In this document: piece by piece, positions 1 to 64,000 of the stretch
How positions within the stretch are numbered: the stretch's first letter is position 1
How the letters are laid out: every line of letters begins with the position of its first letter
From: Raja brachyura
Lineage: Eukaryota
Assembly: GCA_963514005.1 (NCBI GenBank)
Contig: OY740783.1
Span: 5,332,001 to 5,396,000 of the forward strand
Direction: 5' to 3'
Length of the DNA: 64,000 nt
The notes under the pieces: generated by a model
Database searches by the model: none
What the model was told of the DNA's origin: nothing
What the model saw: the letters and a program-made list of their open reading frames with translations, nothing else
Translations under genes and position numbers: made by a program

Positions 1-929
1 GGAGTAACTCAGCAGGTGAGGAAGCATCTATGGTCACCTATGAAGGAATGGGTGACTGTTCAGGTCGAGACCCTTCTTCAGACTGACGTTGGGGTGTGCG
101 GGAAAAAGACAAGAAGAGGCAGAGACTGTAGGCTGTGGGAGAGCAGGGAAGGGGAAGGAGGGAGAAACCACTGATATTGAAGAATGGGAAGATGAGGCCA
201 GTGGTGGGATCCCATTGGAGGTGGCAAAGATTTTGGAGGATTATCTGTTGTATGTGACGGCTGGTATGGCAGATGGGGAGGACATGGGGGACTCTGTCCT
301 TGTTACGAGTAGGGGGGTGGGAATAAGACGAGAGCTGTGGGATATAGAGGAGACCATGATAAGAGTGCTGGAGTAACACAGCGGGTCAGGCACCACCTCA
401 GGAGGAAAAGGATGGGTGATATTTTGGGTAAGAACCCTTCTTCCGTTCCATCCCTAAATCTCTTGTTTCTACAGAGATGCTGCCTGACCCACTCAGTTAC
501 TCCAGTAATGTGTCCATCTTTGGTATAAACCAGCATCTACAGGTCTGTTTCGACATTTTACATCAGCCTGATTCAATTTCAGTTGTGATAAGGTTCGGGT
601 ATCATCACTTTAGTAAAGATACATCCTTTTATTCTGACACTGTGCCCTCTGGTCCGAGACTCCCCTGCTAGTAGAAACATCCTTTTAGTTCAGAGATACA
701 GCGCAGAAACAGCCCAATTCCAGTTGCACCAGAAAATATAATCATTGAAAACCCTGGACATTTCAAATGACACAATTGAAAGGAAAAATCAGCAGAATTA
801 ATCAAAGAAGCAAACACAATTCAGGAGAGAGCGATAGTGTTCTCACCAACCTCATGCCCTGGAGATGCAGATCTACATCAGACACAAGGGGAGGTTCCCT
901 GCCTCTACCCTGAGCACTGTTCCCAACAA

Positions 930-1303
930 CAGCCCGGGACCACTGCTTCCATCCACAGCCCAGGACCACTGCTCCCATCCACAGCCCAGGACCACTGCTC
1001 CCATCCGAAGCCCAGGACCACTGCTCCCATCCACAGCCCAGGACCACTGCTCCCATCCACAGCCCAGGACCACTGCTTCCATCCACAGCCCAGGACCACT
1101 GCTTCCATCCACAGCCCAGGACCACTGCTTCCATCCGCAGCACAGGACCACTGTTCCCATCCGCAGCCCAGGACCACTGTTCCCATCCGCAGCCCAGGAC
1201 CACTGCTCCCATCCACAGCCCAGGACCACCGCTCCCATCCACACCCCAGGACCACTGTTCCCATCCGCAGCCCAGGACCACCGTTCCCATCCGCAGCCCA
1301 GGA
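930..1303. repeat. 26-bp minisatellite, ~14-15 copies
   Basis: Unit ccatccacagcccaggaccactgctc; caggacc recurs every 26 nt. Confidence 0.95.
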
Positions 1304-1659
1304 TCACTCACCTGTGTCTCTGGAGCAGAGCCTTTGAACCGAACGCTTCCTCCACAACCAGCGCCGTGAAACTGGGCGAACATTTCTGTGCGGTGATGTC
1401 TACCACTTCCTGTCGGGGACAGAGATCTTGTAACAACTTTATAAAGGATCGGCTCTCCCCTCAACCCCGACGTCCCAGAGAAAGGTGTCTCTGTGACCCT
1501 CTCACCTTCAAGCTGTGCCCTCTAGTCCTGGACATCTCCACCCTGTGGGGAAAAGGTTCTGACTGTCGACCATGTCTACACCTCTGGTCATTTTATAATC
1601 GTCTATCAGCTCTCCCCTCAAACTCCGACGATGCAGAGAAAATATCCCAATCTGTAAAG

Positions 1660-1882
1660 CCTCCCCCTGTAGCTGAACCCTCTAATCCGGGTAAACCTCC
1701 TCTGTATCCTCCCCCTGTAGCTGAACCCTCTAATCCGGGTAAACCTCCTCTGTATCCTCCCCCTGTAGCTGAACCCTCTAATCCGGGTAAACCTCCTCTG
1801 TATCCTCCCCCTGTAGCTGAACCCTCTAATCCGGGTAAACCTCCTCTGTATCCTCCCCCTGTAGCTGAAACCCTCTAATCCC
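1660..1882. repeat. 48-bp tandem repeat (~4.6 copies) inside a decayed minus-strand CR1 fragment
   Basis: Unit cctccccctgtagctgaaccctctaatccgggtaaacctcctctgtat. Confidence 0.92.
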
Positions 1883-2087
1883 GGCAGTGATCTACAAACA
1901 TCTTCTCACCCCCAGAGTCGGGGAATCGAGGACCACAATCCCCACTCCTCCCCTTTCTCTGTCTCTCTCTGTCTCTTTCGCTCTGTCTCTCTTGCTGTGT
2001 CTCTCTCTCGCTGTCTCTCTCCCTCTGTCTCTGTCTCTCTCTCTCTGTCTCTATCCCTCCCTCTCTGTCTCTTTCCCCCTCTCTCTC

Positions 2088-2118
<31 letters not shown>

Positions 2119-2146
2119 ATTTCCCTCTCTCTCTCTGTGTCAGCTG

Positions 2147-2570
2147 CTAACATCGGTGAGACCAAGCGCAGGCTCGGCGATCACTTCACTGAACACCTCC
2201 GCTCGTTCCGCATTAACCAACCTGATCTCCCGGTGGCTCAGCACTTCAACTCCTCCTCCCATTCCCAATCCGACCTTTCTGTCCTGGGCCTCCTCCATGG
2301 CCAGAGTGAGGCCCACCGTAAATTGGAGGAACAGCACCTCATATTTCGCTTGAGCAGTTTACACCCCAGCGGTATGAACATTGACTTCTATAACTTCAGG
2401 TAACCCTTGCTTTCCCCCTCTCTCTATCCCCTCCCCTTTCCCAGTTCTCCCACCAGTCTTATTGTCTCCGACTACATTCTATCTCTGCCGCACCCCCTCC
2501 CCTGACATCAGCCTAAGGGTCTCGACCCGAAACGTCGCCCATTCCTTCTCTCCAGAGATGCTATCTGAGC
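2147..2570 (+). mobile_element. Penelope-like element 3' fragment (GIY-YIG end plus 3' repeat)
   Basis: IGETKRRLGDHFTEH...LEEQHLIFRL..LHP.GMN, near-identical to the end of the 18.1-19.2 kb ORF. Preceded by a (CT)n tract at ~1955-2140. Confidence 0.85.
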
Positions 2571-2671
2571 CCAGGTATTACGGGGAACCCGAGGCAGCAG
2601 CACCTGTGTCAGGGCAGCATATTCCCCTCTCTGATGAGGGAAGCGTATGAGGCCAGTACTATACTGACTCA

Positions 2672-3463
2672 GTGTACGGAGGCACAGCTGGGCTGCATGC
2701 TTCAAGGCATGAGGGCCATACCCCGGGAGTAACCCCGATGGCATCCAAATTTGCCATCCCTGCCCTACCAGGGGAGCCATTGGGAGAAGAACTGGCCATG
2801 AGCATCAATTACCTGGCCTCCCACCAACTCCAAGACCAGGCCATGGAGGAAACTACTGCCAAATACATTACCCCACTGAACTGTGCCTCACTCAATGTCC
2901 TGGCAGTGAACAATTCCATCTGGGGACACATTGGAGGGGGCGTCAGAGCCCAGGAAGTAAAACTTCAAAACGTTTTACAATTACTTGCTTCAAGTATCAC
3001 GGCCTTTGCCAGGCCAGTGGATGGGGTGCCCCTCTCTGATACCCAGCAGGATGCCATGGCATTAATGTGCAATGCACATTTTGAAATCAATTGCCTCCAG
3101 AAGAATGCCATCCGTCCTGCTCTGAACCCGAAATTTGCAGGGTTGTGCAAGCTGGGGAATGTGCAACCCCTAAACCTACTATTCGGGGAAGACCTGCCTA
3201 AGCAGGTAAAGGGAATGGATGAGCAGGCTAAAACCGTTGGCCTTATCAAGGCACCTCCTAGGATATCATCTCTCTGGCGACAGTACGCCTACCCTCCTCC
3301 CCACACCAAACGGTCTGCCAGATATGGTGGACGTCATGAGCAGCAGGCACAGAGGCCTTTTTTTGGGCAGAGCCCAAGCTGGGCCATGTTCAAGATGTGC
3401 GCATGGCGCTCTCCAACAGCCCTACCCTCCAGATCTCGGGGGCAGAAGCCATACCGCCGATAA
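2672..3463 (+). pseudogene. DIRS gag-like ORF1
   Basis: 263-aa ORF directly upstream of the DIRS RT, with an LLFGEDL motif typical of DIRS ORF1 ends. Confidence 0.65.
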
Positions 3464-3679
3464 GCACTAAGTGAGTCCGGTTGTTTGCGTAACATATCTT
3501 TGATGGATTAGTTACAAGTTGGGGGTAGACTACAGTTTTTCTTACATGAATGGCATTGAATAACATCTGACCCATTTATACTGCGCAGTATACAAGGTTT
3601 TCAAATTGAGTTCCTTTTCGACTCTTCACCCAGTCAGCATACACCGAGCCGCACTTTTCTTCTTTCACAACAGGAGTGT

Positions 3680-4291
3680 GTGAGTGCACAATGGGAAATT
3701 GAGTCTTTACTCAAGAAAGGGGTAATTGAGAGGTCGAGTCATGAGCCTCACCAGTTTGTGTCCAATATATTTACTAGGAAGGATGGAGGATGTCGAATCA
3801 TTCTTGATTTAACTGAGCTTAACAACTTTGTGCAGTATAAACACTTCAAAATGGAAAACGTTGTCACTGCCAAACAACTGGTTTCCAAAGGATGTTACAT
3901 GGCATGCATTGACCTCAAAGATGCTTACTATTCAGTGGCCATTCATGAAGACCACAGGAGATATTTGAAGTTTAGCTGGATGGAGCAATTGTGGCAGTTT
4001 AAAGCATTGCCTAATGGGTTAATCTCAGCACCCAGACTATTCACAAAATTGCTGAAACCAGTCCTGGAGCTACTCAGGGCACAGAATCATATAGTCATGG
4101 CATATTTGGATGACATCTTAATCATTGGGAAGACTTTGGAATTAGCTGAATTATCTGTGTCAGCTACCAAACTCATGTTTGAGAGACTGGGGTTTCCAAT
4201 CCATTCAGTTAAGTCTAAATTGGTATCATCTAGGATAATTGATTATTTGGGATTTACCATTAACTCAATGCAAATTGGGGCAAGCAATTAG
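3680..4291 (+). pseudogene. DIRS reverse transcriptase domain
   Basis: Motifs KDGGCRIILDL..LN, HFKME, IDLKDAYY, FKALPNGL..APRLFTK, YLDD and YLG. Frameshifted downstream. Confidence 0.92.
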
Positions 4292-4699
4292 AGTTAATCG
4301 AAGCCTGCAGAAACCTCGTTGTTAAGAACCAACCTTCTATTAGACATGTGGCTAGTATAATTGACAAATTAGTGGCTGCTTTCCCAGCTGCTCAGTTCGG
4401 ACCTTTGCACTACCAAAATTTACAGCGCGCAAAGGAGCAGGCACTCAAGCTTCATAGAGGTTGCTTCGATAGACCTATGCAGTTGCCAGCTGAAGCCAAT
4501 GCTGAGATACAATGGTGGGTTACCAATATTTAGTAGTGTTCTAGTACTATTTTAGTTGATACACCATAAGTTATCCTGCAAACTGAAGCCAGTGCGCTAG
4601 GTTGGGGTGCTATCAACACCACCTCTAGCTCCGGGAGCAGATGGAATCTGCAGGAATCATCAATGCTTCAGTCACATGGTATTAACTACTTAGAATTGT

Positions 4700-5015
4700 T
4701 AGAAACATAGAAACATAGAAAATAGGTGCAGGAGTAGGCCATTCGGCCCTTCGAGCCTGCACCGCCATTCAATGTGATCATGGCTGATCATCCAACTCAG
4801 TATCCCGTACCTGCCTTCTCTCCATACCCCCTGATCCCTTTAGCCACAAGTGCCACATCTAACGCCCTCTTAAATATAGCCAATGAACTGGCCTCAACTA
4901 CCTTCTGTGGCAGAGAATTCCAGAGACTCACCACTCTCTGTGTAAAGAATGTTTTCCTCATTTCGGTCCTAAAGGAATTCCCCCTTATCCTTAGACTGTG
5001 ACCCCTTGTTCTGGA
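4700..5015 (-). mobile_element. CR1 3' fragment inserted in the DIRS RNase H
   Basis: (agaaacat)n tail plus the CR1 3' UTR shared with many copies in the window. Confidence 0.85.
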
Positions 5016-5391
5016 ACACTTGTTCTGTTGGGAGCACTCTATGGGTTAAAGACTTATTGTACCTATATGCATCATGTGTATGTTCAACTTCAGATTGACA
5101 ACACTACAGCAGTACCGTACATTAATCACATGGGTGGAAGTAAATCTGTATCCTGTGATAAATTGTCTAATCTCATTTGGCACTGGTGTATTACGAGAAA
5201 CATCTGGGTTTCAGCTATCTACTTACCAGGTAGATATAACATGGTGGCAGACACCAGGTCACGACAATTCAATGACAACAAGTAATGGATGTTGAATTAC
5301 GAAGTGTTTAATGACATTGTCATTCGTTATTTACAAATTAGCCAGAAAAAGCAGAGTCCAGCAGATGAGGACAAAGGGCTTAATTAGGAAA

Positions 5392-6965
5392 GTCAAAGTC
5401 AAAGTCAAACAAACTTTATTGTCATTTAGAAATACATCGATATATGCAATTCCAAATGAAATTCCATTGCATTTGGCTCCCTGTGCAACACGTTAATTAA
5501 CAAAAGGGTAAAATGGAAAAAAATGGATAAATGGATAAAAGGATAAAATAGACAATGGTGGCAGCCCATTACATGGCATTCAGGAGTCTGATGGCTCGTG
5601 GGAAGAAGCTGTTGCAGAACCTTGATGTTCTTCTCCTTATGCTACGATATCTTTTGCCCGAGGGCAGCAGAGTGAACAGTCCGTGATGGAGATGTGTGGG
5701 TCTTTTATAATACTGCTGGCCTTAGCATGCAACGTTTGGTCGCAATATCCCAGATTGAGGGGAGAGAAGTCCCAATTATTTTTTCCGCTGTCCTCACCAC
5801 TCTCTGCACGGACTTCCAGTCGGAGGCTTTACAGTCCCCAAACCAGACAGAGATACAGCTGGTCAAAATACTCTCTATGGTGCCCCTGTAGAAAGTAGTG
5901 AGGATGGGATGGGGGAAGTGAGCTCTTCTCATCCGGCGCAGAAAGTGCAACCACTGTGCTTAAGTGCGCTCTCTTAACTGTTGATGAGATGTTATTTGAC
6001 CAGGTCAGACTGTTAGTGATCTGCACCCCCAGGAACTTAGTGCTACTGACCACCTCCACATCACTGTCATTGATGTGAAGTGGTGTGGGACTATGCCGGT
6101 TTTTCCTGAAGTCGACGATGACCTCCTTTGTTTTTTTGATATTCAGGGTCAGGTTGTTCGTATTGCACCAGTCCCCCAGTTGTTTCACCTCCTCCCTGTA
6201 AGCCAGCTCATTGTCGTCCTGGATGAGGCGCACCACTGTTGTATCATCTGCGTACTTCATGATGTGGTTTGCACTAAACCTGGCACAACAGTCGTGGGTC
6301 ATCAGGGTAAACAGCAGTGGACTCAGGACACAGCCCTGTGGGGAGCCGGTGCTCAGAGAGATGATGTTAGAGGTGTTATTTCCAACCCTCACTGACTGGC
6401 GTCTGTCAGTGAGGAAGTCCAGTAGCCAGTTACACATGGCGGTGCTGAGGCCCAATGGAACCAGTTTGCTTATCAGGTGCTGAGGGATAATTGTGTTGAA
6501 TGCTGAACTAAAATCCACAAACAGCATTCGCACATAAGTGTTCTTCTCCTCTAGATGTTCCAGGCTCAGATGGAGTACGGAGGATATAGCGTCCTCTATG
6601 GAGCGGTTTGGCCTGTAAGCAAACTGGTATGGGTCAAGTGTGGAGGGGAGTCTGGAGGTAATGTGGTCCCTGACCAGCCTCTCGAAGCACTTCATCATTA
6701 TGGGAGTGAGTGCTACAGGGCGGTAGTCGTTGAGATATTGTATATTGGATTTTTTGGCACTGGTATGATGGTGGCAGTCTTGAAACACAATGGGACAACA
6801 GCCTGGTTCAGCGAGGTGTTAAAGGACATGTGCCAGCTGATCAGCACATTTCCTGAGCACCCGCCCTCGTATGTTATCAGGGCTTGCCGCCTTTCGTGCG
6901 TTCACTCCTTTTAGGGTCCTCCGGACATCCACCATGTCAAGACTGAGTGCCTCTTCATCACAGTG
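5392..6965 (-). mobile_element. Rex1/Babar-like non-LTR retrotransposon, 5' truncated
   Basis: ORF 5829-6788 has [38 protein letters not shown] and YADD, followed by a (tttgac)n 3' tail. Confidence 0.82.
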
Positions 6966-7300
6966 AGGAACTCAGTGAGAAAGGGAAAATAGATTATGAA
7001 AGAGAACTGGCAAGGAACATAAAAACTGACTGCAAAAGTTTTTATAGATGTGAAGAGAAAAAGGTTAGTTAAAACAAATGTAGGTCCCTTGCAGTCAGAA
7101 ACTGGTGAATTGATCATGGGGAACAAGGACATGGCAGACCAATTGGATAACTACTTTGGTTCTGTCTTCACTAAGGAAGACATAAATAATCTGCTGGAAA
7201 TATCAGGGGACCGGGGGTCAAATGAGATGGAGGAACTGAGTCAAATCCAGCTTAGCCGGGAAGTGGTGTTAGGTAAATTGAATGGATTAAAGGCCGATAA

Positions 7301-8690
7301 CCATATAACCATATAACAATTACAGCACGGAAACACACCCTCTCAGCCCTTCCAGTCCGTGCCAACAATTTAGTTTCCCCTAGTCCCATCTACCTGCACT
7401 CAGACCATACTCCTCAATTCCCTTCCCGCCCATATACCTATCCACTTTACTTTTAAATGTTAAAATCGATCCTGCCTCCACCACTTCTGCTGGAAGCTCA
7501 TCTCACACAGCCACCACTCTCTGAGTAAAGAAGTTCCCCCTCATGTTACCCCTAAACTTCTGTCCCTTAATTCTCATGGGAAAAGCTTATCCACGACAAC
7601 TCTGTCTATCCCTTTCATCATTTTAAAGACCTCAATCAAGTCCCCCATTAACCTTCTGCACTCCAAACAATAAAGACCTAACTAGTTCAACCTTTCTCTG
7701 TAACTTAGTTGCTGGAACTCAGGCAACATTCTAGTAAATCTCCTCTGTACTCTCTCTATTTTGTTGACATCCTTCCTATAATTAGGCGACCAAAATTGTA
7801 CACCATACTCCAGAATTGGTCTTACCAATGCCTTGTACAATTTTAACATTACTTCCCAACTCCTATATTCAATGCTCTGATTTATAAAGGCCAGCACACC
7901 AAAAGCTTTCTTTACCACCCTATCTACATGCGATTCCACCTTCAGGGAACTATGCACAGATATTCCTAGATCCCTCTGTTCCACAGCATTCCTCAATTCC
8001 CTACCATTTACCATGTACGTCCTATTTTGATTTGTCCTGCCAAGATGTAGCACTTCACACTTATCAGCATTAAACTCCATCTTTCAGCCCACTTTTCCAA
8101 ATGGCCCAAATTCTCTGTAGACTTTGAAAATCTACTTCATTATCCACAACACCACCTATCTTAGTATCATCTGCATACTTACTTATCCAATTTTCCACCC
8201 CATCATCCAGATCATTGATGTTCATGACAAAGAACAGTGGACCCAACACAGATCCCTGAGGCACCCCACTGGTCACCGGCTTCCAACCTGACAAAAAGCC
8301 ATCCACCATCTCTCTGACATCTTCCATTCAGCCACTGTTGAATCCATCTTGCTACTCCACCATTAACACCCAAAGATTGAACCTTCTTAACAAACTTTCC
8401 ATGGGGAACCTTGTCAAAGGCATCACTGAAATCCATATAGACAACATCCACTGCTTTACCCTCATCAATTTCCCTAGTAAACGCTTCAAAAAATTCAAGG
8501 TTTGTCAAACATGACCATCCAGGCACAAATCCATGTTGACTGTTCCTGATCAGACCCTGTTTATCCAGATGCTTATATATATTATCTCTAAGTATGCTTT
8601 CCATTAATTTGCCCACCACTGACGTCAAACTAACAGGACTATAATTGCTAGGTTTATTCTTTGAACCCTTTTTAAACACTAGAACAACAT
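7301..8690 (-). mobile_element. CR1 LINE (second subfamily, (ttatatgg)n tail)
   Basis: RT ORFs 8212-8712, 8070-8327 and 7682-8080; closely related to the plus-strand copy at 54175-55490. Confidence 0.88.
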
Positions 8691-9542
8691 CCCCAGGATA
8701 AATCCAGAACAATGGAACAACATCCCCAGGATAATTGGATAAATCCCCAGTGCAAAGATGTGCTGCATCCCAGAGTACTTAAGGAAGTAGCCCCAGAAAT
8801 AGTGGATGCATTAGTGATAATTTTTCAAACCTCTTTAGATTCTGGATTAGTTCCTGAGGATTGGAGGGTAGCTAATGTAACCCCACTTTTTAAAAAAGGA
8901 GGGAGAGAGAAAACGGGGAATTACAGATCAGTTAGGCTAACATCGGTAGTGGGGAAAATGCTAGAGTCAGTTATTAAAGATGGGATAGCAGCACATTTGG
9001 AAAGTGGTGAAATCATTGGACAAAATCAGCATGGATTTATGAAAGGTAAATCATGTCTGACAAATCTTATAGACTTTTTCGAGCACGTAACTAGTAGAGT
9101 GGATAAGGGAGAACCTGTGGATGTGTTATATCTCGACTTTCAGAAGGCTTTCGACAAGGTCCCACATAAGAGATTAGTATACAAACGTAAGGCACATGGT
9201 ATTGGGGGTTCAGCATTGATGTGGATAGAGAACTGGCTGGCAGACAGGAAGCAAAGAGTAGGAGTAAACGGGTTATTTTCAGACTGACAGGCAGTGACTA
9301 GTGGGGTACCGCAAGGCTCAATGCTGGGACCCCAGCTATTTACAATATATATTAATGATCTGGATGAGGGAATTCAATGTAACATCTCCAGGTTTGCGGA
9401 TGACATGAAGCTGGGAGGAAGTGTTAGCTGTGAGGAGGATGCTAGGAGGCTGCAAGGTGACTTGGATGGGTTGGGCGATTGGGCAAATGCATGGCAGATG
9501 CAGCATAATGTGGATAAATGTGAGGATATCCACTTTGGTGGC

Positions 9543-10115
9543 TGTTAGGTACTTCCCCTCCCCCCCTGGGGAATGCGATGTACTTACCTTTCTGTTTCTC
9601 AGCAGGCCGTGGCTGGGAGCCAGGAATCAAGGGGTTAAGAGCTTCTGTACCTGATTGGCCAAGCTACATCAGGTGACTCATCGGTAGCTTAAAAGGCAGA
9701 AAATCCCAGAATTCTCTCTCTTCATGCTAGATCCCTGAAGGAAGAGGTGCCGGTCTGAGCTGCAGGAGGCCTGGCCGCATGGCACAGCACTTTATATATT
9801 TGTTGCATATGTTTGCAAATTAATGTTGTATTGGGACGGAAGGGATGACCTGAGAGTTTTCGGGTATTTTTGGTTGCAGGGTTATGTCTATATAGGCAAG
9901 ATTAGAGTCTTCAGTCCAACGGCCCATTGAGAGGCTGGCTGGAGCACACTTATATTTTTTGTTAGCCGATTCTGGTCCCTAACCGTGGTGTTTAAATCGG
10001 CTTCAGGTTTTGTCTTACTTTAACACAATTAAAGACTGTTTTTTTAATCTTCAACTTGACCCTGGTTTTGATTTGTTACGCGACTCTGAGGAACCTGCCT
10101 TCGGGAGTCGTAACA
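9543..10115. mobile_element. Solo LTR (573 bp) with 5-bp target-site duplication
   Basis: TGTTA...TAACA termini with GTGGC on both sides (9538-9542 and 10116-10120), splitting the CR1 sequence ggtggc|aaaaac. Confidence 0.85.
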
Positions 10116-10901
10116 GTGGCAAAAACAGAAAAGTAGACTATTATCTGAATGGTGGCTGATTAGGAAAAGGGGAGATGCAACGAGACCTGGGTGTCATTGT
10201 ACACCAGTCATTTAAAGTATGCATTCAGGTGCTGCAGGCAGTGAAGAAAGCGAATGGTATGTTGGCATTCATAGCGAAAGGATTTGAGTACAAGAGCAGG
10301 GAGGTTCTACTGCACTTGTACAGGGTCTTGGTGAGGCCACACCTGGAGTATTGCATACAGTTTTGGTCTCCTAATCTGAGGAAAGACATTCTTGCCATAG
10401 AGGGAGTGCAGAGAAGGTTCACCAGACTGATTCCTGGGATGGCAGGACTTCCATATGAAGAAACACTGGATAGACGCGGCTTGTACTCGCTGGAATTTAG
10501 AAGATTGAGGGAGGATCTTATAGAGACTTACAAAATTCTTAAGGGGTTGGACAGGCTAGATGCAGGAAGATTGTTCCCGATGTTGGGGAAGTCCAAAACA
10601 AGGGGGTCACAATTTAAGGATAAGGGGGAATTCCTTTAGGACCGAGATGAAGAAAACATGTTTCACACAGAGAGTGGTGAGTGTCTGGAATTCTCTGTCA
10701 CAGAAGGTAGTTGAGGGCAGTTCATTGGCTATATTTAAGAGGGAGTTCGATGTGGCCCTTGTGGCTAAAGGGATCAGGGGGTATGGAGAGAAGGCAGGTA
10801 CAGGATACTGAGTTGGATGATCAGCCATAATCATATTGAATGGCGGTGCAGGCTCGATTGGCCTACTCCTGCACCTATTTTCTATGTTTCTATGTTTCTA
10901 T

Positions 10902-11275
10902 GTTATGGTGTACCGGACATTGATCTGTTTGCATCCAGGTTTAATCATCAGTTACCAAATTACGTGTCATGGGAGCCAGACCTAGGGGCAGTAGCAGTTG
11001 ATGCATTCTCGCTACACTGGGGTGGAAAATATTTATATGTATTTCCCCCATTCTGCCTCATCAGTCGATGCTTGGCCAAGATCAAGCAAGACTCCACTTC
11101 TGGCATATTAGTAGTACCAGACTGGCCGACTCAGCATTGGTTCCCACTCATCCGAGCTATAATTACACAGCCTTTTATGGCTCTCCCCAAGAGCAGAAAT
11201 CTGCTGGTACACCCTGTGACAGGGGAAAGCCATCCTCTTCATGACCGTATAAATGTATTGGTTTGCCGATTCTGA
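10902..11275 (+). pseudogene. DIRS adenine-methyltransferase-like domain
   Basis: DIDLFAS...DAFS..W...YVFPPF...VPDWP.Q.WFP, the MT domain pattern of DIRS1 pol C-termini. Confidence 0.8.
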
Positions 11276-12250
11276 GGAGACCGTTCCTGGGGCTCGGGCT
11301 TTCAGAGCATACGATAGATGTGATCACTGCGGCCTGGAGGAAGAGCACCCAAAAACAGTACCTCACTCACATAAGGAAATGGGAGATGTACTGTTCTCTC
11401 TCAAAAATTTCATATGACACGGCTTCCATCACGGATGTTTTGGAGTTTCTTTCATCACTTTTCTATGATCAGAAGCTCAGTTACAGTGCCATAAATAGTG
11501 CTAGGAGCGCTTTGTCATCTTATTTATGGCTGGGGTCAGGGAATCACACTGTAGGATCTCATCCCTTAAAAACTAAATTAATGAAGGGCATTTTTAACTC
11601 TACTCCCCCTTGGCCTACATATTCACAGATATGGGATGTGAGCGTGGTTCTTACGCTGCTCCGTCAGTGGGCACCAGCTTCATCCCTGTCTCTGTATTAT
11701 CTCACACTCAAGGTAGTCATGCTCATCACGCTGGCCTCAGCTCAACGGGTCCAGACATTACATAAACTTAGACTGGACAGCAATGTTACAACTTGTGACC
11801 ACATCACCTTTTTTGTTCATGATCTCATTAAGCAGAGCAGGCCGGGGATATTGGGGCTAGAATTGAGTTTTATGGCTTACTCCTTAGACCTATGATTGTG
11901 TGTGGTATTTCACATATTACAATACGTTAAGGTCACTAAGAGCCTCTGAGGCTCGGAACTATCCTTATTCATCAGCTACACCAAACCTCATAGGAAGGTT
12001 ACAGTGCAGACCATCTCAAAATGGATTAAACAGGTTCTGGCATGTGCAGGAGTGAACACAATTCTGCACATGCACAGACACTTTTAAACCTCATTCCACC
12101 AGGGTTGCATCGACGTCATCAGCAAGGTATATGGGCGTCCCTCTCGACCACATTCTAGCGGCTGCGGGATGGTCTAATGAGCGGACGTAGCAAAGGTTTT
12201 ATAACAAACCTATCGCCAGACCGGGGACTTTTGGTAATTCTGTTTTAAGT
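11263..12250 (+). pseudogene. DIRS tyrosine recombinase ORF (stops and frameshifts after 11895)
   Basis: AWRKSTQKQY, SYSAINSARSALS, WDVSVVL, ASAQRVQ (catalytic Arg region), and a later FKPHSTR. Confidence 0.88.
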
Positions 12251-12471
12251 TCTGTTTCACACTTTCCCCCTGGGTCAGAGGGGTCATTGTTAATTTTCTT
12301 TTCGCTATTAAAGCATTAGCATTTGTATCCAGGTCATGTTTGAATGCATTCATTCTTTCTCACTCATCCTGGTCAATTGACGCAGTGTGTGACGCATGGA
12401 CTAGTTTCCACGGCATGAAATCACAGAGCTTCAAAATCTTCACGTAGTCACTCACGTGACTCCGAAGTAAA

Positions 12472-12773
12472 ATAGTAAGATTAAACGAGAACTTACCAGT
12501 TTGAAGTTTGATCTTTATTTTATGAGGCGTTACGATGAACGATTGCGTGCCCTCCGCTCCCGACCCTCGTAACATAAAGATCTTTCTGGAAGTTCTAGTC
12601 AGCTCAAATATTACTATTTTAGTTCAACAACTGTTCTTCTGTGATTTCACATCGCTGCTTTGAAGATTGACGAGCATGCGGGTTGACGACCTTCTTCACG
12701 TAATCGCTCATCGTAACTCCTCATGACATAAAGATCAAACTTCAAACTGGTAAGTTTTTGTTTAATCTTACTA
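12472..12773. repeat. DIRS 3' inverted repeat / internal complementary region
   Basis: 12472-12549 is the reverse complement of 12697-12773 (core acttaccagtttgaagtttgatcttta). Confidence 0.8.
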
Positions 12774-12904
12774 ATATGTGGTACAAATCCGAATGCATTT
12801 TCCATGTCCAAAAACGCTACATTCCAACATCTTCTCTCAAGCATGACAGTCTGAATCTGGTGCCATAACTGTTCAAAACTGTGTTCAAACAGAATCAGGT
12901 TTTG

Positions 12905-15430
12905 ACAGTATGAGAGGGAATTAGCTAGGATAAACTGGCAAGTGATACTTAATGGCTTGACGATGGATATGTAATGGCAAAGATTTAAAGATCGTATGGA
13001 TGAATTGCAACAATTGTTCTCCCCTGTTTGGCGTAAAAGTAAAACGGGGAAGGCGGCTCAACTGTGGCTAACGATCGAAATTGGGGACAGTGTTAAATCC
13101 AAAGCGGATAAATTGGCCAGAGGAAGCAGCAAACCGGTGGACTGGGAGAAATTTAAAATTTAACATAAGAGGACAAAGGGTTTAATTAAGAGGAGGAAAG
13201 TGGAGCATGAAAGGAAGCTTGTGAGCAAAATATTAGTGAAGACAAATGTAGGTCCCTTACAGTCAGAAACAGGTTAATTTATAATGGGAAACAAGAAAAT
13301 GGCAGACCAGTTAAACAAATACTTTGGTTCTGTCTTCACTAAGGAAGACACAAACATTCCCCCAGAAATACAAGGGGACCCAGGGTCTAGTAGGAGGGAG
13401 GAAGTGAAGGAAATCCACATCAGTCAGGGAATGTTGTTGGGTAAACTGTTGGGACTGAAGGCAGATAAATCCCCAGAGCCTGATGGTCTGCATGCAAACC
13501 AACTCAAGGAGGTGGCCCTCGAAATCGTGGATGCATTCGTGATCATTTTCCAATGTTCTATCGACACAGGATCAGCTCCTGTGGACTGGAGGGTAGCTAA
13601 TGTAACCCCACTTTTTGAGGAAGGACGGAGAAAGAAAACAGGGAATTATAGACCAGTTAGCCTGACATCGGTAGTAGGGAAGATGCTTGAGTCGATTATT
13701 AAAGATGTTATAGCAGCGCATTTGGAAAGCACTGACAGGATCAGTCAAAATCGGCATGGATTTATGAAGGGGAAACCATGCTTTTTTTTGCATTTTTTGT
13801 TTGTTAGAAGTAAGTACAGTAATGTAGTACCTGATACATACATACATACATACATGTTGCCATTCTTGTACAAGTTCTTATTTTTTATTTAATAATAAAA
13901 TAGCAGTGATAGAAAAAGGAAAATAATGAGTGTCGAGATAGATAGACAAGAGAGTAGAAACAGATAGCGAGAGAGACAAAAAGCAGAGATAAGAAGCTAA
14001 GGAGATTGAAAAAGAAAAGGAAAATAAAAAGGAAAGAAATTAGAAGTGATATACCTATTTAATAACTTTACCCATCCATCACCCGTTTCTGAACCATTTA
14101 ATTTCTAAGGTTATGTTATGTTGCACCATATACTTATAAGAAGTCGATAAAAGGAGACCAAGTCTTTAAGAATTGGTCTACTTTGCCTAGTAGGAGGAAT
14201 CTCATTTCTTCAAGATGTAGCGTTTACGTCATATTTCAAATCCACATTTTAAACGTTGGAGTGGATGCGTTTTTCCAAAATTGAAGTATAAGTTTTTTTG
14301 CTGTTATTAAACCATAATTAAAGAGCGCTTCTTGGAACGTAGTTAATTTACGCCCCTCTTCCATTGATCCGAAGATAATCAGTTCTGTATTGGGGTTCAA
14401 TTTTGTGCTGAATAGTTTTGTAAAAGTCCCGAAGATTTCATTCCAAAATTTATGAAGTTTTGTACAGGAGACAAAGGAATGTGCTATAGTGGCATTTTGA
14501 GTTAGACATTTGTCACAAATGGGGGAAACATTTGGAAATATTTTATTCAACCTGGTTTTCGAGTAATATAGTCTATGTAAAATTTTAAATTGAATTAATG
14601 CTTGAAAAATTGGAAACCATGCTTGACTAATCTTCCGGAATTTTTTGAGTATGTAAGAGGGAAAATGAATAAGGGAGAGCCAATGGATGTGGTGTATCTG
14701 GACTACCTAATGCCCTTTGAAAAGGTCCCACACAATTGATTAGTGTGCAAAATGAGCGCACATGGTATTGGGGGTTAGATATTGTCAAGGATAGAAACTG
14801 GTTGGCATACAGGAAGCAAAGAGTAGGAATTAACGGGTCATTTTCAGAATGACAGGCCGCGACTAGTGGGTGGCTCAAGGCTCAATGCTGGTACCCCCAG
14901 GTATTTTCTATATATATTAACGATTTGGACGAAGGAATTAAATTTAACATCTCCAAGTTTGCGGATGACACAGAACTGGGTGGTAGTGTGAGTTTCGAGG
15001 AGGACTATTTGAGGCTACATGGTGACTTGGATATGTTGGGTCAGTGGGCAAATGCACGGTAGATGCAGTATAATGTGGATACATTTGAGGTTATCCATTT
15101 TGGTGGCAAGAAAAAGAAGGTAGATTATTATCTGAATGGTGTCAGATTAGGAAAAGGGGAGGTGCAACGAGACCTGTGTGTCCTTGTACATCAGTCACTG
15201 AAAATAAACGTGCAGGTTAGGCAGGCAGTGAAGAAAGCAAATGGCATGTTGGCCTTCACAGCGAGGGGATTTGAGTATAGGAGCAAGGGTGTCCCGCTGC
15301 AGATGTACAGGGCCCTGGTGAGACTACACCTATAGTATGGTGTGCAATTTTATCTCCTAATTTGAGGAAGAACATTCTTGCCATTGAATGAGTACAGCTT
15401 AGGTTCATCAGGTTAATTCCCGGGATGCCA
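12905..15430 (+). mobile_element. CR1 LINE split by a minus-strand L1 fragment (~13780-14600)
   Basis: CR1 ORFs 13284-13892 and 15063-15335. The L1 3' ORF 14236-14550 has the CDKC...HSFVSC cysteine-rich motif. Confidence 0.8.
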
Positions 15431-17344
15431 GACATAAAAACAGTTTTTTTCCACAAACAGTAGTTCTACTTAATAACCAAAAGTCTGTAAACTCCTTTTG
15501 CTCTGCTATTTTACTTCATTCACATGTTTGAACTATAATGTTTTATTCTTAATATTTTAATGTTTTATGTTTTATTCTTAATGGTTTAGTCTTAATGCGA
15601 GCGGAGCACCAAGACAAATTCTTTGTGACTGCACATACGTGGCCAATATGATGAAAGAATGGAGCGACTAGGCTTAAATCTCTTCCCTGTACGGGTGACC
15701 CGACCTTTTCCCTGTTGTCGTTGGGGCCTAGCACCGTGGAGCGGCCTCCAACCGGTACGACCCGGGCGCTCCAGTCGCGGAGCCTGCGGACTCACCATCG
15801 CGGAACTGGCCTGCTTCGGGGCGTGGAGAGCTGTGGTGGCGCACGGCTGCGACCCGACTCCGGAGCGCGGAGGCTCCAGCTGCAGGTCCGGTGGACGGTG
15901 ACATCGGGAGCTTGCGGGTCCCTGGTGGGAGACCGCTTTTCGGTGCTCCTGCAATGGCAGGGCTGCCAACTCTCACACACTGAGCGTGAGACTAACACGT
16001 TTGAGGAAATTCTCACGCCCTCACACTGATGACAGAAGTTCTCACGCTCAAAAAAATATTTTTTAAAATGTATGAATAAATAAATAAAGTCACACTCCTC
16101 CACACTCACCAATGGGAATAGTTTTTTGTTGGCAGGTACCCCGTAAAGAACGAGCAATTTTATTGGCTTAAGCCCATCGCACACTATTTAAAATGGCAAT
16201 GTAGGCAAAAATGCTGGAGAAACCCAGTGGGTGAGGCAGCATCTATGTCTGAGTTTGACCTTTCTTCAGATTCAAGCATTTCTCCAGGATTTTTATCTAC
16301 CGCTCTATAGATGCTGCCTCATCCGCATTCACATTCCCGTGCAGATGGGTGGTCCCAGCACTGCCCCCGTGTCCCCCCCTGAGGCACCGCTCACATCTCC
16401 CACCCTCACCTCCGGCGGCTCTGTCCACACCACATGGAGTTTTAACCCCGGCCCGGAGCCAGGAGCCGACCGGGTGAGTGGGGGCATCGGGGCCGCCTCC
16501 GGAGCCGCGGGGATGAATCTCGGGCTAAGGCGCCGCTCCGATGCCTGACCCCCGGGTCACTGAACCTCACCTCCCCCGGACCCCCGGGCCACTGACCCTC
16601 ACCTCCCCTGGACTCAAGCTGGACACAGAGCACCTGGGCCGGCCCGCATTCCCGGGGAGGGGGGGAGAGAGGGAAATGCTCCCCGGATATCGCCAAGTCT
16701 CCGCTCACTCCGGGTGTTGTCGCCGCTTCACTGATCCACACTCTCACACACACTGGCACACACAAAGTTTAAAGGGATTTGGGCCAAATGGGAATAAATG
16801 GGACTACTTTAGATGGGGCATGTTAATCTGCATGAACAAGTTGGGATGAAGGGCCTGTTTCCATGCTGTAAGACTATGACACACTGTAGAAAGGGTGCAA
16901 TTGCTCTGGAGAGGATCCAGGGATGATTTATGAACATATTGGCGTGGCTGGAATTTTTATTTTCACTTTGAAGAAAGATTTGATAACTGGAATTGTATTC
17001 TCTGCAGCAACAGAGGTGAAGAAGAGACTTAGTTGAGGTGAATAATATTATGAGAATAGGACCTGTTTCGCTTAATAAGGAGTGTAAGAAGGAACTGCAG
17101 ATGCTGGCTTAAACTGAAGATAGATACTAAAAGCTGGAATAACTCAGCAGGACATGTAGCATCTCTGGAGAGAAAGAATAGGTGATGTTTCGGGTCGAGA
17201 CCTTCAGACTGAAGAGGTTGAAAACCAGCCATAAAACACAATGACTGGAGATGTGTGATATCCAACTAATGGCAGGAATTAGAATCATGTGTTCATCTTT
17301 ATTGACGTGTCACCATAATAAATATTACAGAAAAAATAATTTAA

Positions 17345-17620
17345 TGGGGTGGCACGATGGCGTATCGGTAGAGTTGCTGCCTTGCAGCACCACAGACCCA
17401 GATTTGATCCTGACTACGGGTGCAGTCTGTACAGTATTTATACATTCTCCTTATGACCACATGGTTTTCTGTGGAAATTCCGGTTTCTCCCACATCTGAG
17501 AGAAGTGCAGGTTTGTAGGTTAATTGGCTTCTGTAAATTGTCCGTGGCGTGTAGGATACAACTGGTGTATGATAGATTGCGGTCGGTGTCGACTTGGTGG
17601 GCCGAAGGGCCTGTTTCCAT
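17345..17620 (+). mobile_element. tRNA-derived SINE (HE1/V-SINE-like), decayed
   Basis: ggcacgatggcg.. A-box-like head, ccggtttctcccacat central region, and CR1-like 3' end gggccgaagggcctgtttcc. Confidence 0.7.
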
Positions 17621-18148
17621 ATATATATGTTTTACATATATATCTTAATTTCATTGAACAATATATGGTTGATTATGTGGAATTATTTTCATCTTGTGTC
17701 TATAGTCAAAGGGTAAGTTTAATTGATTTATTTGTGCAGATCAGTGATGGAAGTCAGATTCTTCTTGCTTTTTTCTATGTTTTGGTTTCTCTATATTTTC
17801 ATAACAGCTCTATATATGAATTATAATCTGATTTCCATACATGAATATACTAATGTCATTCATGTGCTGCACCTGTTGATCAGAGCCTGGCTCTACTGTG
17901 GAATGTAATTAGGAATGTAATTTAGCCTAACCTTATTCACACCTGATCCAATTTGAAGCATAAATATTGCATTGTGTAAGTTAAAAGTATGCACCAGATT
18001 CCACAATTTCAAACTGAAAAATGCAAAAGCTTCCTACCATGGGAGGTGGGACAGCAAGAGAGTTTTGAATCTGTGGAATTCACTGCCACAGAAGGCAGTG
18101 GAGGCCAATTCACTGTGTGTTTCCAAAACAGAATTAGATATACTATAT

Positions 18149-19505
18149 ACCAACTTCCATCCGGCACTCAAATATACTTGGACCATTTCCAACTTCCATC
18201 CGGCACTCAAATATACTTGGACCATTTCCGACATTTCCCTACCATTCCTTGACCTCACCATCTCTATTGCAGGTGATACACTCCTGACTGACATCCACTA
18301 CAAACCAACTGACTCCCACAGCTACCTGGACTACTCTTCCTCCCACCCTGCTTCCTGTAAGGACTCCATCCCCTATTCCCAATTCCTCCGTCTACGCCGC
18401 ATCTGCTCCCAGGATGACGTGTTCCACACCAGGTCATCGCAAATGTCCTCGTTCTTCAGAGAACGGGGTTTCCCCTCCCCCACTATAGATGAGGCTCGCA
18501 CCAGGGTCTCCTCCATACCCCGCAACACTGCCCTCTCTCCCCATTCCCCCACTCACAACAAGGGCCGAGTCCCCCTGGTCCTCACCTTTCACCCCACCAG
18601 CCAGCGCATACAACAGATAGTCCTCCGCCAGTTTCGTCACCTCCAACGTGACCCCTCCACTCGCCACATCTTCCCATCTCCCCCCCTGTCTGCCTTCCGC
18701 AAAGACCGCTCCCTCCGCAACTCCCTCGTCAATTCTTCCCTTCCCTCCCGCTCCACTCCTTCCCCGGGCACTTTCCCTTGCAACCGCAAGAGATGCTACA
18801 CTTGTCCCTTCACCTCCCCCATCCACTCCTTTCAGGGACCCAAGCAGTCATTCCAAGTCCGACAGAGGTTCACCTGCACCTCCTCCAACCTCATCTACTG
18901 CATCCGTTGCTCCAGATGCCAGCTGATCTACATCGGTGAGACCAAGCGGAGGCTGGGCGATCGTTTCGCCGAACACCTCCGCTCGGTCCGCAATAACCAA
19001 CCCGACCTCCCGGTGGCTCAGCACTTCAACTCCCCCTCCCACTGCGTATCCGACCTCTCGGTCCTGGGCCTCCTCCACGGCCAGAGTGATCAACACCGCA
19101 AGTTGGAGGAACAGCACCTCATATTCCGCTTGGGGAGTCTGCATCCTCTGGGCTTAAACATTGAATTTTCTCAATTCTGTTAACCCAGACTGCCTCCCCC
19201 CCACCTCTCCCTCAGCCCTCTGGCCCTGACATTCCTTCTCCATCTCCCCCCCCCCCCCCCCCAGTCGCACTAGCTTCTCATTTTCACACCACAAACAGCT
19301 TACAATGGCCTGCTTCCTTTATCACCAATACTTTTTTGCATATCTTTCACTCATTGTTCCTTATCTCTCCACATCACTGTTTATATCTCTCGTTTCCCTG
19401 ATCCCTGACCAGTCTGAAGAAGGGTCTCGACCCGAAACGTCGCCTATCTCCTTCGCTCCTTAGATGCTGCTGCACCCGCTGAGTTTCTCCAGCTTTTTGT
19501 GTAAC
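18149..19505 (+). mobile_element. Penelope-like element (RT C-terminus plus GIY-YIG endonuclease), 5' truncated with a 39-bp 5' duplication
   Basis: Uninterrupted frame to 19183 with LPFLDL, YKPTD...YL...S.HP, CxxxxCxxC and NLIYCIRC..C...YIGET.R....RF.EH. Confidence 0.93.
19414..19441 (+). ncRNA. Minimal hammerhead-ribozyme-like core in the Penelope 3' repeat
   Basis: CTGAAGA-A-GGGTC(TC)GACCC-GAAA-CG-TC: a CUGANGA box, stem II, GAAA, palindromic ACGU in place of stem III, and a GUC cleavage triplet. Stem I is weak. Confidence 0.6.
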
Positions 19506-20966
19506 CCTAGATATACTATACATCTTGGATCTAACAGAATCAAGGGATATCGGGAGAAAGCAGGAACGGGGTAATGATTTTGGATGATCAGCCATGATCA
19601 TATGGAATGGCGGTGCTGGCTCGAAAGGCCGAATGGCCCCTATTTTCTATGTTTCTATATTTTACTCACGTGTTCTAATCTGCTTCTGCACTGATATCGA
19701 TTAACCTGCGAAATTAAATCTTTGTAAATAATTTGCTGGCCTCTGTGATTTTATGTAAAAAAAAAATCTACATTTAGGAGACATAGAGCCTAAACTGACT
19801 TAAGTCTGGAGACTCTTTCTTCGTGGGAATGAAAATCCCCCCTGCCCTCCTCCAAACCCTTGGTATGACCTGCTTCTGCCAAACTATTCGCAAAAGCGTC
19901 TGCGAGAATCTAAGCACATCAGGTGCACGTTTATATGCTTGGTAAGAGACTCAACTCGGCCCTGGAGCTGAATAAGCCTTTTCACGCCATATTACTCCTT
20001 TAACTTCGGTGGCAAAACATCTAACATATGCTCTATCTCTCCTAAGGTTGGTAGATCTGGAGGGAACATGGGCCCGACACTGGGCCCTATGACGGCAGGC
20101 CCAGTCAGTAATCAAACAACCTAAGGTCCAGAAACACAAAGCACACAGAGTTGGTCTTGCATTATGCCACGGAAAGTAGGCCCAATCTCTATTCAAATTA
20201 CTCTGGGCCCAGTAACTATAGTTGCAGTTACCCTGATAGTGCGCTGAATGGGCCAAATGCAACCAAATGAGACTAGTCCATGATACCCAACTAGTGGGAT
20301 GGGTAGATTGCATCGCTTTGTGTCTCCGTGTGGACTATTCTTATTTGGGGGGCAATATTCCCTCACTCCTCGCTGTCAAAGGCCGCACCAACGTCCCAGT
20401 AAAAGTGTAACCACGATGGGTACGAGGCAAATCGATCTGAACTAATTTACTATCCGTTGGTGTAATGTGATCCCAGCTAATTCCAGATGCTGACGAATAA
20501 TTCTTAATGTCTATCCTTGTATCTTGCCCGTTCTAGACTCCATACCCAGAATCATACCCATGTACGTTGCTGGTCTCTCTGACGGTGTTGGCTGCATCAG
20601 GTGCACACTCGTTGCTTTGAAACATTTCTTTGAATATTCGACAGACATATAAGAGGGTGTGTGATATTACTTAGTGCTTGGTGGAGCAGGCAGTTTGTCA
20701 TCACAACCTATTTGTCGAAGATAGTTACTGTATAAGGGGAGTTTGCGAAAAGCTTCTCCTGGAACTTTGGCATAAAATGCACTCAAATATATATGACCTT
20801 AACTTCATCGTACACCCAAGCACGCAATGACCGCATAATCGAAGTGATTCCTATTCTACCAACCAGCGATTTGAGAGAAATTATCTTTAGGCGTATTTAG
20901 CAGCAGGTGCTGGTTCCTTCGAGAAACAAACTTAGCAAACCAGGTTCGGCTTTATGTAATTCCGCT

Positions 20967-20972
20967 TTTATT
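20967..20972 (-). terminator. Candidate membrane-form poly(A) signal
   Basis: First AATAAA I found on the minus strand 3' of the TM2 stop (~770 nt away). Confidence 0.35.
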
Positions 20973-21737
20973 TATGATTTCACAGAAAACATATTACAGA
21001 GAAGCTTTCAAAAGCATAACACGAAGTGGTCATAATAACTGAATTCCACACGGCAACAGGTACACTCAACATTTAGCTCGAGAGTCGAAGATTAGCTCTG
21101 AATTATGGAGAGGACAATTGTGCAGAAAAAGGAGTAAAGAGATATTTGCTCATACGCGGAATGTGCGCGCGCGTTTGGATTTTCCTTCGAAGGAATAATG
21201 TGGAAGCTTTGGAGAAGATGCAGAAGAGGTTTACTAGAATGCTGCAGGGGTTTAGAGTTGTTAGCTACAAGAAGTGGTGAGCTAAACATGGATTGTTTTC
21301 TTTGGAGCTTCGGAGGGAGGTTGAAGGAGGACCCGATAGAAGTTTTTGGAATAATGACATTGACAGGCGTAGAGAGTGTGTCTGAATTTAACATGAAGTT
21401 TGTGATGTAACGCAATTCTATACAACGGCATTCAACACCGGAATGACACGAATTTGGCCCATGTAAAGAAAAGAGAATGTAGAGAAAAAAATTTAAAAAA
21501 CAACATGTATACCGTTTGAGAAAACCGACTCATTTTCACATGATATTCAAATTACGATTACAATTTGATACATTAACGCTATACTAATGGCAACTAAACA
21601 ATATACAACAAGTCCGATCGACAGAAAGAAGTATTGCTTATCATATTGTCCGTTTCAGATTGGAACATTTCCCTTGGTTACAACGGATATTGTCCATAGG
21701 CCGGTCAGAAAAATACCCGGTTTTCAACATTCAATCG

Positions 21738-21746
21738 TCACTTGAC
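21738..21746 (-). CDS. IGHM: IgM transmembrane exon TM2 (V-K-stop)
   Basis: Polypyrimidine tract ctctccctctctttacag| GTC AAG TGA completes the canonical KVK cytoplasmic tail. Confidence 0.9.
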   Translation of the reverse strand, partial: VK

Positions 21747-21769
21747 CTGTAAAGAGAGGGAGAGAATAT

Positions 21770-22211
21770 GGGACGTCAGGACTTTCATATGAAGAAAGAC
21801 TGGATAGACTCGGCTTGTACTCGCTAGAATTTAGAAGATTGAGGGGGGATCTTATAGAAACTTACAAAATTCTTAAGGGGTTGGACTGGCGAGATGCAGG
21901 AAGATTGTTCCCGATGTTGGGGAGGTCCAGGACAAGGGGTCACAATTTAAGGATAAGGGGGAAGTCTTTTAGGACCGAGATGAGAAAAACATTTTTCACA
22001 CAGAGAGTGGTGGGTCTCTGGAATTCTCCGCCACAGAAGGTGGTTGAGGCCAGTTGAGGGAGTTAGATGTGGTCCTTGTGGCTAGAGGGATCAGGGGGTA
22101 TGGAGAGAAGGCAGGTATAGGATACTGAGTTGGATGATCATATTGAAAAGCGGTACAGGCTCGAAGGGCCGAATGGCCGACTCCTGCACCTATTTTCTAT
22201 GTTTCTATGTT
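21770..22211 (+). mobile_element. CR1 3' fragment in the TM1-TM2 intron
   Basis: YSLEFRRLRGDLIETYKI ORF plus (tttctatg)n tail. Confidence 0.85.
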
Positions 22212-22330
22212 TGTAATATGAAAGTGCATTAGCAGTCTGTGACGAAGATGCCAGGGCCTTCAAAGAGTACGATAATCGATATTTTGCCCGACTCTTCAAT
22301 CGGGTGGAAAAGTAAGTGGAATGAACTCGC

Positions 22331-22458
22331 CTTCACCAGAGTTACGGCAGCGCCGTAGGAAATGCTCAGGAAGAACAGGATAATGAATGTGGAAGCGGTT
22401 GTCCAGATGTTGTCTCTGTCTTCCTCATAGTCCTCAATACGAACGTCGTCGGCGTAAT
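22331..22458 (-). CDS. IGHM: IgM transmembrane exon TM1
   Basis: Not in the ORF track. gcgtag| DYADDVRIEDYEEDRDNIWTTASTFIILFFLSISYGAAVTLVK |GCGAGT: an acidic spacer followed by the conserved antigen-receptor TM motif (WTTASTFI.LF.LS..Y...VT). Confidence 0.95.
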
Positions 22459-23110
22459 CTACGCAAAGCAGAACGCGAAGACATTCACAGTGTTTTCTTA
22501 TATATTACATTGTATTTTATTTATTACTTACCAAAATAATACGAATATTAATATTGGGGATATTAATTTACTATGAACTGTTTTTACGCTGAGGTAATCA
22601 CCCTCAATAAATATATACAAAATCATGACCATTTGTAGCCACAGCAGCTAATAAAGAACCGTTTATGAATAGTTTTAGAGAAAGCCATGTGTATGTATAT
22701 TTCTGGGATTAATTGTTCATTTTATAAACGTCCGCTTCCCATTAATATAATTTTCTAACCGAGATGATATAAAAATGGAAACTGGTTATTGCTTACAATG
22801 TTATCAGATAAACCTTTATTTGGAGTTGGCGACCGGACCTCGGCGAAGGAACTCACTGAACGCAAACATTGCCATAATTCCCACATTAGAACCCTGTTGT
22901 CTGATGTATCCTGTTTTCGGATAGGTAATGGAGGAAGGCTTGTCTACAAAAATAGCTTTAAACTATTTAATAGGCAATACTTTTTCTGGTGTAAAATATG
23001 GAGCATGAATTAATCTACGGTTACACTTAGTCTTTTGGAACGCGTGGAAAACTACTGGTTAAATGATCTGAATTGCCCTTGCCTTTGCCTGTAACTGGGA
23101 GGACGTGTAT

Positions 23111-25046
23111 NNNNNNNNNNNNNNNNNNNNNNNNNNNNNNNNNNNNNNNNNNNNNNNNNNNNNNNNNNNNNNNNNNNNNNNNNNNNNNNNNNNNNNNNNN
23201 NNNNNNNNNNNNNNNNNNNNNNNNNNNNNNNNNNNNNNNNNNNNNNNNNNNNNNNNNNNNNNNNNNNNNNNNNNNNNNNNNNNNNNNNNNNNNNNNNNNN
23301 NNNNNNNNNNNNNNNNNNNNNNNNNNNNTGTGAGTGTGTGCCTGTGTATGTGTGTGTGTGTGTGAGTGGGTGCGTGTGTGTATNNNNNNNNNNNNNNNNN
23401 NNNNNNNNNNNNNNNNNNNNNNNNNNNNNNNNNNNNNNNNNNNNNNNNNNNNNNNNNNNNNNNNNNNNNNNNNNNNNNNNNNNNNNNNNNNNNNNNNNNN
23501 NNNNNNNNNNNNNNNNNNNNNNNNNNNNNNNNNNNNNNNNNNNNNNNNNNNNNNNNNNNNNNNNNNNNNNNNNNNNNNNNNNNNNNNNNNNNNNNNNNNN
23601 NNNNNNNNNNNNNCGTAGTTGTAGAAAATCTATTTCAACATCAATCAGGATTTGTGAAGAAGAAAAATATTATACGAGTCAATATATCTGCTACCGTGTA
23701 TTGGCACGGGAAATTTGCTGTGAAGGTCCATTGGTATTAAAGTGAGCGTCTAAATGTATTTGTGTTGTATTCATGTGTTTTATTTTGTGTAAATATGCGC
23801 TTTTAGATAACCGTTCCTATTATTTTGCATTTCACAGAATGTTTGATTACTGGCCTGTTTAGGTGGATGTCCATGTGCTATGGTGTATATATGTCGTTAA
23901 TTGTGTTTTATGTATGTTTCTATGCGACCCATAAATTATTTTATTTTCGTGCGCTGGCTGATGTTTTGTGATTAGTGTGCTCCGTGTACTTCTGGGGGAG
24001 AGCTGGAAACGGAGTTGCCCTTGTCTAACGCTCGAGCCGGGTGCTATTAAATCCCTCGCCGCATCTGATATTGGGCTCGAAGTTCGTGTTCTCACCAGCC
24101 GCTCAGACCGGTGATCCCATCAATCGCCTGCACACACTATCAGGGGCGATGACCGTTTATTAAGTGAGCGCCACAGTATTCTCGACCCGAAATTAAACAG
24201 CCCACTTCTTCATGGGAATAATCTATTCTGCTGACACTTTATTCCTGAGCTTTCAAGTTGCACTTAGTTGTACTTGGAATTACGTTGCTTTCATTTTTAT
24301 CATTTAATGGAGGCCAAATCACTGGATGGATTTAAGAGAGTTGGATAGAGCTCTCGGGGCTAGTGGAGTCAAGGGATATGTGGAGAAGGCAGGCACGGGT
24401 TATTGATAGCGGACTATCAGCCATGATCACAATGAATGGCGGTGCTGGCTCGAAGGGCCGAATGGCCTCCTCCTGCACCTATTTTCTATGTTTCTAAAAA
24501 TAAATTGGATAGGTATATGGACGGGAAAGGAATGGAGGGTTATGGTCTGACTGCAGGTAGATGGGACTAGGTGAGAGTAAGTGTTCGGCACGGACTAGAA
24601 GGGCCGAGATGGCCTGTTTCCGTGCTGTAATTGTTATATGGTTATTGCATTGATATCGGCTGTTTGGACTCTGCGTTCCAGAAGACTTTCAGCGATAACA
24701 TTGTCTTTTCATTAATATATGGAGGTTCCACTCTCATTCCTTATTTTTGGGCGTGTTTGTGTGTGTGTGTGTGTGCCTGCGTGTGTATGAGTGTGCTTGT
24801 GCATGTGCTTGTGTGTATGTGTGCCTGTGTGTGTGAGTGCGTGTGTGCGCGCGTGTGAGTTTGATTGTGAGTGTGTGCCTGTGTATGTNNNNNNNNNNNN
24901 NNNNNNNNNNNNNNNNNNNNNNNNNNNNNNNNNNNNNNNNNNNNNNNNNNNNNNNNNNNNNNNNNNNNNNNNNNNNNNNNNNNNNNNNNNNNNNNNNNNN
25001 NNNNNNNNNNNNNNNNNNNNNNNNNNNNNNNNNNNNNNNNNNNNNN
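23111..25046. other. Assembly gaps (23111-23328, 23384-23613, 24889-25046; another at 39602-39753)
   Basis: N runs next to (TG)n or (GACA)n microsatellites. Confidence 0.99.
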
Positions 25047-25675
25047 CAGGCGTAGTTGTAGAAAATCTATTTCAACATCAATCAGCATTTGTGAAGAAGA
25101 AAAATAAGTGTGTGTGTGTTAGTATGTGTGTGTGTGTGTGTGTGTGTGAGTGTGTGTGTTTATATTGTTAATCCTCGTGCAATTGTGCAAATATGTTGAG
25201 TACATGGCACTATGTAAACGTTTCACGTGATTATGCAGATGGGCGTTCACACAATGAGACATTGAATGTGGATTTCAATCCATATGTGGAAATAGAAATG
25301 TGTGCAGAAATATGCGTGACAGACGCATGGCAAATTACAAGTTCCCCTCATGCGGGCGGAAGAGGACGAGTTGCTACGACGTCTCACATCCTGCCTCGGA
25401 TCTGAATGGATTGGAAACAGGAGAAGGAGAGAAATGGAGATCCACAGACATGGACCCATATCTGCCCAGCAAGAGCAATAATGTTGAAGTGAGTCCGCTA
25501 TTCGTGCAGCTGTGACTTATCTCCCAAACCCCGATGTTACTGTGTGTGCAGTCTGCATCCGTTTTCCGTGAATGGTCGGCAAGATTTTCAAGTATCAACG
25601 TCATCGTTTTGGCAAATGTTCTGTATAATTAATTGGGTGGCCATGTGTTCAGCTCAAGATTGGAAGTTAAATGTA

Positions 25676-25691
25676 TTTATTAGTATTTATT
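25676..25691 (-). terminator. Secretory-form polyadenylation signals (2x AATAAA)
   Basis: Plus-strand tttatt at 25676-25681 and 25686-25691, about 30-40 nt 3' of the secretory stop. Confidence 0.75.
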
Positions 25692-25718
25692 TCAGAGAAA
25701 ATTGAAACTAATTCATTC

Positions 25719-26110
25719 TTATTGACAGGAATTGACAGTGTCCATCAATACAAGGGAAACGTTGACAAAACTGGGTTTACCGCTAGACTTATTGACCGTT
25801 CTGACGATGGTCTTCATGGGGAGTGCTTCGTGCCCCACCAGACAGGAGAAGGAGGCTCCGCTAGCCCACTCCGCTGCCCCAACGGATAACAGGCTGTAGG
25901 TGAAGAATGTGTCATTGCCGTTCTCCGCCACCACCTCGGTGTTCTTGTACTTGCTCCAATGCACCCGCTTGTCATCATGCATCCACGTTACGAAGACCCT
26001 GCGAGGGGAGAATCCTCTCACAAAGCAGGTGAGGGTGATAGTCTTGTGCGCGGAGATCTCTTCTGTCGGCGGCAGAAGGACTGAGACGGACGGTGTCAGC
26101 AGATGTTGAC
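25719..26110 (-). CDS. IGHM: IgM constant exon CH4 plus secretory tailpiece (internal donor for the membrane form after 25781)
   Basis: ccgtag| [15 protein letters not shown]...[11 protein letters not shown]...[18 protein letters not shown]...[24 protein letters not shown]. The tail has an N-glycosylation sequon (NVS) and a penultimate Cys, as in mu. Internal donor AGC G|GTAAAC. Confidence 0.97.
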
Positions 26111-26143
26111 CTACGGGACAATTCAAATGGCGTTTATTTATTT

Positions 26144-27033
26144 GGGAGGTTTCACGGCAGTCGGGTCACGACCCGTGACCCGTACCGTTGCCGCGCCACG
26201 CCAACTGGAGTACACACGATGAACTGCAGGTAAGCACTGGCCATTGTTTCCAGCGTAGCGGGCCCGTTAAAACCCACCAAAATGGTCCATTTCTGCGCTG
26301 TAAATAATTATGGAAATTGGGATAAGCGCGAGAGACATTTAGCCTACTTCAGAATTCCAAAAGTGAGGAGAAATGACGGTAGATAGAAGCGAGAGCTGAA
26401 GGGACAACAACAGTCCGAGTGCTTGGCGAACATTGGCCGTTTGCTCACTGCATTTCATCAACTACGGTATTATTTGTGTTTTTTCTTGATTCCTTTGGCA
26501 TCTAAAAAGTTTCCGAAGTGATAAATCTGGCTGTAAAATTTTAAAATCGCCCATGGTTCTCAAGTGGGTTTTTACATATGAAAAGAAAACGCCTCTGAAG
26601 TAAAATTTACAGCCAGGTTTATCACTTCTGAGACTTTTTAGATACCAAAGGAATCAAGAAAAACCACAAATAATGCCTTACTGTTGATGAAATGCAGTGA
26701 GCAAACGCGAGAATTCCCAATATTTTAAAATTCTGATATCTGCACGGCCAATGTTCGCCAAGCACTTTAGCTGTTGTTGTCCCTTCAGCTCTCGCTTCTC
26801 TTTACCTTCATTTCGCTTCACCTTTGGAATTCTGAAGTTGGGTACGTGTCCCTCACGCTTGCCCCGACTTCCACAATTTCTCACAGCGCCAAAATTCAAC
26901 ATTTTGGCGGTTTTTAACAGGTAGGAAAGTGTGCGTTTCTTGCATTAATAACATGTACTGGAAGCTGTGATGTCCTCCAGATGGATTGAGTGGCTCCGTG
27001 CGTCAAGCCCAGTGACCTAACGTGCAACCCCCC
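26144..27033. mobile_element. Foldback/MITE-type non-autonomous DNA transposon in the CH3-CH4 intron
   Basis: Long imperfect palindrome (~26260-26545 versus ~26600-26920) with termini gggaggtttcacg...cgtgcaacccccc. Confidence 0.7.
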
Positions 27034-27149
27034 TATTAACGGTATTACATTCCCCTTTTGTGACGTCTCTTTGTTCAGACATCTACAGCTGAATGTGTGT
27101 CTCCCCTTTGCACGGGAGAAGATTTGTATGAAATGGGAAGTGTCAGTGA

Positions 27150-28157
27150 TGCAGTTGAACAAAGGGGACTATGTAGGCAGGAGGGAGGAGCAGGCTAAGG
27201 TAGACTGGAAAGGGATCCCAGCAGGAATGACGGTGGAACACCAATGGCAGGAATTTCTGGGCAAAATCCGGAAGACACAGGATCACTTCATTCCAAAAAG
27301 AAAGAAAGATTCCAAGGAGAGTAGGAGGCAACTGTGGATGACAAGAGAAGTTAGGGATAGAATAAGACTAAAAGGAAAAAAATGTATAACACAGCAAAGA
27401 GTAGCCGGAAGCCAGAGGATTGTGAAAATTTCATAGGACAACAGAAGGAAACAAAATGGGCAATACGGGCTGAAAAGATGAAGTACGAGAGGAAGCTGGC
27501 CAGGAATATAAAGAAGAACAGTAAAGCTTCTTTAGATATTTTAAGGGAAAAAGAGTAGCAAAGTCAAATGTGGGTCCCTTGAAGGCAGACACGGGTGAAA
27601 TTATTATGGGGAACAAGGAAATGGCAGAAGAGTTGAACAGGATCTGTCTTCATTAAGGAAGACACAAACAAACTCCCAGATGTACTGGAGGACAGTGGAT
27701 CTAAGGGGGTAGAGGAACTGAAAGAAATGTTCATTAGGTGAGAAATAGTATTGGGTAGGCTAATGGGACTGAAGGATGATAAATCCCCTGGGCCTGATGG
27801 TCTGCATCCCAGGGTCCTCAGGGAGGCGGCTCTCGAAATAGTGGAACCATTGGTGATCATTTTCCAATTTTCAATAGATTCAGGATCAGTTCCTGTGGAT
27901 TGGAGGATAGCTAAGTTATCCCACATTTCAAGAAAGGAGCGAGAGAGAAAATGAGGAATTACAGACCAGTTAGCCTGATTTCGGTGGTGGGGAAGATGCT
28001 GGAGTCAATTATTAAAGAGGTAATAATGGGGCATTTGGATAGCAGTAAAAGTATTAGTCCAAGTCAACATGGATTTATGAAAGGGAAATCATGCTTGACT
28101 AATCTACTGGATTTTTTTGAGGATGTGACAAGTAAAATTACCTTTGATAAGGTCCCG
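27150..28157 (+). mobile_element. CR1 ORF2 fragment in the CH3-CH4 intron
   Basis: KSPGPDGLHPRVL, NYRPVSL and QHGFMKGKSCLTNL motifs. Confidence 0.85.
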
Positions 28158-28279
28158 CACTATTTCATTTTGCATAGATATTTCTTCTCCGACGGAGTGA
28201 TCTCAATCATTAATTTTAGCTTTATCTCAGAAAAAAGTGCACCAGTCACCTCTGGCCCACAGAACCTCCCTGCACTCAC

Positions 28280-28582
28280 CTTTCTTCCAGTTGATTTGTT
28301 TTGATTTTGGGTACGGCAGATCTACATGGCTCACCACACATTCGAAATCATCCCCACTCAGCCAGTCACGAGTCGAAATGTTTACTTTGCTCTCTACGAT
28401 TTCCCCATGTTCTGTGGACTGGATCTCTAATGGCAAAGGCACCTTTATGCGGTTCCAAGATACTGTGATACCGTAAGGTGCATCGGATACCAGACAGATT
28501 AACGTCACGGTCATCTCCATTAACTCTTGTTCAACAGGTGGTGGAAGGATTGTAATCTTCAGTTCGTCGCAGGGATCATCAT
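28280..28582 (-). CDS. IGHM: IgM constant exon CH3
   Basis: ctatag| DDDPCDELKITILPPPVEQELMEMTVTLICLVSDAPYGITVSW...VNISTRDWLSGDDFECVVSHVDLP...NWKK |GTGAGT. 303 nt; the ILPPPVEQ and APYG motifs are typical of elasmobranch mu CH3. Confidence 0.95.
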
Positions 28583-29044
28583 CTATAGCACAATAATTAA
28601 TGTGAATATAAGCATTTGCAGGGGTAATTAGGATGGAAGGTTTACACCAATCATTCGCCCCCAGAACTTTAATGTGTACACGATGGCTTCTGAGTTGTGA
28701 TTATGGGAACTGTGGTCCTAAATCATCTTGAACTGACTCTAGTCTCTGTGCAGAGAACAACACAATGAGTGAAATGAGAGATCGCACCATGGGCTATCGT
28801 TTTTTTGTAGACTCATACCTTTAGTGTCCCTCTCCACTAATACTAGAAGAGTCTCGACCCGAATCGTCACCTGTTCCTTTTTTCTAGAGATGCCTAACCC
28901 GCTGTTACTCCGGCATTTTGTGTCCACTTTCGGTGTAAACCAGCATCAGCACTTCCTTCCTATGTCAATGTCAGTGAAGTTCTACCACTGTGAGCACTAA
29001 TGTTTACACTAATACCCGAGACACACCACGGATGTATTTCTTAC

Positions 29045-29353
29045 CTTGCCTACTGATATTTTGGCTTTTTATATATTTTCCATGGTTGACTTGGCAGGTA
29101 TAGACGGCACGTCCGTTCCACTCTAGAGCTGGGATTGTCAACTGGCTGGTCGCTGAGAAGTTACCGTTAACGTTCACCTGGAAGGCGGGAGAGGTGATGC
29201 CAGAATCCACTTGATTTCCATTCTTCAGCCAGTTCACAGTAAATTTCGCTGGGGTGAAATCGTTGACCAAACACACAGCGATCGCTTTTTTGCTGCGCTT
29301 GATTTCATCAAGGGAAGTTACGGTAATGGTGACGGTTGGATGTACCACAGGTT
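29045..29353 (-). CDS. IGHM: IgM constant exon CH2
   Basis: tttcag| EPVVHPTVTITVTSLDEIKRSKKAIAVCLVNDFTPAKFTVNWLKNG...FSATSQLTIPALEWNGRAVYTCQVNH...NISRQ |GTAAGA. 309 nt, phase 1/1. Confidence 0.95.
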
Positions 29354-29555
29354 CTGAAAGAAAATAAACTTCATTGGAATTGCTCTAAAACAATCGTCGA
29401 TTAATATTGACACATTATTTTGACCAAAAAAAATAAATCACTTTTTCCGATTAAACGTAGCCACCCACTCACTTGGACTTGCAGAGATGCTGCTAAATTC
29501 TTTGTTTATCATGGTACATCGAGTGCTCGTAAATGGGGAAATTATAGTTCAGTAA

Positions 29556-29823
29556 TGCCCCTGTCCCACTTAGGAAACCTGAACGGAAACCTCTGGAGAC
29601 TTTGCGCCCTACCCAAGGTTTCCGTGCGGTTCCCGGAGGTTTTTGTCAGGTTCCCGGAGGTTTTTTCAAATTTGTGAAATAATGGCCGGAATATAGAAGA
29701 AGCGGAAACCACTTTCGACCATTAGGGAGACTGACGAAAACCTCCGGGAACCGCACGGAAACATTGGGTGGGGCGCAAAGTCTTAGAGGCTTCCGTTCTG
29801 GTTTCCTAAGATGGACAGGGGCA
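29556..29823. mobile_element. PIF/Harbinger-type MITE
   Basis: ~95-bp terminal inverted repeats (tgcccctgtcc...ggacaggggca) flanked by TAA on both sides. Confidence 0.85.
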
Positions 29824-30307
29824 TAAGTAGTTTTCACATGGATGTTATGGGCCAACTGTTCTGCTTCTGTCCTCTATGTCTGTGTCTGTGCTTTTAATAC
29901 CCTTGATAATGTTCTCAACATGATGCACTCAGCCGCTTCGATTGTTCGCGAGTTAAAATGTAACTTATCTACGGATAGATCAGTTCCTCGCGATTTATAT
30001 GAACGTGCTCGTGATGATAATACATTTATGAGCACTCTTTTCAAGCTCTCTTCCAAGTCATTTTGGTTTTTTATGATTTTGTAAATGGTGAATTGCCTCG
30101 ATAATTGAAGCACCGCCTTCCGTTCCATGCCAAGAACGAACGACAGTGCTTCGGTATTATAAATATCGCTCTCGCCCCTCGGTGCCAGGAAACAAAACTC
30201 ACCATTTTATCCAATGAACAACAGCAGATCGTGTTCAATTTTTTTTTTTTTAAAGCAAAGAGCTGTAATAATTTAGCGGGCAAGGCATATTGCCACTTTC
30301 TGTTGAG

Positions 30308-31335
30308 ATAGAAACATAAAAAATAGGTGCAGGAGGAGGCCATTTGCCCTTCGAGCCAGCACCGCCATTCATTGTGATCATGGCTGATCGTCCCCAATCA
30401 ATAACCCGTGCCTGCCTTCTCCCCATATCCCTTGACTCCACTAGCCCCTAGAGCTCTATCCACCTCTCTCTTAAATCCATCCAGTGACTTGGCCTCCACT
30501 GCCCTCTGTGGCAGTGAATTCCATAAATTCACAATTCTCGGGGTGAAAACTTTTTTTCTCACCTCAGTCTTAAATGACCTCCCCTTTATTCTAAGACTGT
30601 GGCCCCTGGTTCTGGACTCGCCCAACATTGGGAACATTTTTCCTGCATCTAGCTTGTCCAGTCCTTTTATAATTTTATATGTTTATATGTTTCTATAAGA
30701 TTCCCCCTCACCAGCAGTGCTACCCCCCTCCTCTGCCCACCTGCCTGTCCTTTCTATAGGATGTCTAACCCTGAATATGAAGTTTCCAGGCCCGATCCTC
30801 CTGCAGCCACGTCTCAGTAATCCCCACAATGTCATATCTACCAACCTTCAACTGAGCCTCAAGCTCATCTACATTACTTCTTATACTTCACGCATTCATA
30901 TACAATACTTTTAATTCCTTATGCATCTCACCTTTCACATCGATCCCTATTACACTTGGCCATACTCTCCTATCCCTTTGTGAGCTTCCTTTCCCGTTAA
31001 TTCTGGGGGTCATTAACCATCCCTTTACTGTCTTTCCCTTTAACTCCGTCCTCGACTATCCCATTTGACATCCCACCCCCTTATTCAGTTTAAAACCACC
31101 CGTGTAGCAGTGGCAAACCTGCCTGCCAGATTGCTGGTCCCCCACCTGTTAAGATGCAATCCCTCCCTTTTGTACAGTTCCCCCTTACTCCAAAACAGAT
31201 CCCAGTGATCTAAGAATCTAAATCCCCGCCCCCTGCACCAGTTCCTCAGCTACACATTCAGGTCCCGTATCTGCCTGTTCCTGCTTTCGCCAGCACGAGG
31301 AACTGGAAGCAAACCGGAGATAACAACCCTGGAGT
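30308..31335 (-). mobile_element. CR1 fragments (3' end, and ORF1/ORF2 junction) in the CH1-CH2 intron
   Basis: CR1 tail and ORF 30398-30637; 30710-31335 resembles a CR1 5' coding region. Confidence 0.7.
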
Positions 31336-31878
31336 ACTTATCTTGAATTGTCAAATCCCGCAAATTATATGCATTGCATCATGGACTGGTTCGGCAATGT
31401 GAAAGTCCAGGAACGGAAAAAGACTGTAAAAAGTTGCAATCACTGCCCAGTCTATAACCGGCGCTGACCTCTACATCATCAAAGGGATGTATCGGAGTTG
31501 CTGCCTCAAAAAGGCAGCCAACATCATCGGAGACTCACACCATGCGGGCACACACTCATCTCACCACTGCCATCGTGAAGAATGTACAAGAGCCTGAGAA
31601 CTGTAACGTCCAGGCTATTAAACAGCACAACCTCATAAGCTCTGAACGACAATAGACTATTATTATTGCACTGTTATTGTTTGTTCTTTGAATATGTACA
31701 CACACACACACACTGAACTTTTTTTTCTCACTCTCGTTTATCATATTATTTATGATGTTCACATATTCTGTTGTGCTGCAGCAAGCAAGAATGTAATTGT
31801 TCTATCTGGGACACATGACAATAAAACACACTTGACTCCAACTCCACCCTCAGCCTTGCATTGCACCCCAACACGAAC

Positions 31879-32175
31879 CTGGTAATGGCACTTTATACTC
31901 TTTTTGGTTGTGCCGAACCACACAGAAGATGTCGCTTCCCCCAGCCACTGCCTCGGTGATGGTTAACTCGCTGCTCCGGGTGTAAGTTCCCAACTTATTG
32001 AACACTGCCGGGTAGTTCTTCACTCCATCGACCAGGTCTGTATCATCTTTCTTCCAAGAGACACTGGCGCCCGCAGGGGAATAGCCCAACGCCAAACAAC
32101 CGTAGGTGAACGAACCACTGGAGCCGTGATCCTCGCACGTGAAGAGAATGAAGGGGCTGGGGGGGGAATCAGCCG
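31879..32175 (-). CDS. IGHM: IgM constant exon CH1
   Basis: ttgcag| AADSPPSPFILFTCEDHGSSGSFTYGCLALGYSPAGASVSWKKDD...YPAVFNKLGTYTRSSELTIT...IFCVVRHNQKEYKVPLP |GTTCGT. 297 nt, phase 1/1, C1-set Cys-Trp-Cys pattern plus an extra N-terminal Cys (likely light-chain bond). Confidence 0.95.
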
Positions 32176-33084
32176 CTGCAAGTCAAAGGTCACATGAATG
32201 TTAAACTCTCTCTCTTGCTTGTTTTGCAAAATATTCAGTGCGGAATCATTATACAGCAATTCGTTACGCAATATTCTATTTCATGAAACTTCACCCGAGT
32301 ATCATAAACTATTAGTTCAACATAGAAAATGGAAACATAGAAAATAGGTGCAGGAGGAGGCCATTCGGCCCATTGAGCCAGCACCGCCATTCATTGTGAT
32401 CATGGCTGATTCAACATTCCACCTTGATCCCACCTTGGAGCACATTGGCTGAAAACTTCTTAGGGTGCCAATATCTGGCAGTTACTGTCAAATGTATGCA
32501 CAATTTTAAGTTGGAAATATATCAATAGGCCTCCAGTATTAATTACTGTAAAATTCCCTGGGTTTCTCAGGAATGCTCAATGGCCATAACTAACGTTACA
32601 ATCTCACCAAACTCCTTGTTGTGACTGGGGATGATGGAGTAAGGGCAGAACTAGGGGATACAGTGTGGACACGTGTGAGGGCCTCGTCTATGGTAAACGT
32701 GGGGAATACCCGCTCCCTAAAGAATGAGGAGCGCGGATATTCTGGTATGGAACAACTCATCTTGGGAGCAGTTGCGCGGAGACGGTTGAATTTGGGAATA
32801 GGACATAGAGTCTTTGCATGAGGCAAGGTTGGAAGAGCTGTAGTCCTGATAGCTGTGAGAGTCCGTAGATTTGCAATTTACGACAGTCGATATTCTATCT
32901 CCTGCGATGGAGACGGTGAGATAAACAAAGTGGAGGCATTGTGTCGGGGATGGACCCGGTGAAATTGATCGTAGGGTCTCAGTTAGTAGCTAATGAAGTC
33001 CATGAGTTCTCCATGAGTATAGGAGGAAGAATACGGGGATAGGGGCAGTCTGTGTCAGGGGTTGTTCCATGTACCCAACCAAAT

Positions 33085-33250
33085 GGAAATTGGTGAAATG
33101 ATGTGGAATGTTGGAAACAAAATGTTCTGCTATTTTAATTATAGAACAGGGTATCCCACTAATACTTGAATAGAATGAGAATTGGAATCGATGGCTCAAA
33201 GGAGGATTTGACTGATGTTCAAAATTACATTTGCATTAATTTAATTAAAA
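33085..33250. promoter_or_regulatory. J-C intron octamer module, copy 1 (ATTTGCAT at 33229-33236)
   Basis: Perfect Oct site within a ~165-bp AT-rich block that has an inverted copy at 34782-34947. Confidence 0.5.
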
Positions 33251-33829
33251 TTAAATAATTAGGTAGGTTTCGCTTGGACCCATGAGAGTGCCCATGGCAA
33301 AACATTTGATTTGGAGAGAAGAGTTTGGGTTTTATAAATGGTTCAGAGACTATCCGATCAATTCACAGAAATTGGAAAGATGACTGGTTTACCATATCGG
33401 GCTCCCGAACATAAATTGAGAGAAGACAAAAAAAAAATCACAATCTTGCCATGAACTTGTCCCTAAAATGTGTCAATCGAACCAAACCAACTAAGGAGGT
33501 GGATGGGATTGAAATGGTAGCTCTATTATTTAACAACAAATAACACACCTAAAATGTCACTTTGCACTGTATTTTGTGAAATATCACTCCTATCACTCAC
33601 GAAAATATACTGATCATTTGTATGCCGACAGTAATTACAAGTAAATTCCGAAAAGCAATCCAGCCGACATTGGATAAGAACATTACATTCATACCAGATA
33701 AAAAATATGGAAGAGATTGCATTGGTAAAGATTTTAATTAACTCTCTCAATATAATGTCTACATTAATAAACGTTATGTATTCCAACATCTGGAAGCTAA
33801 ATGTAGCATATAAATTGTAAGAACACTCC

Positions 33830-34385
33830 TGACTCAAAATTAATAATATTAGGAATATTAGAACACATCAATTAATAACAACGAATAAAATAATTTTTAT
33901 CGATTACAGTTTAATAATTGGGAAAAAATTAATATTGAAATTTTGGAAAGGTCCTACATCCCCCACAATCAAAATGTGGATTACAGGAATATCGGAGACA
34001 CTTCACCTGGAAAGATTAAGACTTGTCCTACTGGGCAAGTTGGATCAATTCAGAGGGATATGGTCTCCATTTATTGAATATTTAAAGGGTCAAAATGGCT
34101 CGGGCGAGAACCTGACTGAAGCCTGAATGAAGGAATAGATGAAGAATCACATATAATAATCCATGGATATATCTCCAATGATGTATAACCTGCTCAATAC
34201 TTCATTCATCTTTTTGATTTTCTATTTTTACTTTATTTTTCTCTATTATTTTCTACCTGTATTAAAAATTTAAAAAAATGCATAGAAGTACAAATAAGAA
34301 ATAATTGTTAATATTAATGTGACATGTATATTCTTCCTTTAATATGTACTTCTAATAAAAATATTTAACAAAAAGAAAAATAAAT
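33830..34385 (+). mobile_element. L1 3' fragment in the J-C intron
   Basis: KFWK...PTIKMWI...ETLHLERLR ORF similar to the L1 end at 48273-48875; AATAAA and an A-rich tail. Confidence 0.75.
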
Positions 34386-34781
34386 AAATAGTAAGAACAT
34401 GTTAGTACTTCGCCATTGAATCAATTGGCACAGGTTTCAAATGTTTGTCTGTGTGCACCATTGCAATGGACTGTCCCTTAATGGATTCAAAAATTAATCA
34501 AATGAATAATAATGTTTTTGCAATGACGCTCAGTTCCGTTTCCAGCATCTTTAAAACGAGTTTACGTTTACAATATCATCGGCACTGGAGAACGAATGAT
34601 TAGCGTTGTATCACTGTCTGATCAGAAACGAATTAAAAAGATACCCATCATAAATTACAACCTGCAATCTATTAAAAAAAAATTCGAAGTTTGCTTCGTG
34701 ACTTTAACGGCAAAAGTCTTTAATTCATATAGAGGAAGTCTACTTTTAATAGTGAAAATGCACAATGTTGGTAAATCAATG

Positions 34782-34947
34782 TTTTAATTAATTAAATGCA
34801 AATGTAATTTTGAACGTCGCTCAAACCCTCCTATGAGCCATCGATTTAAATTCTGATTCTATTCAAGGATTAGTGGGATACCCTGTTCTATAATTAAAAT
34901 AGCAGAAAATGTTGTTTCCAACATTCCACTTCATTTCCCCAATTTCC
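34782..34947. promoter_or_regulatory. J-C intron octamer module, copy 2, inverted (ATGCAAAT at 34796-34803)
   Basis: Diverged reverse complement of 33085-33250, with the octamer intact. Confidence 0.5.
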
Positions 34948-36317
34948 TTTTTTTTACCGTAAATTACATTTTGCAATTTAGTAAATAGAGGAACGTTATG
35001 TTTAAATGACATTGGGCGCCTTAGACAAAATTTGATTTCAAATTGTCTTTCTAATAAATGCGTGGATTCAAAATTATTTAAATACTACAGCTGTTCCGAA
35101 ATGTCCCCATTTGACATTCAACGTATTTTCCAAATAGGTAATGTCGTGGTATTGAACAGGAAATTGAGACATGGGTCATCGGGTCGGGCAACACTTGTGG
35201 AAGGGGAAAACCAATACATTTCCAGGTCAACGATACTTGGATGACCAGTTCATGGCAAATTCAATTAAGATTAGAGATGGAACAAAGAAATAGATCTTTC
35301 TGCCAACCGAATCCACGGCGACACACACGTTCTACCCCAATACCGATGTCAGGCCAACTGCTCTGTCATTCCCTGCTTTCTCTCTCCCTCCTATCTTGAA
35401 AAGTGGGATCACATTATCTACCCTTAATCCACAGGAACTGATGCAGAATCTATAGGACATTGGAGACTGATTACCAATGCTTCCACGATATGGAGACACA
35501 CCGCCTTCCCAACCCATTGTTCAAGCGATTTTGATTGCAACATGCGCCTTAATTGAGTTCAACAAAGAAACTGACAAGTTACTAAAGAACTATGCACTTC
35601 TGTGCTTTGCTGCAAGAAAATGATACATCTTCAATGCAAGTTTTGTTAGCCATTGGATCAAAGGTGGCAATGCGATTCCACCAATTAATACATGCACTTC
35701 TTAAATACAAAACTTGGACATTTTACACCCAGGATTTATCCCTTTCTATCGTTTGTTTCATATAGAAACATAGAAAATAGGTGCAGGAGGAGGCCATTCG
35801 GCCCTTCGAGCCAGCACCGCCATTCATTGTGATCATGGCTGATCATCCCCAATCAATAACCCGTGCCTGCCTTCTCCCCATATACCTTGATTCCACTAGC
35901 CCCTAGAGCTCTATCTAACTCTCTCTTAAATCCATGCGTTGAGAAATATGCGTTGAGAACAAACAAACTGAGACAAAGCACCCGCTGTTGATCAGAAAAC
36001 ACAGTTAGATGCATCGCTGATCTAGGACCACAACAGTCTCAAACAATTTGAAAGCATGGTGAAGGCAAATTCAAGCACATTTTTCGACTAATTAGGAACT
36101 AAATCACACCCGTTTCATCGTCAAAGGATCGAAGTCATAGCATACAAGGCACGTTTAATTCGGGAATCTTACTGCAGCGAAATCACATAACATTCTAAAG
36201 CAACATCGATCCAACATTGCAATGAATTGGTAATTAATGCAGAAGACAATTATTGGAATTATATATTAAAATTACAACTGGATACATCTAGAGACTGAAT
36301 AGGATGAAGTTTCTTAC

Positions 36318-36365
36318 CGTTGGTTACGGTCAACATGGTGCCTCCTCCCCAGTAGCCAAGATAGT
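36318..36365 (-). CDS. IGHJ: JH segment
   Basis: Encodes YLGYWGGGTMLTVTN (WGxG motif) and ends at the donor G|GTAAGA. Confidence 0.95.
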
Positions 36366-36404
36366 CACGGTGTTACATTCTATGGGGTTCTTCACACAAT
36401 AACA
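36366..36404 (-). other. J 23-bp-spacer RSS
   Basis: Plus strand cacggtg - 23 nt - acaataaca, abutting the J coding end. Confidence 0.9.
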
Positions 36405-36731
36405 TGATCTGCACCAGGCAGGCAAAAAAGAACACAATTCCTGTAAGTATTCGTATTTCACATCGAAGGCGAATGCCTTATTGCTCTTTGAAAACAATGA
36501 ATGCGTTAAAAATATAATTTCCAACAAGAATCAGGTGCCAAGGTGCCGTGTATTTTACAGGGCAGTGACATGTGATTAGAATAATTTACATGTAAAATAT
36601 AAATTACCACAAGTTGCCAATACAATAAAAGGTGCTAAAATAGTCCTGGACATGTTTATGCTCCTGTAGTATGAGATATTAAATTGAAAATAGCATATAC
36701 TGACCCAGACCACGGTATTATGGGTTGTGGA

Positions 36732-36795
36732 TGTTTTTGTATTGGTAGGAACCGCTGTGCCAGTATACACAGTGAAACATGCCATGACAAATACT
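36732..36795 (-). other. DH2 segment (coding 36760-36767, TATACTGG) flanked by two 12-RSS
   Basis: Plus strand: tgtttttgt-12 nt-cgctgtg [ccagtata] cacagtg-12 nt-acaaatact. Confidence 0.93.
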
Positions 36796-37045
36796 TCACT
36801 CTTCAAGAACTGATACATGCACTGCTCACAGAGGATATGTCCCCGGGCACAATTCGCCGTCACTTTTAAAGCTAAACGGTGTTCTTCCAAAGCTCATATA
36901 ACATAACGTTAACTGGTCGGAAGATAGTTGGACATTTCTCAAAAACAATCCATATAACTTTAAGCAGTGAACTTCCATTTGAATTTGCTTCGCTCGGCTC
37001 TCCAGCTGTGCTCGTAGGTTGGAACAGGAGAAAACTAGGTGTGGG

Positions 37046-37124
37046 GGTTTTTGTACGGGGAAGTCGCTGTATGCAGCACCGTGACCCACTGCTGTACACA
37101 GTGAGACATACCCGCACAAAAACC
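37046..37124 (-). other. DH1 segment (coding 37084-37096, TACAGCAGTGGGT) with 12-RSS on the V side and 22-RSS on the J side
   Basis: Plus strand: ggtttttgt-22 nt-caccgtg [acccactgctgta] cacagtg-12 nt-acaaaaacc. Both nonamers are perfect. Confidence 0.95.
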
Positions 37125-37676
37125 TCCCATACGGTTCACACTCAGGTTTCATTTGAAATGGCCTTCGACACGATTTTAAATGGCCCAGCAGTTCACAGAG
37201 AACATAGAAACATAGAAAATAGGTGCAAGAGTAGGCCATTCGGCCCTTCGATCATCCAACTCAGTATCCTGTACCTGCCTTCTCTCCATACCCTCTGATC
37301 CCCTTAGCCACAAGGGCCACATCCAACTCCCTCTTAAATATAGCCAATGAACTGGAACATAGTAGACATAACACCAACAATCTCCCTGCATCTCAACTGC
37401 GTAATGGAATCAGCATATATTCGAGGTCTATGATTGTACACAACGCTGTCGGTATGAGTGAAGGAAAGAACAAACCAATCTCACTTGAATGCGCAGGTTA
37501 CATTTTGAATAATTGCTAGGTTTATTCTTTGAACCCTTTTTAAACAATGGAACAACATATCGTGTTAGATTTGCCAACGGTAGTTTGTGCTCCATTTTCC
37601 GACTGTTATTATAGCTGTTGAAAAAAAAATTCTCACCTCTGGTCTTTGATGGTGAAAGCTGGACTTCCCAACGTGC

Positions 37677-37715
37677 CGCTCTTGTACGGGTCTGTCACTG
37701 AATCCTCACACTGTG
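37677..37715 (-). other. V 23-bp-spacer recombination signal sequence
   Basis: Minus strand CACAGTG - 23 nt (TGAGGATTCAGTGACAGACCCGT) - ACAAGAGCG. The nonamer has 3 mismatches to ACAAAAACC. Confidence 0.92.
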
Positions 37716-38019
37716 TCTCTCGCACAGTAATAGACAGCGGTGTCTTCGATCCTCAGGTCCCTGGCGGTCACGCTGAACATATTATTCGAATTGTCTTTGG
37801 ACGGAGTAAATCGGCTCTCTATCCCCGGAGCGAAGGACTTGTCAGTAGGACTGTAGTAGTAAATCAGCCACTCCAGCCCCTGCCCGGGGACCTGACGGAC
37901 CAAATACATATTGGTGCTGCTAACACTGAACCCGCTGCCTTTACATTCCAGTGTGATGGAGCCTCCAGGACGGGCCGTCGCTGTCTTGGGCTGAGTTAGA
38001 ACGACATCGGAATGGACAC
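37716..38019 (-). CDS. IGHV: Germline VH segment (L2 + V exon)
   Basis: Acceptor ttgcag| is followed by VHS-DVVLTQPKTATARPGGSITLECKGSGFSVSSTNMYLVRQVPGQGLEWLIYYYSPTDKSFAPGIESRFTPSKDNSNNMFSVTARDLRIEDTAVYYCAR. Both canonical Cys, GLEW and DTAVYYCAR are present, there are no stops, and an RSS follows directly. Confidence 0.97.
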
Positions 38020-38181
38020 CTGCAAGTTATAAAAGGCATGAATGGTGAGGATAAAATACTGACCATTAATCCCCGACACTAATTATCAAGAGGAAAGACA
38101 TTGGGAGGGTTGAAGGTGAATGGCATTGGGGATCTACCACTGAGAAACCTGCGTGAGGATTTTGTCCAACTCGTTACTCAC

Positions 38182-38227
38182 GGACTATTAACGCCAGGAA
38201 CAGACTCAGTGAAACCGCCGACCTCAT
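38182..38227 (-). CDS. IGHV: Ig heavy-chain leader exon (L1) of the IgM cluster
   Basis: Minus strand ATG AGG TCG GCG GTT TCA CTG AGT CTG TTC CTG GCG TTA ATA GTC C|GTGAGT encodes MRSAVSLSLFLALIV, a hydrophobic signal peptide. The phase-1 donor splices across a 162-nt intron to the V exon, giving ...LIVRVHS/DVVLTQ. Confidence 0.92.
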
Positions 38228-38320
38228 CCCGCTGGGAAGTGTGACCCGGTTTGTTTCTGTACAGAACCTCGCAACAAACCCACTGCAAGGAAGATGGATT
38301 TCGGACCCTCTTGGAGAGAA

Positions 38321-38360
38321 TTAAATACCCGGCAAAAGAGGGCGTGGCTGTGGGCGGGGC
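38321..38360 (-). promoter_or_regulatory. Putative VH core promoter (TATTTAA box and GC box)
   Basis: TATTTAA on the minus strand ~95 nt upstream of the leader ATG, and GGGCGGGG at ~38352. There is no octamer in the proximal promoter. Confidence 0.5.
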
Positions 38361-38407
38361 CTGTAAACCGAGTGGTGCAACGGGCGGAGCTGAGACACGG
38401 CTCCCAG

Positions 38408-39192
38408 AGAAACATAGAAACATAGGTGCAGGAGTAGGCCATTCGGCCCTTCGAGCCTGCACCACCATTCAATATGATCATGGCTGATCATCCAACTCAG
38501 TATCCTGTACCTGCCTTCTCTCCATACCCCCTGATCCCTCTAGCCACAAGGGCCACATCTAACTCCCTCTTAAATATAGCCAATGAACTGGCCTCAACTA
38601 CCTTCTGTGGCAGAGAATTCCACAGACTCACCACTCTGTGAAAAATGTTTTTCTCATCTCGGTCCTAAAACAATTCCCCCTTATCCTTAAACTGTGACCC
38701 CTTGTTCTGGACTTCCCAAACATCGGGAACAATCTTCCTGCATCTAGCCTGTCCAACCCCTTGAGAATGTTGTAAGTTTCTATAAGATCCCCCCTCAATC
38801 TTCTAAATTCTTATAGAAACTTACAAAATTCTCAAGGGGTTGGACAGGCTAGATGCAGGAAGATTGTTTCCGATGTTGGGGAAGTCCAGAACAAGGGGTC
38901 ACAGTTTAAGGATAAGGGGGAAATATTTTAGGACCGAGATGAGAAAAACATTTTCACACAGAGAGTGGTGGGTCTCTGGAATTATCTGCCACAGAAGGTA
39001 GTTGAGGCCAGTTCATTGGCTATATTTAAGAGGGAGTTAGATGTTGCCCTTGTGGCTAGAGGGATCAGGTGGTATGGAGAGAAGGCAGGTATGGGATACT
39101 GAGTTGGATGATCAGCCATGATCACATTGAATGGTGGTGCAGGCTCGAAGAACCGAATGGCCTTCTCCTGCACCTATTTTCTATGTTTCTAT
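38408..39192. mobile_element. Head-to-head inverted pair of CR1 3' ends
   Basis: 38408-38790 (minus) is the reverse complement of 38810-39192 (plus); both tails point outward. Confidence 0.88.
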
Positions 39193-41127
39193 GCAATGAA
39201 ATGGGCTCAAGAAACGACCATGCGTCGCAAGACCTATATGGAGTCCACTGGGAAAAAATAAATGTTTCATCAGAGATAGCTACTTGAGGTAACGGAGGTT
39301 GAAACCTTCCCATGTGATTCAGCGCGGTCTAATTTAAAACAGACCGACAAGGCAACAGTTCGGGAGATTATGTTTCATTGCACCGCTGTATTCAGTGGTT
39401 TCAAAATGCCAGGATGCAAAAGCACAGCCTATGCATTGACAGTTGACCACATTAATTGAAGGATGAAAACCATAGATTCAGGCTGAACAAAATGGAAATA
39501 AAATGACAAGAGATGTGAGTGTGTGAGCAATATTTGAGGTAGACAGACAGACGGACGGACAGACCGACACAGACCGACACAGACAGACACAGACCGACAC
39601 ANNNNNNNNNNNNNNNNNNNNNNNNNNNNNNNNNNNNNNNNNNNNNNNNNNNNNNNNNNNNNNNNNNNNNNNNNNNNNNNNNNNNNNNNNNNNNNNNNNN
39701 NNNNNNNNNNNNNNNNNNNNNNNNNNNNNNNNNNNNNNNNNNNNNNNNNNNNNTCAAAGGTAGACACAGAATGCTAGTGACATAGAAACATATAACACAG
39801 AGAGTGGTGAGTCTCTGGAATTCTCTGCCACAGAAGGTAGTTGAGGCCAGTTCATTGGCTATATTTAAGAGGGCGTTAGATGTGGCACTTGTGGCTAAAG
39901 GGATCAGGGGGTATGGAGAGAAGGCAGGTACGGGATACTGAGTTGGATGATCAGCCATGATCACATTGAATGGCGGTGCAGGCTCGAAGGGCCGAATGGC
40001 CTACTCCTGCACCTATTTTCTATGTTTCTATGTTTCTATAAAATAGGTGCAGGAGGAGGCCACTCGGCCCTTTGAGCCAGCACCGCCATTCATTGTGATC
40101 ATGGCTGATCGTCCCCTATCAATAACCCGTGCCTGCCTTCTCCCCATATCCCTTGACTCCACTAGTCCCTAGAGCTCTATCTAACTCTCTCTTAAATCCA
40201 TCCAGTGACTTGGCCTCCACTGCCCTCTGTGGCAGGGAATTCCATAAATTCACAACTCTCTGGGTGAAAACGTTTTTTTCTCCCCTTTATTCGAAGACAT
40301 TTATTCCCCTTTATTCTGACATTTCTGGTCGAGACCCTTCTTCAGACTTCTCCAGAGATACAGTCTGTCACCGTTGAGTTACTCCAGCATTTTGTGTCTC
40401 CCTTCGATTAAAACCAGCACCTGCAGTTCCTTCCTACACATTCGTTGTCAATATCGAATCATATTGGGACTGTCCATTCCAATTTCGAGTTTAGTTACAG
40501 AAAAGGCAGTAGGGAGAAATGATAATAATGCAAACACAACGTTATATTAAAATGTCATCAAGAGTTCCAAAGGAAATTAATGGATGTTACGGGTGCAGGA
40601 GTGGAATTGTAGATCTGTCGAGTGATTGGAGAAATTATCGGCATTAGGGATGATTCCTGTGGTGTTGATATTCCATAGAGCAAAGTTGAATGAAGACAAG
40701 TTCCAAACAATGAATCAATTAACACATTTGTTGGACAGTGTTACAATGATCCAGACTGCACTGGCTGGGCGAATGGTGTCTAATTGAGATATCTGAAGAA
40801 GAATCCACTAGTGTTATCTGAGGAGAGAGATAGAAATAGTCATTAACCGATGCGTGAGGAAAACACAAGGAATGTGGAACATTTAAGGTGCAGACAGGCA
40901 AATCAATGTTCCTGCGTTCCAACATACTATTCTTCCACGACTTTGAATTGGAATTAATCATTGTATTTTCTGTGCATCTGTGAATTTGTTACGTGTGGCA
41001 TTCAAATGTATGCAGAGAATGGAATTGATCCCAGCCATTGTTGGAAAATATGATACATGTTCTTAGTTAACCTAGCTTTGTAGGGAATATTGCGTTAAAG
41101 AAGGAACTGCAGATGCTGGAGAATCGA

Positions 41128-41278
41128 GGGTACACAAAAGGCTGGAGAAACTCAGCGGGTGCAGCAGCATCTAAGGAGTGAAGGAGATAGGCGACGTTTC
41201 GGCCCGAAACGTCGCCTATCTCCTTCGCTCCTTAGATGCTGCTGCACCCGCTGAGTTTCTCCAGCCTTTTGTGTACCT
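41128..41278. repeat. Near-perfect palindrome of two Penelope-derived 3' repeats
   Basis: ...gataggcgacgtttcgg c ccgaaacgtcgcctatc..., with arms of ~72 bp. Confidence 0.9.
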
Positions 41279-41779
41279 TTGTTGGGAATATTATTGACTA
41301 CCATCATCCATATGAACTTCAACTTTGTTTATTTTTTATACGAGTGAACGTTGACAACTTAAACTAAATTTCTCTGAAGTAGTCAGTTGGGAGATTTGCA
41401 TTTCTTTCTCACTTTATCAGTTTTGCACCTCTCGGGAAACATTGACTCCATTTCTGTCCTTCAGTAAACGAACTTAGGTCTGGGGCTGTTGAAATCAGCG
41501 TTTATTTAAATCAGCTCATCTCTGTTTCCAGCCACTTTTAGAGCAACACAAACCAGGCAATGAAGACACCATTCTCAACGGCGATGATATGTTTTAAGGA
41601 TATTGGCAGTTGGCGCGAATCAACTGAACTCTCTGAAGGAGTCCATTTCTTCATTTCTCGTTCAAATAAATTGATGGGATTGAAAATTATGGATTCACTT
41701 CAGAATATTATTTTGCTGCCCACTTGAATCTCCACTTGCAGGGATGTTTGAGCAAATGAGGTCAATAGAGGAATCACAA

Positions 41780-44700
41780 AGCGGATGACACAAAGTTGGG
41801 TGGCAGAGTGAACTGTGAAGAGGATGTTAGGAGGTTACAGGGCGACCTGGACAGGTCGAGTGAGTGGGCAGATGCGTGGCAGATGCAGTACAATATAGAT
41901 ACATGTGAGGTTATTCACTTTGGTGGCAAAAACAAGGGGGCAGATTATTATCTCAATGAGGTTAGGTTAGGTAAGGGGGAGGTACAGAGAGACCTGGGTA
42001 TCCTTGTACACCAGTCACTGAAAGTTGGCGTGCAGGTACAGCAGGCAGTGAAGAAAGCTAATGGAATGTTGGCCTTCATAACAAGAGGATTTCAGTGCAG
42101 GAGTAAAGAGGTTCTTCTGCAGTTGTATAGGGCTCTGATATGAGCACATCTGGAGTATTATGTACAGTTTTGGTCTCCTAATTTGAGGAAGGACATCCTT
42201 GTGATTGAGGCAGTGCAACGTAGGTTCACGAGATTGAAACTTTTTCACCCGGAGAGTTGTAGAATTTGTAGAATTCCCTGCTACAGAGGGCAGTGGAGAC
42301 CAAATCACTGGATGGATTTAAGAGAGAGATAGAGCTCTAGGGGCTAGAAGGAGTCAAGGGATATGGGGAGAAGGCAGGCACGGGTTATTGATTGGGGACA
42401 ATCAGCCATGATCACAATGAATGGCGGTGCTGGATCGAAGGGCCGAATGGCCTCCTCCTGCACCTATTTTCTACATTTCTAACTTTCTATGTTTGTAGGC
42501 ATCAAGACACACACACGCAGAAGTAAGAATTTAATTGTACTTATGAAAATTATACATTCTTGATACTTGAAGCGTCATAGGTGAGAAACATATCCTGTTC
42601 CTGCTTTTTCCAATATCCCACGATTCCTTTAGTCCTAAGAGCTAAACCTAACTCTCTCTTGAAAAGATCCAGTGAATTGGTCTCCGATGCCTTCAGTGGC
42701 AGAAAATTCCACAGATTCACAACTCTCTGAGTGAATTTTTTTATCCTCATCTCAGTCCTACATGGCCTATCCCTTATTCTTAAACTGTGACCCTGGTTCT
42801 GGTCTCCCCCAATGGCGGGAACATTTTCCCTGCATCCAGCCTCTCAGTCCTGCCATGCCGGGAATAAACCTGGTGAAATTAATGGATGTTATGATCCACT
42901 GCACTACCTCAATAGCAATAATGTCCTTCCTCAAATTACGAGACCAAAATTGCACACTATATTACAAGTGCGCTATCACCAGGGGCTGTACAACTGCCAG
43001 TAGGACCTCCTTACTCCTAAACTCAAATCCTCTTGCAATGAAGGACAACATGCCATTAAGTTTTTCTTCTTCCAGCCCCCCCCCCACCCCCCGCCTTCAC
43101 ATCAGCCTGAAGAAGGGTTTCGACCTGAAACGTTGCCCATTTCCTTTGCTCCATAGATGCTGCCTCACCCACTGAGTTTCTCCAGCATTTTTGTCATTAG
43201 ATTTCTTCACTGCCTGCTGTACCTGCATGCTTACTTTCAGTGACTGAAGCACACCCAGGTCTCACTCAACCTCCCCTTTTCCAAATCTGACACCATTCGG
43301 ATAATAAACTGCCTTCCTGTTCTTGCCACCAATGTGGATAACCTCACATGTATCCACATTATATTGCCACCTTGCAGCCTCATAGCATCCTCATCGCAGA
43401 TCACACTGCCACCCAGCTTTGTGTCATCCGTAAACCTATCTTGGAAATGTCACATTTAATTCCCTCATCTAAATCGTTAATATATATTGTAAATAACTGG
43501 GGTCCCAGCACCGAGCCTTGCTGCATCCCATTAGTCACTGCCTGCCATCCCGAAAAGGACCAGTTAATTCCTATTCTTTGCTTCCTGTGTGCCAACCAGT
43601 TCTATATCCATGTCAGTACCCTACCCCCAATACCATGTGATATAATTTTGCCCACCAATCTCTTGTGTGAGACCATGTCAAAGGCTTTTTGAAAGTCCAG
43701 ACACACCACATTCACTGGCTCTCCCTTATCCATTCTACTGGTTACATCCTCAAAAAATTCCAGAAGATTAGTTAAGAATGATATCCCCTTCATAAATCCA
43801 TGCTGACTTTGACCAATCCTGTCACTGCTTTCCAAATGGGCCGCAATAACATCATTAATAGTCGACTCAAGCATCTTACCCACGACCGATGTAAGGCTAA
43901 CTGGTCTATAATTTCCTGTCATCTCTATCCCTCCTTTCTTAAAAAGTAGAGGTACATTGGCTACCCTCCAGGACACAGGAACGTATCCAGAGTTGGGAGA
44001 ACATTAGAAACAGAAACACAGAAAAAAAAGGAGGAGGCCATTCGGCCCTTCGAGCCATTGTGATTATGTCTGATCGTCCCCTATCAATAACCCGTGCTTG
44101 CCTTCTCCCCATATCCCTTGACTCCACTAGTCCATAGAACTCTATCTAACTCTCTCTTAAATCCATCCAGTGACTTGGCCTCCATTGCCCTCTGTGGCAG
44201 GGAATTCCATAAATTCACAACTATCTGGGTGAAATAAATTTTTCTCACCTCAGTCTTAAATGACCTCCCCTTTATTCTAAGGCTGTGGCCCCTGGTTCTG
44301 GACTCGCCCAACATTGGGAACATTTTTCCTGCATCTAGCTTGTCCAGTCCTTTTATAATTTTATGTTTCTATAAGACACTCCCTCATCCTTCTAAACTCC
44401 AGTAACTACAAGCCTAGTCTTTTCAGGGATTTGAGTATAGGAGCAGGGAGGTTCTACTTCAGTTGTATAGGCTCTTGGTTAGACCACACCTGGAGTATTG
44501 TGTACAGTTCTGGTCTCCAAATCTGAGGAAGGACATTATTGCCATAGAGGGAGTGCAGAGAAGGTTCACCAGACTGATTCCTGGGATGTCAGGACTATCT
44601 TATGAACAAAGACTGCATAGACTCGGTTTATACTCTCTAGAATGTAGGAGATTGAGAGGCGATCTTATAGAAACTTACAACATTCTTAAGGGGTTGGATA

Positions 44701-46130
44701 GGCTAGATGCAGGAAGATTGTTCCCGATGTTGGAGAGGTCCAGGACAAGGGGTCACAGCTTAAGGATAAGGGGGAAGTCCTTTAGGACCAAGATGAGAAG
44801 GACTTTTTTCGCACAGAGAGTGGTGAGTCTCTGGAACTCTCTGCCACAGAGGGCAGTTGAGGCTAGTTCATTGGCTATATTTAAGAGGGAGTTAGATGTG
44901 GCCCATGTGGCTAAGGGGATCAGATGGTATAGAGAGAAGGCAGGTACGGGATGCTGAGTTGGATGATCAGCCATGATCATATTGAATGGCGGTGCAGGCT
45001 CGAAGGGCCGAATGGCCTACTCCTGCACCTAATTTCTATGTTTCTATGTTTCTATGTTTCTACCTCTTTCTTGAAAGTATCCAGCGAACCTGCCTCCACC
45101 GCCCGCCAGAGAATTCCGACTCTGTGTGAAAAATTGTTTCCTCGTCTCCATTCTAAATGGCTTACCCCTTATTCTTAAACTGTGGCCCCTGGTTCTGGAC
45201 TCCCCCAACATCGGAAACACGTTTCCTGCCTCCAGTGTGTCCAAGTCCTTAATAATCTTATATGTTTCAATAAGATATCCTCTCATCCTTCTAAACTCCA
45301 GAGTATACAAGCATATGACAGTCCCGCCATCCCGGGAATTAACCTTGTAAACCTACGCTGCACTCCCGCAATAGCAAGAATGTCCTTCCCCAAATTAGGG
45401 GATCAAAACTGCAAAAAATATTCCAGGTGTGGTCTCACTGGGGCCCTATACAACTGCAGAAGGACCTCTTTGCTCTTGTACTCAACTCATCTTGTTATGA
45501 AGGCCAACATGCCATTCGTTTTCTTCACTGCCTACTGTACCTGAATGCTGATTTTCATTGACGTGAACAAGGACCCCAGATCCCGTTGTACTTCCCCTTT
45601 TCCCAAATTGACACCATTTAGATAATAATCTGCCTCCCTGTTTTTGTTACCCAAGTGGATAACCTCACATTTATCCACATTAAACTTCATCGGCCATGCA
45701 TCTGCCCACTCCCCCAACCTGTCCAAGTTACCCAAGTCATAGCATCCTCCTCACAGTTCACACTGCCACCCAGCTTTGTGTCATCTGCAAATTTGCTAAT
45801 GTTACTTTGAATCCCTTCATCCAAATCATTGATGTATATTGTAAATAGCTGCGGTCCCAGCACCGAACCTTGCGGTACCCCACTAGTCACTGCCTGCCAT
45901 TCTGAAAGGAACCCGTTAATCCCTACTCATTGTTTCCTGTCTGCCAACCAATTTTCTATCCATATCAGCACTCTACCCCCAATACCATGTGCCCTAATTT
46001 TGCCCACTATTCTCCTATGTGGGACCTTATCAAATGTTTTCTGAATGTCCAACTACACTACATCCACTGGCTCTCCCTTGTCCATTTTCCTAGTTACATC
46101 CTCAAAAAATTCCAGAAGATTAGTCGAGCA
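41780..46130. mobile_element. Cluster of CR1 LINE fragments in both orientations
   Basis: Repeated RT and 3' ORFs (41796-42143, 43602-43976, 44463-44957, 45687-45890) and several tails. Confidence 0.85.
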
Positions 46131-46139
46131 TGATTAGTC

Positions 46140-49100
46140 ATACCATTAGTCATACCAAAATACAAAACTGCGATCAAGCATAATTTCACAAACTTCAGGC
46201 CTGTTTCTTTACTCCCTCAATTCTCTAAAATACTAGAAAAAATGTTCAACAATAGACTAGACATATTTGTAGAAAAGCATAAACTAATCACTGAAAGTCA
46301 ATATGGATTCAGATCAAACAGATCAACATCACTTGCAATAATAGAATCAATTGAAGATATCACAAACGCTGTTGACAATAAACTATATGCAGCTGGGATA
46401 TTTGTTGATATAAAGAAAGCATTTGATACGATCAATCATGATATCATATTTAAAAAATTAGAAAGGTATGGCATCAGAGGTCTCGTACTGGATTGGATAA
46501 AAGGCTATTTAAGTAACAGGCAACAGTTTGTGAAGCTGGGCAGCTCATTAAACTTGAGCAAAACCAAAATAATGTTATTTGGTAATTGCAGAACAAATAC
46601 ACAAGCGAATATAAAGATAAATGGGGTTGAAATTGAACGAGTTCATGAAAATAAATTTCTTGGGGTTATAATGGATGATAGAATCAGCTGGAAATCACAC
46701 ATGTACAATCCAAACTGTCAAAAAGCATTTCTGTATTACTCAAAGTTAAGCAGGTTCTGGATCACAAATCACTCCGCATTCTCTACTGTTCACTAATCTT
46801 ACCCTACTTAAATTACCGTGCAGAAGTCTGGGGCAATAACTATAAAAGTTCGCTACATTCATTAACTATTCTGCAAAAAAGAGCAATACGCATTATTCAC
46901 AATGTCAGGTATCTGGATCACACTAATTCATTATTCTTACAGTCAGAATTATTAAAATCAGCAGATTTGGTTGCATTTGAAACAGCACAGATAATGTTTC
47001 GGGCCAAAAATAAAAACTTACCTGGAAATATACAAAAATTATTCAATGAGCGAGTGGGGGGTTATAATTTAAGAAGAATATTTAATTTTAAGGTACAAAG
47101 AGTCCTTGCAACAATATCCACTAAAAATAGTTACGGACAAATTTAAATATTTAGGTATTAATGTATCTAAATCCTATAACTCATTAATTAAATCTTAACT
47201 ATCCCCAATTGTTAGATAAACTTAGAAAAAATATTTTATATTGGAAAACACTTCCTATATCTATGATTGGTAGAATAAATGCTATAAAAATGATTTATTT
47301 ACCACAACTGTTATATTTGTTTCAAGCTATCCCCTTTTATCTCCCGAAATTTTTTTTTTTTTAAATCGATAACATAGTGAATAGTTTTATCTGGGACTAT
47401 AAAAATCATAGAATAAGTAAAAAACATTTATGTAAATCCAAAATAAATGGAGGATTAGCACTTCCAAATTTTTTGTACAATTTTTGGGCAGTTCAGATTA
47501 AAAATATGAATTTTTGGTGGGTAAATTTGGATCATGAACCAATGTGGTTAAAGATGGAAAAGGAAGATTGTTTACCTTTTAATGTAGGTTCAATTCTTTT
47601 TGCGCCAAGAGAAGTTAAAAAAAAAATTTATAGGGACAACCCTATAATTCATAGTAATAGACGTATTTGGAAACAAATAGTTAAGACTTTACATTTAGAT
47701 AATTTGTCACTTAACCTACCGATTATGAATAATCCTTTATTTAAACCCTCTATATTAGATAGGGGGTTTAGACATTGGGAAGATTTAGGAATTAAAAAGA
47801 TAGAACACCTGTACAGAAAGGGAAAATTTCTTTCATTTCAGGAGTTACAAGATATTTATGGATTACCATCACATAATTTGTTCAGGTATTTACAAATTAG
47901 AGATTATATTAAGTCTAACACAAAAAATTATAAAAATAAAGAACCAGGATTATTAGATGAATTGTTTAATAAACACCCAAACACAGAAAAATTAATAGCT
48001 TATATATATAATATTATTTTGGATAGTGATAACCCAACAACAGAAATATATCGTCAAGCATGGGAAAATGAAATTGGTTTATCTATAACGAAAGAAACTT
48101 GGGAAGAAAGTTTACAATGTATACATCGTTGTTCGTTAAATGCTAGGCATACATTGATACAATTTAAAGTATTATATAGATTACATTATTCAAAAACATA
48201 GAAACATAGAAACATAGAAATTAGGTGCAGGAATAGGCCATTCGGCCCTTCGAGCCTGCACCGCCATTCAATATGATCATGGCTGATCATCCAACTCAGT
48301 ATCCCGTACCTGCCTTCTCTCCATACCCTCTGATCCCCTTAGCCACAAGGGCCACATCTAACTCCCTCTTAAATATATCCAATGAACTGGCCTCAACTAC
48401 CCTCTGTGGCAGAGAATTCCAGAGACCCACCACTCTCTGTGTGAAAACCAAATTAAATAGAATTTTTCCTAACGTTTCTCCTATTTGTGATAAATGTCAG
48501 AATTTAGAGGCCAATTTAACACATAGTTTCGTAATGTGTTCAAAACTTAGTTATTATTGGACAGAAATCTTTAGAGTTATATCTGAAGTTCTTAGAGTTA
48601 AACTGGATCCAGATCCAAAGTTAATAATATTAGGAATTCCAGACTCAAAATTGGTATTAACAGTAAATCAAAGACATTTTTTTGATTACTGTTTGATAAT
48701 AGGGAAAAAAATAATATTGAAATTTTGGAAGGGAACATTAACCCCCATAATTAAAATGTGGACAGCAGAGATGTTGGAGACATTGTATTTGGAAAGAATT
48801 AGATTTGTCCTAATGGACAAATGTGAAATTTTTGAACAAATATGGTCTCCATATATACAATATTTGAAGGGATAGCTGTTCTTGGCATCGCAACTCAATG
48901 GGTATTCGACAGGATTTGATGGAAAAAAAAACAACTTACTTTCAAACTGGGATTTGTATACATGTCTCTATAACAATATATTTTGTTGTTTTGTTTTTAA
49001 ATATATATATATATGATACCTTTTACTGTTTTTAAAGGGGAAATATATATATATTGAATAGATATATATTAATTAATGTGTTTTTTCTTTCTCTTTTTTT

Positions 49101-49520
49101 TCTCTCTCTTTCTCTTTAAATTTTTTTTCTCTTTTACATAATCAAAATTATTATTTAATCGCAACTTTTGTTGATTTAAAACCTATTCTTTTTTCTTTTT
49201 CTCTTTATTTCTAAAAAAACAGAAGATAACAATAGTCAATGTGATATTGGTACAATTACTGAATTAAGTTGGTATTTGTAAATTTGTTTTATCATTGTGA
49301 AATGTTTACTTCTAATAAAAATAATATTAAAAAAAAACAAACAAAAAAAAAAAAACAAAGAGTCCTCACGTCCAGAAAAACGTTTTGTATTTCAGTCTGT
49401 GGAGTGGGATTGTGGAACAGTTTGAATGTGGAGTTGAAGCAATGTCCAAACATGAACCAGTTGAAAATGACAGACAATAAACTTGTTTTCACAAGGTACA
49501 GGGATGAAGGGGATGGTTGA
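46140..49520 (+). mobile_element. L2-group (Crack/Daphne-like) LINE remnant hosting an L1 insertion
   Basis: FRPVSLLPQFSKILEK, QYGFRSNRST and DIKKAFDTINH motifs; the element resumes after 49366. Confidence 0.7.
47107..49354 (+). mobile_element. L1 LINE, 5' truncated, with poly(A) tail and 12-bp TSD; carries a CR1 insert (48195-48445)
   Basis: ORF2 C-terminus (GGLALPNF, CDKC...HSFVMC). TSD acaaagagtcct at 47095-47106 and 49355-49366. Confidence 0.9.
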
Positions 49521-50309
49521 CAAACAGGGGTTAATGCTTATTTATTTATTTTATTTATTATTTATTTATGTTTTTTGGTTATTTCATACATATTACTTGT
49601 ATGTGTTTATCAGTTGTATGCATATATATGTCTGTATGCATCTCTAAAAATAGTCTGGGGTACGTCTACGGTTAAATTGTATCTCAAATGAATAATTAAC
49701 TATTGTAGATTATATATTGTATATTATGTTACATATTACATTACTATTGATACATTATTATTATAAGCAATGTTATTAATAATGGTGACAATTATTATAA
49801 TTAATTAATTAATTATTAAATATGGAAGAAGGGTTTAGGGAGGAGGGGTGAGATTAAATAAGTTATTTTTCTTTTCACTCCTTTTCGAGCTTGTAAAGAA
49901 AAAGTGTTGGACATTTAAATTTTGCTTTATGCTTTTCATTGCTTTGCAAATATTGCCTGGCATGTCCAATTGTTTGACTATTTCGATTTTGTTGGTGTTA
50001 ATTATTCCTATTTATGTCTTTACTTGTTCGGAACAAATGAACAAATAAATAAACTATTTCCCCTTCGTAAACACATGCTGACTCAGACCAATCCTGTTAG
50101 TACTATTCAAATGTGCCGCTATTTCATCTTTTATAATTGACTCCAGCATCTTCCCCACCACCGGTGTCAGGCTAACTGGTCTATAATTCCCTGTTTTCTC
50201 TCTCCCGCCTGTGGGGGGGGGGGGCTCTCTGTTGAGCTAGTGTGGGTGTTGTGGGGAAAGGACTGGTTTCCAGAGGGCTAATGTGGACATGGTGGGCTGA
50301 ATGGATTCT

Positions 50310-50808
50310 TGGGCTGGCAGCTCAGTCACTTATGGCTGGTGGGCTGGCAGTTCACTTACTCACGGCTGGTGGGCTGGCAGTTCACTTACTCACGGCTGGT
50401 GGGCTGGCAGTGCAGTCACTTACGGCTCGTGGGCTAGCAGTTCACTTAGTCACAGCTGGTGGGCTGGCAGTTCACTTACTCATGGCTGGTGGGCTGGCAG
50501 TGCAGTCACTCACGGCTGGTGGGCTGCCAGTGCAGTCTCTCATGGCTGGTGGGCTGGCAGTGCAGCCACTGATGGCTGGTGGACTGGCAGTGCAGTCACT
50601 CACGGCTGGTGGACTGGCAGTGCAGTCACTCATGGCTGGTGGGCTGGCAGTGCAGTCATTTATGGATGATGGGCTGGTAGTTTACTTACTCACGACTCGT
50701 GGGCTGGCAGTTCAGTCACTGACGGCTGGTGGGCTGGCTGTGCAGTCACTGACAGCTGGTGGACTGGCAGTGCAGTCATTCACGCCTGGTACGCTGGCAG
50801 TTCACTCT
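50310..50808. repeat. 30-bp minisatellite, ~16.5 copies
   Basis: Unit gggctggcagtgcagtcactcacggctggt; GCTGGTGG spans most unit junctions. Confidence 0.95.
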
Positions 50809-50940
50809 GTTACCCCTGCTCCCTTCAGCCTCCCTCTCTGCTCCTTGCCATTCCCCTCCCCCCCACACATTCAGTCCATCTCCCCACAACCTCCCTCCAT
50901 GCACTCATAGTGGCTCTCCCACAAAGCATCCATTCCTGCC

Positions 50941-51159
50941 CATTAGGTCAACATTCTTGGTCGATGTTCCGTTCTTCAGGAAACCTTTGACATTTCCCTT
51001 CATCTTTCCTCAGTTTAGAGATCCATATAATTTTCCATGCTGAAATACTGGTTTGTCGAGGTAGATCAACACCTGCATTGTTTGTTCATGTGCTTTATGG
51101 ACCGTCATAGCAAAACTTAATTGAATGGGGAATTGGGTCTGCTGAAGGGGAATGTCTTC
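50941..51159 (-). pseudogene. Helitron PIF1-family helicase C-terminal fragment
   Basis: Manual translation EDIPLQQTQFPIQLSFAMTVHKAHEQTMQVLIYLDKPVFQHGKLYGSLN*GK...TKNV matches the QFP.RLAFAMTINKSQGQT...VFSHGQLYVALSR motifs (helicase V/VI). Confidence 0.85.
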
Positions 51160-53639
51160 ACCTTCTGTTAAACGTCCTGCTGCCGAGGGAGGGGGACGGC
51201 TTCAGGCAGGGGCTCTCATGGGCTGATGAGGGATGGGGATGTCCTGCAGCGGGGGATGGGGGTGGCTTCAGGATGGGGAGCATCCTATAGTCAGGCGGAG
51301 GGGCAGCGTCTTGAGGTGGGGGATGTCAGTGGGGGGGGGGCGGAGAGCGACCTACTCATGGCCTCTAGACTCACGCACTGCCTTGGGACTATCTCATGGT
51401 CTCTGAACTGACAGACTGAATCACGGCTTGTGGACTGACTGACTTGTGCCCGACCTCTGGAGTCACGTCCAACTTTTGTAAACTGAAAACTGTAACATCC
51501 ACATTGAGGAACAGCTTTTTCCTGATAGCCGTCAGGCTATTAAACAATAAACAAGGTCTGAACTACGAAAGACTATATTATTTGTACTATTTGTTATTTG
51601 TTGATCACACACGCACCCTCCACCACACACACACCCTCCATCACACACACACACACTCTCACACACACAGAGCCACACACAAACTCACACACTCACACAC
51701 ACACACAGACTCACACACTCACTCACACCCAATACTAAAATGCCAAGTACCTTCAGAACGTAGTAAACATACAGTGTGTAAACCGAATGATTCAAATGTT
51801 TAAAGCCTCCTGTAGAGGCTGCTGCTGCTGAAGCAAAAACATGCTTTAAATATCGTCCAACAGACACACTCACCAGATCACTTGATTTATTCAATGGTGT
51901 CTTCACTCTGTGCCTTCTGCAGTCAGCACGATCTTGCCACGAACCGGAAATTATGCACTCAGCGCCATTTTGCCAATAACCGGAAATTACACCATCGGCA
52001 CCATCTTGCCACTTAACAGAAGTCATGGAATGAGCGCCAATTTTACAATTAAACACAGTCCTGATCCAGTTGCTTTATCCATCTGAAAACTGTTGCAACG
52101 ATTTTAAATGCCAAGCCAATTTAGCAAACACTTTGCAAACAGCCAACACGTTTTCTGAAGAGTTATAGAAAGCCAAACCAATTTGGCAAACACTTCACAA
52201 CCACATCAGGGGACACACCGTCGAGTAGACGTGCGATCAGTGTTATTCGCAGCACAGAGAGCAGTGACCCTCTAGCTTCCTCAATCTCGCAGAGACTGAG
52301 TGAGGCACGATGCTTCCTGGTTTTATAGTCCCTCCCCCCTGCCGACACCAGGGGCAGCAGAGAGAATGGCAACATTTTTTTAAACATTAATAACTCTCTG
52401 ATTTCTTATCGATGGGAAAACTCCTCCAGTCGAATCCGGCGGAGGGGGACTCTGAGCGAGCTGGCCAAAAATGACAGCCGGAAGTTGCAGTGTTCTTTCA
52501 GAAATCACGAAACAGAAAGTCAGAAAGCGGTCAAGATCTTAGTTTTAGTCAATCTAAATCCTTGCTCCCTGTACCAGCCCCTCAGCCACACATTCAGATC
52601 CCCTATCTCCATGTTCGTGTCCTCACTAGCATGAAGTACTGGAAGCAATCCAGAATAACCACCCTAGAAGGCCTGCTTTTCAGTCTTCTTCCAAACTCTC
52701 TGAACTCATGTTGGAGAACCTCTTTCCGCTTCTTCACTATGACGTTTGTGTCTACGTGCACAACTACTGCCGGCTGTTCACCTTCTCACTGGAGAATGTT
52801 CTGAATTCAGCTCATGACATCCTGAACCCTGGCACCAGGGAGGCAACAGACCATCCTCGTGTCTCATCTGCCGCCATAGAATTTCCTGTCTGCTCCTCAG
52901 ACAATGGAGTCACCCACCGCCAGGGCTCTGCCCGACACCGGACAAGTCCCATCTCTAGGATTGGAGCCACCGACGTGTCCGCCGCTGACTGGAAGCATCG
53001 TCTCCCCAGACAGTTCCCAAGAGGCACAGCCACCTGGGTCTCCTGCCCTCCTCAGTTACCACCCTCTCTCTCAGTCATACACCTTTGTTCTTCCTGTCCT
53101 CAGCATGACAACCTCACTAAAGTCCTGTCCAGGAAACTTTCATTTTCCCAGATGGCCCTGACGTAATCCAGCTGCTTCTCCAGTGCCCCAACACGATCGG
53201 TGTTGATACTGATCCATTGTAAGATATCCAAGCGGATCATGGGATGCTGCGTGTGGTAAAGGTTGACAATGGAAGAGGCTCGGTGTGGGAATGGGAAGCA
53301 GAGCTAAACTGGCTGTGATCCTTTACGGATAGAGCGTAAATGATCATCAAAACGGTCGCCTAATGTACGCTTGGTCTCACCAATGTACACGAACGAACAT
53401 CACGGGAAACAGATGCTGCACACGTGATCTCCAGAGGTGAATGTGAATCTCAGTCTGACCTGGGACGACTGTCTGTGTGGCTGGTGGAAGTGAAACAGGA
53501 GCTGTCGGGCCAGGCGTTACATCCCATGCGGATGCAGGGAGAATGCTTGGGAATGGAGCGGTTTCGGTGAGCAGACCAAGCAACTGCGGACAATGTGGTC
53601 TCTACGGAAAGCGGAAGGTGTGGAATGGGAAAGATAGAG

Positions 53640-56600
53640 TCATAGAGACATAGAGTGATACAGTGTGGACACAGGCCCTTTGGCCCAACTCGCCCACACT
53701 GAGCAACAATGTCCCAGCTACACTTGTACCACTTGCCTGCGCTTGGTCCATAACCCTCCAAACCTGTCCTATCCATGTACCTGTCCAACTGTTTATTTAA
53801 CGATGGGATAGTCCCAGCCTCAACTACCTCCTCTAGCAGCTCATTCCATACGCCCACCACCCTCTGTGTGAAAAAGTTACCCCTCGGATTCCTATTAAAT
53901 CTTTTCCCCTTCACCTTGAACCTATGAACCTTGAAACTGCTAGAGTCAGTTATTAAAGATGGGATAGCAGCACATTTGGAAAGTGGTGAAATCATTAGAC
54001 AAAGTCAGCATGGATTTACGAAAGGTAAATCATGTCTGACGAATCTTATAGAATTTTTCGAGGATGTAACTAGCAGAGTGGATAAGGGAGAACCAGTGGA
54101 TGTGTTATGGGATGGGAAGCAGAGCTAAACTGGCTGTGATCCTTTATGGATAGAGCGTAAATGATCATCAAACAGGATAAACAGGGTCTGATCAGGAACA
54201 GTCAACATGGATTTGTGCCTGGAAGGTCATGTTTGACAAACCTTCTTGAATTTTTTGAAGAGGTTACTAGGGAAATTGATGAGGGTAAAGCAGTGGATGT
54301 TGTCTATATGGATTTCAGTAAGGCCTTTGACAAGGTTCCCCATGGAAGGTTGGTTAAGAAGGTTCAATCTTTGGGTGTTAATGGCGGAGTAGCAAGATGG
54401 ATTCAACAGTGGCTGAATGGGAGATGTCAGAGAGTAATGGTGGATGGCTGTTTGTCAGATTGGAAGCCGGTGACCAGTGGGGTGCCTCAGGGATCTGTGT
54501 TGAGTCCACTGTTGTTTGTCATGTACATCAATGATCTGGATGATGGGGTGGAAAATTGGATAAGTAAGTATGCAGATGATACTAAGATAGGTGGTGTTGC
54601 GGATAATGAAGTAGATTTTCAAAGTCTACAGAGAGATTTGGCCATTTGGAAAAGTGGGCTGAAAGATGGCAGATGGAGTTTAATGCTGATAAGTGTGAAG
54701 TGCTACATCTTGGCAGGACAAATCAAAATAGGACGTACAATGTAAATGGTAGGGAATTGAGGAATGCTGTGGAACAGAGGGATCTAGGAATAACTGCATA
54801 GTTCCCTGAAGGTGGAATCGCATGTAGATAGGGTGGTAAAGAAAGCTTTTGGTGTGCTGGCCTTTATAAATCAGAGCATTGAATATAGGAGTAGGGAAGT
54901 AATGTTAAAATTGTACAAGGCATTGGTAAGACCAATTCTGGAGTACGGTGTACAATTTTGGTCGCCTAATTATAGGAAGGATGTCAACAAAATAGAGAGT
55001 ACAGAGGAAATTTACTAGAATGTTGCCTGGGTTCCAGCAACTAAGTTACAGAGAAAGGTTAAATAAGTTAGGTCTTTATTCTTTGGAGCGCAGAAGGTTA
55101 AGGGGGGACTTGATTGAAGTCTTTAAAATGATGAGAGGGATAGACAGAGTTGACGTGGATAAGCTTTTCCCATTGAGGGTAGGGAAGATTCAAACAAGAG
55201 GGCATGACATGCGAATTAAGGGACAGACGTTTAGGGGTAACATGAGGGGGAACCTCTTTAGTCAGAGAGTGGTGGCTATGTGGAATGAGCTTCCAGCAGA
55301 AGTGGTGGAGGCAGGATCGATTTTAACATTTAAATGTAAAGTGGATAGGTATATGGACGGGAAGGGAATGGAGGGGTATGGTCTGAGTGCAGGTAGGTGG
55401 GACTAGGGGAAAATAAATGGTCAGCACGGACTGAAAGGGCCGAGAGGGCCTGTTTCCGTGCTGTAATTGTTATCTGGTTATATGGTTATATCTAGACTTT
55501 CAGAAGGCTTTCGACAAGGTCCCACACAAGAGATTAGTATACAAACTTAAAGCACACGGTATTGGGGGTTCAGTATTGATGTGAATAGAGAACTGGCTGG
55601 CAGACAGGAAGCAAAGGGTAGGAGTAAACGGGTCCTTTTCAGAATGGCAGGCAGTGACTAGTGGGGTACCGCAAGGCTCAGTGCTGGGACCCCAGCTATT
55701 TACAATATATATATTAATGATTTGGATTAGGGAATTGAATGCAACATCTCCAAGTTTGCAGATGACACTAAGCTGGGGGGTAGTGTTAGGTGTGAGGAGG
55801 ATGCTAGGAGTCTGCAAGGTGACGTGGACAGTCTGGGTGAGTGGGCAAATGCATGGCAGATGCAGTATAATGTGGATAAATGTGAGGTTATCCACTTTGG
55901 TGGCAAAAACAGGAGGGTAGACTATTATCTGAATGGTGGCAAATTAGGAAAAGGGGAGATGCAACGAGACCTGGGTGTCATGGTACACCAATCATTGAAA
56001 GTAGGCATGCAGGTGCAGCAGGCAGTGAAGAAAGCAAATGGTATGTTAGTATTCATAGCAAAAGGATTTGAGTATAGGAGCAGGGAGGTTCTACTGCAGT
56101 TGTACAGGGTTTTGGTGAGCCCACACCTGGAGTATTGCGTACAGTTTTAGACTCCAAATCTGAGGAAAGACATTCTTACCATAGAGGGGGTTCAGAGAAG
56201 GTTCACCAGACTAATTCCTGGGACGTCAGGACTTTCATATGAGGAAAGACTGGATAGACTTGGCTTGTACTCGCTAGAAGGTAGAAGATTGAGGGGGGAT
56301 CTTAAAAAAACTTACACAATTCTTAAGGGGTTGGATAGGCTAGATGCAGGAAGATTGTTCCCGATGTTGGGGAGGTCCAGAACAAGGGGTCATAGTCTAA
56401 GGATAAGGGGGAATTCCTTTAGGACCGAGATGAGAAAAATATTTTTCACACAGAGATTGATGAGTCTTTGGAATTCTCTGCCACAGAAGGTAGTTGAGGC
56501 CAGTTCATTGGCTATATTTAAGAGGGAGTTAGATGTGGCCTTTGTGGCTAAAGGGATCAGGGGGTATGGAGAGAAGGCAGGTACAGGATACTGAGTTGGA

Positions 56601-57440
56601 TGATCAGCCATGATCATATTGAATGGCGGTGCAGGCTCGAATGGCCCACTCCTGCACCTATTTTCTATGTTTCTACGTTTCTATATCCTCTGGTCCTCGA
56701 ATCCCCTACTCTCATGATCCTCTGGTCCTCGATTCCCCTACTTTGTATAACTCTATAAGATCTCCCCTCATCCTCCTACACTCCATGGAATAGAGACCCA
56801 GCCTACTTAACCTTTCCTTCTAGCTCACACGTTCTAGTCCTGGCAGCTTCCTTGTAAATCTTTTCTGAACCACTTCAAGCTTGAAAATATCTTTCTTATA
56901 ACATGGTGCCCAGAACTGAACACAATACTCCAAGTGCGGTCTCACCAATGTTTTATACAACTGCAACATGACCTCCCAACTTCTATACTCAATACTCTGA
57001 CTGATGAAGTCCAAAGTGCCAAAATCATTTTTGACCACCTTATCGACCTGCTACTCGACCTTCAAGGAACTATGCACCTGTACTCCGAGATCCATCTGCT
57101 CCACAACACTACCCAGATGCCTACAATTTACTGTGTATCGTCCTGCCCTTATTAGACGTCCCAAAAGGCAACACCTCACACTTCCTTGTATTAAATTCCA
57201 TCAACCATTCCTCAACCCACCTGGCCAATCAATCCAGATCCTGCTGCAATCGTACACAACCATCTTCACTGTCTGTTGAATCATCAGCAAACTTGTTAAT
57301 CTTGCCCTGTATGTTCTCATCCAAATCATTGATGTAGATGACAAACCGTAACAGGACCAGCACCGAACCCTGTGGCACACCACTAGTCAGAGGCATCCAG
57401 TCCGAGAAGCAACCTTCCACCATCACCCTCTGCTTCAGTA
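53640..57440. mobile_element. Cluster of CR1 LINEs (plus copies at 54175-55490 and 55485-56685; minus copies at 53640-53930 and 56690-57440)
   Basis: RT ORFs 54161-54745, 55020-55406, 55824-56150 and 56265-56594 (GVPQGS, YADD). Confidence 0.88.
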
Positions 57441-58739
57441 CTTCCTCAACGGTAGCCCTGACTGCTCTCATGACACTTCCAATGACTGGATGCGACTGCA
57501 GATGAGATCGCCTTGAAGATATTGGAAATGTCAGAGAATTATATATTAAATGTGCAGACTGGTGTGGTGAAAAGCGAGGTCCAGAGGAACATTATCCTTG
57601 TTCCGTCTGAGGAAGGGCGAGTGAGAGAAGAACTGCGAGACACAGGGAAGATATGGATGAAGGTGAAATCCACAACTGCACGGGCTAAACCACGGCTACT
57701 GAAATTAAAGGAATGTTTCGCGTGTCGCTGGGTGAAAAGCGTTTTCTTGGAAGTACAAGTAGCTGAGATGGAGAAATCGAGAGTAAGGGATGGTGTCCTT
57801 GCAAGAGGGAGATTGGAAGGATGCAGTCAAAGTAACAAGTATTAATGGGCGTCTGTGCATAGTCTATCTTTTGTGATGGAGACAGAGAGATCCTGAAAGC
57901 AGAGTTCAGTCACAGACATTGTCCTCGTAAATTTCCGTTGTTCTATTTCATTTCTCCATGTCAGTAACACTCTCTGTAGACGTGAAGCTTGTCAAGCCCT
58001 TAACGCAGGGTGAATTATATTCACATTTAAACTCCTTGACACCTCATTTTTACCATGTTAAATGGGACATGCTCCAGGGAAATATTTGTAACGTGATTTC
58101 ACGAACAACAGTGTTGTACACTGAATAATATTTATAGTAATGGATCACCACTCGACAGGAACATTAAAGATTGGAGCAGGGGAGGCCATTTGGCCCTTAA
58201 AACTGGTTCAGCCTTCAACCTGATCATCATGTGCCCGATTATTCAAAATATTATTAGATCCCTCCAACGCCCAGAACTCTATCTAGCAAATTTGTGAATG
58301 GATGTAATGAACATCCATTCTATCTTTTAATCAATTGCACTTCTTACTTTCAGTCCAAAGTGACTTTCGGTCCAAACTATCAGAAGAGCACAGTTAAATT
58401 ATGAATCCTAATGACCCATTTGTTATCCAATAGCATCGCCAGTTGAGGGTTCGAAACATGTGTTGCTGGGCAGATCTTGGAGTTGTTAGTTTGCAGTCAG
58501 CAGCTCTGTGCATTGGGCTGGAATCAGTACATTCATTTCTCTAAATAATCCACAGGTGCTTCCGTTCAGTTATTCCTGCTCTTTGCTTACGGTGGAGAGT
58601 TGGACTTCACCCACATAATATGCGGGGGAAAGGTGAAATCAATTGGAATCAAAATAAATATGAAATGCCATGCATTTAAAAATGAAGCTTTAAAGGCGAG
58701 TTCTGAGGCTAATAATATTAAGTGAGACACAGATGCGGC

Positions 58740-59865
58740 ATAGAAACATAGAAACATGGAAAATAGGTGCAGGAGGAGGGCATTTGGCCCTTCGAGCCAG
58801 CACCGCCATTCATTGCGATCATGGCTGATCGTCCCGAATCAATAACCCGTGCCTGCATTCTCCCCATATCCTTTGATTCCACTAGCCCCTAGAGCTCTAT
58901 CTAACTCTCTCTTAAATCCATCCAGTGATTTGGCCTCCACTGCCCTCTGTGGCAGGGGAATTCCACAAATTCACAACTCTCTGGGTGAAAAAGTTTTTTC
59001 TCACCTCAGTCTTAAATGGCCTCCCCTTTATTCTAAGACTGTGCCCTCTGGTTCTGGACTCGCCCAACATTGGGAACATTTTTCCTGCATCTAGCTTATC
59101 CAGTCCTTTTAAAATTGTATATGTTTTTATAAGATCCCCCCTCATCCTTCTAAACTCCAGTGAACGCAAGCCTAGTCTTTTTAATCTTTCCTCATATGAC
59201 AGTCCCGCCATCCCAGGGATCAATCTCGTGAACCTACACGGCACTACCTCAATCACAAGGATGTCCTTCCTCAAATTAGGAGACCAAAACTGTACACAAT
59301 ACTCCAGATGTGGTCTTACCAGAGCCCTATACAACTGCAGAAGAACCTCTCTACTCCTATACTGAAATCCTCTTGTTATGAAGGCCAACATTCCATTAGC
59401 TTTCTTCACTGCCTGCTGTACCTGCATGTCAACTTTCAGTGACCGGTGCACAAGGACACCCAGGTCTCGCTGTACCTCCCCCTTACCTAACCTAACCCCA
59501 TTGAGATAATAATCTGCCCCCTTGTTTTTGCCGCCAAAGTGGATAACCTCACATTTATCTATATTATACTGCGTCTGCCACGCATCTGCCCACTCACTCA
59601 ACCTGTCCAGGTCACCCAGCAACCTCCTAACATCATTACACTCGTTACTGCCTGCCATTCTGAAAAGGAGCCGTTCACTCCTACTCTTTGCTTCCTGTCT
59701 GCCAACCAATTTTCTATCCACATCAACACCCTACCCCCAATACCATGTGCTCTAATTTTAGTCACCAGTCTCCCGTGCGGGACCTTAGCAAAGGCTTTCT
59801 GAAAGTCTAGATACACTACATCCACTGGCTCCCCTTCATCCATTTTACTTGTCACATCCTCAAGA
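58740..59865 (-). mobile_element. CR1 LINE 3' part
   Basis: ORF 58912-59721 and an (agaaacat)n tail. Confidence 0.88.
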
Positions 59866-60557
59866 AAAAGGTTATGGGGAATAGGTCCTCTAGGAGGGTA
59901 GTGATTTTGGATGATCAGCAATGATCATATTGAATGGTGGTGTAGGCTCCAAGGGCTGAATGGCCTACTCCTGCACCTGTTTTAATAATAATAATAACAA
60001 TAATAATAATAATAATAATAAATACTTTATTGATCCCCTCAGAGAAATTCAGAAATATTTTCCTGAGGAATATTTTCTATATTTCTACCTTTCTATGTTT
60101 CAAAAAAAAACTGAGATCGAACGGCCCACTCATGTGATTTATCTCTTACCGTTTGTCTACCTATGTTATAGCAAATTCATTTTAATTCGCTGACATATCG
60201 ACCAGATTCCCCGTGTCTTCTACACGTCTACTGTTGTACATTAAATCAAAGTGGGGAAAACTAAATGAACTTTATTAACGCCTCATACTTCCCTCTAATT
60301 GCTTGTGTTTATGTGGCTCTGCACAGATGGTCCTTATTATCATAAGAGTGCGCATAGAATAAATGATAAAATGAATGATACCATAAGGAAGGAATGCATT
60401 AAGATTCTGCTGAACCAGATTAACCCCCCTCTTTTATATTTTCTGTGGCGATATTGAGGTCGATGGGCAAGAGCTCACCATGTAACTGAAAGGAAACACC
60501 TGTGTCGACCGTGCTGCTAAATTAATCAGGCGCTTTCAGTCTGCTGCTCAAACACTG

Positions 60558-60990
60558 GAAACACAGAAAATAGGTGCAGGAGTAGGCCATTCGGCCCTTC
60601 GAGCCTGCACCACCATTCAATATGATCACGGCTGATCATCCAACTCAGTATCCCGTACCTGCCTTCTCTCCATACCCTCTGATCCCCTTAGCCACAAGGG
60701 CCACATCTAACTCCCTCTTAAATATAGCCAATGAACTGGCCTCAACTACCCTCTGTGGCAGAGAGTTCCTGAGACTCACCACCCTCTATGTGAAAAAAGT
60801 ATTTCTCATCTCGGTCTTAAAGGATTTCCCCCTTATCCTTAAGCTGTGACCCCTTGTCCTGGACTTCCCCAACATCGGGAACAATCTTCCTGCATCTAGC
60901 CTGTCCAACCCCTTAAGAATTTTGTAAGTTTCTATAAGATCCCCTCTCAATCGCCTAAATTCTAGAGAGTATAAACCGAGTCCATCCATG
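60558..60990 (-). mobile_element. CR1 3' fragment
   Basis: ORF 60786-61001 and the shared CR1 3' UTR. Confidence 0.85.
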
Positions 60991-61895
60991 ATTTTGATCA
61001 TGTATATCCCGGGTACTGTGTTTGATTGTGATCAGCTATCATGTGTACAGTGGGCATCGATGTCTCTTGGATTCTGTATGGACTCTGTTTAGAGATTATC
61101 TGACGCACAGTTATAAGGTAGTTCATATAGTGGGTATGATTGCTAGTCACGCACCCCACAGATAGTGACCCGAGTAAAGATTAGATTAGATTAGATTAGA
61201 TTCCTTTATTGTCATTCAGACCTTACGGTCTGAACTAAATTGTTACCATACAGTCATACATATAATAAAAACAAAACACACAATAAATACATATCCAACA
61301 TCCACCACAATGAGTTCACCAGGCACCTCCTCACTGTGGTGGAAGGCAAAAGGCACATGAGTAAAATACCGAATGGATGCTGATTATCTTCCAGCTCAGC
61401 GAAGGCCAGAGGTGTCCACATTGTATCCCTTTGCACCCTGAAGCTGAACGTATGAAGTGAACTCTTCTGCGTGAAGGTCACTGGGTGATATAATGTAGGC
61501 GTGTGTGAAAATGTAAAACATATCTGGGATGATCAGTGGGGTTTGAATTCCATGTTCTTTAGCCAGAGGACACAGACATTAAACAAATCGACCAATGCTG
61601 CGATCCATGTGCACCCCCGCGTATTTTCCTGCACCAGTCATCTTTTTCTGACTATTGAGTGCAGTAGAAATACTCCTTTGGCGCATTCACTGCCATGCCC
61701 TTATGTTAAACCTATCAACCTCTATGATTTAATTGTCAATTAATTTATATTTCGCTTTGTTTTAGTAAATTAATGCACCGCAATACAACGATACAATGAT
61801 TCAATGATACTTTATTGCCACGTGCAGCTAGATACAGTGAAATTCTTTATTTTTGGATACAATCCAGTAAAATCACACGGCAGACCTCACCTAAG

Positions 61896-63743
61896 TCCTA
61901 GAGAGAGTACAGAGGAGATTTACTAGAATGTTGCCTGGGTTCCAGCAACTAAGTTACAGAGAAAGTTTGAACAAGTTAAGGCCCTGTCTCACTGTGCGAG
62001 TTGACCCACGAGGTACCCCGTGTGAAAGACTCGTGGTAGTGCACGAGATTTCAAGTTTATGATCAAGTGCTTAACCGAGTTCCCACGGGTATGTCATTGC
62101 TGCGATGTTACTCTCCCGAGTTAACAAGTTCCTCTCCCGTTACTCTTGAGCCAACCGTGAATGAAGGTAAGTGTGTGAGGTGTGAGAAGTCCATGCCGGG
62201 TGCCGGCCGGCCACAGCCGCTGTTCAGATTATTGGGAGGCGGAGCTCAGGGTTCGCCTCTTGAGCTGCTTTGGTGCCCAGGCGTACGTTGAGGTGGAAGG
62301 TGGTTGGGGGTGGGGGGGGGCTCGTCTTCTGAAGAAGGATCTCGACCCGCTGAATTACTCCAGCAGTGTTAAAGAAGGAACTGCAGATGCAGCAAAATCG
62401 AGCGTACACAAAATTCTGGAGAAACTCAGCGGGTGTAGCAGCATCTATAGAGCGAAGGGATGGGTGACAGGAGGGTCTCGACCTGCTGAAATTCTCCAGC
62501 ATTTGGATCTAAACATCACCCATCCCTTCCCTCCAGAGATGCGGCCTGTCCCGCTGAGTTACTCCAGCTTGTTTGTGTCTATCGTTGAATGGGTGACATT
62601 TCGGGTCGAGACCCTTCTTCGGACTGAAAATAAAACTTGCCTCGCGTGAAGCGGCTTGTAAATTAAAACATAAAAACAAGAAATGCTAGACTCATTTATG
62701 TGCTCGTATTCATTTACCTGGCCTGTTGCTGTCCTCCCTCGTCCACCGTGAGCGCTGGACAACTCACTGGGTGCAAAACTCCGCAGCATTCCGGGCGGAG
62801 GGCGATGATCACCCGACTGTCCTAGAGAGAGTACAGAGGAGATTTACTAGAATGTTGCCTGGGTTCCAGCAACTAAGTTACAGAGAAAGTTTGAACAAGT
62901 TAAGGCCCTGTCTCACTGTGCGAGTTGACCCACGAGGTACCCCGTGTGAAAGACTCGTGGTAGTGCACGAGATTTCAAGTTTATGATCAAGTGTTTAACC
63001 GAGTTCCCACGGGTATGTCATTGCTGCGATGTTACTCTCCCGAGTTAACAAGTTCCTCTCCCGTTACTCTTGAGCCAACCGTGAATGAAGGTAAGTGTGT
63101 GAGGTGTGAGAAGTCCATGCCGGGTGCCGGCCGGCCACAGCCGCTGTTCAGATTATTGGGAGGCGGAGCTCAGGGTTCGCCTCTTGAGCTGCTTTGGTGC
63201 CCAGGCGTACGTTGAGGTGGAAGGTGGTTGGGGGTGGGGGGGGGCTCGTCTTCTGAAGAAGGATCTCGACCCGCTGAATTACTCCAGCAGTGTTAAAGAA
63301 GGAACTGCAGATGCAGCAAAATCGAGCGTACACAAAATTCTGGAGAAACTCAGCGGGTGTAGCAGCATCTATAGAGCGAAGGGATGGGTGACAGGAGGGT
63401 CTCGACCTGCTGAAATTCTCCAGCATTTGGATCTAAACATCACCCATCCCTTCCCTCCAGAGATGCGGCCTGTCCCGCTGAGTTACTCCAGCTTGTTTGT
63501 GTCTATCGTTGAATGGGTGACATTTCGGGTCGAGACCCTTCTTCGGACTGAAAATAAAACTTGCCTCGCGTGAAGCGGCTTGTAAATTAAAACATAAAAA
63601 CAAGAAATGCTAGACTCATTTATGTGCTCGTATTCATTTACCTGGCCTGTTGCTGTCCTCCCTCGTCCACCGTGAGCGCTGGACAACTCACTGGGTGCAA
63701 AACTCCGCAGCATTCCGGGCGGAGGGCGATGATCACCCGACTG
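61896..63743. repeat. 924-bp direct tandem duplication
   Basis: 61896-62819 and 62820-63743 are nearly identical; I saw one substitution (gtgcttaacc versus gtgtttaacc). Confidence 0.95.
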
Positions 63744-64000
63744 ACCGGCAAGTAGAGGCGGCGGGTCGGTCAAGCCCGGCTCCCCGCCACCGGGATAAAC
63801 ACCACTACTGGAGTAAACTCAGCGGGATCTCTGGAGAAGTCTGAAGTAGGGTCTCGACCCGAAATCTCACCCATCCCATCTCTCCAGAGATGCTGCCTGT
63901 CCCTCGGAGTTACTCCAGCATTGTGTGTGTCTATGGGTTACACAAAAAGCTGGAGAAACTCAGCGGGTGCAGCAGCATCTAAGGAGCGAAGGAGATAGGC

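What the first reader, a model, noticed from the sequence alone, without database searches (positions are those of the whole stretch)
19414..19441. Dispersed family of minimal hammerhead-ribozyme-like motifs derived from Penelope 3' repeats
Seen: CUGAAGA-A-[GGGUC/GACCC]-GAAA-CG-UC lies just after an intact GIY-YIG frame. About ten variably decayed relatives occur, most without any adjacent ORF: ~55-85(-), ~2515, ~17185(-), ~28850, ~40320(-), ~43107, ~62330, ~62595(-), ~63520(-) and ~63840. Established: Penelope-like elements carry minimal type I hammerheads whose palindromic, loop-less stem III allows cleavage as dimers, and an extra A after A9 occurs in natural hammerheads. Inference: a very abundant non-autonomous, ribozyme-bearing (retrozyme-like) family, with copies inside an Ig intron. 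Caveat: stem I pairing is only 1-2 bp, so many copies may be inactive.
Basis: partly seen in the sequence, partly recalled or inferred. Interest (0 to 1): 0.7.

Follow-up and report, generated by a model that had tools for sequence, protein, structure and literature searches.

The report
Penelope retrotransposon ends with minimal hammerheads
The motif is real but of a known kind: a hammerhead-ribozyme-shaped sequence at the end of a Penelope-like jumping gene, present in tens of thousands of copies, and the many short gene-less copies are likely by-products of copying the uncut front end of that element's own RNA rather than a separate self-cutting element family.

Summary
Confirmed: 19414-19441 has the minimal type I hammerhead layout and sits in the terminal repeat (pLTR) of a 5'-truncated, young Penelope-like element (PLE) with a 13-bp target-site duplication (TSD). 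The genome holds 35,267 exact 31-mer copies and tandem full-length units of about 4 kb. Such motifs in PLE pLTRs, mostly as lone copies, are published (PMC4209133). The 'retrozyme-like family' reading is not supported: only 6 of 100 copies have a same-strand neighbour within 1 kb, and short copies share their common variants with long ones. In the window only the focal copy has the exact core. The single intronic copy is antisense to IgM and lacks the CUGA box. Of more interest: 60 of 115 young copies begin 24-33 nt before the cut site, at the motif's 5' edge, and none at the cut. Genome-wide, cut-site counts match neighbouring controls (306 vs 278 and 316). So short copies likely copy an uncleaved RNA 5' end. 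Cleavage was not tested. This scan reported the same pattern before, in this genome and other sharks and skates.

The parts
18135..18147 (+). Left target-site duplication (13 bp) of the focal insertion
   Evidence: Same 13-mer at 18135 and 19508
18150..18188 (+). 39-bp duplication of the element's first bases at the 5' junction (likely a template re-jump)
   Evidence: Sequence; other copies align only from 18189
18189..19183 (+). 3' part of the PLE ORF: C-terminal part of RT, C-X4-C-X2-C linker (CNRKRCYTC), GIY-YIG endonuclease, stop; 5'-truncated
   Evidence: Open frame; Pfam GIY-YIG E=4e-4, below cut-off; 95-99% identical to most long genomic copies; full ORF with RVT_1 + GIY-YIG in L166
19184..19410 (+). 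Pyrimidine-rich 3' UTR / upstream part of the pLTR, ending in CCCTGACCAG (also resembles a splice acceptor)
   Evidence: Sequence; shared by long copies
19409..19418 (+). Hot spot of 5' ends of short genomic copies (-33..-24); inferred RNA start near A19411 in an initiator-like CCAGTCT
   Evidence: 60 of 115 copies; 4,464 genome copies with non-C before A(-31), 30 of 30 checked are true 5' ends
19412..19443 (+). Minimal type I hammerhead: stem I 2 bp (19412-13 with 19442-43), CUGAAGA 19414-20, extra A 19421, stem II 19422-33, GAAA 19434-37, CG 19438-39, UC 19440-41; predicted cut after 19441
   Evidence: Sequence; matches the min-HHR description in PMC4209133; cleavage not tested
19444..19507 (+). 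Downstream pLTR up to the 'short' 3' end; contains ATG 19464 of a 41-codon frame that, in full-length copies, runs through the 34-nt tail and overlaps the start of the long ORF
19508..19520 (+). Right target-site duplication
1..86 (-). Older-subfamily copy, GAAA box broken
362..548 (.). Decayed head-to-head pair (362-446 minus, 466-548 plus)
2152..2569 (+). Older PLE 3' end (EN 82% aa identical over 82 aa) with hammerhead lacking CUGANGA
17085..17212 (-). Older short copy with tail; core has a deletion
28845..28961 (+). Only copy inside the Ig gene (intron between exons 29004-29384 and 28227-28700); antisense to Ig; no CUGA box
40317..40435 (.). Head-to-head pair; minus-strand core with two substitutions
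41095..41280 (.). Young head-to-head palindrome (one short end, one tailed end) joined inside stem II
43101..43224 (+). Older copy; catalytic boxes kept, stem II and C17 changed
62330..63552 (.). Nested pLTR fragments inside an exactly duplicated block (924-bp offset); includes 62595(-) and 63519(-)
   Evidence: same composite with the same upstream flank at L010
63834..64000 (.). Older copy (63841, core broken) followed by an inverted young copy

Best explanation
The motif is the minimal hammerhead carried in the pseudo-LTR of a young Penelope-like retrotransposon with a Neptune/Nematis-type linker, and the dispersed gene-less copies are likely direct by-products of that element's own copying. 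Shown: full-length units of about 4 kb lie in tandem, so the stretch 'hammerhead + 66 nt + 34-nt tail' stands both before the ORF and after it. Inferred: transcription starts about 3 nt before the CUGA box. The element's RT/endonuclease nicks a target and starts cDNA inside the RNA at one of two sites (short end or tail end), as shown in vitro for the Anolis PLE. Starting in the 3' copy gives long 5'-truncated insertions like the focal one. Starting in the 5' copy runs off the RNA end after about 100-130 nt and gives the short TSD-flanked stubs. Priming both target strands gives head-to-head pairs with one short and one tailed arm. Predicted: the ribozyme is inactive as a monomer and would cut only occasionally, as a dimer and probably with protein help, to trim tandem transcripts. 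The RNAs that became insertions were mostly uncut.
For: Focal copy: ORF, UTR, motif and TSD in one insertion. Tandem units with motif spacing 3.93-4.05 kb in 4 of 20 fetched regions' loci (L151/152, L153/154, L155, L160). Long frame of 1,204 codons with RVT_1 and GIY-YIG. Two 3' ends 34 nt apart, 71 short and 44 tailed of 115, like the 30-40 nt PLE tail between two RT start sites (PMC11167929). 5' ends: 60 of 115 at -33..-24, 43 further upstream (30 beyond -260), 12 further downstream, 0 at 0..+2. The same edge appears as many unlike loose ends at -32/-30 in contigs of other runs (X1, X2, X8). Short non-inverted copies: a 7-18 bp flank match was found for 39 of 78; most look like TSDs, several are spurious. 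Short and long copies share haplotypes. 16 of 16 abutting head-to-head pairs have one short and one tailed arm (14 independent loci). Core conserved across subfamilies: exact or 1 mismatch in 11 of 15 copies with EN <90% aa identity where the motif was located, some with 3' UTRs only 34-41% identical. Monomer fold is a non-hammerhead shape (stem II pair probability <=0.01).
Against: No raw reads, cap data or 5' RACE: the RNA start is inferred from DNA only. The pile-up is spread over about 10 nt and coincides with a splice-acceptor-like CAG; in D. virilis the intron end maps to the 5' end of helix I (PMC4209133). The extra-G (cap copy) sign is weak: G 54, A 35, T 11 of 100 listed bases before A(-31), but only 11 G of the first 30, and some G come from inverted junctions. 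Many of the -32 starts are inverted junctions, where the exact end is ambiguous. True truncations at the cut site were 15 of 30, more than at -3 (4 of 30, p=0.005) but not more than at +3 (11 of 30, p=0.43), so a small cleavage footprint is not excluded. No compensatory covariation was found. Samples come mostly from the first 6 Mb of one contig and were picked by exact words, so they favour young copies.
Confidence: 0.75

Rival explanations
1. An independent non-autonomous retrozyme/SINE-like family: short ribozyme-bearing units are transcribed, self-cleave, circularise and are mobilised in trans by PLE proteins.
For: More than half of young copies are short and ORF-less with a defined 5' edge, and many have TSDs. 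Some composites recur with identical flanks (L174, L181, L187, L193, L194). Animal retrozymes derive from PLE pLTRs, and one chondrichthyan genome has some (bioRxiv 10.64898/2026.07.22.740005).
Against: Not tandem (6 of 100). No private variants among common haplotypes; one 4-copy haplotype was seen only in short copies, but its variant base also occurs in 4 long copies. Units cut by the ribozyme would begin at the cut site or be circularly permuted; they are not.
Confidence: 0.1
2. The -31 edge is a 3' splice site or an RT stop, not a transcription start: cDNA stops or jumps at the acceptor CAG or just past the folded core.
For: Pyrimidine tract, CTGAC and CAG precede the core. D. virilis Penelope has its intron end at helix I (PMC4209133) and its start site 46 nt before a 75-nt intron (PMC2377424). 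Ends are spread over -33..-24.
Against: No recurring upstream exon was seen by eye in the flanks printed; flanks are target DNA, inverted element or scattered jumps. Joints to -32..-29 lack GT..AG ends. RT normally stalls before a hairpin, not 10 nt after it (own knowledge).
Confidence: 0.2
3. The core is conserved for a non-catalytic reason (core promoter DNA or protein-binding RNA) and does not cleave in this lineage. The ACGT palindrome lies at +27..+30 from the inferred start, where a downstream promoter element would sit.
For: Stem I is 2 bp and the monomer misfolds. No clear cut-site footprint. HHR mutants do not affect PAc insertion in vitro and no reads end at the PAc cut site (PMC11167929). 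Penelope's DPE is RGACGTGY (PMC2377424). 8 of 9 Xenopus dimers did not cleave (bioRxiv 10.64898/2026.07.22.740005). Downstream pLTR is also well conserved (72-100% in most copies).
Against: All catalytic positions, the extra A, G10.1-C11.1 and the palindrome are present together. The base after the cut alternates A/G (38%/60%), both pairing with U2.1. PAc's motif cleaves with protein and shows C3/G8 rescue (PMC11167929). This rival is compatible with the best explanation on how the stubs arise.
Confidence: 0.25

Closest known systems
Minimal type I hammerheads (min-HHR) in pLTRs of metazoan PLEs (Cervera and De la Pena 2014, PMC4209133; read parts 1-2 of 4, no supplements)
   Same: CUGANGA and GAAA boxes, unpaired base after A9, G10.1-C11.1, palindromic 15.2-16.2 without loop 3, place in both pLTRs, most copies lone and tied to truncated PLEs.
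   Different: Stem II is 4 bp and stem I only 2 bp (S. mansoni 7-8 and 4-5 bp; D. virilis also 2 bp in helix I). Copy number is higher (35,267 exact vs 2,000-9,000 reported). The core is nearly invariant rather than highly variable. No cartilaginous fish is named in the parts read.
Poseidon element PAc of Anolis carolinensis (Frangieh et al. 2024, PMC11167929; read parts 1-2 of 4)
   Same: Two RT start sites bounding a 30-40 nt tail inside the 5' coding region, both target strands primed, cleavage not needed for insertion.
   Different: This element has the CX2-5CxxC linker (Neptune/Nematis type; PMC8557442, passages) and a longer ORF (about 1,190 aa). The first ATG is 22 nt after the cut site, not in stem II.
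Non-LTR retrozymes (PMC7229834, passages; bioRxiv 10.64898/2026.07.22.740005, parts 1-3 of 5)
   Same: Non-coding, type I hammerhead-bearing, related to PLE pLTRs.
   Different: Retrozymes are tandem arrays of 150-450 bp, in PMC7229834 with canonical hammerheads and circular RNAs. These copies are lone or inverted, minimal, and do not start at the cut.

Membership tests
Endonuclease-containing PLE | Single long ORF with RT followed by C-terminal GIY-YIG | tested here: met
   L166 frame of 1,204 codons: RVT_1 688-856 (E=2.5e-4) and GIY-YIG 1108-1141 (E=1.7e-3), both below Pfam cut-offs; DKG, YIDD and IYC..YIG motifs seen
Endonuclease-containing PLE | Tandem or partial-tandem copies forming pLTRs; inverted 5'-truncated partners | tested here: met
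Endonuclease-containing PLE | Optional 30-40 nt tail at one end | tested here: met
   34-nt tail in 44 of 115 copies; one arm only in 16 of 16 pairs
Neptune/Nematis clades | CX2-5CxxC motif in the RT-EN linker | tested here: met
   CNRKRCYTC; feature from PMC8557442
Neptune clade | RT phylogenetic placement | not tested
   No named reference set fetched; no tree built
PLE minimal type I hammerhead | Catalytic boxes, extra base after A9, G10.1-C11.1, palindromic 15.2-16.2 | tested here: met
   descriptor scan: 119 hits with CGTH in 864 kb vs 0 in each of 5 shuffles (regions were picked for holding the repeat)
PLE minimal type I hammerhead | Helix I of 4-5 bp as in most described families | tested here: not met
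   2 bp only; no stronger pairing found. D. virilis variant also has 2 bp (PMC4209133)
PLE minimal type I hammerhead | Compensatory covariation in stems | tested here: inconclusive
   100 of 145 descriptor hits identical; only one-sided changes (U-A to U-G in stems I and II)
PLE minimal type I hammerhead | Self-cleavage as a dimer | not testable with these tools
   Monomer misfolds; helix III duplex -3.1 kcal/mol
Non-LTR retrozyme | Tandem repeats with a hammerhead in each unit | tested here: not met
   6 of 100 copies in 3 pairs, no longer arrays
Non-LTR retrozyme | Unit ends set by cleavage; circular RNA | tested here: inconclusive
   No clear excess of DNA copies at the cut (306 vs 278 and 316); only assembled contigs available for RNA
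Independent SINE-like lineage | Private diagnostic mutations in short copies | tested here: not met
   69 short vs 62 long copies, shared common haplotypes

The most novel reading that the evidence does not exclude
The tens of thousands of stubs are a fossil run-off map of PLE reverse transcription in a living vertebrate. The RNA starts, capped, 3 nt before the hammerhead core. A protein dimer primes both target strands, always one at the short end and one at the tail end. The hammerhead stays uncut in the templates, and its ACGU palindrome may double as a downstream promoter element.
Probability: 0.45. Interest if true: 0.55.

Novelty: new member of a known kind. Interest (0 to 1): 0.27.

Why it matters
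As a ribozyme discovery it is ordinary: minimal hammerheads in PLE pLTRs have been known since 2014. Its value is as test material. What these motifs do in the PLE cycle is still called unclear (PMC8557442). A young family with more than 35,000 exact copies gives counts that speak to that question. Templates were mostly uncut, which weighs against a cleave-ligate-circle route for this family. The strict short/tailed pairing supports in vivo the two RT start sites seen in vitro for the Anolis element. There is no sign of an effect on the IgM gene.

Tried and rejected
Rfam scan: no hammerhead family among 21 matches at E<=5; hits are inverted repeats. Extended stem I: none better than -4.2 kcal/mol. 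Covariation: core too invariant to test. First endonuclease tblastn used the wrong frame and was redone. pattern did not fit the young family's spacing and counted only an older subfamily (1,246); not used. RNA: 24 runs listed, all assembled contigs, most only guessed to be RNA; 4 of 24 laid (X1, X2, X6, X8); no start, strand or cleavage can be read from them and table 6 was empty. Cap-derived G: suggestive only. Cleavage footprint: not clearly above controls. Ig effect: rejected; the focal copy is antisense and about 2.2 kb beyond the candidate TM2 exon at ~21746. Lunse et al. 2017 was not held; only its title was seen in a reference list. Literature searches for a report of this family or of the 5'-edge pile-up found none among the listings; subscription journals, Repbase/Dfam and supplements were not seen, and the bioRxiv supplement on chondrichthyan retrozymes may list relatives. 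A script timed out with no output.

Full report
Numbering: 0 is the first base after the predicted cut (window 19442); the C of CUGA is -28.

1. Observation. Window 19414-19441 reads CTGAAGA-A-GGGT-CTCG-ACCC-GAAA-CG-TC. That is the type I hammerhead order with a 4-bp stem II, an unpaired A after A9, a loop-less ACGU palindrome and a GUC triplet. Stem I is 2 bp (U-G, G-C). A degenerate pattern finds 8 window sites against 0 in 100 shuffles, and a profile finds 21 fragments. Of 12 sites aligned, only 19414 has the exact core and 43107 keeps the catalytic boxes; the other 10 are broken. Two sites lie in an exact duplication. Rfam has no hammerhead hit.

2. Context. The window holds an IgM-like heavy-chain gene on the minus strand: V 37706-38026, four C1-set exons 25719-32182, TM1 near 22400 and a candidate TM2 near 21746. 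The gene type suggests a cartilaginous fish (own knowledge; earlier scan notes call the genome a skate). The focal motif is on the plus strand, about 2.2 kb beyond TM2. It ends a 1.36-kb insertion flanked by a 13-bp TSD (18135, 19508) and holding the 3' part of an RT-GIY-YIG frame. Only one fragment (28845-28961) lies inside the Ig gene; it is antisense and lacks CUGA.

3. The parent element. G000 (2.7 Gb) holds 24,626 exact copies of a 32-mer with the core, 35,267 of core plus GCC, 40,551 of a 3' anchor and 566 of a word about 2.15 kb upstream in the ORF. Among 20 regions fetched around that word, four loci show tandem units with motif spacing 3.93-4.05 kb. A unit reads: hammerhead, 66 nt to the short end, 34-nt tail, a 41-codon frame from ATG +22 overlapping a long ORF of about 1,190 aa, 3' UTR, hammerhead. 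The ORF has RVT_1 and GIY-YIG hits, both under cut-off, and a C-X4-C-X2-C linker, the mark of Neptune and Nematis PLEs (PMC8557442, passages). No tree was built.

4. What the short copies are. I took all 115 distinct copies with the exact 3' anchor in 120 fetched loci and mapped their 5' ends against a real copy. Result: 30 reach beyond -260, 13 end at -260..-34, 60 at -33..-24, 4 at -23..-1, none at 0..+2 and 8 at +3 or later. In contigs of other runs, many unlike loose ends lie before -32 and -30 (X1: 102 and 49; X2: 156 and 57; X8: 6 and 4; not listed for X6). Genome-wide, 4,464 copies have a non-C base before A(-31), and 30 of 30 checked are true 5' ends. At the cut site the like count (purine before the first base) is 306, against 278 at +3 and 316 at -3. 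True truncations were 15, 11 and 4 of 30; the rest were point changes or indels. The cut site exceeds -3 (p=0.005) but not +3 (p=0.43), and 5 of the 15 come from one tandem array and one inverted pair. So at most about 1% of young copies start at the cut. A flank match of 7-18 bp was found for 39 of 78 short non-inverted copies in a pooled set that includes pattern-picked loci; most look like TSDs, several are spurious. Short (69) and long (62) copies share their common haplotypes and divergence (1.8% vs 1.6%). Only 6 of 100 listed copies have a same-strand neighbour within 1 kb, while 16 have an opposite-strand one. All 16 abutting head-to-head pairs, 14 of them independent, have one short and one tailed arm; three more distant pairs were LS, SS and LL.

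5. Mechanism. Shown: tandem layout, two 3' ends, the 5'-edge pile-up, TSDs, shared haplotypes, short/tailed pairing. From the literature: the Anolis PLE protein nicks and extends both strands, starts cDNA at two internal sites that bound the tail, does not need cleavage for insertion, and its hammerhead cuts only with protein (PMC11167929, parts 1-2). Inferred: the RNA starts near A(-31) in an initiator-like context; initiation in the 5' pLTR copy runs off this end and yields the stubs, while initiation in the 3' copy yields long truncated copies. The base before A(-31) was G 54, A 35, T 11 of 100 (counted by hand; 2,039 exact G copies of a 42-mer). This fits cap copying only weakly, as inverted junctions also supply G. 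Predicted: the monomer folds into a competing hairpin that hides the cut site (stem II pair probability <=0.01), so any cleavage would need a dimer and probably the protein.

6. Is the core under selection? Among 20 endonuclease hits under 90% identity, the motif was located in 15; 11 are exact or one mismatch from the focal core, including copies whose 3' UTR is only 34-41% identical (a few low identities are frameshifted young copies). The 60 nt after the cut are also conserved (72-100% in 14 of 15), so the constraint is not confined to the ribozyme. Only one-sided pair changes were seen. The ACGT palindrome lies at +27..+30 from the inferred start, and Penelope's downstream promoter element is RGACGTGY (PMC2377424, passages); a promoter role is a lead, not a result.

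7. Comparison and novelty. Cervera and De la Pena 2014 (PMC4209133, parts 1-2 of 4) describe this motif class in pLTRs, with most copies lone and tied to truncated PLEs, and low activity even as dimers. Retrozymes are defined by tandem units (PMC7229834, passages; bioRxiv 10.64898/2026.07.22.740005, parts 1-3 of 5), which fails here. Inverted pLTRs, tails and solo pLTRs are described in PMC3846280 and PMC8557442 (passages). PMC6765202 and PMC6155905 were seen as passages. My searches listed no paper on this family or on the 5'-edge pile-up, but supplements and repeat databases were not seen. My reading was noted before I consulted earlier scan notes. A sequence look-up found nothing; a word look-up showed 8 similar findings, one in this genome. 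One of them claimed a cut-site footprint, which prompted; this family shows no clear one.

8. Verdict. A real feature and a new member of a known kind. Interest 0.27. The retrozyme reading is unlikely. The insertion statistics are a useful, testable clue to how PLEs copy themselves.

Noticed in passing
window 21740-38300 (-): IgM-like heavy-chain cluster: V exon, recombination signals at 37083, 37097 and 36759, four C exons with secretory tail, TM1 and a candidate TM2 exon.
   Followed up: partly
window 62100-63624: Exact 924-bp-offset duplication holding a composite of nested pLTR fragments; the same composite with the same flank occurs at L010 and similar fixed composites recur at L174, L181, L187, L193, L194, so a larger repeat carries them.
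   Followed up: partly
window 2651-4291 and 10769-11895 (+): Gag-like frame, RT (RVT_1 E=1e-20) and integrase SAM-like domain (E=2e-6): looks like a fragmented DIRS/Ngaro-type element, split by LINE pieces.
   Followed up: no
window 38673-38923, 29612-29768: Long inverted repeats that give sub-threshold miRNA hits in Rfam; the first appears to be inverted LINE sequence.
   Followed up: no
L166:4852-8463; L151, L153, L155, L160: The PLE ORF has a long Pro-rich N-terminal region (about 1,190 aa in all) and is overlapped by a conserved 41-codon upstream frame; the long ORF's ATG sits in a splice-donor-like AAG-GTATG.
   Followed up: partly
G000:C1:1532514-1532634 (L064): Tail-to-tail pair, one tailed and one short end, separated by about 21 nt that matches the TSD of the forward copy; 3 of 4 tail-to-tail pairs were short+tailed.
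   Followed up: partly
L254-L256 (G000:C2:55272484-55272640): Three 61-bp tandem units that each begin exactly at the predicted cut site; a single locus.
   Followed up: no
window 17340-17620 (+): Short repeat resembling a tRNA-derived SINE with a LINE-like 3' end (identification recalled, not tested).
   Followed up: no

Follow-up and report, generated by a model that had tools for sequence, protein, structure and literature searches.

The pair of inverted, octamer-bearing blocks in the J-Cmu1 intron of a skate IgM gene is a real inverted duplication, confined to IgM loci as far as the searches go and ordinary in origin, and is probably a harmless repair scar. We favour, as somewhat better than an even bet, an account in which a single octamer was copied, pasted once by a repair template switch and then passively spread by cluster duplication, without added function. 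Throughout the text, "the window" denotes the whole stretch of 64,000 nucleotides that we analysed, "copy A" the arm close to the C exons and "copy B" the arm close to J.

The pair lies between J (36306-36360) and Cmu1, in an intact cluster-type IgM gene on the minus strand that comprises a leader, V, two D regions, J, four C exons, a secretory tail and TM1 (Table 1). The exons, the recombination signals and the V-set and C1-set domains confirm the locus anatomy proposed in the original prediction, namely a cluster-type IgM gene with the modules in its J-Cmu intron. The absence of an octamer from the V promoter, also proposed there, holds as well: no octamer with 0 or 1 mismatch occurs in the 570 bp upstream of the leader ATG. 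The skate promoter agrees in this respect with shark IgH promoters, which lack the octamer according to the accessible part of PMC2435157.

Table 1. Features of the IgM gene and of its J-Cmu1 intron, in positions of the window.
Feature	Position	Strand	Remark
VH leader exon	38181..38227	-	promoter upstream without octamer
VH exon	37709..38020	-	open; V-set; recombination signal then follows
two D regions	36750..37110	-	recombination signal pairs 37083/37097 and 36759/36768
JH segment and heptamer of its signal	36306..36366	-	
copy B, J-proximal arm	34782..34951		putative original, IgM-specific intron DNA
octamer ATGCAAAT of copy B, ATTTGCAT in gene sense	34796..34803	+	CAAATG overlapping at 34799
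LINE 3' end with A-rich tail	33826..34399	+	9-bp target duplication 33817-33825 / 34391-34399; high repeat depth
retroelement part upstream of insertion, reads LQIKCFAMGTLMGPS	33261..33325	-	7 dispersed non-Ig matches
copy A, C-proximal arm	33081..33260		~175 bp inverted insertion (~33086-33260) within retroelement fragment
octamer of copy A, ATGCAAAT in gene sense	33229..33236	-	E-box overlapping at 33228
decayed retroelement RT fragment, downstream of insertion	32613..33085	-	63-72% identical to dispersed copies
Cmu1 exon	31892..32175	-	C1-set
Cmu2, Cmu3, Cmu4, secretory tail with penultimate Cys at end	25722..29354	-	approximate bounds
TM1 exon	22330..22470	-	approximate bounds

Several further observations concern the V region of this gene. 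Just upstream of the V promoter, at 38419-40280, a short and abundant repeat occurs in inverted copies nested within one another (arms of up to 236 nt, 94-97% complementary). The VH promoter itself (38228-38380) contains GC-box-like CCGCCC words, a TATA-like TATTTAA and, just before the ATG, CACTTCCC, which we take to be an Ets-like word; its TATA region is 70% alike at the divergent C35 locus described below. One position in framework 2 of VH is normally a tryptophan. At this place the VH exons of the window (37709-38020), L047 and L086 read LVRQ or LIRL, while IgW-like V exons keep WVKQ.

The two arms (33081-33250 and 34782-34951) are 170 nt long each and 1531 nt apart. They match at 154 of the 170 positions (91% complementary), which is far above chance for an inverted repeat (E 1e-53). 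In each arm a perfect octamer is directly followed by a G, giving the word CAAATG, so that all parts of the predicted structure (diverged inverted blocks, perfect octamers and the overlapping E-box) were recovered. None of the 16 octamers outside the module is followed by a G; the overlapping E-box comes down to one ancestral G. The AT-rich setting that had been described is equally real, with a GC content of 31.6% for the span of the pair versus 43.9% for the window, and 5% of the windows of equal size are as AT-rich; part of it is contributed by the lineage-specific LINE end, a repeat insertion of about 570 bp with a GC content of 27.8%.

The number of octamers, on the other hand, is not beyond chance, since 24% of the shuffles of the J-Cmu1 intron contain one octamer and the second octamer was copied from the first. 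The window as a whole is not enriched in octamers either (four seen versus 3.7 expected). Further perfect octamers are found in apparently non-repeat DNA at 4268, which is 18 kb downstream of TM1, and at 41394, which is 3.2 kb upstream of the leader. We ruled out a structured RNA, as the arms belong to no Rfam family (the only match in Rfam was below threshold and elsewhere in the intron) and the fold of arm B has z = -1.26. A coding origin of the arms was ruled out for want of an open frame of note.

The evidence on the origin of copy A comes from the sequence that it interrupts, a decayed retroelement that is presumably Penelope-like. At dispersed sites in the genome both flanks of copy A join directly and give a reverse-transcriptase motif, and a 32-nt pattern across this uninterrupted junction has 746 matches in the genome, while the control has none. 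As the retroelement is contiguous elsewhere, we conclude that copy A is a piece of about 175 bp inserted into a retroelement that is dead. Of the dispersed sites, 7 of the 31 matches of the 60 bp just inside copy A are such non-Ig sites. Among the Atlas neighbours of a relative, PF26215 (HTH_animal) is found in 14-28% of the members and PF00078 (RVT_1) in 11-27%; Pfam gave no name for either the retroelement fragment or the LINE end. The latter, which we assume from its motif to be L1-like, is exclusive to the 8 clusters of the C3:5.2-6.4 Mb array. It has widened the spacing between A and B, ancestrally about 1.0 kb, in these 8 clusters of the array to which the window belongs.

All matches found for copy B and its flanks are at IgM loci while copy A interrupts a dispersed retroelement, and for this reason B is the likely template. 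Across the clusters, the flanks of A align with flanks of A and the flanks of B with flanks of B, which argues for a single insertion event. Within a locus, A and B are 0.10-0.16 apart (0.23 at one locus), and the deepest distances between clusters are 0.12-0.23. In the tree, the branch separating the A and B groups is about 0.01 long and weakly supported (74/72), and the C3:128 Mb locus could not be placed. Because the distance between A and B resembles the deepest distance between clusters and this branch is short, the event seems to have happened shortly before the cluster radiation.

We therefore picture the history of the pair, on the strength of comparing the loci with one another, in the following way. 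Copy B, an AT-rich and octamer-bearing part of the IgM intron, would have been the original template, and an inverted copy of it, A, would have been pasted once into a dead retroelement about 1 kb away. The mechanism may have been a microhomology-mediated template switch during repair in the germ line. The module would then have been carried along as IgM clusters duplicated, probably without function. The copying direction from B to A, the template switch, the timing before the radiation and the functionless doubling are all things that we infer. Microhomology-mediated template switches do occur as germline variants, as stated in the accessible text of PMC8421209. As expected of a templated insertion, the insert breaks a sequence that is contiguous elsewhere, the template is nearby and inverted, and no other source turned up in searches that give lower bounds. 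The overlaps at the junctions would fit such a switch, although it counts against the account that they consist of only 2-4 A-rich nucleotides on one side and of AG on the other, with an AT-rich inner end, as read from sequences that are about 10% diverged. A staggered-break inversion was ruled out, since between the arms the retroelement goes on without a change of register or orientation.

The module appears to be confined to the IgM J-C introns, in line with the original prediction. In the 2.7 Gb genome, the best 40 matches of arm B (scored out of 51 candidates) all fall at IgM loci; common words were skipped in this search, so that the counts are lower bounds. The same is true of all 26 matches of a 24-nt core pattern with up to 3 mismatches (control 0), and of all 56 matches of copy B together with its flanks (34395-35330; 40 of 54 candidates scored). 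The module was not detected at 6 IgW-like loci (with the J-C intron fully covered in 2 of them) and at the 2 other V loci and 7 light-chain-like loci examined, and profile searches found none at the divergent IgM locus on C35. The arms are covered by contigs from three further organisms (runs X13, X17 and X19), and those of X13 and X19 span copy A. The pair thus did not arise in assembly, and close relatives share it; run X20 had low depth and little cover over the arms, and no RNA run was listed as a holder.

A search with Cmu1 found 27 loci with at least 78% identity, one with 50% and nine weak ones that are light-chain-like. Adding one V-J locus in which no Cmu1 was found (C17) to the first 27, we counted 28 IgM loci. 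Both arms are present in 23 of them, one arm or a fragment in four, and neither in one. A perfect octamer is found in both arms in 19 of the 28 loci, in at least one arm in 24 and in neither in four; the loci without one are L047, L050, L052 (germline-joined in frame) and L040 (unrearranged, with open V and C1 frames). Both arms occur in 13/13 unrearranged clusters and a perfect octamer in 12/13, the 13 being the product of two recent tandem expansions, and deletions of the module are confined to joined or orphan loci.

The rearrangement status of the clusters was judged from the comparison of loci and the translation after V. The unrearranged clusters belong to a tandem array at C3:5.2-6.4 Mb and another at C2:150.3-151.1 Mb, and most of the dispersed single IgM clusters are germline-joined (L047-L055 and L059; C2:156 Mb, C4, C5, C9, C15, C17, C24, C30 and C47). 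The joint is in frame in L048, L049 and L052 and out of frame in L050, L053, L054, L055 and C17, and V is joined to D in L036, L037, L042, L044 and L047. As for the light-chain-like loci, the V(J)-C intron contains a perfect octamer in three of six (L061:1690, L062:1746 and L064:1658, with a similar context in L061 and L064), and L060:3622 and L063:3615 have one upstream of V, at the position of a promoter octamer.

To quantify conservation, we compared parsimony changes with the base-matched expectation for the intron, in a tree whose 28 rows were the window, C17 and 26 IgM loci that had been fetched (C35 was left out). Relative to this expectation, copy A changed 1.16, copy B 1.21 and the retroelement 1.01 times as often. 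In terms of plain differences from the window between clusters, the arms differ by 6.5-16% (23% in one case) and the neighbouring intron and dead retroelement by 9-15%. As the arms change 1.2 times as often as the flanking intron, we ascribe the presence of the module across clusters to inheritance. Neither the two octamers, nor the duplication, nor this presence across clusters, all of which could be taken as signs of function, can therefore be used as such: the second octamer is a copy of the first, copy A is a local insertion into a dead retroelement, and the arms do not surpass this retroelement in conservation.

The octamers themselves have two substitutions each, four in total versus 8.0 expected (P = 0.10). 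This test has low power, because even the Cmu1 coding exon is close to neutral (0.93 of expectation). A one-base insertion in the B octamer of two loci lies outside the count, and one of the substitutions yields ATGTAAAT. A kB-like word, GGGTATCCC, was ruled out as a conserved element, with 5 and 4 changes versus 4.4 and 4.9 expected. In Cmu1 (31892-32175), the IgM paralogs show 0.67 changes per column at first codon positions versus 0.56 at third positions, which suggests relaxed or diversifying evolution of this exon.

Among the alternatives, the one that survives best holds that copy B belongs to a genuine IgM enhancer within the intron. Its octamer would be bound by Oct2 together with OCA-B, and this would make up for the octamer-less promoter. 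A MEF2-like word (34888) and two Ets-like words (34732 and 34988) would assist, and copy A would be an accidental second site that may add activity. We think that this is possible but doubtful. In its favour, copy B lies 1.35 kb downstream of J, much like the mammalian Emu (PMC9263370), OCA-B orthologs are present in sharks (PMC13043367), and the changed octamer ATGTAAAT equals a core variant of the catfish enhancer (PMC1800861), as far as the accessible parts of these papers go. The octamers, with half of the expected substitutions, are the slow part of the arms, and besides the retention of octamers and arms reported above, the MEF2-like word is kept in 20/24 loci and the Ets-like words in 21/24 and 22/25. 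However, words of the dead retroelement are retained equally well (GGGGAA in 25/25 and CAGTTG in 24/25), whole arms are not conserved above their flanks, and 26% of the 1997 eight-base windows of the intron change as little as either octamer. The lack of a module at the IgW-like, light-chain-like and C35 loci also speaks against this alternative. In mammals, moreover, the single octamer of Emu lies outside the enhancer core, according to the accessible text of PMC1800861, and in the skate arms the E-box overlaps the octamer.

Could the arms still contain a core of the mammalian type? No E2A-type site (CAGGTG, CACCTG or CAGCTG) occurs in either arm, and apart from the E-box that overlaps the octamer the arms contain none. 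An Emu-like core consists of clustered E2A-type E-boxes and Ets sites within about 220 bp; such a cluster is not seen here. The Ets-like TTCCCC in B is kept in 9/26 loci, and the nearest CAGCTG, kept in 18/25, is at 35088 and thus outside the arm. For lack of clustered sites, and with a conservation test of low power, we did not class the pair as Emu. The octamer in copy B is, for all that, a tentative candidate for an enhancer element. A bolder version makes copy B the very core of an Emu-like enhancer in a cluster-type IgH gene; it would provide the octamer missing from elasmobranch VH promoters and would have been doubled by a repair accident in the ancestor of nearly all IgM clusters of this lineage. 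This seems to us less likely again.

The inverted arrangement as such could also be functional, either as a stem in the pre-mRNA or as a DNA palindrome that aids AID targeting or recombination between clusters. Two columns (33171 and 33175) that are common to both arms within a lineage hint at gene conversion, and the architecture of a palindrome alters hypermutation in mice, as the accessible text of PMC4757795 has it. We nevertheless consider this improbable. Arm B is split by insertions in the C2, C4, C5, C15 and C17 loci, an arm or its octamer half is missing from five loci, the orientation of the inner segment relative to the gene is the same in 24/24 Ig matches, and within a lineage the distances between A and B are only about 0.01 below the additive expectation (range -0.024 to +0.013). 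With 2 shared versus 2 arm-specific columns and this residual of about 0.01, ongoing gene conversion between the arms was rejected and is a hint at most.

Finally, long inverted termini and an AT-rich interior would suit an old DNA transposon or MITE with the arms as its terminal inverted repeats (or else a small mobile element inserted twice), but this is largely refuted and very improbable: a genome-wide check, by which the original prediction could have fallen as a dispersed transposon end, found no arm copy outside IgM loci (0/40 scored and 0/26 pattern matches; the search with arm B had 11 candidates beyond those scored and the search with copy B and its flanks 14, so that rare old copies may have escaped), no target duplication surrounds the whole unit of A, interior and B, and this unit is not one insertion, since its interior holds the continuation of the retroelement that flanks A on the outside.

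The divergent IgM-like locus at G000:C35:31532119-31572118 (L089, L068, L057 and L069) deserves a separate description. Its Cmu1 is 51% and its Cmu4 82% identical. The locus looks as though leader, V, D and J had been deleted: it yielded no V exon, and DNA resembling a promoter is about 25 bp away from DNA like that of the J-C intron. A perfect octamer lies 2.6 kb upstream of its Cmu1, in the orientation opposite to that of B. The flanks of this octamer weakly resemble those of copy B at +/-30 bp (P = 0.012), but they do not at +/-50 and +/-80 bp (P = 0.19 and 0.17). The piece of the window at 32243-32300, about 70-125 bp upstream of the Cmu1 acceptor, aligns with the C35 locus (E 0.013 with the profile, 1.6e-4 from L049). 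No other non-coding DNA adjoining Cmu1 is conserved as well, and the piece may be a branch-point or a regulatory element. Two non-coding pieces between the secretory exon and TM1 (23957-24276 and 25205-25376) are collinear with C35 at 68% and 73%, and they could be an alternative place for candidate cis-elements.

What is at stake is how the small IgH clusters of sharks and skates are activated without a promoter octamer. The candidate that bears on this question is now narrowed to one block of 170 bp, and the two octamers and the presence across clusters should not count as evidence for it. In the parts of the literature accessible to us we found no functionally defined elasmobranch IgH enhancer, and primary shark or skate papers or their supplements may describe J-C introns. 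If copy B is an enhancer, the clusters with one arm, with no arm or with a mutant octamer would form a natural allelic series for differences in rearrangement and expression between clusters. If the pair is neutral, it is an ordinary repair scar and a marker of the IgM cluster radiation.

The skate pair can be compared with four known systems, each as described in the accessible text of the source. It shares with the mammalian Emu-MARs (PMC9263370, PMC1800861) the position between J and Cmu, a scale of about 200 bp, an octamer and AT-rich surroundings. Emu is a 220-bp core flanked by MARs (PMC9263370), whereas the skate arms lack an E2A-type site, show no excess conservation in a test of low power and are an inverted duplicate. 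The catfish Emu3' (PMC1800861) also has two octamer motifs, and one skate paralog carries its variant ATGTAAAT. However, Emu3' is located 3' of the IgM gene, has two variant octamers and a muE5 site and was tested for activity, while in the skate one octamer is a copy of the other and a distance of 1.0-1.6 kb or more separates the two. The hs3a/hs3b palindrome in the 3' regulatory region of the mouse IgH locus (PMC4757795) is likewise an inverted duplicate of a possible regulatory block; it measures 25 kb, in contrast to the skate arms, which are 170 bp long, intronic, decaying and interrupted or lost in paralogs. Templated insertions (MMB-TI, PMC8421209) resemble copy A in their nearby template, their inverted orientation and, as far as the diverged junctions can be read, their short microhomology. 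Copy A differs from them in its length of about 175 bp, in the distance of about 1 kb to its presumed template, and in being old, fixed and multiplied by cluster duplication.
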